Made by a program: the position numbers and the translations under genes
NCBI GenBank assembly: GCA_963708295.1
Contig: CAVPSJ010000008.1
Span: 64,001 to 128,000, forward strand
Length of the DNA stretch: 64,000 bases
Reading direction: 5' to 3'
Origin: an uncultured delta proteobacterium
Lineage (GTDB): Bacteria; Desulfobacterota; BSN033; UBA1163
Shown here: in pieces, positions 1 through 64,000 of the stretch
How the letters are laid out: the number at the start of each line of letters is the position of its first letter
How positions within the stretch are numbered: the stretch's first letter is position 1
The notes under the pieces: generated by a model
Told to the model about the DNA's origin: nothing
The model's database searches: none
What the model saw: the letters and a program-made list of their open reading frames with translations, nothing else

Positions 1-25
1 TGTAAATGATCGGAGGTTGGGTGAA

Positions 26-1051
26 ATGGTTAAGCAGGGTGTCCTAAGAAATCCATATTTAAGAAATATCTTGATCTCGTCCGTTATTATAGCGATAGCT
101 TTAATCTTGTACGTTACGTTTCTTATTACGCCTTCATTCACTAAATTATTAATTAGTGCTACGAAAAACGATGCTGAACGTATAGCAAGGCATTTAACTT
201 CCTCTATACTCATTTCAGAAAAAACTGAGATAGGAAAGGATTCTCTTAATACCCGACTATTAGAAAAAGAAATCGAGAAAATAGAAAGGGATTTTGAGTT
301 GATGAACTTTAAGGTTTTCTCACCGTCGGGCGAGATTGTTTTCTCTGGTGACCAAAATGAGGTAGGAGAGATAAATCAGAAAGGATATTTTCACGATTTT
401 GTTGCAAAAGGAAAAGTCTATGCAAAGGTGGTCCCCAAGGACGAGGATTCCCTTGAAGGTCGGAAAGTGACCAGGGACGTGTTGGAGACTTATGTGCCCC
501 TCATGAACAATGGCAAGTTTTTGGGGGCTTTTGAAGTTTATTATGATATCACGGATAGAAAGAAACAACTTGATAAGCTCCTTTCGCGAACTTCCACCAT
601 TATCATGATGTTTGCATCAGGGTTTTTGATCGCAATTATTTTCATACTGTATCAAGAGAATATTGCGATGAAAAAACGTAGACAATTGGAAGAGGAACAA
701 TTCCAGAGAGAAAGGCTTCAAGGTGTCATTGAGATGGCGAGAGCAGCTTGTGACGAGTTAGATCGACCCTTACAGAGTCTTTTTGGAAATTCTCGTTTGT
801 TATCTTTGTTATTATCCGATCTATCAGGAGACAGTCCACCGCTTGTGCAAATAAAAAAGATTGAAGAAATGGTTGATCAGTTGGGGCAGATAACGAAGAA
901 AATCATGCATATCACGAGATATGAGACCAAGAAACACACCGACGGTTCCAATATTATTGATATCGACAAGGCTTCTTCATTAAAAATCTATCAAGAGAAA
1001 AATCCACCGGAAGAGAGCTCTGGTCATGTAAAAGGAGTAGGAAGGGTTTAG
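26..1051 (+). CDS. Membrane sensor protein: two TM helices, extracytoplasmic Cache-like region, C-terminal HisKA-like helix pair, no HATPase domain
   Basis: GGAGG at 12-16, ATG at 26; hydrophobic segments ILISSVIIAIALILYVTFLI and TIIMMFASGFLIAIIFILY; C-terminus GVIEMARAACDELDRPLQ...ITRYETK...IIDIDKAS resembles HisKA-only tails, but the phospho-His position is Asp. Confidence 0.65.
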   Translation: MVKQGVLRNPYLRNILISSVIIAIALILYVTFLITPSFTKLLISATKNDAERIARHLTSSILISEKTEIGKDSLNTRLLEKEIEKIERDFELMNFKVFSPSGEIVFSGDQNEVGEINQKGYFHDFVAKGKVYAKVVPKDEDSLEGRKVTRDVLETYVPLMNNGKFLGAFEVYYDITDRKKQLDKLLSRTSTIIMMFASGFLIAIIFILYQENIAMKKRRQLEEEQFQRERLQGVIEMARAACDELDRPLQSLFGNSRLLSLLLSDLSGDSPPLVQIKKIEEMVDQLGQITKKIMHITRYETKKHTDGSNIIDIDKASSLKIYQEKNPPEESSGHVKGVGRV

Positions 1052-1400
1052 GTTAGTATCCCAGATGACGATTAGCGAAGGAAATCTTTTTTCAAGATCG
1101 ATACCTGTCAGCCAATGACTTCAGGAAGCACCAAACAAAATTTCCTTTTTGAGAAGTTTGGAGTAGGTTGATAGGAAAATTTGGCCAGTGCACCTACAAA
1201 GGGTTAAAGATGGTTAGTGATAAATTCTATTGATTTTTGATTGAAAGAAAGAACAACTCCTCGGATGAACCCCAGGTGCTTCCCAAATGTGCCAATCTTT
1301 CCGAGAATTCGATTTTATCTGAATATGTGTTATGCTTCTTCGAGCAACTTTCGAAAAGGCTCTCAAAAGCATGAGAGAGAGGGTGACCCAAGGAAAAGAA

Positions 1401-1742
1401 ATGGCAGAAACAGTTGATGAAATCACCATAGACTGGACGGACGAAAACGGGCAGCAACTGGTAAGGCAGCTTAAGAAAGAAATCCTCACCAGTGGAGCGT
1501 GGTCAACGATCATGTTCTTGTACCAGGATTTTGACAAGAAGGCGGGCGATTGGGGACCCAAAAAGATCAGGGTAGTTCGCTACCAGAAGCGGGGAGGAAA
1601 GTACATTCCCCAGTCGAAATTTAATGTTTCCTCAGCCAAACAGGCAAGACAGATCATAGAAAGCTTACAAAACTGGCTACCCGAGATGGATAACCAAGGC
1701 AGTTCTGAAGATTTTAACGGCAACAGTAATGTCAAACCCTGA
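1401..1742 (+). CDS. Conserved hypothetical protein
   Basis: AAGGA SD before ATG 1401; globular 113-aa sequence (KEILTSGAWSTIMFLYQD...RYQKRGG...QSKFNVSS) of a type I recall from deltaproteobacteria. Confidence 0.65.
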   Translation: MAETVDEITIDWTDENGQQLVRQLKKEILTSGAWSTIMFLYQDFDKKAGDWGPKKIRVVRYQKRGGKYIPQSKFNVSSAKQARQIIESLQNWLPEMDNQGSSEDFNGNSNVKP

Positions 1743-2040
1743 CCTTTAGCGCTAATGGCCCTCTTCCGATTTAAGTTGTCATTGGTCTACGGCATTGGAC
1801 AATGACGAGACGTCTCTCATCTGTCCTGAAGGATACTTGACGTTGCAGGCGCTGCTTGAAATTACCCTTGGTTAACGTGTACACCTACAAGTTTAGAATG
1901 GCAAGTTGAGGTGGGAACTAACGATTTCGGAATGATCCATACATCCAATGTTGGACAAATTATTTTATCTCCATTCGCTTGGGAAAGAGGTAGAAGATAT
2001 CATCTCTGGGCTATAATGCTTTGGCTCCACACGACTGAAT

Positions 2041-2820
2041 TTAACGATACATCTCCTCGGCGGCCAAATTTTCAGGCCTGACCTCCCTTGTTGAAAGATC
2101 GACAGTCCATTTCCTGACAAAGGGAGGGGCGCTTCTCTCCTCCACATATTGGAGGACGCGAAATTTCTTCTCTCCAATCTCATTCGCTTCATATCTCCAT
2201 CTGGGATACGGAAAAGACTTTGTCTTTTCGTCCATCATCCTCTTTTCAACGGACCCACCCGGAGTGGGATGGTTCTTCACCAGCTCCACGGCGTGAGAAG
2301 AGAGTTCTTTAGACTGACTTAAACTTTTCTTCTTGATGCTCGTTCTTTTCGGAACGGAAATGAGACTTCCGTCCTTGATTTTTATTTCTAAATAGATCCC
2401 ATCGGCACTTAAATAGCCTACTTGACCCGTATCAAATTTTACCCGATAGAAATTCATCGTCCCCGAATGATTCTGAACCACTTCTGTGATCACAAAACCC
2501 TCTTTCTCTTGTTTGATTATCAATTTCTTTTCCGAATCATCAGGAGATTCATAAAACTCTGCCGGGTTGATCTTCTTGACAGTTAGATACCGCCTGCCGA
2601 TGTTCCCTTTCAATTTAGCGAGTTTCTCTCTCTCATATTTTTCGACCCCCGGAAGAGAACTTTCTTTCGAATCCTCAGCAGGAGAAGGTCCTTCCCCGTT
2701 CTTCGCCAAAAGAAAAGAAGAATCTCCATAAAAGCGCTGACCGGCACATGCATGCGTAGCGATGAAGGAGAAACAGGAGAAAACAATTATTCCAAGCAAA
2801 ATAGGCAGACGGGCATTCAT
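2041..2820 (-). CDS. Exported hypothetical protein
   Basis: 259-aa ORF with N-terminal signal peptide (MNARLPILLGIIVFSCFSFIATHACA); sigma-54-like promoter just upstream. Confidence 0.65.
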   Translation of the reverse strand: MNARLPILLGIIVFSCFSFIATHACAGQRFYGDSSFLLAKNGEGPSPAEDSKESSLPGVEKYEREKLAKLKGNIGRRYLTVKKINPAEFYESPDDSEKKLIIKQEKEGFVITEVVQNHSGTMNFYRVKFDTGQVGYLSADGIYLEIKIKDGSLISVPKRTSIKKKSLSQSKELSSHAVELVKNHPTPGGSVEKRMMDEKTKSFPYPRWRYEANEIGEKKFRVLQYVEERSAPPFVRKWTVDLSTREVRPENLAAEEMYR

Positions 2821-2843
2821 AGGTCTATCCCGGTCAAAGGATA

Positions 2844-2859
2844 TGCAAATATGATGCCC
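2844..2859 (-). promoter_or_regulatory. Putative sigma-54 promoter
   Basis: Minus strand GGGCAT-CATAT-TTGCA fits the -24/-12 consensus TGGCAC-N5-TTGC. Confidence 0.5.
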
Positions 2860-3233
2860 TCTTCGAAAATCTCACAACTTCCTGAAATCCCTGCGATCGT
2901 AAAAGGATATCTCTGAGAAGACCGGTCAAAAAGATAACCCTTGTCCAATTCTGTCATAATCATAGTCAGTGGAAATGAAAAAAGGATTCACACGACTTGG
3001 ACACGACTTGGGGACGGGTCCCGTATTCAAGAGCAATAACTGATAGATACAGACTATTTTTTATCTGCTCCTCTTCGGTTTGCGGTTACCCAATCAGACA
3101 AATATTTTGTAATCACAAAATGAGCGTTCGACCAGGCCGCGGTATTGAATCTCCACATCTTTAGCGCAGGGTACTTAAGAAGTTAAGATTTGTCACGGCT
3201 TGTGATATCCTTTCCTACAGGGAGGTGATGTCG

Positions 3234-3689
3234 ATGAAACTCTATCTCGTGCAGCACGGAGAGGCCAAGTCTGAGGCGGAGGATCCGGAACGCTCACTGA
3301 CCATTCGGGGAGAAGAGGAGACCAGGAAGATCTCCGACGCCGCAAAAAAGCTGGGTTTTCGTCCTTCAAGAATCTATCACAGCGGGAAGAAGAGGGCGGA
3401 GCAGACAGCCGGGATCATTGCGGAGGCCTTGAACCTGTCTGTTCAGGCGGGCCAGGGGCTCAATCCGAACGACGACATCCGTCCGTGGGCAGAGCGAATA
3501 AACAGAGAGGCGGAGGACCTTATGATTGTCGGCCACCTGCCGTTCCTGGAAAAGCTTGGTTCCTTTCTTGCTTGCGGCGACGAAGGTGCAAAGGCAGTGA
3601 TGTTTCGGTACAGCGCTATCGTATGCTTGGAAAGGAAAGAATCCGGAAGATGGTCAGCGGACCGGGTGATCAAACCGGAAATGGTCTGA
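3234..3689 (+). CDS. sixA: Phosphohistidine phosphatase SixA
   Basis: LYLVQHGEA...R.LT..G, HSGKKRAEQTA and IVGHLP motifs of the histidine phosphatase fold; GGAGG SD at 3221. Confidence 0.85.
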   Translation: MKLYLVQHGEAKSEAEDPERSLTIRGEEETRKISDAAKKLGFRPSRIYHSGKKRAEQTAGIIAEALNLSVQAGQGLNPNDDIRPWAERINREAEDLMIVGHLPFLEKLGSFLACGDEGAKAVMFRYSAIVCLERKESGRWSADRVIKPEMV

Positions 3690-3713
3690 GGGACGGCTTC
3701 GATGCGGATTCTG

Positions 3714-3890
3714 TCAGGCGATCAAAGGGCTATCCAGCGTCCGGTACTGGATCGCTTCGGAGAGATGGACAGGCTGGATATTTTCCTGGCCATCGAGGTC
3801 GGCAATGGTCCGGGCGACCTCCAAGATTCTCGTATAGGCCCTTGCGCTTAAGCCAAACTTATCGATGGTCGACTCTAATAATCTCTGGCT
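3714..3890 (-). pseudogene. Diverged duplicate of the last 177 nt of comM/yifB
   Basis: Aligns without gaps to 5095-5271; translates [58 protein letters not shown]; no in-frame start. Confidence 0.92.
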
Positions 3891-3946
3891 AACATTTCAT
3901 ATTATTTCAATCACAGTCGACCAACACAAGGCGGTATAGCATGCGC

Positions 3947-5056
3947 TCATAAATTTATTACGCTTTCTGCAATCGTTTTGGCTGCATAAGGACGAGAAAT
4001 GGCTTTGGCTCTTTTGGACATATCTGCCAACTTTTCGGGATTTCTTATTAACAGACCAAGTTTATGAAGTAGGACCGGCAGATTGCGAGCCTTGACTCCT
4101 GCACCTTGCTCAATGAGGTAGTCCGCATTGGCTTCTTCTTGTCCCGGAATCGGCTCAATGAAAATCATTGGCACTCCCATAGCCATGCTCTCTGATACCG
4201 TAATTCCACCAGGCTTGGTTATCAATAGGTCGGATATTGCCATCAACTCATCCATAAAATCGACAAAGCCAAAGACTTTCTTGAGCCGAGGATCGGACTC
4301 TCGTTTTATCTCCAGGTCTTTTCTTAATTCGGCATTATTGCCACATACTACCATTATCTGAAATTCATCTTCGATACCCCCAAAATCCGCAATTATCTCT
4401 CCGAGGGGCGTGACACCGAAACTTCCGGCAGAAATCAAGATGACCGGCGAGTGGTTATTCAACCCATATTTGGCCAATAATTTTTTCCTGTCTTTTTCTT
4501 CTGAAAATTTTGGGTGAATCGGTATGCCGCTCGTAACAATTTTCTCCGAGGGTATACGATGAAACAATAGACTACTTTTAACCTCGTCAGTGGCGGTAAA
4601 ATACAAGTCGACATTGGAAACAAGCCAGACAGGATGAAATTCATAGTCCGTTAAGGTAACTGCAATCCTAAATTGTTTTTTCTTTTTCCTTCGGTAATTC
4701 TCCAAAACCGCCTCTGAAATAAAATGAGTTGCAACCACGACATCAGGGTTAAAATCCTCAACAATTCCGAAAAAATCGCTGAAATTGAATTTGTCTATCA
4801 AGAAACGGGGCTTAATAAACTTCTTTGAGGATTCATAGTGTTTGTAGCTATAAGCATAGAGTTCTGGAATGGCCTTTACTACGTCCAGATACATTTTCCC
4901 GTACAAATATTTGATGAAATCATTTGAATAATCCAAGAGGTCAACGTTTTTGACTTCTGCACTCGGCTGATATTTCGCAAATGCTGCCTGCACCGCTTCA
5001 GCAGCCTTTAAGTGCCCAGCACCCGCCTTTACTGAAACAATAAGAATTCTTGGCAT
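3947..5056 (-). CDS. MGDG synthase/UgtP-like diacylglycerol glycosyltransferase (GT28)
   Basis: GAGHLKAAEA, PDVVVATHF, TDY..HPVW, GIPIHPKF, ITKPGGITVSE and PIPGQEEANA motifs; AT-richer than flanks. Confidence 0.88.
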   Translation of the reverse strand: MPRILIVSVKAGAGHLKAAEAVQAAFAKYQPSAEVKNVDLLDYSNDFIKYLYGKMYLDVVKAIPELYAYSYKHYESSKKFIKPRFLIDKFNFSDFFGIVEDFNPDVVVATHFISEAVLENYRRKKKKQFRIAVTLTDYEFHPVWLVSNVDLYFTATDEVKSSLLFHRIPSEKIVTSGIPIHPKFSEEKDRKKLLAKYGLNNHSPVILISAGSFGVTPLGEIIADFGGIEDEFQIMVVCGNNAELRKDLEIKRESDPRLKKVFGFVDFMDELMAISDLLITKPGGITVSESMAMGVPMIFIEPIPGQEEANADYLIEQGAGVKARNLPVLLHKLGLLIRNPEKLADMSKRAKAISRPYAAKTIAESVINL

Positions 5057-5094
5057 AGGTTGATGTGTCCTCCTTGCCTTCCTTTTTTCTATAA

Positions 5095-6627
5095 TCAGGC
5101 GATCAAATTCCTATCCAGCGTCCGGTACTGGATCGCTTCGGAGAGATGGACAGGCTGGATATTTTCCTGGCCATCGAGGTCGGCGATAGTTCGAGCGACC
5201 TTGAGGACCCTCGCATAGGCCCTGGCGCTCAGGCCGAATTTATCGATAGCCAATTCCAATAATCTCTGGCTTGCCTCGTCAATCTGACAGAACTTCTTGA
5301 TATGGCGGTTGGTCATCTGAGCATTGCTGTATATTTTCATCCCTTTGAAACGCTCGACCTGAATCCTTCGGGCCGAATCGATCCGTTGCTTAATCTCCCT
5401 GGAAGACTCCCCTGCCTCACGACTCGCCAGGTCCCGATACTTCACGGCAGGAACTTCAATATGGATATCGATTCGATCCATTAAAGGTCCGGAAATCTTT
5501 GACCTGTAACGCTGAATCTGAGGAATGGTGCAGGTGCATTCATGGCTGAGGTCACTGTAATACCCGCACGGGCAGGGATTCATCGCGGCGACCAGCATGA
5601 AGCGGGAAGGGTAAGTGAGGGAGGTGGCTGCCCGCGCGATCGTCACCCTTTCTTCCTCCAAAGGCTGCCGCAGGACTTCAAGAACATTCTTCTTGAATTC
5701 GGGCAATTCGTCCAGGAAAAGGACCCCGTTGTGGGAAAGGCTTACTTCTCCGGGTCTAGGGATCTGCCCTCCTCCAATCAGACCCGCGTCTGAGATCGTG
5801 TGATGAGGACTTCGAAACGGCCGGGTGACAATGAGGGCGCTATCGGGCGGGATCAACCCCATCACACTATGGATTTTTGTTGTTTCAAGACTCTCCTCAA
5901 AATTCATATCCGGCAGGATGGTGGGAATACGTTTGGCCAGCATGGTTTTCCCGGAGCCGGGGGGGCCGATCATAATCACGTTGTGACCGCCTGCCGCGGC
6001 AACCTCCAGACATCGCTTCACATGCTCCTGGCCCTTCACGTCGTTGAAATCGACCGGATAATTCATTTCCGTTTTGAAAATCTCATTAAGATCCACATCA
6101 ACCGGATCAATATGGAGGCCTTCATTCAGAAATTGAACGCAGTCTGAGAGGGTATCGAGAGGGAGGATCTCAATTCCTTTTACCACGGCTGCTTCTTTTG
6201 AATTATCCCTGGGGAGCAAGAGACCCCGGTATCCTGCGTCTCTTGCTGCCACGGCAATCGGGAGCGTGCCTCTGATCGGTTTGACCTGGCCATCCAGGGA
6301 GAGCTCGCCTAAAACAAAATAATGGGCTAATTTGCTCTTTTGGACGACCTCGGTCGCTGCGAGGATGCCGATGGCCATGGGGAGATCGAAGGCCGTTCCT
6401 TCCTTCTTGATGTCCGCTGGAGCAAGATTGACGGTGATCCGGCGAGCAGGAAAGTCGTAGCCGCAGTTTTTGACAGCTGCCTTGACCCTGTCCTTGGATT
6501 CTTTGACCGCGCCCTCGGGAAGCCCCACGGTGGCAAAGGCAGGGAGACCCTGAGCGATGTCCACCTCCACCTCGACCACATAGGCATCAATTCCAAAGAC
6601 CGCGCTGCTCAAGACCTTCGATAGCAT
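5095..6627 (-). CDS. comM: YifB/ComM Mg-chelatase-like AAA+ ATPase
   Basis: [74 protein letters not shown]. Confidence 0.95.
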
Positions 6628-6694
6628 AACGTTTTCACATATATCAGAAATACAACAGGCAGACAAGGGAAAAATTCGACTGCCTTATGGCTGC

Positions 6695-6723
6695 TTGACA
6701 AAAAACGATTTCACGTTCATACT
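6695..6723 (+). promoter_or_regulatory. Putative sigma-70 promoter, divergent from comM
   Basis: TTGACA-N17-CATACT. Confidence 0.55.
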
Positions 6724-6846
6724 GGCAATCGAAAGGAAGGCAGAAGGCCGTCGGAAGTGGGCAGGATAAATAGAGCAACAAATCAGGAGCAATTTCCCAA
6801 GACGGCTGCGGCACCCTTAAACCATGAAAATCGATTCCTACCTATA

Positions 6847-6938
6847 CCCTCCCCGTTCAAGAGGGGAAGGCGAGGGTGGGGGTGGATGTTCAAATCATGT
6901 CCCCCCTCACCTCAATCCTCTCCCTCCGAGGGGAGAGG
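6847..6938. repeat. Inverted pair of REP-like GC-rich palindromes
   Basis: CCCTCCCC-gttcaa-GAGGGGAAGG...GAGGGTGGGGG followed by CCCCCCTCACC...CCTCTCCC-tccga-GGGGAGAGG; related sequence at 40846-40941. Confidence 0.7.
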
Positions 6939-7009
6939 AAGCACTGGGCGGAGTTATTTTCTAGGTAATGGACAATAGGCAATGGTCAATTGACGAAAGG
7001 AGGGGAAAA

Positions 7010-7126
7010 ATGGATGTTCTGTGGATCGTCAACACAAATACTTTCCTTCTGGTGTTTCTCGTCATCATGGTCTCTTATCTCACAGTTCAGGTGAACATGG
7101 TGATTCGATGGCTAAAGAGGGAATAA
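7010..7126 (+). CDS. Small single-TM protein (38 aa), below the ORF-track cut-off
   Basis: AAAGGAGG SD; MDVLWIVNTNTFLLVFLVIMVSYLTVQVNMVIRWLKRE*. Confidence 0.6.
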   Translation: MDVLWIVNTNTFLLVFLVIMVSYLTVQVNMVIRWLKRE

Positions 7127-7243
7127 TACTTCCATTTCGGATTTCGGAACGCGGAATGGAGAATTAGAAATTTTGTGTCAAATCTTCCTTCCCCCGGTTT
7201 TGAGATTTTGTTTGCAGTGGAATGCAGCGAGTCATACAATAGG

Positions 7244-8716
7244 TCACTTGATTTTCCAGGCAGTGCCGGAGGGGGTGTCCTCTAAGACAATTCCTTTTGA
7301 AAGGAGATCGTTTCGAATTTCGTCTGCTCTTTTCCAGTTCTTTTCTTTTCTGGCCAGATTCCTGTCTCCGATGGATCGAAGAATTTCTTCCTCTGTCAGC
7401 TTCAATCTTTGTAACCCCTCTTTTCTCCGCCGAGCCAGATACTGTTCAGGGTCCTCTCTGAATAAACCGAAAACCCATCCTGTTTCCAGGAAATAGTCGA
7501 GGCCCTGGTTCAGCAGATGGACGATCTCTTCTGTCGGTTGGCCCTTCGAAAGAGTCAGGAGGCTATTGAAATGGGTTTGAAGATCATAGAAATATCCTAA
7601 AGCCTGAGCCGTATTGAAATCGTCATCCATGGCCTCTTCGAACTGGGCTCGGAATGACTCAACGGCTTCGCGGCAATGGACGATGATAGAGGGTTCCGTT
7701 TTCTTTTGTCCCTGAAGGGGTTTCTTGAGCTCCTCCTGAATGGAGCTCAGGGTAGTGTAAAATTTGTCGAGTCCGATTTTTGCATCGTTGAAGCTATCCT
7801 CCGAATAATCCACAGGGCTTCGATAGTGGTGTGAGAGAAAGAAGAGGCGAAGAACCTCCGGGTGCCAGTCCTTAAGGATTTCTTTGATGGTCAGGATGTT
7901 CCCGAGGGATTTAGACATCTTTTCCCTATTGATGTTGACGAATCCGTTGTGAATCCAGTACCGGACGAAGGGTTTTCCGGTTGCCGCTTCGGACTGAGCG
8001 ATCTCATTTTCATGGTGGGGGAAGGTCAGATCTCTTCCCCCCCCGTGGATATCGAACGTTTCTCCCAGGTATTTCTGGCTCATGACAGAGCATTCGATAT
8101 GCCATCCCGGCCTTCCTTTGCCCCAGGGGCTTTCCCAAAAAGGTTCCCCGGGTTTGCTGCCTTTCCAGAGGGCAAAGTCAAGGGGGTTTTCCTTTTTTTC
8201 ATCGATATCCACCCGGGCCCCCGCCTGCATATCCTCCAGGTTTCTCTTGGAAAGTTTCCCATAATCTCCAAATTTCTCCACCGAGAAGAAGACATCCCCT
8301 CCTCCCTGGTAGGCAACCCCTTTTTCAACGAGGGTTGAGATGAGCCGGATCATTTCCGGGATATGCTCTGTGGCCCTGGGTTCAACTGAAGGTTTTTCCA
8401 AACCCAGCCTTCCCATGTCCGTATGGAACTCGCCGATATACTTCTCTGCGATCGCTTTCCAGTCCACCCCCTCCTCATTCGCCTTCTTGATGATCTTATC
8501 GTCAATATCGGTAAAGTTTCGAACGAAGGTCACATCATATCCGCGATATCGAAAATAGCGATAGATCGTATCAAAGACGATCGCTGAGCGGGCATGGCCG
8601 ATGTGACAGAGGTCATAGACCGTTACCCCGCAGACATACATCCCCACCCTTTTTTCATGGAAAGGAACAAATTCTTCTTTTTTCCCGGTCAGAGTATTAT
8701 GGATGCGGATTCCCAT
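7244..8716 (-). CDS. cysS: Cysteine--tRNA ligase
   Basis: MYVCGVTVYDLCHIGHAR, GRPGWHIECS, HGGG.DL.FPHHENE, KMSKSLGN, MDDDFNT. Confidence 0.98.
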   Translation of the reverse strand: MGIRIHNTLTGKKEEFVPFHEKRVGMYVCGVTVYDLCHIGHARSAIVFDTIYRYFRYRGYDVTFVRNFTDIDDKIIKKANEEGVDWKAIAEKYIGEFHTDMGRLGLEKPSVEPRATEHIPEMIRLISTLVEKGVAYQGGGDVFFSVEKFGDYGKLSKRNLEDMQAGARVDIDEKKENPLDFALWKGSKPGEPFWESPWGKGRPGWHIECSVMSQKYLGETFDIHGGGRDLTFPHHENEIAQSEAATGKPFVRYWIHNGFVNINREKMSKSLGNILTIKEILKDWHPEVLRLFFLSHHYRSPVDYSEDSFNDAKIGLDKFYTTLSSIQEELKKPLQGQKKTEPSIIVHCREAVESFRAQFEEAMDDDFNTAQALGYFYDLQTHFNSLLTLSKGQPTEEIVHLLNQGLDYFLETGWVFGLFREDPEQYLARRRKEGLQRLKLTEEEILRSIGDRNLARKEKNWKRADEIRNDLLSKGIVLEDTPSGTAWKIK

Positions 8717-8727
8717 AAACTTCTCCA

Positions 8728-8843
8728 AAATGTCAAATTTCAAAATCCAAATGTCAAATGAATGTCAAATGCCTAAGTGTGTTAGCGGGTTTAACATTTG
8801 AAGTTTGGGATTTGAGCTTGATTTGAACTTTGACATTTGAAAT
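8728..8843. repeat. Heptamer-periodic inverted-repeat element, copy 1
   Basis: AAATGTC AAATTTC AAAATCC AAATGTC ... ATTTGAA CTTTGAC ATTTGAA; arms are imperfect reverse complements. Confidence 0.8.
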
Positions 8844-10289
8844 CTAAGTTACTTCCAAAGCCATTTTTAGGCGTTGAATAATCCTTTCTTTTCCGAGGAG
8901 AGGAAGGGCCTTGGCCAACTCAGGCCCTCTTGTTTTTCCGGTGATGGCTGCCCGAAGGGGGGCATAGAGATCTTTCCCTTTTCGCCCTGTCTTTTTTTCC
9001 AATTGAGGCAGCAGGGGGGCCTGATCATCCGATCGGAGGTCTGAGAAGTCTTCAAAAAAGCGGAGCACGGAACCCAGGGTCTCCCGATTTCTGGGGTCTC
9101 GGACGATGGCTTTGGCTCCATCCTCGAAGAAGAATTTTTCATCGAAAAAGATGCCCAGATACTGCTCCACCTGTGAGAGGACGATGAGGTTCTCCTTTAA
9201 GAGATCTGAAATTTGGCTCAGCCATTGAGGACTGATTCCATCGATTTGGATCCCAGCCTTCTGGAGATAGGGAGCCAGAAGGCTGAAAAGCTGTCCTTTC
9301 TCCTTTGCCCGGATGTAGTAACTGTTCAGCCACTCCAATTTTTTCCGGTTGTAAACAGGGGCACTTTTCGAAACATCCTGGAAGGAGAATTCCTCTATCA
9401 TTCTTTCCAGAGAAAGAGTTTCTTGGCCGGAGGGGGGCGTCCAGCCCAGAAGGACAAGATAGTTCTCAAGGGCTTCTGGCAAAAAGCCTTCTTCCCGGTA
9501 TTGGGAAACCGCTGTTGCGCCATGGCGTTTACTCAAGGGAGAGCGGTCCGGTCCAAGGATCAAAGGGTGGTGAGCAAAGAGAGGAGGTTGCCAGCCCAGT
9601 GCCTGATAAAGGAGGATCTGCCGGGGCGTATTGGAGAGATGGTCTTCCCCCCGGATGACATGCGTGATGTCCATCAAATGGTCATCCATGACACAGGCAA
9701 AATTGTAAGCGGCCATCCCATCCGACCGGACGATGATAAAATCCCCGATTCCCGCGGAATCAAAATTCATCTTTCCATGGATGAGATCATCGAAAAGAAT
9801 CGACCCTCTCCCCACATGAAACCGGATGACGGACCGGAGCCCGGAAGATTCCATCCCGGCGATCTCGGCTGCGGAGAGGGAACGGCACCGCCCGTCATAG
9901 CGGGGCATCTTTCCCGCGGAGAGTTGTTCCTTCCTGAGTTTTTCGAGTCTCTCTTCGGAGCAAAAACACTTATAGCTCTTCCCTTCCTGGGAGAGCTTAT
10001 CGGCGAATTCACGGTAGATGGATATTCGCTGGGATTGACGATAAGGTCCCCAAGGTCCCCCCTGGTCAGGGCCTTCTTCCCAGGAGATTCCTAACCACTG
10101 GAGATCTTCTACGATCCGATTTGCGGAAGTATCGGTCGATCGTTCGATATCCGTATCTTCAATGCGGAGAACAAATGTTCCTTGATGCCGTCTTGAGAAG
10201 AGAAAATTGAAGAGGGCCGTTCTGGCGTTTCCGATATGGAGAAGTCCAGTCGGAGCAGGGGCAAAACGGACCCGAACTTTAGAATTCAT
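8844..10289 (-). CDS. gltX: Glutamate--tRNA ligase
   Basis: VRVRFAPAPTGLLHIGNART, LRIEDTD, CFC..YDGRCR, HVIRGEDH, LSKRHG. Confidence 0.97.
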   Translation of the reverse strand: MNSKVRVRFAPAPTGLLHIGNARTALFNFLFSRRHQGTFVLRIEDTDIERSTDTSANRIVEDLQWLGISWEEGPDQGGPWGPYRQSQRISIYREFADKLSQEGKSYKCFCSEERLEKLRKEQLSAGKMPRYDGRCRSLSAAEIAGMESSGLRSVIRFHVGRGSILFDDLIHGKMNFDSAGIGDFIIVRSDGMAAYNFACVMDDHLMDITHVIRGEDHLSNTPRQILLYQALGWQPPLFAHHPLILGPDRSPLSKRHGATAVSQYREEGFLPEALENYLVLLGWTPPSGQETLSLERMIEEFSFQDVSKSAPVYNRKKLEWLNSYYIRAKEKGQLFSLLAPYLQKAGIQIDGISPQWLSQISDLLKENLIVLSQVEQYLGIFFDEKFFFEDGAKAIVRDPRNRETLGSVLRFFEDFSDLRSDDQAPLLPQLEKKTGRKGKDLYAPLRAAITGKTRGPELAKALPLLGKERIIQRLKMALEVT

Positions 10290-10312
10290 TTGAAATCCTC
10301 ATCAAGTGTTAC

Positions 10313-10471
10313 AAAATCCGAAATCCGAATATCGGGCGAAGCGTCCGCCTCGGACCAATCCGGAACAAACTCTAAAATCAAATTTCAAAATCCTAAACCG
10401 TTCCTGTCTCGGTCATTTAGATTTTGGTCATTCGTATTTGTTTCGCAATTCGAATTTCGTGCTTCGAATTT
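10313..10471. repeat. Heptamer-periodic inverted-repeat element, copy 2, with GC-rich insert at 10334-10356
   Basis: AAAATCC GAAATCC GAATATC ... TAAAC / ... GGTCATT CGTATTT GTTTC GCAATTC GAATTTC GTGCTTC GAATTT. Confidence 0.8.
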
Positions 10472-10500
10472 ATTCTCAGGATGGAGTTGAAACCGCTCGA

Positions 10501-10974
10501 TTAATCTTCTTCGACCAGGGCTACGGCATAGGCGGCGATTCCCTCTTCTCTCCCGGTGAATCCCAACCCCTCGGTGGTGGTGGCTTTTACATTGACTCTT
10601 CCCGCCTCGATTTCGAGAACATTGGCAATCTCTTTGACCATTCTGGGAATGATCTCCGAGAGTTTTGGCTTCTGGGCGATAATCGTGGTATCCACATTGA
10701 GAAGATGAAATCCCTTTTCTCTTACCTTGTCGATCACCCTCTTCAAGAGAATCGTGCTCCTGATGTCTCTGTACCGAGGGTCGGTGTCCGGAAAATGCCT
10801 TCCGATGTCTCCGTCCGCAATCGCCCCCAGCAGGGCGTCACAGATCGCATGGACGAGGACATCCGCATCCGAATGCCCTTTCAACCCAAAAAGGTAAGGG
10901 ATCGTTATCCCTCCCAGGACCAACGGTCGGTCTGCAGCGAAGGGATGAACATCATATCCAAAACCTACTCTCAT
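10501..10974 (-). CDS. ispF: 2-C-methyl-D-erythritol 2,4-cyclodiphosphate synthase
   Basis: [46 protein letters not shown]. Confidence 0.97.
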
Positions 10975-11720
10975 CTGGCTTTCTCCCCCCCTCGCGCCCC
11001 TTTCTTCGAAGAAACATTCATCTCCAAAAAAAGATTGGCGAGAACAAGATCTTCAGGGGTAGTGATTTTGATGTTCGCATAAGACCCTGTAAGGATATGG
11101 ACCTTTCCTCCCAGCCGTTCGACCAGAGAGGCGTCATCCGTCCCAACAAACCCGTCCTCTATGGCCCGAGCGTGAGCCTCCCTGATCACATTGACGTGAA
11201 AGGTTTGGGGGGTCTGAATCTGCCATAGGGATTCCCGATCCAGTGTTTTCAGGACTGTTCCGTCCGGGTTGGACATCTTGATGGTTTCTTTCACCGGCAT
11301 GGCGAAGACCACTGCTCCGTATCGGACAGCGGAGTGAATCGAATCCTCGATCATGGTCTGGGTGACGAGGGGGCGGACACCGTCGTGAATCGCCACAATA
11401 TCCCCGTCTTTGGGAAGAGCATCGATTCCATTTTTTACAGACTCCTGCCTCCGCTTTCCACCCGGAACAATCTGAGACACCTTTTGGAATCCATATTTTT
11501 CAACGATTTCCTTCAAGCAGTAGTCCATGTCTTCTTCACCAACCACCAGGCGAACGGAACGGATCAAAGAGCAGGCTTCGAATTTAGCCAGGGTATGGGC
11601 AAGAATAGGCTTTCCTCCCAGGAAGGTGAATTGTTTCTTCCCCTGGTTGGGTTTGGTCGACTTCCCTTCCATGAAACGAAGCCCCTTCCCTGCGGAGACA
11701 ATCACTGCGTCAGCCTTCAT
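10971..11720 (-). CDS. ispD: 2-C-methyl-D-erythritol 4-phosphate cytidylyltransferase
   Basis: [47 protein letters not shown]. Confidence 0.96.
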
Positions 11721-11739
11721 CGTTCAGCCATAAGATAAA

Positions 11740-11790
11740 GAATAATGGAAGAGTGGGAAGAGTGGGTTCAAAACCTTCCCACTCTTCCAC
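11740..11790. repeat. Short periodic-repeat hairpin between yacL-like gene and ispD
   Basis: GGAAGAGTG GGAAGAGTG GG ... CTTCCCACTCTTCCA. Confidence 0.6.
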
Positions 11791-11799
11791 CTGAAAGAC

Positions 11800-12852
11800 T
11801 TAGAACTCGCTGTCCAGGGGATAATAGTAGTCTTTCCCCTTGTTTTCCCGACCGGCCTCTTCTTTGAGACGGGCGAAGATCATTCTCCCTGCGGGTGTCT
11901 GGAGGACGCTGGTCACGACAACATCAATGGTCTTGCCCATATGTCTTCTGCCGTTATCGACCACAATCATCGTCCCGTCGTCCAGATAGGCGACCCCCTG
12001 TCCCACTTCCTTCCCTTCCTTAAGAATTTTAACGTTAATTTCCTCTCCGGGAAGGACCACGGGTTTTATGGAATTGGCTAACTCATTGATGTTCAAGACC
12101 TGGATCCCCTGGAGTTCCGCCACTTTGTTCAGGTTAGAGTCATTGGTGACGATCTTTCCCCGAACCTCTTTAGCCAATTCAATCAGTTTTGAATCGACCT
12201 CTTTGATTGCAGGAAAATCGTTGTCGACGATTCGAACATCGACAATCGCCTGCTTTTGGATGTGATGAAGAACTTCTAAGCCCCTCTTGCCCCTCGTCCG
12301 TTTGATGGAGTCCGAGGAGTCGGCGATATGTTGCAGCTCGTTCAGGACGAATTGCGGAATGATCAACGTTCCCTCCACAAAACCCGTTTCCGTGATGTCG
12401 GCGATTCGACCGTCGATGATCACACTCGTATCCAAAATCTTCGAGTTTTCACTTTGGGGAGCATTTTTTGAGAAGAGTTTCCAGCCGGACAGGTGAATAT
12501 CTTCTCCCTTTTTGAAACCGATGAGTAGACCCATATATCCACAAATCCCGTAGAGGATGCTTAGAAGCGGAAGGATCATTTGTTGATGATTGTATAAATT
12601 GGCGAAAAAGACGTTAGACAGGAGATTGGCCACCATGATGCCGAGGATCAATCCGATGAAACTTCCTAAGAGGTTCTTTAAAGGGATCTGCTTTAACCCT
12701 TTCTCGATCAAAAGGGTCAAGGCTGCAAGGAATAGTCCGCCGATCATCCCCAGAAGAGGCATGGGGGGGGAAAGAGAGACTTCCCGGGTCAAGGTATACC
12801 CGCTGATTCCGCAGATGAGGAATAATAAGATACGAAGAATCCATGAGCCCAA
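11800..12852 (-). CDS. PIN/TRAM domain membrane protein (YacL family)
   Basis: AAAGGAGG then TTG at 12852; N-terminal TMs; KILDTSVIIDGRI, RGKRGLEVL, TND.NLNKVA, GKE..QGVAYLDDGTMIVV, QT.AGRMIFA. Confidence 0.92.
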   Translation of the reverse strand: MGSWILRILLFLICGISGYTLTREVSLSPPMPLLGMIGGLFLAALTLLIEKGLKQIPLKNLLGSFIGLILGIMVANLLSNVFFANLYNHQQMILPLLSILYGICGYMGLLIGFKKGEDIHLSGWKLFSKNAPQSENSKILDTSVIIDGRIADITETGFVEGTLIIPQFVLNELQHIADSSDSIKRTRGKRGLEVLHHIQKQAIVDVRIVDNDFPAIKEVDSKLIELAKEVRGKIVTNDSNLNKVAELQGIQVLNINELANSIKPVVLPGEEINVKILKEGKEVGQGVAYLDDGTMIVVDNGRRHMGKTIDVVVTSVLQTPAGRMIFARLKEEAGRENKGKDYYYPLDSEF

Positions 12853-12933
12853 CGCGCTCACCTCCTTTCCATGGGTGGATGATATGAAAAGACATTCCAA
12901 TAAAAACGAGTGGTAGGGAATCTGGAGAGGTCA

Positions 12934-13413
12934 TTATCCGAAGATTGAGTTGATCTCTCTCAAAATATCCGTCTCTTTTACGTCCCGCGCGATGGCCAGT
13001 TCCTTGACCAGAAGATTTTTGGCCGTATCCATAATTTTCCTCTCACCGAAGGAGAGTTCTTTCTCCTCTCTGAGGAGATGGAGGTCACGAAGCACTTCCG
13101 CAATGCCGTAGATCGACCCCGTGTTGATTTTTTCCATATACTCGCGGTATCTCCGATTCCAGGTCTGATTATCAATGGTGACATCCCTGGCCTTCAGGAT
13201 CCCGATGACCTTCCGGACATCAATCTTCCGGATCACCCCCCGCAACTTGGCCGCCTCCACATTATCCTGGGGAATCATGATGGTCATTCCGTTTTCTAAA
13301 ATTTTGAGGATGAAAAAAATCTGCTCTTTACCAGAAATTCGCTTGGTCTCGATGGATTCAATGACTCCAACGCCGTGGCCGGGGTAAACCGCTTTATCAC
13401 CGATCTGGAACAT
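12934..13413 (-). CDS. carD: CarD/CdnL family RNA polymerase-binding regulator
   Basis: FQIGDKAVYPGHGVGVI, WNRRYREYMEKI.TGS, LSFGERK; usual position upstream of ispD/ispF. Confidence 0.93.
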   Translation of the reverse strand: MFQIGDKAVYPGHGVGVIESIETKRISGKEQIFFILKILENGMTIMIPQDNVEAAKLRGVIRKIDVRKVIGILKARDVTIDNQTWNRRYREYMEKINTGSIYGIAEVLRDLHLLREEKELSFGERKIMDTAKNLLVKELAIARDVKETDILREINSIFG

Positions 13414-13568
13414 AATCTTAAAACCTCCTTCCTGGAAGTAAGAAAAAGAGCAATTTCAATTTGGAACCAAACGATATCAAGACAAAGGGAAATACGCCCG
13501 ATAGAAAAACTGTTCAAGACGGCTAACTCCGTTCTTTACCGACCAAGGAGAGAAGCCGTGTAAGGAAT

Positions 13569-14711
13569 TCAGGTTCCTTGACTTTTGGCCAATTTCAAAA
13601 TGTCATCTACATCGGGGTTTTTCCCTTGGATCAACCTGCCCATGGAGGCATCAATTCCAAAGAAGGCCGAAATTCGAATCTTGCCCTTCACCTCGGCGTG
13701 TTCGCCAGACCCGCCGGGCCGAAACACTTCCATCACATCTCCCACCTGAAGGCCCGTTAATCTCCCGGCGTTCAGGTAGACCTGCTCACCCTCTACCTTG
13801 GCGATCCGACAAAACCAATCCATGCCATCTAATTCCTTGGCCAGGGAGCGCCCCAGGTTAGCCAGGGTGACATCAATCGCCTTGATTTTGGCCTTCTCTT
13901 CGGAAAAGGATCCTTTTTCCTTGGCCGCAATGATGGGATTATTGGCGGACAAGTTCTTAAGGGTTTTACCCGTCAAGGTGTCCATCAGCCGCATGTCAAT
14001 GTTGATAATCGCCGAGGCCGCCGCTTCCCGTTCTTTCGTTGTCTTGGTGGTGAAGACATAGGGGCCGGAGAGTTCCCCTGCGACGAGGGCATGAGCTCCG
14101 AAAACTTCGTTGAGGTATAGGAGACTTTTAGACTTTTCAAGGTCCTTCAGGTCGAATCCCTTTTTTTCATAAAACTCTTTGACCATTTGATAGTCGACAA
14201 ACAGGACCTGTAGTGTCCTTCGGTTTACCTCTTTCATCAGCTTTTCGGCCACCCAGTCTCCGAACACCTCTTCGCCCTGAGTGGTTCGATCATCGAAATA
14301 AGTGATTAACACCTTCTTCTTCAAGCGTGGAGGCGCCGATTTCGACGGAGATACCGCGAGCGTCTCTTCCTCTAATAATACGGAGGACGGTCTTGTCGGA
14401 GTAGAAGCGGACTCCTTCCTGACCGCTTCGGTCCCCGTGGTCGTGGCCGCGTTGAAACTCTCTTTATGGGAAAGGTATTCTTGAACAGGAACATAGAGGT
14501 ATTTGGGCTGGTCCTTTCCGTCAGAGTCTTTAGGGTTTAAAACCTTCACGTACTCTTCCTTATCGATAATGACCACTTCTTTATCGAGCAATTCTTTCAT
14601 TTTTGCCTTACGAGAGGAAAACCAGGAAGATGTAGAACACCCGAGAACGAGAAGCAGGAGAAGGAGAAAAATAAGGATGAAAGGGCGAGGGGAATTTTCT
14701 CTTAAGTTCAT
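13569..14711 (-). CDS. Lipoprotein with FlgT-like middle and C-terminal domains
   Basis: Lipobox VLGC after hydrophobic stretch; C-terminal W.CRIAKVEGEQVYLNAG..TGLQVGD. Confidence 0.6.
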   Translation of the reverse strand: MNLRENSPRPFILIFLLLLLLVLGCSTSSWFSSRKAKMKELLDKEVVIIDKEEYVKVLNPKDSDGKDQPKYLYVPVQEYLSHKESFNAATTTGTEAVRKESASTPTRPSSVLLEEETLAVSPSKSAPPRLKKKVLITYFDDRTTQGEEVFGDWVAEKLMKEVNRRTLQVLFVDYQMVKEFYEKKGFDLKDLEKSKSLLYLNEVFGAHALVAGELSGPYVFTTKTTKEREAAASAIINIDMRLMDTLTGKTLKNLSANNPIIAAKEKGSFSEEKAKIKAIDVTLANLGRSLAKELDGMDWFCRIAKVEGEQVYLNAGRLTGLQVGDVMEVFRPGGSGEHAEVKGKIRISAFFGIDASMGRLIQGKNPDVDDILKLAKSQGT

Positions 14712-14728
14712 TTTTTCGATTTAGAATA

Positions 14729-14757
14729 AGTATACCTTAAAATCGTTCAAAAATCAA
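14729..14757 (-). promoter_or_regulatory. Putative sigma-70 promoter of the lipoprotein gene
   Basis: Minus strand TTGATT-N17-TATACT. Confidence 0.5.
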
Positions 14758-14867
14758 CCCCCGATTCCACGCCCTTTTGACTCATTTTGCTAAAGGGAGG
14801 AGGAAAATCGCTAAACAATAAAATGCCAATATATTAAATAGTTACAAATTTATGCGGTCCGTCATTT

Positions 14868-15656
14868 TTATCGAGGACGAGACAGGTAAGCGATTACCTT
14901 TTGCAGGTCTTCAGGGGTGTCGACGGCCAGGGGTTCGTAGTCAACAGGCGTCACTTTTATAGGGTAACCGTTTTCTAGGGCCCGTAGCTGTTCGAGTTTC
15001 TCAAGTTTTTCCAAGGGGGTGGGCTTCATCTTTGTAAAATGGAGAAGGAATCTCCGGCGAAATACGTAGACACCGATATGCTTAAACACCCTCTTGGGAA
15101 GGGGTCTGCTTGTTCCAAAAGGGTTGGATTCCAGGCGTCCAATCTGAAGGTCCCGGGGAAAGGGAATAGGAGACCGCGAAAAATACAGAGCAAGATTCTT
15201 CTGATCCACCACAACTTTTACAATATGAGGATTGAGCCAATCTCTCACCTCTTTGATCCTGGTCATCAACGTGGACATTTGGAGATGATCGTTGCCCACG
15301 AGAGGACGGATCGCTTTATCAATAAAACTTCCGCTTATAAGAGGTTCGTCTCCCTGGACATTGACGATGATTTCCGATTTGAGCTTTCTGGCAACCTCCG
15401 CCACCCTGTCTGTTCCGGTGAAGTGGGTAGGGGAAGTGATGACGGCCCTTCCGCCAAAACTCTTTACGGCCTCCAGGATCCTTTGATCGTCTGTGGCGAC
15501 GATCACATCGTCAATCAATTTTGATTGGCGCACTCCTTCGTACACGTATTGAATCATCGGCTTGCCCAGAATATCGGCAAGGGGTTTCCCTTCAAAGCGA
15601 GTCGAACCGTACCGGGCAGGGATAACCGCAGAAATTTTGATCTGAACCCTTTTCAT
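14868..15656 (-). CDS. kdsB: 3-deoxy-manno-octulosonate cytidylyltransferase
   Basis: IPARYGSTRFEGKPL, TGTDR, VNVQGDEP, ALYFSRSPIP, HIGVY, EKLEQLRALE, VDTPED. Confidence 0.96.
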   Translation of the reverse strand: MKRVQIKISAVIPARYGSTRFEGKPLADILGKPMIQYVYEGVRQSKLIDDVIVATDDQRILEAVKSFGGRAVITSPTHFTGTDRVAEVARKLKSEIIVNVQGDEPLISGSFIDKAIRPLVGNDHLQMSTLMTRIKEVRDWLNPHIVKVVVDQKNLALYFSRSPIPFPRDLQIGRLESNPFGTSRPLPKRVFKHIGVYVFRRRFLLHFTKMKPTPLEKLEKLEQLRALENGYPIKVTPVDYEPLAVDTPEDLQKVIAYLSRPR

Positions 15657-15799
15657 CTTAGTTCTCCTGCAGGGGAAGACCGGGAGGCCCATCCCGCGGT
15701 AGACCTCCTTGGTAAAAAAAGAATCTCACGATGAAAGGTCATGACATTCATCAATAAGCACGGTTTTACCCGTCTTCATCGTCTGGAATATCCCTTAGC

Positions 15800-16450
15800 T
15801 TAGGTCAGGCATCGCTTTGCTATGGATTCGGCGTTTCTAAGCATGGTTTGGTAATTTCCTTCCATCAAACCTGCTCCCACAACGATCTCACGCAAGCGAC
15901 CCACAGGCCATATATCGCCAGGAGCATGGGCGTCGCTGTTCAATATCACGGGAGCCCCGATCCGATGAGCCAGCTTGGCCACATGACCGTTGGTCAATGA
16001 GTGGCCTTTGCGCGAGGTCAACTCTAAGTATACAGAGCGTTCCTTGGCCAATAAGACTTCCTCTTCTGTGATCAGTCCCGGATGAGCCAGGATATCTGCA
16101 GCGGACTCGATGGCCATTCTGTTGGTTCCTGGGGCTACCGGCTCTACAATCGTCTCCCCGTGGACCACCACCAATCTTGCCCCCAACTTCCTGCTCCTAC
16201 CGATCAAGGCAGGCAGGGTCTCCGGCCGGGCATGGGTCAGTTCGATCCCCGGAATCAGGCGAATTCCCTCCAGACGATTGAGCTCCTTACAAAAGGCCAC
16301 GAGTCGGGGAATGATGAGGTCGATATTTGACTGGTCGCCGTGGTCGGTGATCGCAAGAGTTGTATAGCCTGCGACCTCGAACCTCCGGGCCAACTCAGCC
16401 GGGGTGAGTTCTCCATCGCTAAACAAGGAGTGTGTATGCAGATCGATCAT
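15800..16450 (-). CDS. PHP-domain (histidinol phosphatase-like) phosphoesterase
   Basis: DLHTHS..SDG, AITDH, GIELTH, VVHGET, DILAHPG, NSDAH. Confidence 0.88.
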   Translation of the reverse strand: MIDLHTHSLFSDGELTPAELARRFEVAGYTTLAITDHGDQSNIDLIIPRLVAFCKELNRLEGIRLIPGIELTHARPETLPALIGRSRKLGARLVVVHGETIVEPVAPGTNRMAIESAADILAHPGLITEEEVLLAKERSVYLELTSRKGHSLTNGHVAKLAHRIGAPVILNSDAHAPGDIWPVGRLREIVVGAGLMEGNYQTMLRNAESIAKRCLT

Positions 16451-16599
16451 CCTCGGTCCAAAAACTCGAATTTCTAAGCGCGACCGTTAACAGGCAACAA
16501 ACCCATTCAATCAATAAAACACTTTAATTTAGTATATCACGATGCTAGAATAGTACAACTCGAAAACGAGGAAAGATCAAATCGTGACCCGCGATTGAA

Positions 16600-16772
16600 C
16601 GTTGACCCGTTCGGCGGCGCCGGTCCGCACCTTTGAAGGTGTGGGTAACGAAGCCCCGCTCAGGGTCGACCCTGAGCCTTCGACCCGAACCTTTCGGCAG
16701 GCTCGAGGCCCTGAGCTCAATAGAGAGGCTCAAGGCGAGGGGCTAGCCGTGGCCTTCAGGGGAGGGGAAGGA
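16600..16772. repeat. Composite palindromic REP/MITE-like intergenic element
   Basis: Hairpin CCGCACCTT-tg-AAGGTGTGG (16625-16644); perfect 20-bp palindrome GCTCAGGGTCGACCCTGAGC (16658-16677); further CCTTCGAC/CCCTGAGC motifs. Confidence 0.6.
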
Positions 16773-16795
16773 GATTGTTTTTTGGAGGATCAACT

Positions 16796-17443
16796 ATGAT
16801 GGTGCGAAAGGCAAAGAGAGCCTGGCTCCTCATCGGAGTTCTCATTTTGCTCCCTGTGGCCTCCCCGTCTGACGCCGAGGAGGTCTACCAGTGGGTTGAT
16901 GAGAAAGGAACGGTCCATTTTTCAGAAGATGAATCAAGTGTACCCGAAAAATACGGAGAGCGAACAGAAAAGAAATCCCTGCCGGAAGAAGTGAAAGGAG
17001 CAGAAAAGAAGGAGAAGATCAGAAAACAAGATGGGAAAGGTGCAAAGGACCCACTTGCGGCGAAGGAGAAAGAAAGTATCAATAAGAACAGGATAGAAGG
17101 CGATGTCGTCGAATCCGTCAAAACGATCCTTTCTCTGTGGAAAGACGGGAAATACAATGAATTGTATGATCATGGAGATCAAAAAAGCCGAAGGGCCATC
17201 GGTAGAGAAGATTTTGAAAACCGGATGAGGAAGAAGGGAATAGGATTAGCCTCTTCCTGGGAGACTCTCCGGGATATCCAGGTTGATGTTGAAAGCGCCA
17301 CCCTCGCCTATGCCACAGTCAGAATAGGCTTGAAACCCAAAAAAGGAGGGGAGACAAAATTTCGTACGGAGACCTATCGGCTGCCCTTTGAAAAGGGGAT
17401 GTGGAAAATTAATCTACAAAAGATCTTGCAGAGCAAGATATGA
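16796..17443 (+). CDS. Exported DUF4124-domain protein
   Basis: GGAGG SD; signal peptide; VYQWVDEKGTVHFSE....P motif. Confidence 0.75.
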   Translation: MMVRKAKRAWLLIGVLILLPVASPSDAEEVYQWVDEKGTVHFSEDESSVPEKYGERTEKKSLPEEVKGAEKKEKIRKQDGKGAKDPLAAKEKESINKNRIEGDVVESVKTILSLWKDGKYNELYDHGDQKSRRAIGREDFENRMRKKGIGLASSWETLRDIQVDVESATLAYATVRIGLKPKKGGETKFRTETYRLPFEKGMWKINLQKILQSKI

Positions 17444-17543
17444 TTCCTTATGGATCTCTCCTCCTTCCGCCTCGTGTTTTTGACAAGGGAATGGGAGCGC
17501 CTTGGAACCGGGACTGAGGGATGGCCTTCTCTTATTCGGATTC

Positions 17544-19808
17544 TTAGGCGGCGGGTGGGTGATCCTCTGCCCCGGGAAGAAAAGTTTCCAGCATCTTCAA
17601 AAAGGTTTCCAAGAGGTCGGGGTCAAACTGTGTTCCGGCATGTTTCTGGAGCTCAGCCACGGCCTCCTGATGGGAAAACGTCTTGCGATAGGGGCGGGCG
17701 CTGGTAAGGGACTCGTAGGCATCCACGATCGCCAGCAAGCGGCACTCGACGGGAATTTCTTCTCCTTGAATGCCGAGGGGGTAGCCCTGACCATTCCACC
17801 ACTCATGGTGCTTGAGGATCCAGTCGGCAATCGGAACGAGGTCGGGAGCGGACAGGGCGATTCGATAGCCGATCTCACAATGGCGTTTCATCTCTGTCCA
17901 CTCGTCAGGAGTGAAAGGTCCTTCTTTGAGGAGGATGGCGTCGGAGATTCCGACCTTGCCGATGTCATGAAATTTGGCCAGGAGAGATAAGTCGGCCGTC
18001 GTGGACTCGGGGAGCCCGACCAGGGCCGCCATCCGGACCAATAACTTTTCCAGGTGGTCGTCGTGCTGTTCGGTTGTCAGGTCCCTGACTTTCAGGGTAT
18101 TGATCAGGGTGCTCACAATGGTGCTCCGGACGCTCTGGGTGCGATAAAGCTTCTTGCGGTACATGTGGTTATCCGCTTCTTTAAAGACGTCCTTTAGGTT
18201 TTTGTGGGATCCGTTTCTGACGGCGAATCCGACGGAGATGCTGAGAGGGAGTTCGGGGGTGGCGACGTTGTAGGAGTCGACCGCCTCCTGAATTCTCTGG
18301 CAGGCGTTTTCAACGGCGGATCGGGTGGTGTTTGGGAGGACAACGGCAAATTCATCCCCGCCGATGCGGGCCGCCAGATCCCCCTCCCGGAAGGAATCCC
18401 GGATTGCCCTGGCGGCGGAGGCCAGCAGGCGATCCCCCTGGTCGTGTCCCAGGGTATCGTTGACCAGCTTGAGACCATCCACATCGCACGCCAAGATGCC
18501 GACCGTCTCATAGCGTGCTTTTTCTATCCGGCTCATCTCCTCTTCGAAGTAGATGCGGTTATAGAGTCCGGTGAGGGGATCATGGAGGCTGAGGTATCTG
18601 AGCTTTTCTTCCCCGAGCTTGAGGTCTGTGATATCCGCGGCAATGCCGACAGCCCGCTGTGTCCCTCCGGAACCATTCTCGATCGGAAAAGAGCGGTCTC
18701 TGATCCAGCGGATGGATTGATCCGGTCGTACAATGCGATAAACGACCTCATACTCCTCGTGCGCTTTTTTCTCGATAAGTCCCTTCACATGATCCCTGTC
18801 TTCAGGATGGATTGTCTCCCAGAAGGAGTTTGGGTCTTCGTAAAGGGTTTGAGGCGCACGTCCCCAGATTTCGGCAAAGGCGGGGCTGACGTAACTGGGA
18901 CGTCCCTCTTCGTGGATATAGAAGACCTCACGGATGTTTTCTGCCAGTTCACGGAACCTCTCTTCACTCTCGCGGAGTGCCTCCTCCGCCCGCTTGCGCT
19001 CGGTGATGTCCCGCACAATCCCCCGAAAGCCTACCGGCTTGCCGGAGGCGTCGTTTCGTAGCGACACGGAAGCTTCAAGGTATCTTTTGGTCCCGTCTTT
19101 TCTTATGATTCCCCAATCACACTCCCTGCTGGGTTCGCCTGTCCGGTAGACGTTGTTGAAGGCTTGAAATAGTCTCTTTGCGTTCTCCTGGTCTGTATAC
19201 TGCCGGTTATTCATGCCCATCAATTCTTCTTTGGGATACCCCCATATCCGGCACATGGAATCGTTGAAAAAGGTTAAGTTCCCTGCCAGGTCGACTTCGT
19301 AATAACCATCTTCGATGTTTTCAAGAATGGTTCGATATTGCTCTTCGCTTTCCCGCAGTCTCTCTTCCGCGTGCTTGCGTTCGATCGCGTACCGGATTGC
19401 CCGCGCCAGCAAATTGCTGTCCATCTGGCCCTTGACCAGGTAGTCTTCGGCTCCTTCTTGGACAGCCCGGATCGCGACCGTTTCATTGTCGAGGCCCGTT
19501 AAAATTACTACGGGCAAATACGGCGCGACAGCACAAACCGGTCTGATGGCATCGAGACCATGGCCGTCCGGGAGCGACAGGTCAAGCAGGATGACGTGAA
19601 AACTTTGGTCCTTCAATAGGAGGGACAGACCTTCTTTGATCAGGCCCACATGGGCCAGACTGAACTGGTTTTCGCCGGCATCGATCAGCATCTCTTTTAC
19701 TAAACGGGCATCTCCCGGGTTATCTTCGATCAGCAGGACGTTGATGACCTCGGGCGGTGGATCGACGCTGTTCGCCGACTTCTCCTTTGGTTCTTCACAA
19801 TCAGACAT
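17544..19808 (-). CDS. REC-PAS-PAS-GGDEF-HD-GYP c-di-GMP enzyme
   Basis: LLIEDN...LLDLSLPDG...DYLVK receiver; two PAS/PAC; [10 protein letters not shown]...RIGGDEF; HDIGK...[11 protein letters not shown]...RPY. Confidence 0.93.
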
Positions 19809-20286
19809 CGGCGTCCCCCTTCTTTGAACGCTTGACGATGGTGAACCAGAAATCTTCTATCAGTTTGACAACCGTAACGAACTGCCCAAAGTCCACCGGC
19901 TTATTGATGTAACAGCTTGCATGGAGATCATGGGTTTCCAAAATATCTCTCTCTGAATTTGAGGTGGTCAGCACGACGACCGGAATTTGCTTCAGGTCCT
20001 CTTCCTCGTCGAGCTCGGAAAGGACGTCACGTCCGTTTTTCCTGGGAAGGTTCAGATCGAGCAGAATGAGGTCCGGCCGGGGGGCATCAGCAAATGGAGA
20101 TTCCCGACGCAGGAAGGCGAGAGCTTCCACCCCATCCCCGACCACGCTCAGATGGTTGTATATCTTCCCCTCCTTGAACGCCTCCACGGTGAGGCGAACG
20201 TCACCCGGATTATCCTCCACGAGTAAAATTTCCACGGGTTGACATTCTCTCTCTGGCTTCATTTCTTCTTTTTCCTTCTCATTCAT
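19801..20286 (-). CDS. Single-domain response regulator (Rcp1-like)
   Basis: [39 protein letters not shown]. Confidence 0.92.
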
Positions 20287-20287
20287 T

Positions 20288-23080
20288 TCAAACCTGCTCC
20301 CGAGCGGCTACGGGGAGCGGTTCTGTCTTAACGGCTGGAAGGATGAAGTGAAAGGTGGCCCCCTTCCCGACTTCCGATTCCACCCAGATGCGTCCTCCGT
20401 GGCGTTCCACAATCTTTTTGCAGATCGCCAATCCGATGCCGGTACCGGCATACTCCTGCCGGCTGTGAAGCCGCTGAAAGATGACGAAGATGCGCTCGGC
20501 GTACTCCGCGGCAATGCCAATGCCGTTGTCCCTTACGGAGAAGGTCCAGCCGTTACCGTTTCGGCTGGCCGAGATGTGAATGCGGGGTGGCTCGTTGCCC
20601 CGGAACTTGACGGCGTTTCCGATCAGGTTTTGGAACAGCTGCCCGAACTGGGGGCGGTCAGCCATCACCATCGGGAGAGGGTCGTGGGTGACCAGGGCCC
20701 CATTCTCTTCGATGGCCACCTTCAGGTCGTCGAGCGGACTGGGCGAGGACCTCTTGGGAGTCGGTGGGGGAAAATTCCTTGCCTTGCGTTCCCACGCGGG
20801 AGTAGGCCAGCAGGTCATTGATCAGCTTCCTCATGCGGACGGCCCCATCCACGGCGAAGTCGATGAACTCTTTGGCATCGGAGTCGAGCTTGCTTTCGTA
20901 TCGCCTGGCCAGCAGCTGGACATAACTCGTCACCATGCGCAGCGGTTCCTGAAGGTCATGGGAGGCCACATAGGCAAATTGCTCCAGGTCTTTATTCGAT
21001 CGGGCCAGCTCTTGGGTTCTCTTTTCCAGAACGCTTTCCACCCGTTTGCGTTCGGTGATATCCTGGACAGTACAGCGCATCCCCTGGATACCCCCTTTTT
21101 CGTCGAAGATCAGTCTAGCTTCAATCGAAACCGGAAACGTCGTCCCGTCTTTTCTTCGGTAAATCCGCTCCATTTGCTTGCCAGGGGGCTGGGAGCCGGC
21201 CAGTTTAGCCATCACCTCTTCTCGGATCGCGTCTCTTCGTTGGCGGCTAGCTTCCAAATGGGCCGCCCGATCATTTCCTCGGCAGTGTATCTAAGCATCT
21301 CCAGCTCGGTGCGATTGATAATGGTGATGCATCCTTTGCTATCGTATTCGTGGTAGCCCATTGGAGCATGGTCATAAAGATTCTTGAACTTCCTCTCACT
21401 TTCTATCAAAGCTTCCGCTGTGCGTTTGTGTTCTGCAAAAAGAACGGCGTTGGCAATGGCGCCCGCAATCTGAATGGCGATGCTCTCTGCAATCTTCAGA
21501 TCTCTTTCCGTGTAGGCGTTCGGTTTGAAGGATCGCAGATTGAGACCTCCGATGACCTGATCTTTTGAGATCAGAGGGACCGAAATCATGGACCTGAATC
21601 CAGTCCGAAGGGAGGCCCGAAGAAACGGATACCTCCTTTCCATTTCAGAGGTACCCTCCGTTTGGACAAGGAGGCCTGATCGAGTTTTCAGGATATGTTC
21701 ATAAATCGACTCAGAGAGAGGAAAGACCTCTCCGAGCCTCCGGCCTGGTATCTCCTTTCCCATTTCATATGCGACCGTACCCGTGTGATGTTCCGCATCG
21801 ATGATGCAGATTGCAATTCGGTCGAAATCGATCAGATGACGGACGGTCCCCGCGAAACGGTCATAGACTTCGTGAATGGCGAGTGTAGAGCCGACGATCC
21901 GGCCAATCTCAGCCATCGCCGCATTTTCTTGAGATAGTCTTTTTACCGCCTGCTCTCCCTGAATGCGCTCGGTCACGTCGTGAGCCATGGCTCGAACAAC
22001 GGGCGAAGCCACGCCTTCTGTGCGGAGAGTATTGTTGTATTCCCAAATACGGGGGACACCGGCGGCAGTCTGCAGCAACATGAGCCCTTTCGCGGCGCCA
22101 TTTTTTCGGATCGTATCGAGGTAGGTCGTGAATCCGTCCCTGAACTTAGGCGCTAAGAGATCTTGGGCATTCTTCTCGAGAAGGTCTCTTTGGTCATAAC
22201 CGAGAAGTCTTGCGCCATCATGGTTAGCGGAGAGAATCTGGCCCCGTAGATCATGGGTGCAGATCAGATATTGACTGCACTCGACCAGATCTCGATAGCG
22301 ATCTTCGCTTTCGCGAAGCGCCTTCTCTGCCTGCTTGCGCTCCTCCATCTGAGTATTCAGCTGCTCATAAGCTTGCCGATAGCGGTTTTCGGATTCTCCA
22401 AGGTTTCGCTGATGATTGAGCAATCTCTGCAGGACGCGGCGGAAAGCATGCTCCAAGAAGAGGGATACCATGCAAACCACAAGAAATGAAATCAAAAATC
22501 GATTTCTCAATTCTTGGATTTCAAAGGGTGTGACTTTTTGTAAATCGAAATGAAGTATGATGAACGCCAAAATGCCGTAGAAGACGGATACCCAGATGAT
22601 GCCTTCAGATACACCGACTGCAAAGAAGACCAGGATGGGGTAGATATAAGACCATTCGATGCGACTAAAATTCGATAGAAACCCAATCTCGTAGAGAAGC
22701 GAGATGCCAACCGCTGCCGAAAACAGCCTGAAAAGAATGGCGTAGATTCTATATTCGGATTTCTCGTCGATTTTCCTCGCGGTCAAGAAATAGAGAAAGA
22801 CCGTCATCAGAAACATGGCGCAATTCGAGAATGCCGTGAAGTATGCGCCTTTTGTGAGATTGTTGATCGCCAAAGCGGCCACGAGAGGAATTCCTATATA
22901 TAGACCGATTTTGACCACAGATCTCCTGTGGTACATCATCATCGATTTGAACCGATCCCCATGGGGAAGGCTGGAATCCGTCATGGTTATGTTTTCCGCA
23001 CCTTGAAATACTTGTTTATCCGGATGAGTCATTAAAGAATCTCGCGTACTTTGATCCGCCTCAATCCCTTCCTTAATCAT
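20288..23080 (-). CDS. Membrane PAS/GAF sensor histidine kinase with Cph1-like kinase module; split by two frameshifts (about 21230 and 20740)
   Basis: ORFs 21212-23080 (TMs, PAS, GAF, PAS start), 20658-21257 ([17 protein letters not shown]) and 20288-20818 ([24 protein letters not shown]) join into one kinase. Confidence 0.88.
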
Positions 23081-23163
23081 ATCCGCCGGTTTGAAAACCC
23101 CGCGATCCGAGGAAGTTCTTTGGCTTTATCTTCGAATAAACGTAAAGAGCCATCTTCGTATTG

Positions 23164-23179
23164 AGCAAATCTAATGCCG
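23164..23179 (-). promoter_or_regulatory. Putative sigma-54 promoter of the kinase operon
   Basis: Minus strand CGGCAT-TAGAT-TTGCT. Confidence 0.55.
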
Positions 23180-23493
23180 AAAAGAAAAAAACCGTGAACT
23201 CAGTTGATTTCACAAGGTTTTTCAAAAAATGAGAATTTCTGAAACGGGAGGGATGTGCCCTTTTTTGTCTCAAAAAGCTAGTTACTTCTACTAGATAAGG
23301 AGACACCCACTCCTCAAAGGCACCTTGGAAACTTGGAAATAGGGTGGAGGTATACGGAGTGATGAATGCAAGGGAAATCTTTGAAAGAAGAATGTCTCGT
23401 GGGTCGCTTTCTCAGGCAAGGAGAAGGAAACTAAGAGATCGTCAGCTCCTGAGAATGATATCAACAGAGGTAAACATCCGATAAAGACTCTTT

Positions 23494-24687
23494 CTATCTT
23501 TTTTCTATGGCGAGTTTTTTCGCGACGTCCCTAAATCCAGGGAGAGCGGCCTCAATCATCTTCTTGTCCACCGCATAGGCAATTCTGAAATAACCCGGTT
23601 TTCCAAAACCCCTTCCCGGAACCGTCAAGATTCTTTCTGATTGAAGTTCTTTGACAAAGGCCAGATCATCTTCAATGGGGGCCTTCGGAAAAAGATAAAA
23701 AGCCCCTTGGGGTTTCACGACGTCGTACCCGAATGAGATCAAGGCATTGTAAAACAGATCCCGTTTCTCCTCGTATTCTCTGATGTTGACCGAATTCCTT
23801 TGAAGGGGAGCGACTAACCTCTGCATCAATGCGGGGGCATTGACAAAACCGAGCGTTCGGAGAGCAAAGACAATGGCAGAAATCAACTCGTCCGTTTCCT
23901 CACAGAGAGGGCTCACAGCAATATAACCGATCCTCTCTCCGGCGAGAGAAAGGTCTTTCGAGTGAGAGGTCACACGAATCGTATGGGGGTAGTGATGAAA
24001 GGCGATCGGAAGCCGAATGTGATCATAGACGATCCTTCGATAAGCCTCGTCCGTAATGAGGTATAAGGTTTTGCCCGACTCTCGGTTTTTCTTTCTGAGC
24101 AGCTCCCCCAGATTTTCGAGAGATCCCTGATCATAAACAACGCCGGTGGGATTATTGGGTGAGTTGATCAGGATGGCCTTGGTTTTGGCCCCGATCGCTT
24201 TTTCAATCTCCGGAAGGTTGAGTGAGAAGTCCTCACGGGTGTCGACCAATCGCATTTGACCGCCACAATTTTCGATATAAAATTTGAATTCCATAAAATA
24301 GGGGGAAGGAACGATGACCTCATCTCCGTCGTCTAAGATTGCCTTTAAGACAATATTCAGCCCACCGGCAGCCCCTACTGTCATCACGACATGCTTTTCA
24401 TCAAAGGGGAGTCCGGATTCCTCTTTCAGATATTCGGCGATCGCTTTTCTCGTCTCACTGTATCCGCTGTTCGCCATATAGCGATGCATTCCCGGGATTG
24501 GACGATCGGCAAGGGCTTTCAGTGCCTTCTTCAAGGATTCAGGGGGCTCGAGATTGGGATTCCCTAGGGAAAAATCATAGACGTTTTCTTCCCCGTAAAG
24601 TTTTTTCATCGACTCCCCTTCTTCGAACATCTGCCTGACCCAGGAGGCACCACTCAATGAGTTCTTCACCTTCCTTGAGATGGCCAT
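23494..24687 (-). CDS. PLP-dependent class I/II aminotransferase (AspC-like); probably aromatic/prephenate aminotransferase given its leader
   Basis: DFSLGNP, INSPNNPTG, ITDEAY, SHSKDLSLAGERIGY (PLP Lys), PQGAFYLF; AAGGAG SD. Confidence 0.9.
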   Translation of the reverse strand: MAISRKVKNSLSGASWVRQMFEEGESMKKLYGEENVYDFSLGNPNLEPPESLKKALKALADRPIPGMHRYMANSGYSETRKAIAEYLKEESGLPFDEKHVVMTVGAAGGLNIVLKAILDDGDEVIVPSPYFMEFKFYIENCGGQMRLVDTREDFSLNLPEIEKAIGAKTKAILINSPNNPTGVVYDQGSLENLGELLRKKNRESGKTLYLITDEAYRRIVYDHIRLPIAFHHYPHTIRVTSHSKDLSLAGERIGYIAVSPLCEETDELISAIVFALRTLGFVNAPALMQRLVAPLQRNSVNIREYEEKRDLFYNALISFGYDVVKPQGAFYLFPKAPIEDDLAFVKELQSERILTVPGRGFGKPGYFRIAYAVDKKMIEAALPGFRDVAKKLAIEKR

Positions 24688-24730
24688 ATTTGAACTCTCC
24701 TTTCTTACCCTTCTCACTCAGTCCGATAAG

Positions 24731-24765
24731 AAACAAAAAAGCCATAAGGCTAGGTCCCTATGGCT
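24731..24765 (-). terminator. Attenuator terminator T2
   Basis: RNA AGCCAUAGGG-ACCUAG-CCUUAUGGCU followed by UUUUUGUUU. Confidence 0.75.
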
Positions 24766-24768
24766 GTC

Positions 24769-24809
24769 AAAAAGAAAAAGCCATGGGCCCGAGCAGTCAC
24801 CCATGGCTT
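24769..24809 (-). terminator. Attenuator terminator T1
   Basis: Perfect 10-bp stem AAGCCAUGGG/CCCAUGGCUU followed by UUUCUUUUU. Confidence 0.82.
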
Positions 24810-24832
24810 CCATCCCTCCATCGGGATTGGAT

Positions 24833-24883
24833 TTATGGGTGACCTTTCCAAAAGTAAAAATAAAAGAAGCAAAAGTTGAACAT
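24833..24883 (-). CDS. Aromatic amino acid attenuator leader peptide MFNFCFFYFYFWKGHP
   Basis: GAGGA SD; 6 Phe, 2 Tyr and 1 Trp among codons 2-12; its 3' end GUCACCCAU is complementary to AUGGGUGAC in T1. Confidence 0.85.
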   Translation of the reverse strand: MFNFCFFYFYFWKGHP

Positions 24884-24903
24884 TTTTATCTTCCTCAAAT
24901 ATT

Positions 24904-24934
24904 ATTGTATGACATAAGTGGCTGGATTTGTCAA
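24904..24934 (-). promoter_or_regulatory. Putative sigma-70 promoter of the leader/aminotransferase transcript
   Basis: Minus strand TTGACA-N19-TACAAT; spacing is longer than optimal. Confidence 0.45.
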
Positions 24935-25085
24935 GGAAAATATGACCTTAGCCTTTCCGGATTTCTCAAAACATCCAGGGGTGAAAAAGTGGAAACGATA
25001 CTGGCAGGCTCGCCTCCGAACTTCAGAATGCGGTCGTCTAGCAGGCTCGTCGTTTCATCAGGCATTGAAGCCGGGCCTCAAAGGG

Positions 25086-25114
25086 TTGACTTTTCTCAGA
25101 AATCTCTTTAATAT
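25086..25114 (+). promoter_or_regulatory. Putative sigma-70 promoter of fusA-birA-coaX
   Basis: TTGACT-N17-TAATAT. Confidence 0.5.
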
Positions 25115-25151
25115 TGCCAAGATATATTTTATCCGGAGATTGAGAGAAGAG

Positions 25152-27191
25152 ATGGCTGGTGAGAAACGGCTCGCCCGAACCAGAAATATCGGATTTATGG
25201 CCCATATCGACGCGGGGAAAACCACTGTCACGGAAAGGGTCCTTTTTTATGCTAAGAAGACCCACCGCATGGGAGAAGTCGATGATGGGACGGCCACCAT
25301 GGACTGGATGCAACAAGAACAGGAGAGAGGCATTACTATTACCTCTGCCGTCACGACGGTTGAATGGAAAGGGACTACCATCCATATTATCGATACTCCC
25401 GGTCATGTCGATTTCACGATCGAGGTGGAACGTTCGCTGCGCGTGCTGGATGGGACCGTCGCAATCTTCAGTGCTGTCGAAGGAGTGGAGCCCCAATCCG
25501 AGACCGTATGGCATCAGGCGGATAAATATCGAGTTCCGAAGATGGCCTTCGTTAATAAGATGGATCGAATCGGCTCGGATTTCTTCGGGACGGTAAAGAT
25601 GATGGCTGACCGTCTTGGAGCCCATCCCCTGATTACGCAAATCCCCATCGGTACGGAAGACCGGTTCATTGGAGTGGTTGATCTCATCCGGTCCAAAGGA
25701 ATTGTCTGGGATGAAAACAGCCTGGGGGTCGAATTCAGGGAGGTTTCGATTCCCAAGGAGGTAGAGGAAGAAGCCGCCTTTTACCGGTCAAGGCTGATTG
25801 AGTCGATTGCCGAGTTGGATGAACAGTTGACGGAAAAGTATCTCAACGGAGAGCCGATCTCCGAATCTGAATTGAAGGGAGTCCTCAGGAGAGCCACCAT
25901 CTCCATGAGGGCCGTCCCCGTCCTCTGCGGTGCCGCATTGAGAAATCAGGGAATCCAGACCCTCGTGGAGGCCATTGTGGACTATCTTCCTTCTCCCCTC
26001 GATATCCCACCGGTGGAGGGGAAGCATCCGGTGACGGGAGAGCCGGAATTCAGAATGGCCAGGGAGGATGAATTTCTCGCCGCCTTAGCTTTCAAGGTGA
26101 TGATGGATGAAGGCAGGAAATTGATCTATATCCGCATTTACTCCGGTATCCTCAGGGTGGGGGCCGAGGTTTACAACCCTCGATTGAAGAGGGGTGAGAA
26201 GATCTCAAGAATCTTTCAGATGCATGCCCATCAGCGCACTCGCACCGAAGAGGCAAAGGCAGGTGAGATTGTAGCGGTGATGGGTTTAAAGGAAACAACC
26301 ACAGGAGACTCCCTCTGCGATCGGAATCGCCCGATTTTCCTCGAGCCCATTGATTTTTATAACCCTGTCATGTCCATCGCCGTGGAGCCCAAGACAGGCA
26401 TGGATCAAGAGAAGCTGACCGACTCTCTCGAAAAGTTGAGTGAGGAAGACCCCACCTTCCAGGTCAAGCTGGATGAAGATACCGGTCAGACGATCCTCTC
26501 GGGGATGGGGGAACTACATCTGGACGTGTTGGTCAATCGTCTCCTGACGGAATATCACCTGGAGGTCAACGTGGGGAGGCCTCAGGTTGTCTATCGAGAG
26601 ACGATCGAAAAAGAGGTAGAAGCTTCGGCCAAATTTATGAAAGAGATGGACGAAGTGAAACATTTCGGGGAGGTCTTTTTGCGGATCTCGCCCAACGGAC
26701 GCGGAAAGGGAATTGAATTTCATTCGGAGGTGCCGGAGAGATCGCTGTTCGCCGAAGGGCTTCTTGCAGTGGAGGAAGGCATTCGAGAGTCTTCCACCGT
26801 GGGAGTGATTTTGGGTTATCCCATGGATGACCTGCGGGTCACTTTGCTAAAAGCCAATATTGATCCCGTCCATCCCTCTCCGCTCGCGCTCAAGATTGCT
26901 TCCTCCAATGCGGTGCGAGAAGGATGTCGGAGGGCTCAACCGGTGCTCATGGAACCGATGATGGAAGTCAGTGTGATCGTTCCTGAAGAGTTCATGGGAG
27001 AAGTGGTAGGAGATCTGAAGGCGCGGAAGAGCTCCGTCGAAGCGATTACCCCCAAGGGAAAAGTCACGATGATCAGCGCCCTCTCCCCCCTCACCCGGAT
27101 GTTTGGTTATTCGACCGATTTGCGATCCCTCACCCAGGGACGGGGAACCTTCTCCATGCAGTTTTCCCGCTATGACAAAATGATCTCGTAA
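25152..27191 (+). CDS. fusA: Elongation factor G paralogue outside the str operon
   Basis: [52 protein letters not shown]; domain IV loops diverged. Confidence 0.93.
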
Positions 27192-27275
27192 AAGGGGATG
27201 GATGAAGCGGGGTCAAGGGTTCTAGGTTTGAAGGTGGAAGTGGATGGGACCTCTTGAAATCGTGAGGGATCAGCC

Positions 27276-28295
27276 ATGGATGAAGAGATCCTCCAACTCC
27301 TGAGGGATCACTCATCGGAGTTTCTTTCCGGAGAACAGATCAGCCGTCATTTGAGGGTGAGCCGGACGGCGGTATGGAAGAGAATCCAAAAGCTCAGGGC
27401 GCTGGGGTATGAGATTGAGGCTTCGACCCGTTCCGGGTACCGTTTGCTTGGATCGCCAGATCTCCTCACCCCAGCTGAAATCAAACCCTATCTGAAAACA
27501 ACGTGGATCGGGAAAACAATCCATCATTTCGATACCCTTGACTCAACGAATGCGAAAGCCTATCAGCTGGCTCTCGATGGTGCAGAGGAAGGGGAGGTGG
27601 TGATTGCGGAGTCGCAGGAGAAGGGGAAGGGGAGATTGGGAAGACAGTGGGTTTCTCCGCCTTTTCTAAACCTTTATCTTTCCGTCATCCTCCGGCCGAA
27701 AATACCCCCTCATCAAGCCTCCCTCATCACGCTCATGGCGGCCGTCGCTACAGCAGACGCCATCCGGGGGTTCTCCGGACTCGCTCCATTGATCAAATGG
27801 CCCAACGATATTCTTCTCCAGGATCGAAAGGTAGCCGGACTCCTGAATGAGATCCACTCAGAAATCGACCGCATCCATTTCGTGATTCTTGGGCTTGGAG
27901 TAAACCTCAATGCCGGCGAGAAAACGCTTCCAAAAGAGATCCGGGGCATCGCCACCTCGCTCAAAATAGAAATGGGACAGACGATTTCGAGAAAAGCCTT
28001 TCTCCCTTTGTTGTTACAGGAACTGGAAAAGTGGTATTCGATCTTCATCCATAGAGGCAGTGCCGTCATCCTGGACGCCTGGAGAGGTCGAGCTCATCTT
28101 CAAGGGAGACGGGTCAGGATCGTTTCCTTCGGGGAGACACTCACCGGCACCGCGATTGATGTGGATTCAGATGGAGCCTTGATCTTGGAGACAGCAGATG
28201 GAGAACGAAAAAGAGTGGTGGCAGGAGACGTGGAGTATTCAACGAAGATTGAAGCACCAAATCTCAAGCACCAAGGTCCAAACAAATCCCAATGA
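27276..28295 (+). CDS. birA: Bifunctional biotin ligase/repressor
   Basis: N-terminal HTH (SGEQIS..L.VSRTAVWK), DSTN, Q.KGKGRLGRQW, IKWPND, KVAGLL. Confidence 0.95.
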   Translation: MDEEILQLLRDHSSEFLSGEQISRHLRVSRTAVWKRIQKLRALGYEIEASTRSGYRLLGSPDLLTPAEIKPYLKTTWIGKTIHHFDTLDSTNAKAYQLALDGAEEGEVVIAESQEKGKGRLGRQWVSPPFLNLYLSVILRPKIPPHQASLITLMAAVATADAIRGFSGLAPLIKWPNDILLQDRKVAGLLNEIHSEIDRIHFVILGLGVNLNAGEKTLPKEIRGIATSLKIEMGQTISRKAFLPLLLQELEKWYSIFIHRGSAVILDAWRGRAHLQGRRVRIVSFGETLTGTAIDVDSDGALILETADGERKRVVAGDVEYSTKIEAPNLKHQGPNKSQ

Positions 28296-28387
28296 CCAAA
28301 ATTCTAAACTCTAGATAGAATTGTTCTGGTCATTGGAAATTGAAATTTGGAATTTAATTGGGGTTTGGAATTTGGGATTTGAGATTT
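28252..28387. repeat. Heptamer-periodic inverted-repeat element, copy 3; overlaps the birA 3' end
   Basis: AAGCACC AAATCTC AAGCACC AAGGTCC AAAC AAATCCC AATGACC AAAATTC TAAAC / GGTCATT GGAAATT GAAATTT GGAATTT AATT GGGGTTT GGAATTT GGGATTT GAGATTT. Confidence 0.85.
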
Positions 28388-28417
28388 CCCCCAGCCACGC
28401 TGGGAGGAGGGGGTTCT

Positions 28418-29200
28418 ATGCTGCTGGTTCTTGATGTGGGAAACACGAATACGGTTCTGGGAGTTTATGATGGAGGGGTCCTGGTGGATCATTGGCGGAT
28501 CGCTACCGAAAAGGGAAAGACGGCGGATGAATGGGGGATCCTGTTTCGAGACCTGTTCCTGTTTGATCGGATCGATACCGAAGATTTTGAGGGGTTGATC
28601 ATCTCCTCCGTGGTTCCTCCTGTCCTGGATATGTTGCAGGGAATGGCTGAAAAGTATTTTCATGCCAAGCCGCTCATCGTCGGGCCAGAACTCGATACGG
28701 GAATCGTGGTCGCCTATGATAACCCTGCCGAGGTGGGAGCGGACAGAATCGTCAATGCCGTTGCTGCCTATGCGCGATATAAGAGGAGCCTGATCGTCGT
28801 CGACTTTGGAACAGCCACCACCTTCGATTATGTCTCTTCCAGGGGTGAATATCGTGGGGGCGCGATTGCACCGGGGATCGGGATTTCCGCGGAAGCCCTG
28901 TTCCAGAAGACTTCCAAACTTCCCAGGGTAGAGATCGTAAAACCGAAACACGTGATCGGAAAAAATACCATTCACAGTATGCAGTCGGGTATCTTTTTCG
29001 GATACGTCGGATTGGTCGATGAAATCGTGAGGAGAATGAAGAAGGAGGTGAAATCGAAACCCAAGGTGATTGCGACGGGCGGACTGGCAGGCCTCATCGC
29101 GATGGAGTCGGAAACCATCGAGGAGGTGAATGAATTTCTCACCCTTGAAGGGCTAAGGATCATCTACGAGAGGAACCAGAGGAAAAGGAAGAAAAGGTGA
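28418..29200 (+). CDS. coaX: Type III pantothenate kinase
   Basis: [45 protein letters not shown]. Confidence 0.96.
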
Positions 29201-30062
29201 GCAGGAGCCGTTTCAGTTCTTCCTCAGTGTTTTTATCCGGTCTTTTTAAGGGAGGCCGTGGATTTCCGCCGAAGTATCCGGCCAGATCCATCGCCATTTT
29301 GAGGCCGCCGATGCCGTACTTTGTCGTCACTGCGCCAGCCAACGGAGTCAATTGACCCTGTAATATCCGCGCCTCATCAAACTTTTTCTCCTCAAACAGA
29401 TTCTGGATCCGGACGCATTCCTGAGGCACCACATTGGCCACGGCCAATATTCCACCCACGGCCCCTACACAAAGGGCAGGGAAGAATACGGGTGCTGAAC
29501 CGACGAAAACAGCAAATCCTTTTCGAGAAAGACGAATCACTTCACTCAATTGGCCAATATTCCCTGAGCTGTCCTTGACGCCGATGATATTCGAGTGTTC
29601 AGAGAGCCTGGCCACCCATTCTGGCTCTAAATTGATTCCGGTAAACTGGGGGACGTTGTAGATCAGAATTCCGATGCGGGAAGATTCCGCCACGGCCACA
29701 AAATGATCGTATAAAATCTGGGGCTTCATCGATCCCTTAAAATAAGAGGGAGTGACGACGAGGGCGCAATCTGCACCCATTTTCGCGACTTGATTCGTAA
29801 ACCGGATGGTCTCCTCCGTCGATTCCATTCCCGTTCCAACAAGCATGATTTTCGAGGCGGGGATAGATTCCCTTGAGATTTCGACCGTTTTTGTTTTTTC
29901 CTTCTCGTTTAAATAGACCGCTTCGCCGTTCGATCCCAGGACGAGGTAGCCGGAGAGATCTGTCTTGTTCCATCTCTTAAAATTTTCCTTGAGTTTCTCC
30001 GGAGCCAGTTTCCCATCTTGGAAAGGTGTGGCCATGGGTGGCATGACACCGCTCAGTTTCAT
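29160..30062 (-). CDS. DHDPS/NAL-family class I aldolase (4-hydroxy-2-oxoglutarate aldolase-like)
   Basis: TPF, LGSNGE, IYNVP, GVKDSSG Schiff-base Lys; GSNGE instead of the DapA GTTGE. Confidence 0.85.
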
Positions 30063-30366
30063 CAAACCGTCCTCCTTATTCCTCTTTTCTTGCGTAAAGA
30101 TTCCAAAAGAAATATGGAATCCCGGGTCCTTGTTTTGGCAATCGGTTTTGAAATTCACCACTTAGAATTTCGTCTAAAATAACATGTTACTCAAGGTGCG
30201 GTCAAATGATTTTCCGGCGTTTCCGAAAGTCTGTCCGAGGAAAAATGTTGATAGGGTTTTGTTTGACAAATACGAAGATGAATGGGTAGAATTTCTACAA
30301 AGTGAACCTTTCTCGCCCCGTCAGGACGAGCACGGCAGCGAGGCTTCGCGGACAAGGAGGAGAATC

Positions 30367-31157
30367 ATGACGGAGGGTTTTTCCCGGGACTCCATGATGG
30401 CTGGGAACCCGGCGGAAAAGGTCCCCAAAAGGGCACCGGAGGCAATTCAGCAAGTGGTGATGGCGAACAGGATCCTGAGCAATGAGGGCATCCTCGATGC
30501 CCTCGGGCATGTGAGCGTGAGGAACCCAGTGAACGCAGCACCTTCTTTCAGGCGCGCTCCATTTCTCCTTTCGAAGTCACCCCGGAGGATATCCTGGAGA
30601 TCGACCTCGACGGGGATGTCGTCACTCAGACGACGATGAAACCTTACGGAGAGCGCATCATCCATGGGGCGATTCTCAAAGCCCGTCCCGAAATGAATGC
30701 TGTCTTTCATGGCCATTTCGCTGCCGTCATACCGTTTTCGGTCACGAACACCCCTATCCGTCCGATCACCCATGTGGGAAGTTTCCTCTATCAGGGAGTC
30801 CCGATTTACGACGATTACGAACCGGATGGAGGCATGCTGATCAGGACGAAGCAAGAAGGAGAGCGAATCGCCAGGCATCTCGGCCAGCACAGGGTCCATC
30901 TGCTTCGCGGGCATGGATGTAATATCGTTGCCGAGAACCTTCCGCGGCTCGTTGCCTCTGCCATCCACCTGAGGGAAAATGCGACCATTCAGTGGCAGAC
31001 GCTTCTGAGCGGCAAGGAGGCGAAATACCTTTCCCCTGAAGAAGCGGAAGCGGCCATGGAAATCGCCCTCTTTGGCGCCAGCCCGATCGACCGGATGTGG
31101 CGGTACTGGGTCGCAAGGGTGAAGAGGAACATGCCCGATATGAAAGATTGGAAATAA
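30367..31157 (+). CDS. Class II aldolase/adducin-family protein (decarboxylase-like); one frameshift near 30540
   Basis: AAGGAGG SD; ANRIL..EGILDALGHVSVR continues in another frame to ERIIHGAILKARP..NAVFHGH and LLRGHG. Confidence 0.82.
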
Positions 31158-31248
31158 GCCGCATCAATGAAAACCTCAGAGAGCAGTTTGCCCACACCCT
31201 TTGCGAGGAGAGGTAAAAAACTGGGGGAGCGCGAGGGTCGTTTTCCTG

Positions 31249-31277
31249 TTGACATACCCCCCCTTGTTATGTATATT
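31249..31277 (+). promoter_or_regulatory. Putative sigma-70 promoter of the TTT operon
   Basis: TTGACA-N17-TATATT. Confidence 0.6.
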
Positions 31278-31425
31278 CCACCCATTCATCCGTCCAAGAG
31301 TGAATTCTTGTCATCTGTCGGAACAGCAAAAAGATTGAGTTCCATGCCCCCGTATCCGTCAAGCGGCCTGCCTGGGCCGCCCGCCCAAACGGTGTTGGCA
31401 GGAAAGAAACCCTAAGGAGGTGTCA

Positions 31426-32454
31426 ATGATGAAACGATGGATCTCTGTGATATCCGTGCTCGGTGTCGCTCACGCTGTTTGCAGCCACTGATCTGTATGC
31501 GGCCCCGTTTTACGAGGGCAAGATCGTGCGCGTCACCGTCGGCTTTTCTGCCGGGGGAGGCTTCGACCTGTGGGCGCGCGTCGTCGCTCGCCATTTGGGA
31601 AGGAACATTCCCGGGCAATCCCACGGTCATCGTGGAGAACATCACCGGAGCGGGCGGCCTCATCCAGACGAACAAGCTCTTCAAGGCGACCAAGCCGGAC
31701 GGACTGACCATCGGCCACATCAACGGCGGACTTATCCTGAGCCAGATGATGGGCCAGCCGGGGTACGACTTCGACAGCCAGAAGTTCATCTACATCGGCG
31801 CCGCCAACAAGGAGAACACCGTATTCGTCTTCGGCAAGAAGAGCGGCATGACCTCGGCCGACAAGTGGCGGACCTCGTCCGTCGCCTGTCAAGATCGGCG
31901 GCCTTGTGACCGGGAATTTTATCGACAACTGCGACCGGGTGATGAAAGACGTGCTCGGCTTTCCCACGCAGATCATCACCGGCTACAAGGGCACGGCCGA
32001 CATCCTCATCGCCACGGAGAGCGGTGAATTGGCCGGTGGCGCCGCATCCTGGGACGGCGTGAAGACCAACCGGAAGAGAGCCATCGAGGCGGGCGATATG
32101 ATTGTCGTCCTCCAGTGCGTGCCGAAGCCCCTCAAGGAACTCCCGAACGTTCCCAAGATGATCGACTTTGCAAAGACCGACGAGCAGAAGAAGTTTGTCC
32201 AGATCGTGATCCATGACGCAAACGACTACTCGAGGCCCTTTGCCGTCCCTCCGGGAACGCCGAAGGATCGTGTTGAGATTCTGCGCAAGGCCTTCCAGGA
32301 GACGATGAAGGATAAGGAGTTCCTGGCTGAGATAGACAAAATGCAGTTGACCCTCGATCCGACGACCGGCGAAGAACTGACGGCCGCGGTGGCAGGCTCC
32401 TCCAAGCTGGATCAGGCCACGCTGGCCAAGCTCAAAGATATCCTCTTCAAATAG
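31426..32454 (+). CDS. tctC: Tripartite tricarboxylate transporter substrate-binding protein (TctC/Bug); about three frameshifts
   Basis: FYEGK...VGFSAGGGFD..AR, PGNPTVIVENITGAGG...KPDGLTI, GYKGT...ESGE, RPFAVPPGTP..RV..LR.AF spread over three overlapping ORFs. Confidence 0.85.
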
Positions 32455-32505
32455 GACAGGGACCGATAGGCGGCCGGCAAAACCCGTCGGCATGGGAGGC
32501 AGGTC

Positions 32506-34546
32506 ATGTTAGAGACTGCGCAGTCGTTTCTTCTCGGTTTGACGCAGATCTTTACGGTGACGACCTTCGGGCTCATGCTCTTCGGTATCGCGATCGGTTT
32601 TGCGGTCGGGATCCTGCCGGGACTGGGAGGACCGACGGCGATGGCACTGATGCTGCCCTTCGTCGTGAAGATGACCCCGGTCGAAGCCTTCGCGTTCCTG
32701 CTCGGTATGGCCTGCGTCGTCAACACGACCGGAGACATCACGTCCGTGCTGTTCGGCATTCCGGGTGAGCCGACGACTGCCGCCACCATTGTGGACGGCC
32801 ATCCGATGGCGAAAAAGGGCGAGGCCGGCCGCGCCCTCGGCGCAGTCCTGATGGCCGCGCTGATCGGCTCCATCTTCGGCGCCTTTATGCTTGCGATCGC
32901 CGTTCCCATCGTGCGGCCCCTCGTGCTCTCCTTCGGATCACCCGAGTTCTTCATGCTCGCTCTTCTCGGCATCACGTTCGTGGCATCGCTGAGCGGCGCC
33001 GACGTCATCAAGGGTCTCTATCTCGGGAGGATTGGGCCTTTTTGTTGCGACGGTGGGCCTCGACCCTGTCTCCGGCATTCAGCGCTTCACCTTCGGCCAG
33101 ACGTTCCTGTGGGACGGCATCGGGCTGGTGCCGATCACCATCGGTTTTTTCGCGATCCCGGAGATCATCGATCTTGCGGTGACGGGTTCGAGCATCGCCG
33201 GCGGACGGACCGGAGCGCTGGGCGGGGTCAAGGAGGGCATCCGCGACGTATTCCGTCACATCTGGCTCGTTCTCCGCTGCGCGGCTATCGGCACGTTCTG
33301 CGCGATCATACCCGGCATGGGAGGCGCGACGACCCAGTGGCTTTCTTACGCCCACGCCGTCCAGAGCTCTCCCGACAAGGAGCGCTTCGGCAAAGGGGCC
33401 ATCGAAGGGGTGCTGGGTCCGGGGGCGTCCAACAACTCGACGCTCGGTGGCAGCCTGATCACGACCATCTCTTTCGGGATTCCGGCCAGCGTCTTCATGG
33501 CGATTCTCATCGGGGCCTTCATCATGCACGGCGTCGTCCCCGGCCCGGACATGCTCCGGCCGGAATCGCAGGGAGGACACCTCGGCCTCACTTACTCCTT
33601 CGTCTGGATCGTGGTCATCTCGAACCTCATCACCGTGGGCATGATCTTTCTCCTCCTGAAACAGATCGTCAAGGTGACGTACATACGCGGCAGCCTGCTC
33701 ATCCCCTTCATCCTGATGCTCATCTACCTCGGCGCCTTCGCCGAGAAGAATGCCTTCCCGGATCTGATTCTGGTCCTGATCTTCGGCGGACTGGGCTGGG
33801 TACTGGAAAAGCTCAAATGGCCGCGACCGCCCTTGATCCTCGGGCTGGTGCTCGGAGGACTGGCGGAGAGCAGGCTCTTTCTTTCCGTGGGCAATTATGG
33901 CTTGAGCTGGATCTGGCGTCCCATGGTCCTTGTGCTCATCGCGGTCACCCTGTTCGGCGCCCTTTACTCCGTTCTTAAAGGAAGGAAGGAGAAGAGAAGA
34001 CATCGGATGGTGGAAGCCGTTGAGAGTGGTTCAGGGGCCAGGGTGAGGGCAAAGGGCGACGATCAACAAGTGGTCAGCGATTTTTGCTCTTGGCCTCGTC
34101 GATCATCCTTGCCCTTGCGCTCTGGCAGAGCAGGAACTTCAACGTCCGGGCCGGACTCTTTCCCTGGGCGATCGGTTTCCCGCTCCTTGGACTTTTGCTC
34201 CTGCAATTCGTCCGAGAGCTCATGGGCAAAGCCGGTGTTCGGTCGCGGGGACGATACCGTCGAAGAGGAGGACCAGGGGGTGCCCGCTGATGTGGCGAAC
34301 CGCCGGACGAGAAACATGTTCGGCTGGATTATCGTCTACTTCCTGGCTATCTGGCTCCTCGGCTTCACCATAGGGGCCACCCTGTGCTGTTTCATCCAGC
34401 TCAAATTTGCATCCAAGGAGAAGTGGCTGATCACCCTGATCCTGACTGCGGGTCTTTGGGCCTTCGTCTACCTGTTGTTTGACCGCACGCTCCACGTGCC
34501 ATTCCCGGCGGGATATCTCTTTGAGGTACTGGGGATGGCGGAATAA
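32506..34546 (+). CDS. tctA: TctA permease with C-terminal TctB-like module (probable fusion); frameshifts near 33020, 34085 and 34240
   Basis: GILPGLGG, IPGEP...DGHPMAKKGEAGRAL, FGKGAIEGV..P.ASNN, LILGLVLG; TctB-like AGLFPWAIG and WLLGF...LFDRTLHVPFP. Confidence 0.85.
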
Positions 34547-34586
34547 GGGAGATAACTTTTTTGCCCAAGAATAGGAGGGCCCAAGA

Positions 34587-35580
34587 ATGTCGAAGCTCAG
34601 ACTGACACTCGCTTGCTGGAACTACGACCGGACCCGGGGCCTGGCCGATGGCTCTGTTCAGCCGGATGGCATTGATCTGACCTACTTGAATCTTCCGGTT
34701 GAAGAGACATTCTTCCGAATGCTGCGATACCGGGAGTTTGAAGTAGCGGAGATGTCCCTGTCCTCGTACACGGTCTCGCTGTTCCGGGAGGATCCGCCTT
34801 TTATCGCCATCCCGGTCTTTCCCGTCACGGTCCTTTCGCCACAATGCAATCTTTGTTTCGACAAAAAGCGGTGTACGGGAGCCGAAGGACCTGATTGGCA
34901 AGCGGGTGGGCAATCCCGAGTACCAGTTGACGGCGCAGGTGTGGATCCGTGGAATCCTCTCCGATGAATACGGTGTCGCACCCGCCTCTGTCGAGTACTG
35001 GACCGGAGGCGAAGAAGAACCCGGCCGTGAAGAGAAGATCGCTCTTGACTTGCCGCCGGAATTCAAGATCCGGCGGATCGGGCCGCATCAGACGCTCTCA
35101 CAGATGCTCGCCGACGGAGATCTGGACGCACTCTACGCCCCCCGGATCCCGTCGACTCTCGCATCGAGACCGAAGGACGTGCGCCGGCTCTTCGAAAATT
35201 ATGCGGAGGTCGAACACGCTTACTTTTCAAAAACGAGGATCTTTCCCATCATGCACGCTGTCGTCATTCGCCGAGACGTCTACCGCGCTTATCCATGGGT
35301 CGCCCAGTCGTTGTATAAAGCGTTTGCCGAATCCCAGCGCCTCATCTATAAAGACCTCGAAGAGACTGCGGCGCTCAAGGCCATGCTCCCTTGGCTCTCC
35401 GTGCACGTCGAAGAACTGAAGCGAACGATGGGGGCGGACTGGTGGCCCTACGGATTCGAATCCAACCGGCACGTGATCGAAACGTTTCTGCGCTACCACC
35501 ATGAGCAGGGGCTCTCCAAGCGAAGGCTTCAGCCCGAGGAGTTATTTGCCCCCGAAACGCTGGCAGCCTACAAAATCTGA
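34587..35580 (+). CDS. 4,5-dihydroxyphthalate decarboxylase-like / periplasmic-binding-fold protein; one frameshift near 34830
   Basis: LTLACWNYDRTR.L.DG.V.PDGIDL, EFEVAEMSLSSY, PEYQLTA.VW.RG.L, FPIMH.VVIR, WPYG..N, HHEQGLS.R. Confidence 0.82.
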
Positions 35581-35819
35581 AGGTTCTTCGCGTCCCAAGG
35601 CGCTATTCGCCCGCAAAACCTAAACGTTGCCGTTCCTGCGAGCTGGCATTACCTCCGGCGGTTCAGCCGAAATCACCCCGGAAAACTTGATGAAGATGGG
35701 GGCAAAGATGCTTTTTTTTCAGCTCCTCTCACGCTTGACATTGAAACCTAGGTTTGTTAAGAACTCAATATTTGAGGCATTTTAAGAGCACACTTGAGGA
35801 AAGAAAAGGAGAAATTCTT

Positions 35820-37013
35820 ATGGAGGATCCAAAAGAGAGACTGACGACGAGTATTTCGACTGCCGAGCTTGAGCGGAGATGGAAAGCTGCACGAGAGATG
35901 ATGCGTGCAAAGAAGATTGATTTCTTGGTGATGAGGCAGGATGAAGAATTCCTGGGCGGTTATGTGAAGTGGTTTAGCGATTTTTCTGCCCGTCACAGCT
36001 ATCCGTTTACGGTCATCTTTCCCGTGGACGAGGAGATGACCTTTATCACCTGCGGAGGGTTTCCTCCGGCCGAGCCCGGGTTCCCTCCCCAGTGGGCCGT
36101 GCGTGGGGTAAAGAAGAGATTGGGAGCTCCTTACTTTGAGTCGGTTCACTACACCAGCACTTATGACGCAGAATTAGCCGTGGGAGTGTTGAAAGAGAAG
36201 AAGCAGGCAACGGTCGGATGGCTGGGAAAGTCGTATATCCCCATTACTTTTTATGAATATTTGAGAAAGCATCTGCCGGGGCGGAAGTTTGTGGACGCCA
36301 CGGATGAGATCGATCAGATCAAGGTCATTAAGAGCGCAGAGGAGATTGAGCTGATTAAAGGCACCGCGGCGCTTCAAGATGTGGCCATGGAGCACGTGCG
36401 AAAGTCCATCCGTCCGGGACGGAGAACTTTTGAGATGTTGGCGGAAGCCCAGTATTCCTGCGTGATGCAGGGGAGTGAACGCCAGCTGATCTTAGTCAAT
36501 TCCGGCCCTCCCGGGATGCCGGTCCCGTTTGTTTTCCGTCGTTTTCAAAACAGGGTCATCAGAGAGGGAGATCAGTTTTCAATCCTGCTCGAGGTGAATG
36601 GGCCTGGAGGTTTTTATACAGAATTAGGTCGTATTTTTTCGCTCGGAAAGCCTCCGCAAGCCTTGCAGGATGCGTATGGGGTCGCTCGCGAAGCTCAGGA
36701 AGTAACGCTTAAATTGTTAAAACCCGGGGCGAGCCCGAAAGATATCTCGGATGCCAATAATGATTTTCTGGAGAAGAGGGGATATTTGCCCGAGAAGCGA
36801 CTTTATGCGCACGGCCAGGGGTACGACCTGGTAGAGAGGCCCCTGATTCGGCATGACGAGCCGATGAAGATTCAAGCGGGGATGAATTTAACCATTCACC
36901 CGGGGGCGACGAATTCGACGGTATGGGCCACGGTTTGTGACAACTACCTGGTTACCGAGACAGGGGTGAGCCCGTGCCTTCATAAGACCCCGAAAGAAAT
37001 AATCGTAGTCTAG
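35820..37013 (+). CDS. M24 (creatinase/prolidase-fold) hydrolase with non-canonical metal ligands
   Basis: ELERRW..AR..M, IKSAEEI, LEVNGPGGFYTELGR, HGQG, TIHP, VCDNYLV. Confidence 0.8.
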   Translation: MEDPKERLTTSISTAELERRWKAAREMMRAKKIDFLVMRQDEEFLGGYVKWFSDFSARHSYPFTVIFPVDEEMTFITCGGFPPAEPGFPPQWAVRGVKKRLGAPYFESVHYTSTYDAELAVGVLKEKKQATVGWLGKSYIPITFYEYLRKHLPGRKFVDATDEIDQIKVIKSAEEIELIKGTAALQDVAMEHVRKSIRPGRRTFEMLAEAQYSCVMQGSERQLILVNSGPPGMPVPFVFRRFQNRVIREGDQFSILLEVNGPGGFYTELGRIFSLGKPPQALQDAYGVAREAQEVTLKLLKPGASPKDISDANNDFLEKRGYLPEKRLYAHGQGYDLVERPLIRHDEPMKIQAGMNLTIHPGATNSTVWATVCDNYLVTETGVSPCLHKTPKEIIVV

Positions 37014-37168
37014 CAGGCCGCTGAAAAACGCCCATCTGCGGCGTCTCCCTCATCCTTCGTCGTTGCGGCGTACCGCGAAGTACGCCTCACTTCTCAGGAT
37101 TTCGGGCGCCTTGCATCTGGGCATTTTTGAGCAGCCTTCGAAAAGTGATTTTTTTCAGCAGGTTGGTA
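37011..37168. mobile_element. MITE-like element, copy 1
   Basis: Imperfect terminal inverted repeats TAGCAGGCCGCTGAAAAA / TTTTTCAGCAGGTTGGTA; body closely matches 53458-53671. Confidence 0.8.
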
Positions 37169-37190
37169 AAATTACGGGAGGAGATCGCAC

Positions 37191-38123
37191 ATGAAATTGG
37201 TGATACTGGAACAGAGAGCCGAGGCATACAAGAAGGCGTTGAGCCCCAAGTTTCCTGAGGTGACCATTCACGCAGCCGCCCAGGAGGCTGAGGTTGGAAA
37301 ATTTATCGAGGAGACGGATGTTTTGTTGACGATACGCATTTCGGACGATCTCCTCAAGAAGGCCACAAAACTCAAATGGATTCATGCCCTCACGACGGGG
37401 GTCGACTATCTTGTCAATCTCCCTTCGCTGAGGAAAGAGGTTATCCTCACTTCTACCCGGGGTATTCACGGTCCCCAGGTTTCGGAAATGGCCTTCCTTC
37501 TGATGCTTGCTTTAAGCAGGAATTTTCCTGAAGTCGTTCGCAACCAGGATAAGGGCCTATGGGAGCGTTGGGCCGGAAAACTTCTTTGGAAGAAAAAGGT
37601 AGGAATCCTTGGGGTAGGAGTGATCGGGGAGGAGATTGCTCGGAAGTGTAAGGTCTTTGGGATGGAGGTCTTCGGGATCGATATCATCAAGAGAAAACTG
37701 GACTGCATCGATGCTTTCTATGGGCCTGAGGATATGGTCAAGGTGGCAAAAGAGGTGGACTATCTGGTAATCGTGGCTCCCAATACACCTGAGACGGAAA
37801 AGATCATAGACTCGAAAGTCCTTTCGGCCATGAAACCGACTGCCTTTTTGCTCAACCTGGGGAGAGGAGAACTCGTGGACGAGGAAGCATTGATTCGTGT
37901 CCTGAAGTCAGGGAAGATCGCCGGTGCAGGTCTGGATACCTACTGGAAGGAACCGCTGCCCAAAGAGCATCCGTTCTGGGGAATGAAGAATGTGATCGTC
38001 AGCCCCCACGTGGCGGGAATGAGCGATATCTACGTGGAACAGGCTCTGACGATTTTCGAAGAGAACCTTCGCCGGTTCATCAAAGGGGAAAAGCAAAACT
38101 TGCTTAATGTTGTGAAGGGGTAA
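37191..38123 (+). CDS. D-2-hydroxyacid dehydrogenase family protein
   Basis: GVD, GILGVGVIG, P.TPET, LNLGRG..VDE, AGLD...EPLP, SPHVAG. Confidence 0.92.
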   Translation: MKLVILEQRAEAYKKALSPKFPEVTIHAAAQEAEVGKFIEETDVLLTIRISDDLLKKATKLKWIHALTTGVDYLVNLPSLRKEVILTSTRGIHGPQVSEMAFLLMLALSRNFPEVVRNQDKGLWERWAGKLLWKKKVGILGVGVIGEEIARKCKVFGMEVFGIDIIKRKLDCIDAFYGPEDMVKVAKEVDYLVIVAPNTPETEKIIDSKVLSAMKPTAFLLNLGRGELVDEEALIRVLKSGKIAGAGLDTYWKEPLPKEHPFWGMKNVIVSPHVAGMSDIYVEQALTIFEENLRRFIKGEKQNLLNVVKG

Positions 38124-38140
38124 AGGGAGGGAGAGAAGAG

Positions 38141-38599
38141 TTGGTTGAGGAGAGGATTAAGGACGCGACAAAGATTCTGAATCTTCTAAGGTCCATGGCG
38201 GGCTACAAACCCCATTTTGAGATCCTCGGAAATTACCGTCTGATTGACGATGGCGTCCGACCCGAGGCGACCATTATGCTCCGGGCCAACGGGAAGGAGA
38301 TGCACGAGGCAGAGACAGGGGTGGGGCCGGTCGATGCCCTCGCGAAGGTGTTGAAGAAATCGTTGAAATCGATTTTCCCTGAGATTGATCAGGTGAAACT
38401 GATCGACTTCAGCTCCAGAATCTTCGACCCAGGGGCTGGAACCGCAGCAGGAGTGGAGGTCGAGATTTTGTTCAGCAACAGTCAGGACGCATGGAGAGTG
38501 AAGGCTTTTTCAGAGAATATTAATAAGGCCTCTTTTCTGGCGTTAGTGGATGGGTTTGAGTATGGAATCTATGTCTCAAGAGAGAAGAAGGACGGGTAA
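38141..38599 (+). CDS. Stand-alone LeuA/CimA-type allosteric (dimerisation) domain
   Basis: EATI.L...G...HEAETGVGPVDAL...L.K.L..IFPEI..VKL.DF, GTAA.V, SENI.KAS..ALVDG.EY; no TIM-barrel catalytic domain. Confidence 0.8.
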   Translation: MVEERIKDATKILNLLRSMAGYKPHFEILGNYRLIDDGVRPEATIMLRANGKEMHEAETGVGPVDALAKVLKKSLKSIFPEIDQVKLIDFSSRIFDPGAGTAAGVEVEILFSNSQDAWRVKAFSENINKASFLALVDGFEYGIYVSREKKDG

Positions 38600-38602
38600 C
38601 GC

Positions 38603-38735
38603 AATTTCAAATGTCAAAATCCCTGCCTTCGCCGAAGCGGCTTCGCGCAGGCAGGCAAATGCCAAATTAGATCCAAAGCCCCCAAATGACAAGCAAACCA
38701 AATTTCTTGAACTTTAAACTTTGACATCTGGCATT
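38603..38735. repeat. Heptamer-periodic inverted-repeat element, copy 4, with palindromic insert at 38622-38655
   Basis: AATTTC AAATGTC AAAATC[CCTGCCTTCGCCGAAGCGGCTTCGCGCAGGCAGG]C AAATGCC ... CTTTAAA CTTTGAC ATCTGGC ATT. Confidence 0.75.
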
Positions 38736-38759
38736 CGGCCAAATAATCGGAGGAATAGG

Positions 38760-38936
38760 ATGGATCGTAAGAGCATAGAGGAGGCCATTAAGGAAAAGGC
38801 CAAGGATGGAAAACTTCCTTGTGCCGTGTGCTTCAAAATAGCTGAAGAATTTGGCATTTCGAATAAGGAAATGGGAAAGATCCTGAATGAGATGAAGGTT
38901 AAAATCGGCCACTGTCAGTTGGGCTGCTTTGAATGA
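38760..38936 (+). CDS. Small Cys-containing protein (58 aa)
   Basis: GGAGG SD; DGKLPCAVCFKIAEEFG...GKILNE.KVKI.HCQLGCF. Confidence 0.75.
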   Translation: MDRKSIEEAIKEKAKDGKLPCAVCFKIAEEFGISNKEMGKILNEMKVKIGHCQLGCFE

Positions 38937-38945
38937 TTTTTCTGC

Positions 38946-39002
38946 TTGACATGGGTAATCATTTGAATATAATGATCGGGACTTAGAATGAATAATTCAC
39001 TC
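38946..39002 (+). promoter_or_regulatory. Sigma-70 promoter and palindromic operator of the cstA operon
   Basis: TTGACA-N16-TATAAT (38946-38973); GAATGAAT-A-ATTCACTC near-perfect palindrome (38986-39002). Confidence 0.65.
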
Positions 39003-39108
39003 AGAGCAAAAATAAAAGGAGGTGAATGGTTCATTATTGAAGCGAAAAGGGTGGGGGGAATTCATTACTATCTCGTAGGTGATTTTATCACCACAAGGAG
39101 GTAACATT

Positions 39109-40794
39109 ATGAATTCAGTTGTTGTTTTGATCATCGGGTTTCTCGTTTTTTTCATCGGTTATCGTTTCTATTCGAAGTACGTTGATACGAAAATTGTTAA
39201 ATCTGACCCGAAGAGGGCCACTCCGGCCAAGATGTATATGGATGGAGTCGAATTCATGCCCACCAGCAAGAACATCCTCTTCGGCTACCAGTTCAAATCG
39301 ATTGCTGGCGCAGCCCCGGTGATCGGACCCATCCTTGCGATCCAATGGGGATGGCTCCCTTGTTTGTTATGGCTCTGCCTTGGCGCGTTGTTCATTGGAT
39401 GGGTTCATGATTACTCGAGCGCTGTCGTAGCCATGCGAAATGAAGGAGCTTCCTTCGGGGGGTTGAGTTACAAATTAATCTCGCCGAGAGCTCGGGTTAT
39501 TCTCCTCTCCTTTATCTATTTCTTTCTGCTTCTCATCGCCGGCGCCTTTGGAGCGATCGTTGTCAACGCAGCCACCGGGCAGAAAAGTGCTCCCATGGCC
39601 TGGCTCCTTCTCACCATCGGTGGCGTTCTTGCTGGACAGATGATCTATCGATGGAAGAAAGACATCGTTCTGACTACCATTATCTGTGTCGTTATTGCGT
39701 TGCTGGGGATCTATCTTGGAACAGTTGCTCCTTCTAACAGTATCCTTGGAAGTGCAATTGCCGGCGACAAATATGTATGGGGCATTGTTGCGCTTGTCTT
39801 CTGCTACTTCGCTGCGGTCTTACCGATCTGGAGATTTGCCCTTCCCATTAACTATGTCGCCTCCTATATCGTTTTCCTCGGTCTCTTATTCGGGATCATT
39901 GGAGTATTTGTCCTCCATCCCGATTTTACACTGCCTGCTTATACAGGTTTCAATATCAAAATCGGACCTCTCTGGCCGATCCTGTTTGTGACGATCGCTT
40001 GCGGAGCAATCTCTGGATGGCACAGTATCGTTTCCAGTTCGGGAACAGCCAGGCAATTAGAGTTCGAACCGGATGCCCGTCCAGTAGGGGGCGGTGTGAT
40101 GTTTGTGGAAATGATGCTGGGTTTGTTCGCCCTGGTCATTGCCGGAACGATTTTTGCTTCGCCTTCCGAATATTCAGCAGCGATAGTAAAAGGGCCCATT
40201 CCCGTATTCGCAGCGGGAGTGTCCAAATTCTTAGGTGCGTTGGGGATGCCTGCTGCAATAGGAAGTTCCTACGGCGCAGTCATGTTAATCATCCTGGCAG
40301 TCACCATCCTTCAACTGGTTATCCGGTTTATGCGAGTGGCCACATCAGAGATTTTGGGGGATATTAGCCCCATCTTTAAGAATGTCCATGTCGGAACCAC
40401 TATCGCCAGCGTTCTCACACTGCTCCTGATCTGGACAGGATGGTGGCAATATCTCTGGGTCCTTTTTGGAGGAGCCAACCAGTTGATGGCCTCCCTGGCT
40501 CTGATGCTGATGACCCTGTGGTTGATGTCGCAGGGGAAATCCTACAAATGGACCTTTTACCCGATGATTTTTATGTTTGTTACGACAATCGCCGCCCTGG
40601 TGGTTACCTCTTATAGACTTTTCACCGCTGTGTTTACAGGTGCGGTGAAGGGAGAGGCGTATGTCGGGAACATACTGATGGGCTTGGTTGGGATCTTCCT
40701 CATCATTGCTGCACTCATTCTGGGAGCGGAAGGATTAAAGGCTTTTGGTCGTTATAAGGCTGTAAGGGCGGAAGGAGCCCCTGCCAAAGCATGA
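39109..40794 (+). CDS. cstA: Carbon starvation protein A family transporter
   Basis: TPA..YMDGVEF.PT, F.SIAGAAP..GPI.A..WGWLP, ITIACGAISG-like VTIACGAISGWHS, W.LFGGANQL.A; many TMs. Confidence 0.93.
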   Translation: MNSVVVLIIGFLVFFIGYRFYSKYVDTKIVKSDPKRATPAKMYMDGVEFMPTSKNILFGYQFKSIAGAAPVIGPILAIQWGWLPCLLWLCLGALFIGWVHDYSSAVVAMRNEGASFGGLSYKLISPRARVILLSFIYFFLLLIAGAFGAIVVNAATGQKSAPMAWLLLTIGGVLAGQMIYRWKKDIVLTTIICVVIALLGIYLGTVAPSNSILGSAIAGDKYVWGIVALVFCYFAAVLPIWRFALPINYVASYIVFLGLLFGIIGVFVLHPDFTLPAYTGFNIKIGPLWPILFVTIACGAISGWHSIVSSSGTARQLEFEPDARPVGGGVMFVEMMLGLFALVIAGTIFASPSEYSAAIVKGPIPVFAAGVSKFLGALGMPAAIGSSYGAVMLIILAVTILQLVIRFMRVATSEILGDISPIFKNVHVGTTIASVLTLLLIWTGWWQYLWVLFGGANQLMASLALMLMTLWLMSQGKSYKWTFYPMIFMFVTTIAALVVTSYRLFTAVFTGAVKGEAYVGNILMGLVGIFLIIAALILGAEGLKAFGRYKAVRAEGAPAKA

Positions 40795-40845
40795 GTTTTA
40801 GGCCCCGGGAGTAGGAGGAGGCGACTCCCCAATTCCAAGTGAATA

Positions 40846-40941
40846 CCCTCCCGCTGGATGCCTGCCTGCCGGTAGGGCGGGTGAGGGTGGCTTTCAAATC
40901 CCCCCATCCCCCCTTTTTCTAAAGGGGGGTGAGGGGGGATT
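40846..40941. repeat. REP-like palindrome cluster inside the cstA operon
   Basis: CCCTCCC...[GCCTGCCTGCCGGTAGG]GCGGGTGAGGGTG, then AATCCCCCC ATCCCCCCTTT-ttct-AAAGGGGGGT GAGGGGGGATT. Confidence 0.7.
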
Positions 40942-40968
40942 AATTTTTTCATAAGGAGAGATTTCTTT

Positions 40969-41241
40969 ATGGCAAAAGAGGAGAAGAAGAAAGGGGGGCT
41001 TCTGCAAGCGGTTAGAGAGTTTGTTTACGGGGTGGCGGCTCACGATTCAGCACGATTTGCTATGAAGACAAGGGCGAGCATGGAGCATCTCTTCATCCTC
41101 ATCACTATGGGAGATATGCTGGGTGTTCCAATCCTGCCACCTTACTACTCCCTGCGGCTATTACCTTATGTGGTTCCTCAGATCTCCACCTGGAAACGGA
41201 GGATGCTGAGGGAAAAAGATTTTACGGATGCGCTGGCCTAA
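40969..41241 (+). CDS. Small CstA/ArsA-associated protein (90 aa)
   Basis: AAGGAG SD; hydrophobic Pro-rich core LFILITMGDMLGVPILPPYYSLRLLPYVVP followed by WKRR. Confidence 0.8.
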   Translation: MAKEEKKKGGLLQAVREFVYGVAAHDSARFAMKTRASMEHLFILITMGDMLGVPILPPYYSLRLLPYVVPQISTWKRRMLREKDFTDALA

Positions 41242-41247
41242 GAAGGC

Positions 41248-41375
41248 AAATTCGAGATTCGAAATCCGAAGCACGAAACAAATTCAAATTTCGAAATATC
41301 GAAGACGGTTTAGATCATTTGAATTCTAGCCGACTGAGTTTGTTTCGGGTTTCGAGATTCGATATTCGGATTTTT
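41248..41375. repeat. Heptamer-periodic inverted-repeat element, copy 5
   Basis: AAATTC GAGATTC GAAATCC GAAGCAC GAAAC AAATTC AAATTTC ... GAGTTT GTTTC GGGTTTC GAGATTC GATATTC GGATTT. Confidence 0.8.
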
Positions 41376-41392
41376 AGTTTTTAAAGAAAGGG

Positions 41393-42374
41393 GTGATTGA
41401 CATTCCATTAGCTGACATATTTGATAAATTTCCGGATCGACGATACATCATGTTTGGCGGAAAAGGAGGACTTGGGAAAACCACCTTTTCAGCAGCGACA
41501 GCCTATTATTTGGCCAAAAAAGGGAAAAAGGTCCTGGTCTTTTCTGTTGACCCGCAGGCCTCGCTTACCGATATCTTCAAAAAGGATATTTTCGGAAAGG
41601 GGCCCACGGAGATCATGCCCAACCTTTATGCCCAGGAGATCGATGCCGACCGCCGGGTAAAGGAATATCAACAGGAAATTCGGCGTAAGATTCTGGACAT
41701 GTACGGAATGGAAAAGATTCCCGGAGGAGATTGAGAGTTACATCCAGGCTGCGGCGGCCGAACCCGCCATGGAAGAAAGCGCCATTTTTGATGAGGTGGT
41801 GGATATTGTCATCAAGGGCGGCTACGACTACTATATTTATGACCTGGTTCCGTTGGGTCATGCCCTTTACTATCTCAGCATGGCCTCCGTCTACGATGCC
41901 TGGATCAGTAAGATTACGGGCCTCCGGGAGCAGATGCGAGAATATGATCAGGCGGCGGCGGTGATGAAGCGGGAGAAAGAGTTGGATGAAGATGCGATCT
42001 TGAACGAACTGCTGTACATTAAAGATCGTATCAACAAGTCCTCAAGCATCCTGACCGATAAGCAGAAGACAGCCTTCTTTTTTGTTTTGACGGCCGAGGA
42101 GATGATCATCAAGGACACTTTAAAAGCAGCGGAACTTTTTGCCAAATTTGATGTTCCCTTGAGCGGTTACATCATCAACCGGGTCTTGCCTGTCGGTTTG
42201 GCGAGCCAGAATATTCCAGAATATTTGAAAAACCGTCTGACCATGCAGGAACATTATCTGAAGGTGATTGATACGACCTTTGGAAAAGAGATTATGGCAT
42301 CCGTTCCTGAAATGGAGCGAGATGTGACCGGTCTACCCATGATCGAAAAGATGGCGAAGGCCATGTTTGGATGA
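41393..42374 (+). CDS. ArsA/Get3(TRC40)-family ATPase 1; one frameshift near 41725
   Basis: GGKGGLGKTT, SVDPQASL, EID, PAMEES, DLVPLGH, IINRVLP; no Cys. Confidence 0.88.
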
Positions 42375-42428
42375 ATCGGCGGATCACTGAAAGTTGAACG
42401 CTTAAAACTGGATACAAGGAGCACTCAC

Positions 42429-43413
42429 GTGAATCAAATAACGACCAGCATGGAAAAATTCATGAGGGAGCACCCCCGGTTGAAGTATATCTTTTTTGGG
42501 GGGAAGGGAGGGGTCGGAAAAACCGTTATGGCGGGGGCAGCTGCGTTGTGGTCGGCCAAACAAGGAAGAAAGACACTGCTCGCCTCGACCAACCCGGTTC
42601 ATAGCCTTTCCACCCTGTTAGAAAAGGATGTCTTTGGAAAAGCGGCCGTCGTCTGCAACGAAGACAAGTGTTACGCCTTTGAAATTGACACGCGAGATAC
42701 GATCGAACGCTCAAAACAAGAAATCCGTGAAAAGATCAATTGGTTTCTCAAATTTGCGGACATCACGACGAAGGCAGAAGATTTTATCGAATCCGCCACC
42801 ATGAATCCTGCCTTTGAAGAGTCGGCTATGTTTGAAAATATGGTGGATCTCATGTTCAAGGATGAATATGATTTTTACGTCTTCGATACTGCTCCTACAG
42901 CGAATGCAAGACGCTTGCTCGGGATGTCGAAGGTCTATTCCCTCTGGGTGGAGAAGATGCTGAAGAGTCGGGAGGAAGCGAAATCGCTAAGAGAGATACT
43001 TTCCTTCTCGAAAAAAGAAAAAAAAGGATCCCCTCCTGGACTACCTCCTAAGTTTCAAGGATCGAATGTCCCATGCGAAAGACCTCCTGACCGATGAGGC
43101 CCTCACCGCTTTCTTTTTTGTCACCCTCCCCGAAAGCCTCCCGATCGCTGTCATCACCCGCTTCATCAACTGGTTCCACGAATTTGGCATTCCCGTCGGC
43201 GGTGTGGTCGTCAATGGAGTCATCCAGAAGGATCAAGTGGGAAAAGATGCTGCCGAGTTCGTCCGCAACCGAGTCCAGATGCAAGATGAACATATGGGAG
43301 AGATCTGGAAGATATTCGGAGACAGGGTGAGGGCAATCGTTCCCCTTTTTGAAACGGAGGTGAAGGGGGCGAAGATGCTAAATCGAACGGTTGAACATCT
43401 TTTTACGCCCTGA
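42429..43413 (+). CDS. ArsA/Get3(TRC40)-family ATPase 2; one frameshift in the A-run at 43011-43025
   Basis: GGKGGVGKTV, STNPVHSL, EID, PAFEES, DTAPTAN, FFFVTLPESL, VVVNGV, EVKG. Confidence 0.88.
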
Positions 43414-43606
43414 TCCCATCAGGATTTCGACCAAAAATAATTCCTCTTCCGCTCACACATTGCTGCCTTTCCTCATCAAAACCTCGGACTTTTTTGTTCA
43501 CATGCTGAACTATTTTCATATCTAAACGAATCTTCTAGCTCCGAGGTAACTGACTAATCCTTTGAAATCATAAGTAGTTTTCGATTCTTAGCCTATTTAT
43601 GAAAAT

Positions 43607-43622
43607 TGGCATAAGAATTGCT
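43607..43622 (+). promoter_or_regulatory. Sigma-54 promoter
   Basis: TGGCAT-AAGAA-TTGCT; inverted repeat GTTCA-N5-TGAAC about 100 bp upstream may be an enhancer site. Confidence 0.7.
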
Positions 43623-43664
43623 GAGTTATAAGATAGTGTTATTACTTTGCTTTTAGGAGGAATA

Positions 43665-44423
43665 ATGTTAGGTCTGCTCCAGTTATTGCTCGCCGTCATT
43701 GCGATCTACGGCGCCCTCAAATTCTCTGAAGATCTGAAACTTGTCGTTCCTCTGGGATGTCTGATCGCCATGTTTGTCGTGAGCAGAATTGAAAAAGGAA
43801 ATTCCGAAAAGAAGATCTCAAGGAAGAATTTCTTGCAATCAGAAATGGACAAGGTCTCGAAGAAGGAGTCTATGGCAATTAAAGATCAGGATTATTCGAC
43901 CGTTGAGTCACTTCTGTGGCCCAAAAGTGAACTGCTCTTAATCGATACCGTTCATTCCATCTTCAAGGACTTGGGGTTCAGGATTTCTACCGGGATTAAC
44001 TACCAATCCGTGGATCGCATCATGAAGATCCCGGAAACCCGGATGGTCTTTGGAGTACAGGTTCTGATCAGTGAAGGAGAAGTAGAGGGAAACCATCCCA
44101 AAATCAATCGGGCCTTACAGTTTGATAAAGAGAAGAGGGAGAATGAGAAATCCCTGATTATTGCGGCCACTCATATTCGTCTCCCCCTTTCTGAAATGGG
44201 CCAAGTGCCCCATCTCTCCAAAGAGCTGAGCCATTTCTTAAGTCGGCACAATATGAGTTTGATTACCACCCGCCACCTTTACGAACTTTGGCAGAAGGCC
44301 AGGGGGGGGGAGATTGATATTCTTGGTTTTTTTGAGCACGTCTATTCTCACTCCAATGGGGCCGCACTATTAAACGGGGCTGTAAATTCTCACTCACCCA
44401 TGTCGAACCTGCCCGTCCAGTAG
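43665..44423 (+). CDS. Hypothetical protein with two N-terminal TM helices
   Basis: AGGAGG SD; hydrophobic N-terminus, soluble alpha/beta C-terminal domain. Confidence 0.7.
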   Translation: MLGLLQLLLAVIAIYGALKFSEDLKLVVPLGCLIAMFVVSRIEKGNSEKKISRKNFLQSEMDKVSKKESMAIKDQDYSTVESLLWPKSELLLIDTVHSIFKDLGFRISTGINYQSVDRIMKIPETRMVFGVQVLISEGEVEGNHPKINRALQFDKEKRENEKSLIIAATHIRLPLSEMGQVPHLSKELSHFLSRHNMSLITTRHLYELWQKARGGEIDILGFFEHVYSHSNGAALLNGAVNSHSPMSNLPVQ

Positions 44424-44595
44424 TAAACAAAAGGGGCCGAGAGGCCCAGCGCCATTAAAATCCTCGATCTCCAATACTTCTCCTTACAGAATTTCTATTT
44501 TGTTGTGGTTTTATCGTTTCGCTTGAACCCTTAATCCCAAAAGCCTTGAACCCAAAAATTGTGAGATCTTTCGATTTATTCATCTCCTCGTTATA

Positions 44596-45360
44596 ATGGA
44601 AGTGATGAAAGTCAAAGAGATCTTCGCCAAGACCGTTCTGACCAAGACAGCCATCTCCGGTTTTGATTACTGTATCAACCCTTATGTCGGGTGTGGACAT
44701 GGTTGCCGGTACTGTTATGCCAGCTTCATGAAGCGTTTCACCGGTCATCTGGAGCCCTGGGGGGAGTTCATCGATGTGAAGGTCAATGCCCCTGTTCTGC
44801 TGAAGAAGCAGTTAAAGCGAGCGAAGCAAGGGTTGGTGGCCCTCAGTACGGTGACCGACCCCTATCAGCCGGTCGAGAAAAAATATCAACTGACTCGAAA
44901 ATGTTTAGAAGCCCTTCTGGAAGCTGAATTTTCTGTCAATCTCCTGACCCGGTCACCTCTTTGCATGAGAGATATTGATTTGTTGAAGCAGTTTGGAAAT
45001 ATTGAAGTAGGCTTCTCTATTGCGACTCATGATGAGGGGATCAAGAAGCTTTTTGAGCCCCATTCTCCTTCGATCGACTCCCGGGTGAAAGCTCTGCGAG
45101 CCCTCCATCGAGAAAAGATTCGGACTTACGCTTTTGTCGGTCCGATGCTTCCTTTGGACCCGAAGCCGCTTGTGGCGATGCTGGAAGGGGTGATTGATGA
45201 GGTTTTGATCGATCGAATGAATTACCCGAATAAGGTGAAAGCGATTTATCGCAAAGCCAAACTGGATCGGTATTTGGAAGAAAGCTATTTTCATCTGGTC
45301 GGAATCGAGTTGAAGGAGCGTTTTGAAGAAAAAGGAATTCCTGTTTCGATGATATTTTAG
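44596..45360 (+). CDS. Radical SAM protein, SplB-like (DNA repair photolyase) family
   Basis: INPYVGCGHGCRYCYA, VKVNAP, STVTDPYQP.E..Y.LTR, FEP. Confidence 0.88.
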   Translation: MEVMKVKEIFAKTVLTKTAISGFDYCINPYVGCGHGCRYCYASFMKRFTGHLEPWGEFIDVKVNAPVLLKKQLKRAKQGLVALSTVTDPYQPVEKKYQLTRKCLEALLEAEFSVNLLTRSPLCMRDIDLLKQFGNIEVGFSIATHDEGIKKLFEPHSPSIDSRVKALRALHREKIRTYAFVGPMLPLDPKPLVAMLEGVIDEVLIDRMNYPNKVKAIYRKAKLDRYLEESYFHLVGIELKERFEEKGIPVSMIF

Positions 45361-45361
45361 G

Positions 45362-45501
45362 AAAGTGACTAAAATTCAAAATGGGCGAAAGTGAACTAAA
45401 GTGACTAAAGTGAAAAGTGACTAAAGTTAAGAGATCGGAAAAACTTCAACTTCATTTGAATTCAACTCTAGGCATTTTAGGCACTTCTAACTTTAGGCAC
45501 T
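45362..45501. repeat. Nonamer-periodic inverted-repeat element
   Basis: AAAGTGACT repeated on the left arm, AGGCA(C/T)TT / CTTTAGGCAC on the right arm. Confidence 0.75.
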
Positions 45502-45516
45502 CAATGGAGGTATTCT

Positions 45517-46440
45517 ATGACCCTCGGTAGATTCGGATTGAGAAGAAGAGAATATGATTTTCCACCCTTCCGGCCGCCCAGCGAGGCGAACAGTCTCCTT
45601 CTGAGAGTGACCCGGGGATGTCCGTGGAACCGATGTACCTTCTGCTCAATGTACAAAGGGACGAAGTTCGAGATCAGACCCGTCGAGGAAGTCCTGGGAG
45701 ATATCGAATCCGCAAGAGATCTTTATGGGGATAGAGTCAGGACCGTTTTTATCGGAGACTCCAATAGCCTTGTGGTGAAAACCGAAATGCTGGTCAAAAT
45801 TATGAACGCCCTTCTTTCATCCTTCCCTCACGTCGAACGGGTGACCAGTTATGCCCGAGCCAAGACCATTGCCAAGAAACCCCTGGAGGATTTAATAAGA
45901 ATTCGGGAAGCGGGCTTAAACCGGCTTCACGTAGGTCTTGAAACCGGAGACCGTGATCTTCTCAAGGAGATTGCGAAGGGGGCGACCCCGGAAGAGATGG
46001 TCGAGGCGGGAAGAAAAGCGAAGGAAGCCGGGTTTGAATATTCTCTCTATGTCTTGCTGGGGATTGGCGGTGAGGAAAAATGGGAACAGCATGCCAAAGG
46101 GACGGCTGAGGTGTTAAATCAAATCGATCCCCATTTCATCCGTGTTCGAACCTTTATCCCCCAACCCAATTCTTCGGTTTATGATGCTATTACAGAAGGC
46201 CGTTTTCAACCGCCCCGGCCGGAAACGATACTAAAGGAAACAAAACTGCTTTTGGAGAAGCTTCAGGTGACTTCCCAGTTCTTAAGCGACCATATTTCTA
46301 ACCTTCTTCCCCTCCACGGAAAGCTTCCCGAAGATAAGGGGAAAATGATTCAGATGATCGAAGAGGTCCTCAAAGGGTTGAAAGAAAATGATGGGTTGAG
46401 AGAAGAGATGGAGATGAGAAGACACCTCACCAATCTGTAA
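45517..46440 (+). CDS. Radical SAM protein of unknown function
   Basis: RPPSEA.SLLL.VT.GCPWNRCTFCSMYK, F.GD.N, GLETG, SDH.SN. Confidence 0.88.
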   Translation: MTLGRFGLRRREYDFPPFRPPSEANSLLLRVTRGCPWNRCTFCSMYKGTKFEIRPVEEVLGDIESARDLYGDRVRTVFIGDSNSLVVKTEMLVKIMNALLSSFPHVERVTSYARAKTIAKKPLEDLIRIREAGLNRLHVGLETGDRDLLKEIAKGATPEEMVEAGRKAKEAGFEYSLYVLLGIGGEEKWEQHAKGTAEVLNQIDPHFIRVRTFIPQPNSSVYDAITEGRFQPPRPETILKETKLLLEKLQVTSQFLSDHISNLLPLHGKLPEDKGKMIQMIEEVLKGLKENDGLREEMEMRRHLTNL

Positions 46441-46552
46441 TTAACACTTAGGGAACCCCGGCCCGGATGGCGGATACTTACCCTCCTCACCCATTGTTGC
46501 CAGTAATTCTGCCCAACCAGAGGGTTTTGATTTCACCTACAAAGCGTCGAAG

Positions 46553-47071
46553 TTAGTCTTTATCGAGATTGTTGATTTCTGATTGAAAGACAGTATGAGG
46601 AGCCGTTTCTGCCTTTTGGTTTCTGATATATTCTTGAACGACTTCAGCTGTAATTCCATCTGCGACACTAGCAATGTAATAGCCCGCTGCCCAAAACGTT
46701 CCCTCTTTCCAGATGTGTTGTTGAATAACGTCGAGGAATTCTTCCCTGATCTTTCTTGAGGATATACTTTTTAAAATCTGAACAATCCTCATAGGTGTGT
46801 CTGTAGGTCGTGCCTCAATCAACATATGAACGTGGTCAGGCATCACTTCATGAGCGATGATCTTGAACCCGTACTCATAGGCAATGTCGGCTAAGATGCG
46901 TTTTAACCGGACCGCCAAATTACCAATTAGAAAGCTTCGACGGTATTTTGTTATCCAGACAAGATGATATTTCAAGTTGTATCTTGAGTGCGAGCCTGAC
47001 CTCGTATTGTCTTGATAGAAATAATCCAAGACTGCTTTTAATGTCTCTTGTCGTTTTGTTTCTTCATACAT
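46553..47071 (-). mobile_element. tnpA: IS200/IS605-family Y1 transposase, no adjacent tnpB
   Basis: Y.LKYHLVW.TKYRR, MPDHVH (HUH), LKS.SSR, FW..GYY..SV, EYI.NQ catalytic Tyr; element ends not resolved. Confidence 0.92.
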
Positions 47072-47476
47072 GTTCTTTTGCCTTTCAGGGGAGCTTTCGG
47101 AAGGGGTGTTTCAAATACTGATTATAGAAAGTAATCTAGAGCTTTCATAGCCAGCTGTCAATCAACGACTTCAGAAAGAAACATTGCATCTCTTCCCCTC
47201 GTTTGCCCAAGAAATGGGCAGTCAGACCGGCAACGGATTAACAGGAGATACCCCAAAGAATGAAGATTTCTTTTGAAAGTCATTGGATCGTTTCTTCTTC
47301 CACCCATGCAGACGAACTTCCCACAAAATGTTTCCTGAAGACTTCATCCCGAAATTAGCAGAGGTCTCTCGGAAAATAAGAGGAATCCCAATTATGAGAG
47401 ACAGGCCCTTCGGTCTAATAAAAAGGTGAAAGACAGGATGGAAAACTTAATCGCAATCCCCTGTCTCACTACTTGG

Positions 47477-47740
47477 CTAATTTAGCTTGTGGCAGATCAG
47501 GCATTGTTCCTTCGGTGGGTGTTTAGTAGGTAAAGGGATAGCCTGAGAGTTGTGGCAGGTTATGCAGCCTCTTTCAACCTCAATCCTGTCCCCGCCTTTC
47601 TTCATGGCCTCATGAAAGGCTCGGTGCTTCTTGTCAGCAGGTACTCGCTTGGCTTTTTCATGGCCAGTAATCATAATGAGCACAACGATCACGACCGCAA
47701 CAGCTGCAATTGTTAACAAGTCTCTCTTGGTCACCTTCAT
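47477..47740 (-). CDS. Small membrane-anchored diheme cytochrome c
   Basis: N-terminal TM; CITCH and CLICH heme motifs; extra His as possible distal ligands. Confidence 0.85.
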   Translation of the reverse strand: MKVTKRDLLTIAAVAVVIVVLIMITGHEKAKRVPADKKHRAFHEAMKKGGDRIEVERGCITCHNSQAIPLPTKHPPKEQCLICHKLN

Positions 47741-47896
47741 GAAATCACCCTGCTTTTACTGTCCAGCCTCAGAGAAACGGTTTTTTCAAATTCGATAGCT
47801 TGACCTCATCCTTTGGACAGACTCGTAGCGCAATTACACCTATCAATCCGTAAGGTGAGCTAATCTGAGCGTTGATGATTACCGATGGAAATAAAC

Positions 47897-47930
47897 AAAA
47901 AAGGGCAAGACCATTTCTAATCCTGCCCTT
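47897..47930 (-). terminator. Rho-independent terminator after the DJ-1-like gene
   Basis: AAGGGCA...TGCCCTT stem with minus-strand U-tract. Confidence 0.55.
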
Positions 47931-48004
47931 GTGATGTTGTGATTGACACGGAACTCTTGCTTCAGATCATTTTTATGGGAATTTTAACTGAGCCTATAAT
48001 GTTT

Positions 48005-48694
48005 TCATTTAGGCCCAATTGCTGCAATGAATTTCTGTGTCAATTCGACAGTCCCATTTTGCAGGCCTAACGCTCTTTCCAACATGGGGCAAGCTCCAGA
48101 AGTGATGATTTTGCCATCCTGGACGACTCCCGTCCCACTATAAATTGCCCCTTCGAATCTTGGATCCGTTATCGACCGTGTTTTCGTCGTCTTAAGAGGA
48201 TCCCCGACGTAGGCGTATCTCTTTCCCTTCAAGAGGCCTGCTTCCGCCAAGATAATAGCCGAGTTTGCAGCAGCAGCAACAGGTTTCCCGTCTGCGAGAC
48301 ACTTCTTTGCTGCCTCCATTGCCAGAGGAGCCACTGGCGGGCCTGGAAACATCCCGACAGCCATGCACGGCATAATTATACCCGCATAGTCGTTCAATTT
48401 GATTTCTGATAGCCTCAAAACTTTTTCAATTTTTTGCGTAGGACCTATGCAGGGGTAGCCTGATGTGGTAGCGATGTCCACATCAAAGCCTGCATTTTTA
48501 AGAAGAAGGGTCATCACACCCACTTCCATTTTGATCATCAGGTCTGCATCTTGTGAGTATCCTTCACGAGGAATCATGAGAACTTTGCGAACGCTCTGTC
48601 CCAAGGCCTCCGTAGGCCCCATGATGGAATGTGATGAAAATGAAACTACCCCAATAACAAAAATTAGTGAAGCAAGGATGACAATTTTTCTCAT
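48005..48694 (-). CDS. Exported DJ-1/PfpI-fold protein
   Basis: Signal peptide; KVLMI...E...L.NAGF.V.IAT, DYAGIIMP, GKPVAA...ILAEAGLLKGKR, VVQDGKIITS. Confidence 0.8.
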   Translation of the reverse strand: MRKIVILASLIFVIGVVSFSSHSIMGPTEALGQSVRKVLMIPREGYSQDADLMIKMEVGVMTLLLKNAGFDVDIATTSGYPCIGPTQKIEKVLRLSEIKLNDYAGIIMPCMAVGMFPGPPVAPLAMEAAKKCLADGKPVAAAANSAIILAEAGLLKGKRYAYVGDPLKTTKTRSITDPRFEGAIYSGTGVVQDGKIITSGACPMLERALGLQNGTVELTQKFIAAIGPK

Positions 48695-49110
48695 TTTCGT
48701 CCTCCTTCCGCATTACTGTTTTTTTATCATTAGGAGAGTATTCTGGAGTTTGCCCTTACAGGTTTCTGTCATTTTGAGTGCCTCCAAAGGGATAATCAAT
48801 TCCCTTGGAGGCTTCAACTCGGGACCTCTGAAAGTTCCTTTTCATAACTCTCTCCAAAAGGTTACGGTTAAGTTGAGAAGTTGGCTTTTAAAGGCGATGT
48901 AAGTTGGTAAGAAAGTACTAATTCTAATTGAAAAAGTCAACAAGAATTATCGATTACCACTTCAAAAGTTGTATGAGTGGAGGATTCCAGAAGATCACGA
49001 GTACAGGAAGTTATCCACGATGCGGCAGGGAATCGGATTACGCTGACGAACGAGTAGTATTCGTCCGCGAATCAGACAGGCTACCGAGGAAAGCAAATAA
49101 ACCCCTTAAC

Positions 49111-49401
49111 TTACGTGTCCCGATCTTCCCGGAGGAATTCCTGAGCCACGCCCTCGCGTGCAGGAAACTGCGGCGGTAATCGCATTGCCCTTCCTTTCCG
49201 CACCGGTCCAAGCAGACCTTGCTCCTCCATTTTCTTGATTCGCTCGGCCAGCGAGAAATGATCTTTCGGCACCGGCACAATTTTCCCCACCGGTTTACCC
49301 CGATCAGTAATAATAACTTCCTGAACTTGCGTCACCATTTTTAATAGCTTACTTAGATTGATTTTTGCCTCTCTAACGCCAACACTAATCATCTTCGTCA
49401 T
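49111..49401 (-). CDS. Phd/YefM-family antitoxin, no toxin gene downstream
   Basis: VGVREAK.NLSKLL..V...EVIITDRGKPV..IVP. Confidence 0.85.
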   Translation of the reverse strand: MTKMISVGVREAKINLSKLLKMVTQVQEVIITDRGKPVGKIVPVPKDHFSLAERIKKMEEQGLLGPVRKGRAMRLPPQFPAREGVAQEFLREDRDT

Positions 49402-49413
49402 CCGTAATATAGT

Positions 49414-49481
49414 TCAAATAGTTCCGATCTCTTTGGGGATTTCCACCAGCATCTTCGTTCCGAATCTCACACATTTTCTAA
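49414..49481 (-). pseudogene. Diverged duplicate of the 3' end of the M20 peptidase gene
   Basis: 49438-49469 matches 50247-50278 at 30 of 32 nt; reads RFGTKMLVEIPKEIGTI* versus RFGTKMLVEIIKEVAT*. Confidence 0.85.
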
Positions 49482-49903
49482 GGACTGACTATGTCTACTT
49501 CTTCTGCATCCCTAAAATGCTTTTTATCGAATGTATAGATTTTCTTAGCGCCTTTGACTTTTGCAAATTCAATGATCCAGCCATCGATCAGGTCAATTTT
49601 CTTGCTGTGATAGAGTTTCAGGGCTGCCTTTATCACCGGTTTGTCTTGGGTGTCAATCCCGGGTGTGTTAAGGATAGCCTCGACCAACCCCGTGATATCA
49701 TCCGCTGTCATTTTATAAAAACTCTCTAAAACCCAGACAAGCTCTGCAATGACAATTGAAGGAATCAATATCTTTATCTCCCCTTTTCGAGCGCTGTTCA
49801 AAAGGGAATCGACCGCTTTCGCCTTTTGCGGTTCGTCATCCGTCAAATAGCGAACAAGAAGATTCGTATCAATCACAACGTCTTCTTTGTTATTTTCTAA
49901 CAC
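49478..49903 (-). CDS. vapC: PIN-domain toxin (VapC-like)
   Basis: IDTNLLVRYL..D, VIAELVWVLES, DLID, IYTFDKKHF; overlaps the antitoxin stop. Confidence 0.88.
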   Translation of the reverse strand: MLENNKEDVVIDTNLLVRYLTDDEPQKAKAVDSLLNSARKGEIKILIPSIVIAELVWVLESFYKMTADDITGLVEAILNTPGIDTQDKPVIKAALKLYHSKKIDLIDGWIIEFAKVKGAKKIYTFDKKHFRDAEEVDIVSP

Positions 49904-50144
49904 GGCCTAATTTATCCCCAAGATGTTTTTTTGCCACATTCCTCATGACATCAAAGTCTGCGGGTGCTCTTTTTCCTTTTAGGAATCCCTTGAATTCGCG
50001 AAGTGTTTTAGCCGTTCTTACGATGACCTTATCATCTTCTTTTTCAAAAACGACCACCGCTCCTGTATCGACCTTGAGAAGCCTTCTGACTTCCTTGGGC
50101 AATGTAATTTGGCCCTTTGATGTGATCTTAGCGGTTAATGCCAT
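49890..50144 (-). CDS. AbrB/MazE/SpoVT-family antitoxin (VapB-like)
   Basis: AKITSKGQITLPKEVR..L....G..V.F. Confidence 0.9.
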   Translation of the reverse strand: MALTAKITSKGQITLPKEVRRLLKVDTGAVVVFEKEDDKVIVRTAKTLREFKGFLKGKRAPADFDVMRNVAKKHLGDKLGRVRK

Positions 50145-50152
50145 CGGACAAC

Positions 50153-50210
50153 TCCTTACAATAAATAAGTTCCTTACTTTTATACTATATCTTACCTACC
50201 CTCTTGTCAA
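50153..50210 (-). promoter_or_regulatory. Promoter/operator of the abrB-vapC module
   Basis: Minus strand TTGACA-N17-TAGTAT (50210-50182); repeated GTAAG(GA) motifs at 50153, 50171 and 50191. Confidence 0.6.
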
Positions 50211-50225
50211 GGGGAATTATAAAAA

Positions 50226-51542
50226 TCAGGTGGCAACTTCCTTAATGATTTCTACCAGCATCTTCGTTCCGAACCTCAGATTCTCTAAAGCGATCCGTTC
50301 GTCGTTGCCGTGGATGATCATCATTTCTTTCTCCGTTACCCGGAAGGGACAAAAATCATAGGTGATGATTCCTCTTTCCCTGAGCAGGCGGCTGTCCGTG
50401 GCTCCGGCAAGAAGATGAGGCACAACCGGACAGCCTGGGTCGGTCTTTGCGGCAAATCTTTGAATAGCCCGGAAGAGATCCGTATCGAAGGGCGAGGGAG
50501 GAAGAGAATGACTCTCCGAGATCACCTCCACCTCAATTTCGTCTCCCAATCTCTTCTTAATCTCTTTCAGGAAATCTTCTTTTGACGACCCCGGGATGAG
50601 GCGGCAATCGAGGGCCCCAGTGGATTCCGAAGGGATGACATTGACTTTGCTCCCGCCCTGAAGGATCGTGAGTGAAATCGTATTCCGTATCATGGCATTG
50701 TAGATCGGGTTAGAAGTTAGCCGTTTGGCAAAGGCAGTGTCCCTGAGGCCTTTCTCAATGTCCTCAAAAAATGGTTTTTGGTCAGGGGGCTGTTTCGGGG
50801 CCATCTTTGAAAAATATTCCTTCACCATGGGAAGAAGGTTGTAAGGGGTTTCCCATTTTGTAACCCTGCCCAGGGCCTGGACAAGTTTCACATTGGGATT
50901 ATCCGGCCGGGGCATTGAGCCATGGCCGGAGATTCCCCTGGTCTTCAACTGGAGCTGGAAAAGGACCTTCTGTCCGCTGGAGATTTCGTATCGATCCGCG
51001 CCACCCTGCTCGTTGAGAACGACATATCCTCCTTCGTTAAGGGCGTATTCGGCTTCTTTTAAGGAGGGAATGTTCTCAATGGCCCACTCGACCCCCCAAT
51101 TCCCTCCGGTCTCCTCGTCTGCCGTAGCAAAAAAGAGGATGTCTCTCTCCAAAGGAACTTTCTCCCGTTTCAGAATCAGGAGGGCCATCATCTCTACGAT
51201 GCCCATGGATTTATCGTCGAGGGCCCCGCGGCCATAAAGATATCCGTCCCGGATAACCCCTGCAAAAGGATCGACTGACCATCGCTCCTTTTCAACAGGA
51301 ACAACGTCCATATGGCTGAGAAGAAGGATGGGTTTTTTCTTCCCATTTCCCTTCAGGGTAGCCAGGAGATTGCCACGGCCCGGAGATGGTTCAAAGATCT
51401 GGCAGGGAATCGTTTCCGCATCGAGGATTTTCTTGAAAAATTTTACTCCCTCGATTTCATTTCCGGGAGGGTTAACTGTATCGATCCGAAGATATTCCTG
51501 AAGATGATGGATTCCTTCATCTAATAAGTGATCCCAGTCCAT
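50226..51542 (-). CDS. M20/M25/M40-family metallopeptidase
   Basis: SHMDVVP, YGRGALDDK, ADEETGG, NEGG, GHGS, K.NVIP, GATD, HGNDERI. Confidence 0.92.
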   Translation of the reverse strand: MDWDHLLDEGIHHLQEYLRIDTVNPPGNEIEGVKFFKKILDAETIPCQIFEPSPGRGNLLATLKGNGKKKPILLLSHMDVVPVEKERWSVDPFAGVIRDGYLYGRGALDDKSMGIVEMMALLILKREKVPLERDILFFATADEETGGNWGVEWAIENIPSLKEAEYALNEGGYVVLNEQGGADRYEISSGQKVLFQLQLKTRGISGHGSMPRPDNPNVKLVQALGRVTKWETPYNLLPMVKEYFSKMAPKQPPDQKPFFEDIEKGLRDTAFAKRLTSNPIYNAMIRNTISLTILQGGSKVNVIPSESTGALDCRLIPGSSKEDFLKEIKKRLGDEIEVEVISESHSLPPSPFDTDLFRAIQRFAAKTDPGCPVVPHLLAGATDSRLLRERGIITYDFCPFRVTEKEMMIIHGNDERIALENLRFGTKMLVEIIKEVAT

Positions 51543-51557
51543 ATTAAGCATCCTTTC

Positions 51558-51669
51558 AGAAGGCAGTAGGCACAAAGCAGAAGGCAGAACGCGGTAGGCA
51601 CAAGTCAAACTAATAAAATCGTTTTGTTGTGTCTGTATAGTGCGTACTGCTTACTTCCTTCGGCTTCGC
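51558..51669. repeat. Heptamer-periodic element of AGNAGGC type
   Basis: AGAAGGC AGTAGGC ACAAAGC AGAAGGC AGAACGC GGTAGGC ... GCGTACT GCTTACT TCCTTCG. Confidence 0.7.
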
Positions 51670-51670
51670 A

Positions 51671-53389
51671 TCAATCTTCCCCGAACAAAGGAACAAATTT
51701 AAACTGGTTGACATCGACCAGGCCCTTATCGGTCAGTTTCAATTCCGGAATGACCGGGAGCGATAAGAAGGAGAGGGTCATAAAAGGGTCGGGGATTTTA
51801 CAGCCCAAGTTTTTTGCTGCACGTTGGACAGCTTCTAGCTGGGTGTTGACCTCGGCAACGGAGGCTTCTGACATCAGCCCCGCGATGGGCAAGGGGAGAG
51901 AAGCCAACACTTTTCCATCCGAGACAGCCGCCAACCCGCCCTTCATGGTTTGAAGGACTTCTACGGCTTTCAACATATCCGCATCGTTCGTTCCTACCAG
52001 CACGATGTTATGGGAGTCGTGAGCCACTGACGAGCCAATGGCTCCCTTCTTTAAGCCAAAACCTTGAACAAAACCAATTCCGATATTCCCTGTGGCCTTG
52101 TGCCGCTCCACCACGGCGATCTTTAGGATGTCCTCTTTGACATTGGGATGGGCGACGCCGTCTTTCAAAGGAACCCTCTGCATTGCTTTTTTTGTAACGA
52201 TTTGTTCCGGTATCAGCTGGATAACCTTGACAAGAGACTGGACACTTCGGAGTAAAAGGGCATCCTTTTTGAAAGGCTTCACTCGAAAAGACCCTAAATG
52301 TTTGGGACCCTTTTTCCGTTGGATAGGGCGGGAGAGCATGTTTCCGTTTTCCGCCACCAATTTTCCATCCTTGAAGACTCTCTTTATTTGAAATCGTCCA
52401 AGATGATCGAAACTGATGATATCGGCCCGGTAACCCGGAGCAATCGCGCCGAGATCATCCAGCCTGAAATATTCGGCGGCATTCAGTGTTGCCATTTGGA
52501 TCGCAAGGATGGGGTCGAGTCCCCATCGAACGGCCTGTCTGACCATGGAATCAATATGGCCCTCTTCGAGAAGCTCTTTGGGATGGCGATCGTCCGTCAC
52601 AAAGAAGAAGCGTCTCGAATTCTTGGGGTGGACGAGGGGGATGAGACTTCTGAGATTTCTTGCCGTCGTTCCCTCTCTGATCATAATCCGCATCCCGTTT
52701 TTTAATTTCTCCTTGGCCTCTTTCGGAGTGGTGCATTCATGGTCGGATCGAATTCCTGCCGTGAGATAAGCATAAAGCTCCTTTCCCGAGAGTAGGGGGG
52801 CATGGCCGTCGATTCGCTTTCCCTCGGCCATGTCGATCTTCCTGAGGACTTCCGGATCCCTGAAAATGACGCCCGGGAAGTTCATCATTTCTGCCAATCC
52901 AATGGCCCAGGGTTCTTTGAGCAGGGGTTTCAAATCCGCTGCCTGGAGCGTGGCCCCGGATGTTTCCATATGAGTCGCAGGCACGCAGGATGGAACCATG
53001 ATGAAGACATTCAAAGGGATCCCTTTTGCCGACTCTGCCATGAAGTGAATACCCTCCCGGCCCAGGACATTGGCGATTTCATGGGGGTCGATGACGACAC
53101 TGGTCGTTCCATTCGGAAGGACAGATCGGGCGAACTCCGGGATGGTCACCATGCTCGATTCAATGTGGACATGGCCGTCGATTAAACCAGGGCAGAGGAA
53201 GTCGCCTTTCACATCGATGATCTCTCTGGCTCGATAATCCCCGAAACCGACGATCACCCCCCCGAAGACGGCCACATCTCTCTTTTCAATCTCACCCGAG
53301 AAGACATCTACCACCCTTCCGTTCTTGATCAGGAGATCAGCCATCCCATCTCCCGAGGCGACCCGGATTTTTGCTTTTAGCGATGCCAT
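51671..53389 (-). CDS. ade: Adenine deaminase
   Basis: PGLIDGHVHIESSM, DPHEIANV, LAEMMNFPG, IDGHAP, SDHEC, TDDRHP, VERH, SVAHDSHN, LPVIPELK. Confidence 0.96.
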   Translation of the reverse strand: MASLKAKIRVASGDGMADLLIKNGRVVDVFSGEIEKRDVAVFGGVIVGFGDYRAREIIDVKGDFLCPGLIDGHVHIESSMVTIPEFARSVLPNGTTSVVIDPHEIANVLGREGIHFMAESAKGIPLNVFIMVPSCVPATHMETSGATLQAADLKPLLKEPWAIGLAEMMNFPGVIFRDPEVLRKIDMAEGKRIDGHAPLLSGKELYAYLTAGIRSDHECTTPKEAKEKLKNGMRIMIREGTTARNLRSLIPLVHPKNSRRFFFVTDDRHPKELLEEGHIDSMVRQAVRWGLDPILAIQMATLNAAEYFRLDDLGAIAPGYRADIISFDHLGRFQIKRVFKDGKLVAENGNMLSRPIQRKKGPKHLGSFRVKPFKKDALLLRSVQSLVKVIQLIPEQIVTKKAMQRVPLKDGVAHPNVKEDILKIAVVERHKATGNIGIGFVQGFGLKKGAIGSSVAHDSHNIVLVGTNDADMLKAVEVLQTMKGGLAAVSDGKVLASLPLPIAGLMSEASVAEVNTQLEAVQRAAKNLGCKIPDPFMTLSFLSLPVIPELKLTDKGLVDVNQFKFVPLFGED

Positions 53390-53457
53390 TTCGTACTCAT
53401 TCCTCCTTACCCATTTCATAGCAAATCTTTTATCTTCGATCAAGTCCATTCAGAAAT

Positions 53458-53671
53458 TGGCGGGCTGCTGAAAAACGCTCATCTGCGGCGTCGCCCTCAT
53501 CTTTCGTCGTTGCAGCGTACATCCAAGTACGCCTCTCGCCGACTCACCAACCCGCCGGCGTGGCAAGAAGTCACTCCTTATTCGTCGTGACGTCACTCTC
53601 AGGATTTCGGGCTCCTTGTATCTGGGCATCTTTGAACAACCTGACAAAGATTACTTTTCAGCAAGCTGCTA
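53458..53671. mobile_element. MITE-like element, copy 2, with an insert of about 59 bp (53536-53594)
   Basis: GGGCTGCTGAAAAA...TTTTCAGCAAGCTGCTA; shares CATCTGCGGCGT, TTCGTCGTTGC, AAGTACGCCTC, CTCAGGATTTCGGGC and ATCTGGGCAT with 37011-37168. Confidence 0.8.
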
Positions 53672-53876
53672 GAGGCTCCCTGTCGCTGACACTGTACCGC
53701 AATCATGATGAGGAATAGATACAGACGGGATCCCCTCCGACGCCTGCGCGGAACAAAGAACGAGCGGATGCTCATTGAAGCGAAGTGATCATCGTTGACA
53801 GACACGTTTTATGTAAGGTATGGTTGTTTAACCACACGTCGCGTTAGTTCGAATTGCGACGATCTGTCACGTAATT

Positions 53877-54542
53877 ATGCCTCCACTTCACGCGATCAAA
53901 GCTGTCGTCTTCGATTTCGACGGGACTCTCGTCGTCCTCAATATCGATTTCTCTTCGATGAAGGAGCGGGTCTTCGATTTGATGAGCCGCTATGGGATTA
54001 ATAATGAGATCATTCAGGAAAAGTATGTGCTGGAGATTATTGACGAGGTTTATGAAATGTTGTGGAGGAAAAGTCCTTCAGGGGCGGAGACATTCTACCA
54101 GCAGTCCCACGATATCTTGCATGAAATAGAAATGAGGGCTGCAGAAAAAGGGAGACTGATTCCGGAAGTGGTGGAAACATTAAAAGGGTTAAGAGAGAAG
54201 GGGGTCAAGGTAGGGATTGTTACACGGAACTGTGAGGAGGCCGTGCGGAAGATTTTCCCTAACATTAACGACTTTTGTGATGTTCTCGTTTCGAGAAACT
54301 CAGTCAAGAAGGTCAAACCCCATCCGGATCATTTGACGCATGTGATGAAGTCGTTGAAGATTTCAGGTGAAGAGGCGGTAATGGTTGGAGACCATAGGAT
54401 TGATATCGAGGCAGGGAAGAGGGTGGGCATGAGGACCGTTGGGGTATTGACCGGGAGGACGAAGCAGGAAGAGTTTGAGAAGGAAGGGGCGGACTATGTT
54501 TTGAGAGATGCCTCAGAGATCTATAAGTTAATGGAGGGTTGA
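53877..54542 (+). CDS. HAD-superfamily hydrolase (phosphoglycolate phosphatase-like)
   Basis: FDFDGTL, IVTRN, KPHPD, MVGD...D. Confidence 0.88.
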
Positions 54543-54546
54543 AAAC

Positions 54547-54924
54547 ATGAAAAAGGTGATCCAAACGGATAGGGCTCCCAAAGCCATTGGTCCCTACTCC
54601 CAGGCCATTCAAGCAGGAAATTTTGTATTTCTCTCCGGGCAGATACCTCTGGATGCAAGAACAGGGGAATTGGTGATGGGAGATATTCGACGACAGACTC
54701 AGCAGGTCTTGGAAAATATAAAAGGGATACTGGAATCTCAAAAGCTAGGAATGGAAAACGTGGTCAAAACGACTATTTTCTTAAAAGAAATCGGGAATTT
54801 TAATCAAGTGAATGAGGTCTACAGTACTTTTTTTCCATCCTCCCCGCCTGCAAGGTCAACCGTTGAAGTGGCGAGACTGCCAAAGGACGTTGAGATTGAG
54901 ATCGAAGCCATTGCTCTTATTTAA
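54547..54924 (+). CDS. ridA: RidA-family enamine/imine deaminase
   Basis: [44 protein letters not shown]. Confidence 0.92.
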
Positions 54925-55403
54925 TTCCCGCCGCCCTGCCACGTCGCCGTCTTTTTTTCACCGTCCGGAGGGTTCACTTGAATATCGAAAGTCATGGATT
55001 CAGGGATCTTTTCCGGAAGAGAAAAACCAAAAGTCACTATCCGGCCGGCGCGAGGGGGCAAAGGGACGGAAATCATCGTCTCCTGCTGGCCTGGGGAAAA
55101 TTCAGTCCCGGAAACTCCTTCTGGGTATTTTATCTCTTTTGGAACCCAAACCAATTTGATCGAGTTGGGGGGAGCCGTTGCCTGCCGACTCTTGTTATAG
55201 ATTTCGATGTTGATTTCTAATATTTTAACAGGAGACGGCGTGGATGGAACTTCTCTTACCTGGAACCGTATTTCTCTCAATCTGATATCCGGACCGCTCT
55301 CTTCTACAGCCTTGATCTGGGAGAAGCCTGCCCCCGTGACCAGGCATTGAAAAAAAAAGAGAGCAGAAGAGTAAACGATGGCTTTCCTGATCCATTTGCA
55401 CAT
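54921..55403 (-). CDS. Exported hypothetical protein
   Basis: Signal-peptide-like N-terminus, beta-rich body. Confidence 0.6.
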
Positions 55404-55548
55404 GTTATCACCTATGAAGGTTTGAACCACCCACGAAATAAGAGTCTTTCCTCAAACCAATTTACCACATTTAGACTCAAATGGGAAGGTTCTGAAGGAT
55501 AACGGCGATTGTATAGGTTTCAAAGGCGTATTATAATGATAAACTAAT

Positions 55549-56868
55549 ATGAAACCTATCCTTGCCATTGTCGGAAGACCGAACGTCGGGAAGTCTACCC
55601 TTTTTAATCGCATCGCCGGAGGGAAGAAGGCCATCGTTTGGGATGAGCCGGGCGTGACTCGGGATCGAAATTATGCCGATGTGGAGCGGGATGAGAGTTC
55701 GTTCACTTTGATTGACACGGGGGGATTTGAGCCGGTTTCAAAGGATCGGATCTTTATCCAGATGCGTGAGCAATGCCAGCTGGCCATGGACGAAGCAGAT
55801 GGGATCCTCTTCATGATGGACGGAAAGGAAGGCCTAACCCCTTCGGATAGGGAGATTGCAGATATTCTTAGAAAATTGAATAAACCGGTGTTTTACATCG
55901 TCAATAAGATTGACGGGCCAAAGCATGAGGAGAAGGCCCTTGAATTCTATGGGTTGGGTATGGACCCGATTTATTCGATTTCAGCAGAACATGGATATGG
56001 GGTGAATGACTTGATGGATGAGGTCATCAAGGCCCTCCCGGGTTCGACTGAGAAAAAATGGGATCAAGATATAACGAGGGTGGCCGTATTGGGACGGCCG
56101 AATGTTGGAAAATCTTCATTGGTTAACCGATTATTAGGATACAAGAGGGTGCTTGTGGATGAGGTTCCGGGCACCACGCGGGATGCCATTGATACCCTTT
56201 TTGAAAGGGACGGAAGGAGATACGTTCTCGTTGATACCGCCGGTATCCGGAGGAAGAGCCGGATTAGCCTGAGGCTGGAAAAGTACAGTATTGTGGAGGC
56301 CCTTCGAACCATTGATCGATCGGATGTTGCTCTTCTCTTATTGGATTCAAAAGAAGGTGTGACCGATCAGGATGCCCGTATCGGGGGGTTCGTCCACGAA
56401 AAGGGAAAAGGATGCATTCTCGTCGTGAACAAATGGGATTTGGTTGAAAAGGATTCTCAAACCATGGTCCGGTATGAAAGGGAGGTACGCGAGGGCCTCA
56501 AGTACCTCTCTTACGCCCCCATGCTTTTTATTTCTTCCTTGACCGGGCAAAGAGTTAAGAAAGTTCTGGACGCCGTAGACCATGTGTCAGGGCAGACGAA
56601 GAAGCGAATTTCGACTTCCCCGCTGAATAATCACTTTAGAAGATGGGTTGAAAAATTTCCTCCTCCCCTTTATAAAAACCGGAGTGTGAAGATGAACTAT
56701 ATCACTCAGGTTTCGACGGCTCCTCCCACCTTTGTGATCTATACCAATATTCCAGAGGGAATTCATTTTTCTTATGAACGTCATCTCCTCAACCAGATGA
56801 GAGAAGCCTTCGGTTTCGAAGGCGTTGCGGTTCGGCTCCTGTTTAGAAAGAAAGGGAAGGAAAAATAG
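55549..56868 (+). CDS. der: Ribosome biogenesis GTPase Der (EngA)
   Basis: Two G domains (GRPNVGKS twice, DTGG/DTAG, NKID/NKWD) and KH-like C-terminus. Confidence 0.97.
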   Translation: MKPILAIVGRPNVGKSTLFNRIAGGKKAIVWDEPGVTRDRNYADVERDESSFTLIDTGGFEPVSKDRIFIQMREQCQLAMDEADGILFMMDGKEGLTPSDREIADILRKLNKPVFYIVNKIDGPKHEEKALEFYGLGMDPIYSISAEHGYGVNDLMDEVIKALPGSTEKKWDQDITRVAVLGRPNVGKSSLVNRLLGYKRVLVDEVPGTTRDAIDTLFERDGRRYVLVDTAGIRRKSRISLRLEKYSIVEALRTIDRSDVALLLLDSKEGVTDQDARIGGFVHEKGKGCILVVNKWDLVEKDSQTMVRYEREVREGLKYLSYAPMLFISSLTGQRVKKVLDAVDHVSGQTKKRISTSPLNNHFRRWVEKFPPPLYKNRSVKMNYITQVSTAPPTFVIYTNIPEGIHFSYERHLLNQMREAFGFEGVAVRLLFRKKGKEK

Positions 56869-56869
56869 G

Positions 56870-58205
56870 ATGGCAAACAAAAGGAAGAAATATCTGATAG
56901 GCATGGTGATCATCATCCTTATTTTGGCCGGCGGAATCCTTTTGCGTCAATTGAGCGGCCAGAACGGATCGAATCAGAAATTTCGCTTGGCGAAGGTCGA
57001 AAGGGGAGAGGTCAGTCTGGCGGTGACCGCCACCGGGACGATCAATCCGGTCATTAATGTCTTAGTGGGGAGCCAGGTTTCGGGGACGATCAAAGCCCTC
57101 TATGCCGATTTTAATTCCCAAGTCAAGGAAGGGCAGGTGATTGCTCAGATCGACCCGGCCATCTTCCAGGCCCAGGTGGAGCAAGGAAGGGCAAATGTCC
57201 TGAACGCCCAGGCCAATCTCCTAAACGCCCAGGCCAATCTTGAAAACGCCAAAGCCAACTTCACAAAAGCAGACGTGGCCGTTTTGGATGCAGAGAGAAC
57301 CCTGGACCGGAACCGGATGCTCGTAGAAAAAAACGTCATCGCTCAGGCAACGATGGATACTGCCCAGACGAATTATGATACAGCGGTGGCCCAGAAGGAT
57401 GTGGCCAAAGCCCAGGTGGAATCGGCCAAGTCACAGATCGAATCCTTCAAGGCTCAGGTGGAACAGACAAAGGCCGCTTTAAGAGTGGCAGAGACCAATT
57501 TAAGATATGCGACGATTCGGTCTCCGGTCAATGGGACGGTCATTTCGAGGAATGTCGATGTCGGTCAAACCGTCGCAGCCAGTCTCCAGGCTCCCACTCT
57601 TTTTACCATTGCCAAAAACCTGGCCGAGATGCAGGTTGACTCTAACGTGAGTGAGGCAGATGTCGGCCGAATTGCCGTGGGGCAGGATGCGACCTTTACC
57701 GTGGATGCATACCCCGAGAGGATTTTTCGCGGAAAAGTCTCAGAGATTCGCAATGCTCCTATCATCGTTCAGAATGTGGTTACGTATGATGTCGTGGTTC
57801 TGGTGAGTAATAAGGACTTGAAGTTAAAACCGGGGATGACCGCCAACGTTTCCGTTATGATTGCCCATCGAGAGGGGGTACTAAAGATACCCAACGCTGC
57901 ACTCAGGTTTCGACCCGAGTCCGCAACGAAGGAAAGTGGAAAGGGTGGCCCGCCGCAGAAAACGGGTGAGCGGGTGAAAACCGGGAGAAGGGGATCAGGG
58001 AAGACCGGGGAGGGTGTGGGTCCTGTCCGCCGAGGGGAAACTGACCCCGGTCTCCATTACCGTCGGAATTACCGACGGTACTTCAAGTGAGGTGATTGGA
58101 GGGAATCTGCAGGAGGGTGGAGAGGTGATTGTTGAAGGGAACTCGAACAAGAAAGGTCAGAGCCAAAGTGGCAGTGTTCCTTTCATGCCCAGAATGCGAA
58201 AATAA
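56870..58205 (+). CDS. MacA-like periplasmic adaptor; frameshift near 57980
   Basis: TM anchor, VGSQVSG.I..LYADFNS.VK.GQ, coiled coil, VGQTVAASLQAP, LKPGMTA; C-terminus continues in ORF 58014-58205. Confidence 0.9.
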
Positions 58206-58207
58206 GA

Positions 58208-58374
58208 ATAGCACATGGCGCAGAGAGCATAGCGCATAGGGGACGGGGATATTGAGCAGCACCAAATCCAAAATACCAATGACCGAAATCCAAAATTCTA
58301 AACAACCGTTTTGGGTGCGTTGGAAATTGGAGTTTGAAATTTTTACGGGATTTGCATTTGGAACTCGGAAATTT
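58208..58374. repeat. ATAGCGC-type heptamer run (58208-58240) plus heptamer-periodic inverted-repeat element, copy 6 (58258-58374)
   Basis: ATAGCAC ATGGCGC AGAGAGC ATAGCGC; then AGCACC AAATCC ... AATGACC GAAATCC AAAATTC TAAAC / GTTT ... GGAAATT GGAGTTT GAAATTT ... GGGATTT. Confidence 0.8.
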
Positions 58375-58405
58375 GGGCCTTAGGGTCTTTGCGGTTTAGG
58401 AGAAT

Positions 58406-59131
58406 ATGGATTCAGTCATTCAAGTTCAGGATCTGGTAAAGGTCTATGACTTAGGAGAGGTGGAGGTGACTGCCCTTCGAGGAGTTTCCCTTCCGGTCGA
58501 TCGCGGTGAATTCGTGGCCATCATGGGGGCCTCGGGCTCCGGAAAATCGACCTTTATGAATATCTTAGGCTTTTTGGATCGACCCACGAGCGGTCAATAT
58601 CTTTTGGAAGGTATCAACGGTGAAAATCTTTCGAGAGATGAACTGGCAGACATCCGGAATCGAAAAATCGGCTTTGTTTTTCAGGGGTTTAATCTTTTAT
58701 CCCGGACATCCGCCTTGGAAAATGTTGAGCTGCCGCTGGTCTATGCAGGGACCCCGACCTACAAACGGAAGGAGATGGCGCAAAAGGCCCTCTCTGAAGT
58801 GGGCTTAGAGGGAAGGGAGCATCATCATTCGAGCCAACTCTCCGGAGGCGAACAGCAACGGGTGGCTATCGCCCGGGCTTTAGTCAACCAGCCCTCTATC
58901 ATTTTAGCCGACGAACCCACGGGGAATCTTGATTCAAAGACGAGTGATGAGATCATGGGTATCTTTCAACGCCTTAATCGGGAGATGGGGATTACCATTA
59001 TCATGATCACCCACGAGCCCGATATTGCTGCATTTGCAAAACGTAATATTCTCTTCAAAGATGGAAAGATTGTCGACGATCATAAGAATTTGGCCCCCAC
59101 CATCGCAGCAGGGGGTGGAGGTATGAAATGA
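58406..59131 (+). CDS. MacB/LolD-type ABC ATP-binding protein
   Basis: [48 protein letters not shown]. Confidence 0.95.
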
Positions 59132-60357
59132 CCCGTCTTCTTGCAGGTCTTCGGATTGCCCTGAGGGCGCTGATGGTCAATAAGATGCGTTCAGCCCTGA
59201 CGATGCTGGGGATCATCATCGGCGTGGGTGCGGTGATTGCTATGATTGCCGTGGGTTCAGGGGCCAAATCCAGAATCGCCGAGCAGATTGCCAGCATGGG
59301 ATCAAACATGCTGATCGTTATGTCAGGCAGCTCAACGAGCGGTGGATTTCGGTTCGGGAGTGGAACGGTGCCCACGCTGACCGTCGACGACGCCAAAGCG
59401 ATTGTATCAGAGATCCCTTCCGTGAAATATGTCGCCCCTTCCCTCCCAGGAGTGGCTCAGGTCGTTTACGGCAACCAGAACTGGTCTACCTCCATCAATG
59501 GGACAGCGCCGGAAATGCTCGACATCAGAGAATGGCCTGTGGGTTCGGGCCGCTCCTTTACCCAGCAGGATCTGGATGGAGCGACCAAGGTTTGTCTTTT
59601 GGGGACGACCGTGGTGGAAAATCTTTTTGGGGGGATCGATCCGGTTGGCCAGATTGTCCGTATTAAGAAGGTTCCTTTCACCGTGATCGGTGTCCTCGGC
59701 CATAAAGGCCAGACCTCCTTTGGACAGGATCAGGATGATACAATTTTTGTCCCCCTGACCACGGCTCAGAAAAGACTCTTCGGAATGCAATTCCCGGGCA
59801 TGGTCAGGACGATTACCGTCCAGGCCAGGGGACCGGACGTCATGGGGGAGGTCGAAGAGGGGATCAATTCCATCCTGCGACAGCGGCACCGGATCCAGCC
59901 AAGCCAGGATAATGATTTTAACGTCAGGAACCTCACCGAAATCATGTCCACTGCCCAAGAAACAGCCAGTGTTATGTCCTTGTTGTTGGGCGCCATTGCC
60001 TCCATCTCTCTCATGGTCGGAGGGATCGGGATTATGAATATCATGCTTGTTTCCGTAACGGAGAGAACCAGGGAGATCGGGATTCGCATGGCAGTGGGCG
60101 CAAAGGGGCGGGATATCCTCCTTCAATTCCTCATTGAATCCTTGGTACTCAGTTTGATTGGGGGAATCTTGGGAATTGCAATCGGGGTGGCGGGGACACT
60201 CATCCTATCCAGCTTAACGCAATGGCCGACCCTCTTCTCGATGCAAGCGATCCTTTTGGCCTTTCTCTTTTCCGGATCGGTAGGAGTATTTTTTGGATTC
60301 TACCCGGCCCGCAAAGCCTCTATGCTCAACCCCATCGAAGCCCTTCGCTACGAATAA
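59128..60357 (+). CDS. MacB-type ABC permease
   Basis: RSALTMLGIIIGV.AVI, VGGIGIMNIMLVSVTERTREIGIR.A.GA, YPA.KAS.L.PIEALRYE. Confidence 0.95.
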   Translation: MTRLLAGLRIALRALMVNKMRSALTMLGIIIGVGAVIAMIAVGSGAKSRIAEQIASMGSNMLIVMSGSSTSGGFRFGSGTVPTLTVDDAKAIVSEIPSVKYVAPSLPGVAQVVYGNQNWSTSINGTAPEMLDIREWPVGSGRSFTQQDLDGATKVCLLGTTVVENLFGGIDPVGQIVRIKKVPFTVIGVLGHKGQTSFGQDQDDTIFVPLTTAQKRLFGMQFPGMVRTITVQARGPDVMGEVEEGINSILRQRHRIQPSQDNDFNVRNLTEIMSTAQETASVMSLLLGAIASISLMVGGIGIMNIMLVSVTERTREIGIRMAVGAKGRDILLQFLIESLVLSLIGGILGIAIGVAGTLILSSLTQWPTLFSMQAILLAFLFSGSVGVFFGFYPARKASMLNPIEALRYE

Positions 60358-60395
60358 GAGCACAGGCCAGAGGGCATAGCGCACAGCCCATAGCG
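60356..60395 (+). repeat. ATAGCGC-type heptamer run
   Basis: AGAGCAC AGGCC AGAGGGC ATAGCGC ACAGCCC ATAGCGT; same type as 58208-58240. Confidence 0.6.
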
Positions 60396-60527
60396 TTAAA
60401 ACCTCTTCCGGTAATAACCCCTCATTGGCCATTCCGATAGGGATGCGAATTCGTCCCGAAGCGAATCAGAGTAGGCTTGGTCTTACACGTGTGGCCTTGC
60501 CCCGGTTCTGGCGGCTGAGGTGGAAAT

Positions 60528-61451
60528 TCATTTTATGGAATGATAACACTGAGTGATGGCTTCTTTCAGTTTCTGCCGGGCATTGGAAGGGGAGAGGGTG
60601 GGTCGAAAAGCAAAAACGCGTTGAGCCTTTCCAGTACTTAATTCCCAGGCGTCGGCTAAAAACGGGGCTCCCTTCCACTCTTTTGCAGAGATCACTTCGA
60701 GAGTAGAAGAGGAATTGGTTACCTCGATGATGATCCGGGCAACCTCCTCCCAGCTAAGAAAAAGGGTGGAGAGGTTGAATATTTCTCCAAAGGTCTTCGG
60801 CTTTTGTGAAGCAAGCAAGAGGGCGTTCCCGAGGTCATCCAGATGGAGGAAGCTTCCACCGGCGCCTCTGGGGACCATCAAAGGCTCCCCTGCTTGCCCA
60901 CGCTTGATCAGGTCACGAAGATGCCTCCCGCCAATCTCTTCGCCGTAGGACCACCGGAATCGGAAAATCGTCACAGGCAGTGCCTTGGTTTTAAAATAAG
61001 CCAACAAAAGCTTTTCTGCGGTCAGTTTGGCGATTCCGTAAAATGGTTTTCTCGCATCTTCGACCAAGCACGGATCTTCTTCGGTGATGGCAGATTTGGT
61101 GGGTTTGCCGTAGACGACTGCAGTGCTGGTGTAAAAGAAGTGAGAGATCTTTTCGGCCGCTGCCGCTTCTAGCAATAGGACATGCCCTTTGAGGTCGCTG
61201 GCCAAGAGCTCCATCGGGTCGTCAGAAAAGGACCAAGCCAGATGGACAATCACATCGGTCCCCTTGACGGCTCCACGGACGGCGGATGGGTCTTCTATCT
61301 CTCCTTTTATCAGTTCTAAATTTCTATGGTCCAACGATTGGAACTGATCAGCCTTTTTATCTAAAACCCTTATAGAATGTCCCTTGTCTAAGAGAAATCG
61401 GGTGAGGCCTTGTCCCACGGATCCAGCCCCACCCGTAATCAAGAATTTCAT
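60528..61451 (-). CDS. NAD-dependent epimerase/dehydratase (extended SDR)
   Basis: ITGGAGSVG, VHLA, TSTAVVYG, YGIAK. Confidence 0.9.
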   Translation of the reverse strand: MKFLITGGAGSVGQGLTRFLLDKGHSIRVLDKKADQFQSLDHRNLELIKGEIEDPSAVRGAVKGTDVIVHLAWSFSDDPMELLASDLKGHVLLLEAAAAEKISHFFYTSTAVVYGKPTKSAITEEDPCLVEDARKPFYGIAKLTAEKLLLAYFKTKALPVTIFRFRWSYGEEIGGRHLRDLIKRGQAGEPLMVPRGAGGSFLHLDDLGNALLLASQKPKTFGEIFNLSTLFLSWEEVARIIIEVTNSSSTLEVISAKEWKGAPFLADAWELSTGKAQRVFAFRPTLSPSNARQKLKEAITQCYHSIK

Positions 61452-61469
61452 GATGATGGTCCTGAGGAC

Positions 61470-62978
61470 TTAACTTTTAGTCGCCTTCTTAGCAGATTCC
61501 TTCTTTCTCCACTTGGAGATCGTTGGCCAGAAGAAGAGGAAGAGGGCGATCAACATTAACGGAAGCGCAATCGGAGGCCTGAAGAAGATCAGGGGATTGC
61601 CGTGACCCATGATGAGGGCTTGTCTCGCGGCTGACTCGGCCAGATTTCCAAGAACTAAGGCCAGCACCATCGGTGCCATGGGGTAGTCGAGTTTTTTGAA
61701 GAGATACCCAACGATACCGAAGATGATCATGTAGTAAATATCGATCATCCTGTTATTGACTGCAAAGGCGCCGATGGCGCAGACGTAGATGATGATGGGC
61801 ATCAGGATGCTGAATTTGATCCTGAGGATCGCTGCAAAGGCCGGAGCAAAGGCCAGGACAAGGATGAGACCCAGGAAATTGGCCACCCAGATGCTGCCGA
61901 TAAATCCCCAGACGAAATCGGCATGCTCCTTGAAAAGCATGGGTCCGGGTTGAAGCCCCATGATCATCAGGCCGCCCATGATGACGGCCATGGTCGGGGA
62001 ACCCGGAATACCAAGGGTAATCATGGGAAGTGTGGCGGCGGTTCCAGCGCCGTGACCGGCTGCCTCCGGTGCAATAATACCTGAAGAAGCCCCTTTACCA
62101 AATTGATCTTTATCGGCTGCTGAACTTTTGGCGAAGCCATAAGCCATGAAAGAGGCCGGTGTTGCCCCTCCTGGCTGGATGCCCAGCCAGCATCCGATCA
62201 GGGAACCCATGATGAGTATCCTTCGAAATCGTAAGAGATCCCTCAAACCATCCCAGATGTCTTTCAATGTTACCTTGGCCTTGACCCCCTCCATCTTGAG
62301 GCCTTCTTCAACGGTGAGGAAAATCTCCCCAAGCCCAAAGAGTCCGATGACAGCGACAATGAAGTGGAACCCTCCCATGAGAGGCACCGTGCCAAAGGTC
62401 ATGCGGAGTTTTCCGCTCACGATGTCCATCCCCACAGCCGCCAGAATGAATCCGAGGAAAATAGCGACCAGGGACTTTAAAGCGGATTTTCCACCCAATC
62501 GGGTCATGGCGCTGAAGGTGAGAACCATCACAGCAGCGGTTTCAGGAGGTCCAAACCTTAAGGCGAACTCCGCAATGATCGGAGCAAAAAAGGTAAGCAA
62601 AATGACGCCTATAATCGCCCCGACACCATGCGATAAGAAGGACAAGACCAGGGCCTTTCCTGCCCGTCCGCTCTTGGCCATAGGGTATCCGTCAAAAGTA
62701 ACCGCTACGGCCCAGGGTTCGCCGGGGATATTAAACAGGATGGAACAGATGCCTCCCCCATAAAGCGCCCCCCAGTAGATACATGCCAGCAGAATCACAG
62801 CCGACGTAGGACTCATGGCAAAGGTAATAGGGATCAGGATAGCAACTCCATTTGCTCCACCCAGACCCGGCAGGACCCCTACGATGATTCCTAAAATGAG
62901 ACCGACCATAGCGATCATAATATTGTAGGGCTGCACGGCAACGCTCAAACCCATGATCCAATTAGAAAAGATATCCAA
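61470..62978 (-). CDS. tctA: Tripartite tricarboxylate transporter permease TctA
   Basis: GVLPGLG, YGG.I.SILFNIPG, DGYPMAK.GRAG.AL, LGIPGS.T.A, PGP.LF. Confidence 0.95.
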   Translation of the reverse strand: MDIFSNWIMGLSVAVQPYNIMIAMVGLILGIIVGVLPGLGGANGVAILIPITFAMSPTSAVILLACIYWGALYGGGICSILFNIPGEPWAVAVTFDGYPMAKSGRAGKALVLSFLSHGVGAIIGVILLTFFAPIIAEFALRFGPPETAAVMVLTFSAMTRLGGKSALKSLVAIFLGFILAAVGMDIVSGKLRMTFGTVPLMGGFHFIVAVIGLFGLGEIFLTVEEGLKMEGVKAKVTLKDIWDGLRDLLRFRRILIMGSLIGCWLGIQPGGATPASFMAYGFAKSSAADKDQFGKGASSGIIAPEAAGHGAGTAATLPMITLGIPGSPTMAVIMGGLMIMGLQPGPMLFKEHADFVWGFIGSIWVANFLGLILVLAFAPAFAAILRIKFSILMPIIIYVCAIGAFAVNNRMIDIYYMIIFGIVGYLFKKLDYPMAPMVLALVLGNLAESAARQALIMGHGNPLIFFRPPIALPLMLIALFLFFWPTISKWRKKESAKKATKS

Positions 62979-63002
62979 TGTCGTTCCTCCTTCCGGTTGG
63001 GA

Positions 63003-63489
63003 TTAAAAGGGCATAAGAGCCAAAATATTTTTTCCCCACACCCCTTCAGGCAGGGGAATTAAAAATATTTTGTCAAATAAGACATAGACGACCAGAGGCA
63101 CAAGAACACTCAAGAGGATCACTTTGCCCCAATGTATCCTCCCCACAACTCCCATATAGAATGCAAGATAGAGGACCGTGGCCAAATGGAGCCCGAGCAG
63201 TTCTGTCAATAGAACTACCCCGATGGCAGGAAGCAATACCCAGAGAATCTGAGCGGTACCTCCCTCCGGGACCAGGGGTTTTCCAGGCTCCTTCTTTCCT
63301 ATAAATCTTTATAGCCTTCAGCAGGATAAAGAAGGTGCTGATGACGATCCCCAAACCCATATAGAACGGGAAAAATCCTGATTCGGGACCACTCATTCCC
63401 CATCCAAAGCCCAGTCTCACGGCATCTCCAAGCGCCAGAAGCCCAACCACCATTAAACCCAACGCCACGACAATGTCGGCCTTTCGCAT
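63003..63489 (-). CDS. tctB: TctB small membrane subunit; frameshift near 63280
   Basis: GWG.SGP.SGFFPFY and LGLH.AT...LFD..FLIPLP.G in two overlapping ORFs. Confidence 0.85.
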
Positions 63490-63535
63490 CTTTCCTCCCT
63501 TTAAGACGCTCCTCAAAATTCAAACGTCATAGAAG

Positions 63536-63568
63536 GTAAGGGAACAGGAGATCCTCCCGTTCCCTTAC
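63536..63568 (-). terminator. Intercistronic hairpin after tctC
   Basis: GTAAGGGAAC...GTTCCCTTAC perfect 10-bp outer stem. Confidence 0.55.
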
Positions 63569-63588
63569 GAAGGCTTGTTTTTCCTCTA

Positions 63589-64000
63589 TTACTTGATCAA
63601 TCCTCCCTTGGTCATGAGGTCTTTATGAATGACTTCCTGCTCTCCGACCCATTTGGCATAATCAGGGCCTGAAAGGAACGCTGCCTTAAGACCCATGTCT
63701 GAGACGTATTTTTTCCATTCCGGGAGTTTCGGTGACTTTCTTCAAACAGTCCACATAGAAATCCTGCTGCTCTTTTGTGATGCCGGGGGCTGCAAAGATA
63801 CCACGAAGCATCAGATAGCTCATATCCACACCCGTAGCTTCCTTCATCGTCGGAATCTTATCCCACTCCGGAAGGGCAATGCGCGCGTGATCAATGGTCG
63901 CTAACGGTTTCAGTCTTCCCGCCTTCCAGTGGCTGACGGCTTCTGCAGGATTGTTGACTGTTGAATTGATGTGCTTGCCGACGAGCTCGACCGCCACATC
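63589..64000 (-). CDS. tctC: TctC substrate-binding protein, C-terminal part (runs off the window; frameshift near 63720)
   Basis: NNP.E...W.AG.LKPLA, IPTMKEA, MLRGIFAAPG; ends ...GGLIK*. Confidence 0.85.

Follow-up and report, generated by a model that had tools for sequence, protein, structure and literature searches.

Operons of the form cstA-cstX-(cstY)-arsA homologue were described by Castillo and Saier (2010, Int J Microbiol; PMC2963123). In the sections consulted here the authors describe a CstX of ~90 aa together with single-domain ArsA homologues (~330 aa each, at times two of them adjacent), in the absence of ars genes, and propose that the ATPase energizes CstA through CstX. According to the same sections the CstA, CstX and ATPase trees co-vary over 26 genomes, which ties the module to CstA; moreover only Asn can replace the switch I Asp, and CstX is never found without CstA. 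The cluster itself is widespread and has been known since 2010, adjacent ATPase pairs included, so that the cstA-arsA linkage mentioned in the first-pass annotation of this DNA was already published.

A copy of this module lies in the window, i.e. the whole 64,000-nucleotide stretch of DNA from an uncultured delta proteobacterium that was analysed, as four co-oriented genes behind one strong promoter-like site. The ORF list, Pfam and NCBIfam bear out the gene set read from the letters at first pass: cstA, a 90-aa gene and two ArsA/Get3 ATPases. As in the published operons, a CstA-family carrier gene adjoins in the same orientation, the ~90-aa cstX lies between it and the ATPase genes (the same position as in related loci), and the single-domain ArsA homologues of ~330 aa (orthologues 325-330 aa) occur without ars genes; no CstY was recognised in the window. 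cstA (39079-40794, + strand) is a 571-aa ORF matching PF02554 with E 2.4e-138. Its orthologues (559-563 aa) begin aligning at residue 11, and translation therefore probably starts from the ATG at 39109, for a protein of 561 aa. It is the only cstA found in the genome search, and its score of 191.8 bits against NF011590, far below the cut-off of 1188, rules it out as the E. coli CstA equivalog. cstX (40969-41241, +; 90-aa ORF; DUF7990, PF25952) is followed by two Get3/ArsA-type genes, each split by one extra base: ATPase 1 (41393-42374, +; ~328 aa when intact), listed as pieces in two frames at 41393-41734 and 41769-42374, and ATPase 2 (42429-43413, +; ~330 aa when intact), with pieces in two frames at 42429-43097 and 43066-43413. 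By Pfam the surroundings encode an M24 peptidase, a 2-hydroxyacid dehydrogenase, a LeuA_dimer protein, two radical SAM proteins and an IS200-type transposase.

The promoter-like site upstream of cstA (TTGACA-16 nt-TATAAT, 38946-38973, +) begins exactly at the first position of the locus as delimited here, and matches the sigma-70 consensus at 12/12 positions; of the 7 promoter-like sites in 38500-43800 no other is perfect. Among the 63 related loci whose upstream DNA is long enough, 13 have a near-consensus site before cstA. In the cstA-cstX gap a G/C-rich hairpin (inverted repeat I2, 40897-40941, +), with 21-nt arms and a 3-nt loop followed by AATTTTTT, may act as an attenuator, terminator or RNA-stabilising stem. 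The spacer between cstX and ATPase 1 holds an imperfect inverted repeat (I1, 41248-41373, +) whose 39-nt arms are 74% complementary.

The four-gene order was seen again in 80 fetched loci, a recurrence beyond chance: ATPase 1 comes after cstX in 80, ATPase 2 after ATPase 1 in 75 (median spacing of the ATPase pair, 23 nt), and cstA precedes cstX in 66, some of the remainder ending at contig edges. Flanking genes are common to just 13-15 of 91 loci, and the conserved unit is therefore the four genes. In a second, distant locus type there is just one ATPase, with Asp retained (S[IL]DPAHN), and it lies after cstA and a cstX-like gene of ~30% identity in 7/7 cases.

Both ATPases belong to the ArsA_ATPase family (PF02374), ATPase 1 covering profile positions 2-90 and 107-303 and ATPase 2 positions 2-169 and 196-303, and TIGR00345 of NCBIfam agrees with this call. 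Each has the deviant Walker A motif seen in Get3/TRC40 (ATPase 1, GGKGGLGKT; ATPase 2, GGKGGVGKT), and the two lysines of the motif are invariant. The two differ at the switches: ATPase 1 has SVDPQ in switch I and DLVPLGH in switch II, and no Cys in either of its pieces in the window, and ATPase 2 has STNPVH and DTAPTAN; the translations bear out what had been noted of them at first pass. Among the 72 loci holding intact copies of each ATPase, SVDPQ was present in 70/70 ATPase 1 sequences with a recognised P-loop and YDLVPLGH in 72/72, while ATPase 2 had STNPV or STNPI in 69/69 and FDTAPTAN in 71/72. In the alignments the switch I Asp is invariant in 34/34 ATPase 1 sequences, the switch I Asn in 41/41 ATPase 2 sequences, and the last Asn of DTAPTAN is kept in 40/41. 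The neighbourhood survey that had been called for thus found the asymmetry in every aligned sequence, and the same split occurs in a locus (L096) that is just 44-45% identical; an Asn retained even in so divergent an operon is not a sequencing error. A quick tree separates three groups (ATPase 1, ATPase 2 and the single-ATPase type), each set apart by a branch with support 97-99, and the order of branching within ATPase 1 mirrors that within ATPase 2. Judged by their sequences the two are old paralogues with complementary motifs, and the mirrored two-clade branching would be compatible with an obligate asymmetric heterodimer. Neither the assignment of Asp and Asn to the members of a pair nor a heterodimer appears in sections 3.1, 3.2 and 3.12 of PMC2963123.

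The frameshifts in the window's own ATPase genes are taken here as assembly errors, a reading that we hold to be fairly probable. In ATPase 1 the window reads ATTCCCGGA at 41720, one base more than the ATT-CCGGA of 8/8 of the closest orthologous loci; in ATPase 2 it has, at ~43018-43026, A8 then GG, again one base more than the A8 then G of 8/8 of the closest loci. Both insertions fall in short runs (CC to CCC; after A8), a usual spot for consensus errors, in a genome that is a 20-contig, 4.9 Mb assembly, and an unrelated gene of the window, tctA (32506-34543), is a third split gene, in two frames and in a similar GGGAGG context. The closest metagenome contigs (X3 records 17 and 24, ~97-98% identical) have neither extra base. 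Alternatively, both genes may be truly broken in this strain and the module decaying here with cstA and cstX still intact, a possible but rather doubtful state of affairs. Two frameshifts lie within 2 kb of ATPase genes, as opposed to none in ~11 kb of rpoB, rpoC and secA, and in the syntenic block all seven neighbouring genes have their full length, so that two per 2 kb is more than a uniform error rate predicts; in an obligate pair, loss of one subunit would leave the other free to decay; and in runs X1 and X2, at summed depths of ~390-930, no contig has a base missing at the second site. However, beyond the single extra bases the ATPase pieces hold no more stops or indels, and their protein identity to the nearest orthologue (90-94%) is like that of CstA (89%) and CstX (93%).

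CstX has 5629 relatives, the best 120 of which are 82-98% identical, and these carry DUF7990 (PF25952), whose family entry gives no function. Against the cory-CC-star protein model NF041419, the entry for which likewise gives no function, CstX scores 37 bits (36.4 in the genome search; E 2.6e-9, positions 20-71 of 80), below the 80-bit cut-off, which makes it a relative and not a member. G48, G52 and P66 are invariant in the alignment. AlphaFold2 predicts helices at 10-51 and 58-89 with a mean pLDDT of 76.5, and a 16-residue hydrophobic stretch would form the tip of the hairpin; the hydrophobic Pro-rich core attributed to the protein by the first-pass annotation is indeed present, but as the predicted tip of a two-helix hairpin and not as a classical tail anchor. 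In 8 loci, this genome included, orphan CstX paralogues are found with neither cstA nor an ATPase gene anywhere near. Two genomes, G354 and G289 (both 97% complete), have an orphan CstX and no CstA match, unlike what the consulted sections of PMC2963123 state of CstX; closed genome G419 has an orphan with cstA ~1.9 Mb off and no Get3/ArsA match beyond a P-loop match. Among 41 longer DUF7990 proteins none carries the CstA family and 6 carry PF02374, which links CstX to the ATPases. One fusion (P0277, 414 aa) is a clean-looking CstX-ATPase 1 joint; all the DUF7990-PF02374 fusions are single-member clusters, at least two (P0292, P0299) include out-of-frame text, and they may be gene-calling artefacts.

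Taken together, the module might be a Get3-like ATPase heterodimer that drives or gates CstA via CstX, a whole reading that we advance tentatively, with slightly less than even confidence. ATPases of the Get3, MinD and NifH class have their two ATP sites at the dimer interface. ATPase 1 and ATPase 2 would pair as an obligate heterodimer of this kind, in which the site with the switch I Asp could hydrolyse ATP and the Asn site of ATPase 2 would bind ATP, hardly split it, and act as a latch. The ATP-driven closing and opening of the dimer would then be relayed through CstX, the hydrophobic tip of its hairpin seated in the membrane or in a groove, to the carrier, so that CstA would be ATP-driven or ATP-gated, as ArsA drives ArsB. 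The repetition of cstA, a cstX-like gene and an ATPase in 7/7 loci of the single-ATPase type connects CstA to the ATPases. Other CstA proteins have as substrates small carbon compounds such as pyruvate or peptides, and by analogy the substrate here is likely of that kind. Counting against energization of the carrier, E. coli CstA and BtsT are proton symporters that work without an ATPase; the orphan paralogues, in addition, show that DUF7990 is not strictly tied to CstA.

Both ATPases are also nearer to archaeal Get3 (~1e-52 to 1e-55) than to ArsA (~1e-28 to 1e-31), which favours a chaperone-type role. The heterodimer groove would then take up a hydrophobic segment, either the CstX hairpin tip or new CstA helices, and hand it to the membrane, the ATPases being carrier assembly factors outside the transport cycle; this we consider unlikely, though worth keeping in view. 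Among solved structures the archaeal Get3 entries 3ug6 and 3zq6 match best, with ~40% identity from end to end (ATPase 1, E 4e-55 and 1e-53; ATPase 2, 3e-52 and 4e-52, respectively), and the helical insert region is part of the alignment. A 2019 review (PMC6593721), in the part consulted, places single-domain bacterial homologues without CxxC beside the archaeal Get3 that binds tail-anchored proteins, in support of such a role. The hydrophobic stretch at the CstX tip and the CstX-ATPase 1 fusions also suit a client relationship; however, the stretch lies mid-protein with ~33 mostly charged residues after it, so CstX is not a tail-anchored protein, and AlphaFold2 predicts one continuous hairpin with no membrane-spanning helix. 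A two-ATPase chaperone paired one-to-one with a lone small client would be unusual, and we know of no catalytically dead subunit in the known Get3 homodimers.

A third possibility, that the ATPases are an arsenite/antimonite pump ATPase (ArsA) split over two genes, is extremely improbable. Their place in the ArsA/Get3 family by Pfam and NCBIfam, and the label "arsenite-transporting ATPase" given to a fused relative in one data source, are what speak for it; the ArsA equivalog models nevertheless give 16-83 bits against cut-offs of 650 (TIGR04291) and 800, 68/72 ATPase 1 orthologues lack Cys, and of the Cys pair in ATPase 2 one is kept in just 30/41 and the other in 34/41. A Pfam search of every larger ORF in 35.7-47.1 kb found no arsB, acr3, arsC, arsD or arsR, and Castillo and Saier (PMC2963123, consulted sections) report that arsenic genes never share an operon with cstA genes. 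On these sequence grounds an arsenic resistance role for the module is very unlikely, in line with the first-pass view; the lack of ars genes nearby, a Cys-free ATPase 1 and the variable Cys of ATPase 2 all point that way.

In comparison with known systems, the ArsA-ArsB pump likewise couples an ATPase of the same family to a secondary carrier, and ArsA is made of two unequal halves, much as the present pair is of two unequal subunits. ArsA, however, is one ~580-aa chain of fused halves with metalloid-binding Cys and a place in ars operons, whereas the present pair is encoded by two genes (~328 and ~330 aa), has neither conserved Cys nor ars genes beside it, and accompanies an unrelated carrier. 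BagA-BagB (Rv3679-Rv3680) of Mycobacterium tuberculosis are also encoded by two adjacent Get3-like ATPase genes and were crystallised together (6bs3 chains A and B), but the similarity is weak and mostly in the P-loop (E 6e-9 to 2e-5), and the BagA and BagB models NF053622 and NF053621 give 35.5 and 31.8 bits where the cut-offs are 400 and 521, respectively. To our knowledge BagAB has no link to CstA or CstX. Its function is unrelated to arsenic, according to the portion of PMC10597346 consulted. Archaeal Get3 (3ug6, Methanocaldococcus jannaschii; 3zq6, Methanothermobacter) shares the P-loop, switch regions and helical insert with both ATPases. It is, however, a homodimer with Asp in both sites, in contrast to distinct paralogues of which ATPase 2 has Asn; 3ug6 has a CxxC (CDFC) where both ATPases lack Cys; and the DTAPTGH of Get3 is replaced by DTAPTAN in ATPase 2 and by DLVPLGH in ATPase 1. 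Relative to the operons described in the consulted sections of PMC2963123, the present analysis adds the systematic Asp/Asn split, the identification of CstX as DUF7990 with a predicted helical hairpin, a separate clade with a single Asp-keeping ATPase, and orphan CstX paralogues away from cstA.

The module occupies 38946-43413 of the window, where the ORF list places four genes, all co-oriented on the forward strand. A promoter-like site with a perfect sigma-70 consensus (TTGACA, 16 nt, TATAAT; 12/12 match) lies at 38946-38973 (+), ahead of cstA, a 571-aa ORF at 39079-40794 (+; Pfam CstA, E 2.4e-138) whose orthologues align from residue 11, so that translation probably starts at the ATG at 39109. 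The ORF of the 90-aa protein, cstX, follows at 40969-41241 (+), and then the two ATPase genes, each in two reading frames: ATPase 1 at 41393-41734 with 41769-42374 (+) and ATPase 2 at 42429-43097 with 43066-43413 (+). Both pieces of each gene match Pfam ArsA_ATPase and cover consecutive parts of the profile, and NCBIfam TIGR00345 (TRC40/GET3/ArsA) agrees with this assignment. The spacers between cstA and cstX and between cstX and ATPase 1 are both structured. The motifs read in the first-pass annotation are all found in the window translations, i.e. SVDPQ and DLVPLGH in ATPase 1, which has no Cys, and STNPVH and DTAPTAN in ATPase 2.

Scanning a single genome of each species gave 458 confirmed cstX relatives among 599 matched stretches, and the best 80 loci, mostly of Thermodesulfobacteriota with some labelled Nitrospirota, Aminicenantes, Spirochaetes and Candidatus Hakubella, were kept for comparison. 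In the related loci cstX is followed by ATPase 1 in 80 and ATPase 1 by ATPase 2 in 75 (median gap 23 nt), and cstA lies 5' of cstX in 66, some of the others ending at a contig edge. Flanking genes are common to no more than 13-15 of 91 loci, so the conserved unit is made up of the four genes. The two ATPases also differ systematically. ATPase 1 has SVDPQ in all 70 copies with a recognised P-loop, out of 72 intact copies, and YDLVPLGH in 72/72; ATPase 2, also with 72 intact copies, has STNPV in 68 of 69 and STNPI in one of 69, with FDTAPTAN in 71 of the 72. When the alignments were thinned to below 90% identity and four divergent operons were added, the switch I Asp of ATPase 1 (34/34) and the switch I Asn of ATPase 2 (41/41) were invariant, as were both Walker A lysines in either protein. 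Even the most divergent operon (L096), with ATPases 44-45% identical, keeps STDPQAS and SLNPVHS. The neighbourhood survey proposed in the first-pass annotation thus bears out the Asp/Asn asymmetry, and the occurrence of Asn in 41/41 sequences, divergent operons included, makes it a fixed feature and not an error.

Several other observations concern the distribution and surroundings of the module. In a Syntrophobacter record (L065) the full cstA-cstX-ATPase 1-ATPase 2 operon occurs twice in tandem (5254-9376 and 9895-14040), the second copy encoding proteins 58-75% identical to those of the window and retaining the Asn (STNPIHG). CstX is 84-92% identical to that of the window at five loci (L051, L053, L054, L079 and L080) labelled Spirochaetes, Thermodesulfovibrionales, Aminicenantes, Nitrospirota and Candidatus Hakubella, which suggests that the module has moved between phyla, that it is under unusually strong constraint, or that the records were wrongly binned. 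ATPase 2 is followed by a 258-aa ORF (43647-44423, +) that matches no Pfam family and is hydrophobic in two segments near its N-terminus; 14 of the 91 related loci also have it downstream, and its relatives in the protein atlas are unnamed Thermodesulfobacteriota clusters only. Two radical SAM genes (44596-46440, +) follow, in synteny only in the closest 13-14 loci, and directly beyond the syntenic block stands an IS200-type Y1 transposase gene (46553-47071, -; PF01797, E 8e-38). A 290-nt stretch past the transposase (within 47167-47751) has two further genomic copies at 85-86% identity, and at 49114-49906 (-) a Phd/YefM antitoxin ORF adjoins a PIN-domain ORF, by appearance a type II toxin-antitoxin pair.

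The breaks in the two ATPase genes were compared with the eight closest orthologous loci. The first is an extra base at 41720, which turns CC into CCC before GGAGG, and the second, at about 43026, is an additional G or A at the end of an A8 run; both are absent from all eight loci. Programmed frameshifting is ruled out because the orthologues read straight through both sites. Assembly error is the more probable source of the extra bases: the unrelated tctA gene of the window is also split between two frames in a GGGAGG context, the genome is a 20-contig, 4.9-Mb assembly, and the broken ATPase pieces are 90-94% conserved, like cstA (89%) and cstX (93%). Against this, rpoB, rpoC and secA are all intact in the genome and none of the seven genes around the ATPases is shortened relative to its orthologues, so that a real and recent inactivation of the ATPase genes keeps an appreciable, though smaller, share of the probability. 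Public metagenome contigs over 41720 all lack the extra base (two contigs of run X2, one of X3). At the second site (43018-43026) a base is missing in X3 (1/1 contig, the 1641-nt record 24) and in three X4 contigs, but X1 and X2 show no missing base despite summed depths of about 390-930, which counts against an assembly error there. These four runs supply short contigs from mixed relatives rather than the source reads, with at most 30% of sampled words found in any run, so they do not decide whether the extra bases are present in the source reads. Two RNA runs contained 5% of the words.

The tctA gene itself, a TctA-family transporter gene at 32506-34543 (+), is the third frameshifted gene of the window; profile positions 3-157 fall in the ORF 32506-33978 and 152-423 in the overlapping ORF 32993-34543, with the break near 33020, within CTCGGGAGGATTGGG. 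Two further ORFs may be truncated or frameshifted: a class II aldolase ORF (30558-31157, +) in which only profile positions 38-183 are matched, and a histidine phosphatase ORF (3225-3689, +) matching only positions 1-77 of 194.

A second architecture emerged from twenty regions fetched around weaker cstX matches. Seven of these loci have cstA, a cstX-like gene of about 30% identity and a single ATPase of 300-424 aa, which keeps the Asp (S[IL]DPAHN) and in 5/7 loci reads DTPPTGL. In a quick maximum-likelihood tree a branch with support 97-99 sets off each of ATPase 1, ATPase 2 and the single type, and the branching inside ATPase 1 and ATPase 2 is mirrored, long branches being flagged. These sequence relationships fit a duplication followed by division of labour, the lone ATPase having kept the Asp and one member of each pair having lost it.

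CstX has no match in the local Pfam copy, but its relatives carry PF25952, named DUF7990 in the protein atlas, and it matches the NCBIfam "cory-CC-star protein" below the cut-off. The family is large: CstX has 5629 relatives when clustered at 90%, the family falls into 390 clusters at 50% identity, and the protein was found in 65 of the 401 genomes sampled from the phylum. The family core reads GD..G.P.LPPYYSLRLLPY, and G48, G52 and P66 do not vary across 48 diverse sequences. In the AlphaFold2 prediction two long helices (residues 10-51 and 58-89) form a hairpin (mean pLDDT 76.5, pTM 0.37), and the hydrophobic Pro-rich core, which had been recognised at first pass, lies at its tip. Foldseek found nothing in the PDB at E <= 0.001 for this model, as expected of a bare hairpin. 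Among 41 longer DUF7990 proteins six also contain the ArsA_ATPase family and none the CstA family. One (P0277) reads as ATPase 1 with CstX cleanly fused to its N-terminus; others contain out-of-frame text, and all six are single-member clusters. They hint weakly at contact between CstX and the ATPase. In the predicted fold of the clean fusion (pTM 0.74) the CstX part has pLDDT 29-72 and does not dock confidently on the ATPase, the alignment being unpaired and the last ~12 CstX residues misplaced in many of its rows. Prediction of a complex between CstX and the two ATPases, each chain of the pair and two ATP being included, gave 0.48, 0.22 and 0.19 in separate runs against a mark of 0.32, and counts neither for nor against the complex.

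CstX also occurs on its own. Eight loci have an orphan cstX paralogue, 40-52% identical, with cstA and ATPase genes absent nearby; one is in the window's own genome outside the window (G000:C13:288157-288393, L095:8116-8412; 47% identical), with genes for a flavin reductase, an NMT1-like protein and an amidohydrolase among those around it. No neighbour is common to the seven orphan loci scanned. In one (L098:5240-9138) the orphan lies between FeoB and ZnuC/ZnuB-like genes and in another (L104:259-1863) beside NikR and ZnuA; metal-uptake neighbours at two of seven loci are too few to call a pattern. Five genomes with only a weaker, orphan-type CstX match were checked for CstA and Get3/ArsA. Two of these, both 97% complete (G354 and G289), have orphan CstX and no CstA match, which contradicts the statement in the relevant part of the 2010 description that CstX is never found without CstA (PMC2963123). 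In a closed genome (G419) cstA lies ~1.9 Mb from the orphan, and the Get3/ArsA family is absent beyond P-loop matches. Many operons contain a second, more divergent cstX beside the main one (L042, L061, L076, L078, L085, L088, L107-L110), in most of them between cstA and the main cstX, and natural tandem CstX-CstX fusion proteins exist, e.g. P0269 (180 aa).

The conserved four-gene unit, the ancient pair of ATPase paralogues whose motifs complement each other and the conserved helical small protein are the basis of a possible mechanism. By what is familiar of this ATPase class, ATPase 1 and ATPase 2 would form a heterodimer with two interface ATP sites, ATP being hydrolysed at the ATPase 1 site and held at the ATPase 2 site, which would act as a latch. 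Gene linkage points to a dimer that might act on CstA via CstX, driving or gating uptake as ArsA does with ArsB. Get1/WRB coiled-coil hairpins are the membrane receptor part for Get3. CstX could be a free-standing hairpin of this kind, serving as membrane-side receptor of a Get3-like heterodimer whose one-site ATP switch opens and closes CstA, with the Asn subunit as a permanent ATP latch setting the direction of the cycle; this receptor reading is rather unlikely. The main alternative to driven or gated uptake is that the ATPases serve CstX or CstA as a Get3-style chaperone, which the closeness of the ATPases to archaeal Get3 favors, although CstX is not tail-anchored and its shape does not suit such a role. 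Were CstX the receptor, the module would join ArsAB as a second class of secondary carrier coupled to an ATPase, one that evolved independently and is found in numerous anaerobic bacteria as well as in archaea. Arsenic resistance, doubted from the outset, is very unlikely: ATPase 1 is without Cys, and Pfam detected no ars family in the larger ORFs between 35.7 and 47.1 kb. The first-pass observation is borne out, and its interpretation is supported in part. If the ATPase pair drives or gates CstA, this would explain carbon scavenging by energy-poor anaerobes and provide a natural, conserved Get3-type dimer with one dead ATP site. The cstX family, usually with the whole module, is common, and the module's function has been a hypothesis ever since 2010; taken alone, the window's copy is an ordinary further example, probably with two assembly errors.

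Among proteins of known structure both ATPases are closest, over their full length, to archaeal Get3 (3ug6 and 3zq6, E ~1e-52 to 1e-55), with ArsA next (E ~1e-28 to 1e-31); the match of both to BagA/BagB (6bs3) is weak. Get3 STDPAH aligns with SVDPQA of ATPase 1 and STNPVH of ATPase 2, and Get3 DTAPTGH with DLVPLGH and DTAPTAN, respectively, whereas the Cys of CDFC in 3ug6 has no counterpart in either ATPase. A sequence search of the Protein Data Bank returned no CstA-family structure. On CstX, DUF7990 and cory-CC-star the only literature found is the paper of Castillo and Saier (2010; PMC2963123), which describes these operons. Its relevant sections report 26 genomes with cstA beside ArsA homologues, the linkage mentioned at first pass, and 24 of them also with the ~90-aa CstX; the ATPases are single-domain, ~330 aa, and form adjacent pairs in two organisms. 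The same sections state that the CstA, CstX and ATPase trees co-vary, that the ArsA cysteines are absent and that the conserved Asp "can be substituted only by N", without assigning Asp or Asn to individual members of a pair, and they propose that CstA is energised by the ATPase via CstX. Bacterial single-domain Get3 homologues without CxxC are listed as uncharacterised in the pertinent part of a 2019 review (PMC6593721). The window locus is thus a copy of the known cstA-cstX-ATPase module, and the conserved Asp/Asn split, the single-ATPase variant and the orphan variant are modest additions to the 2010 description.
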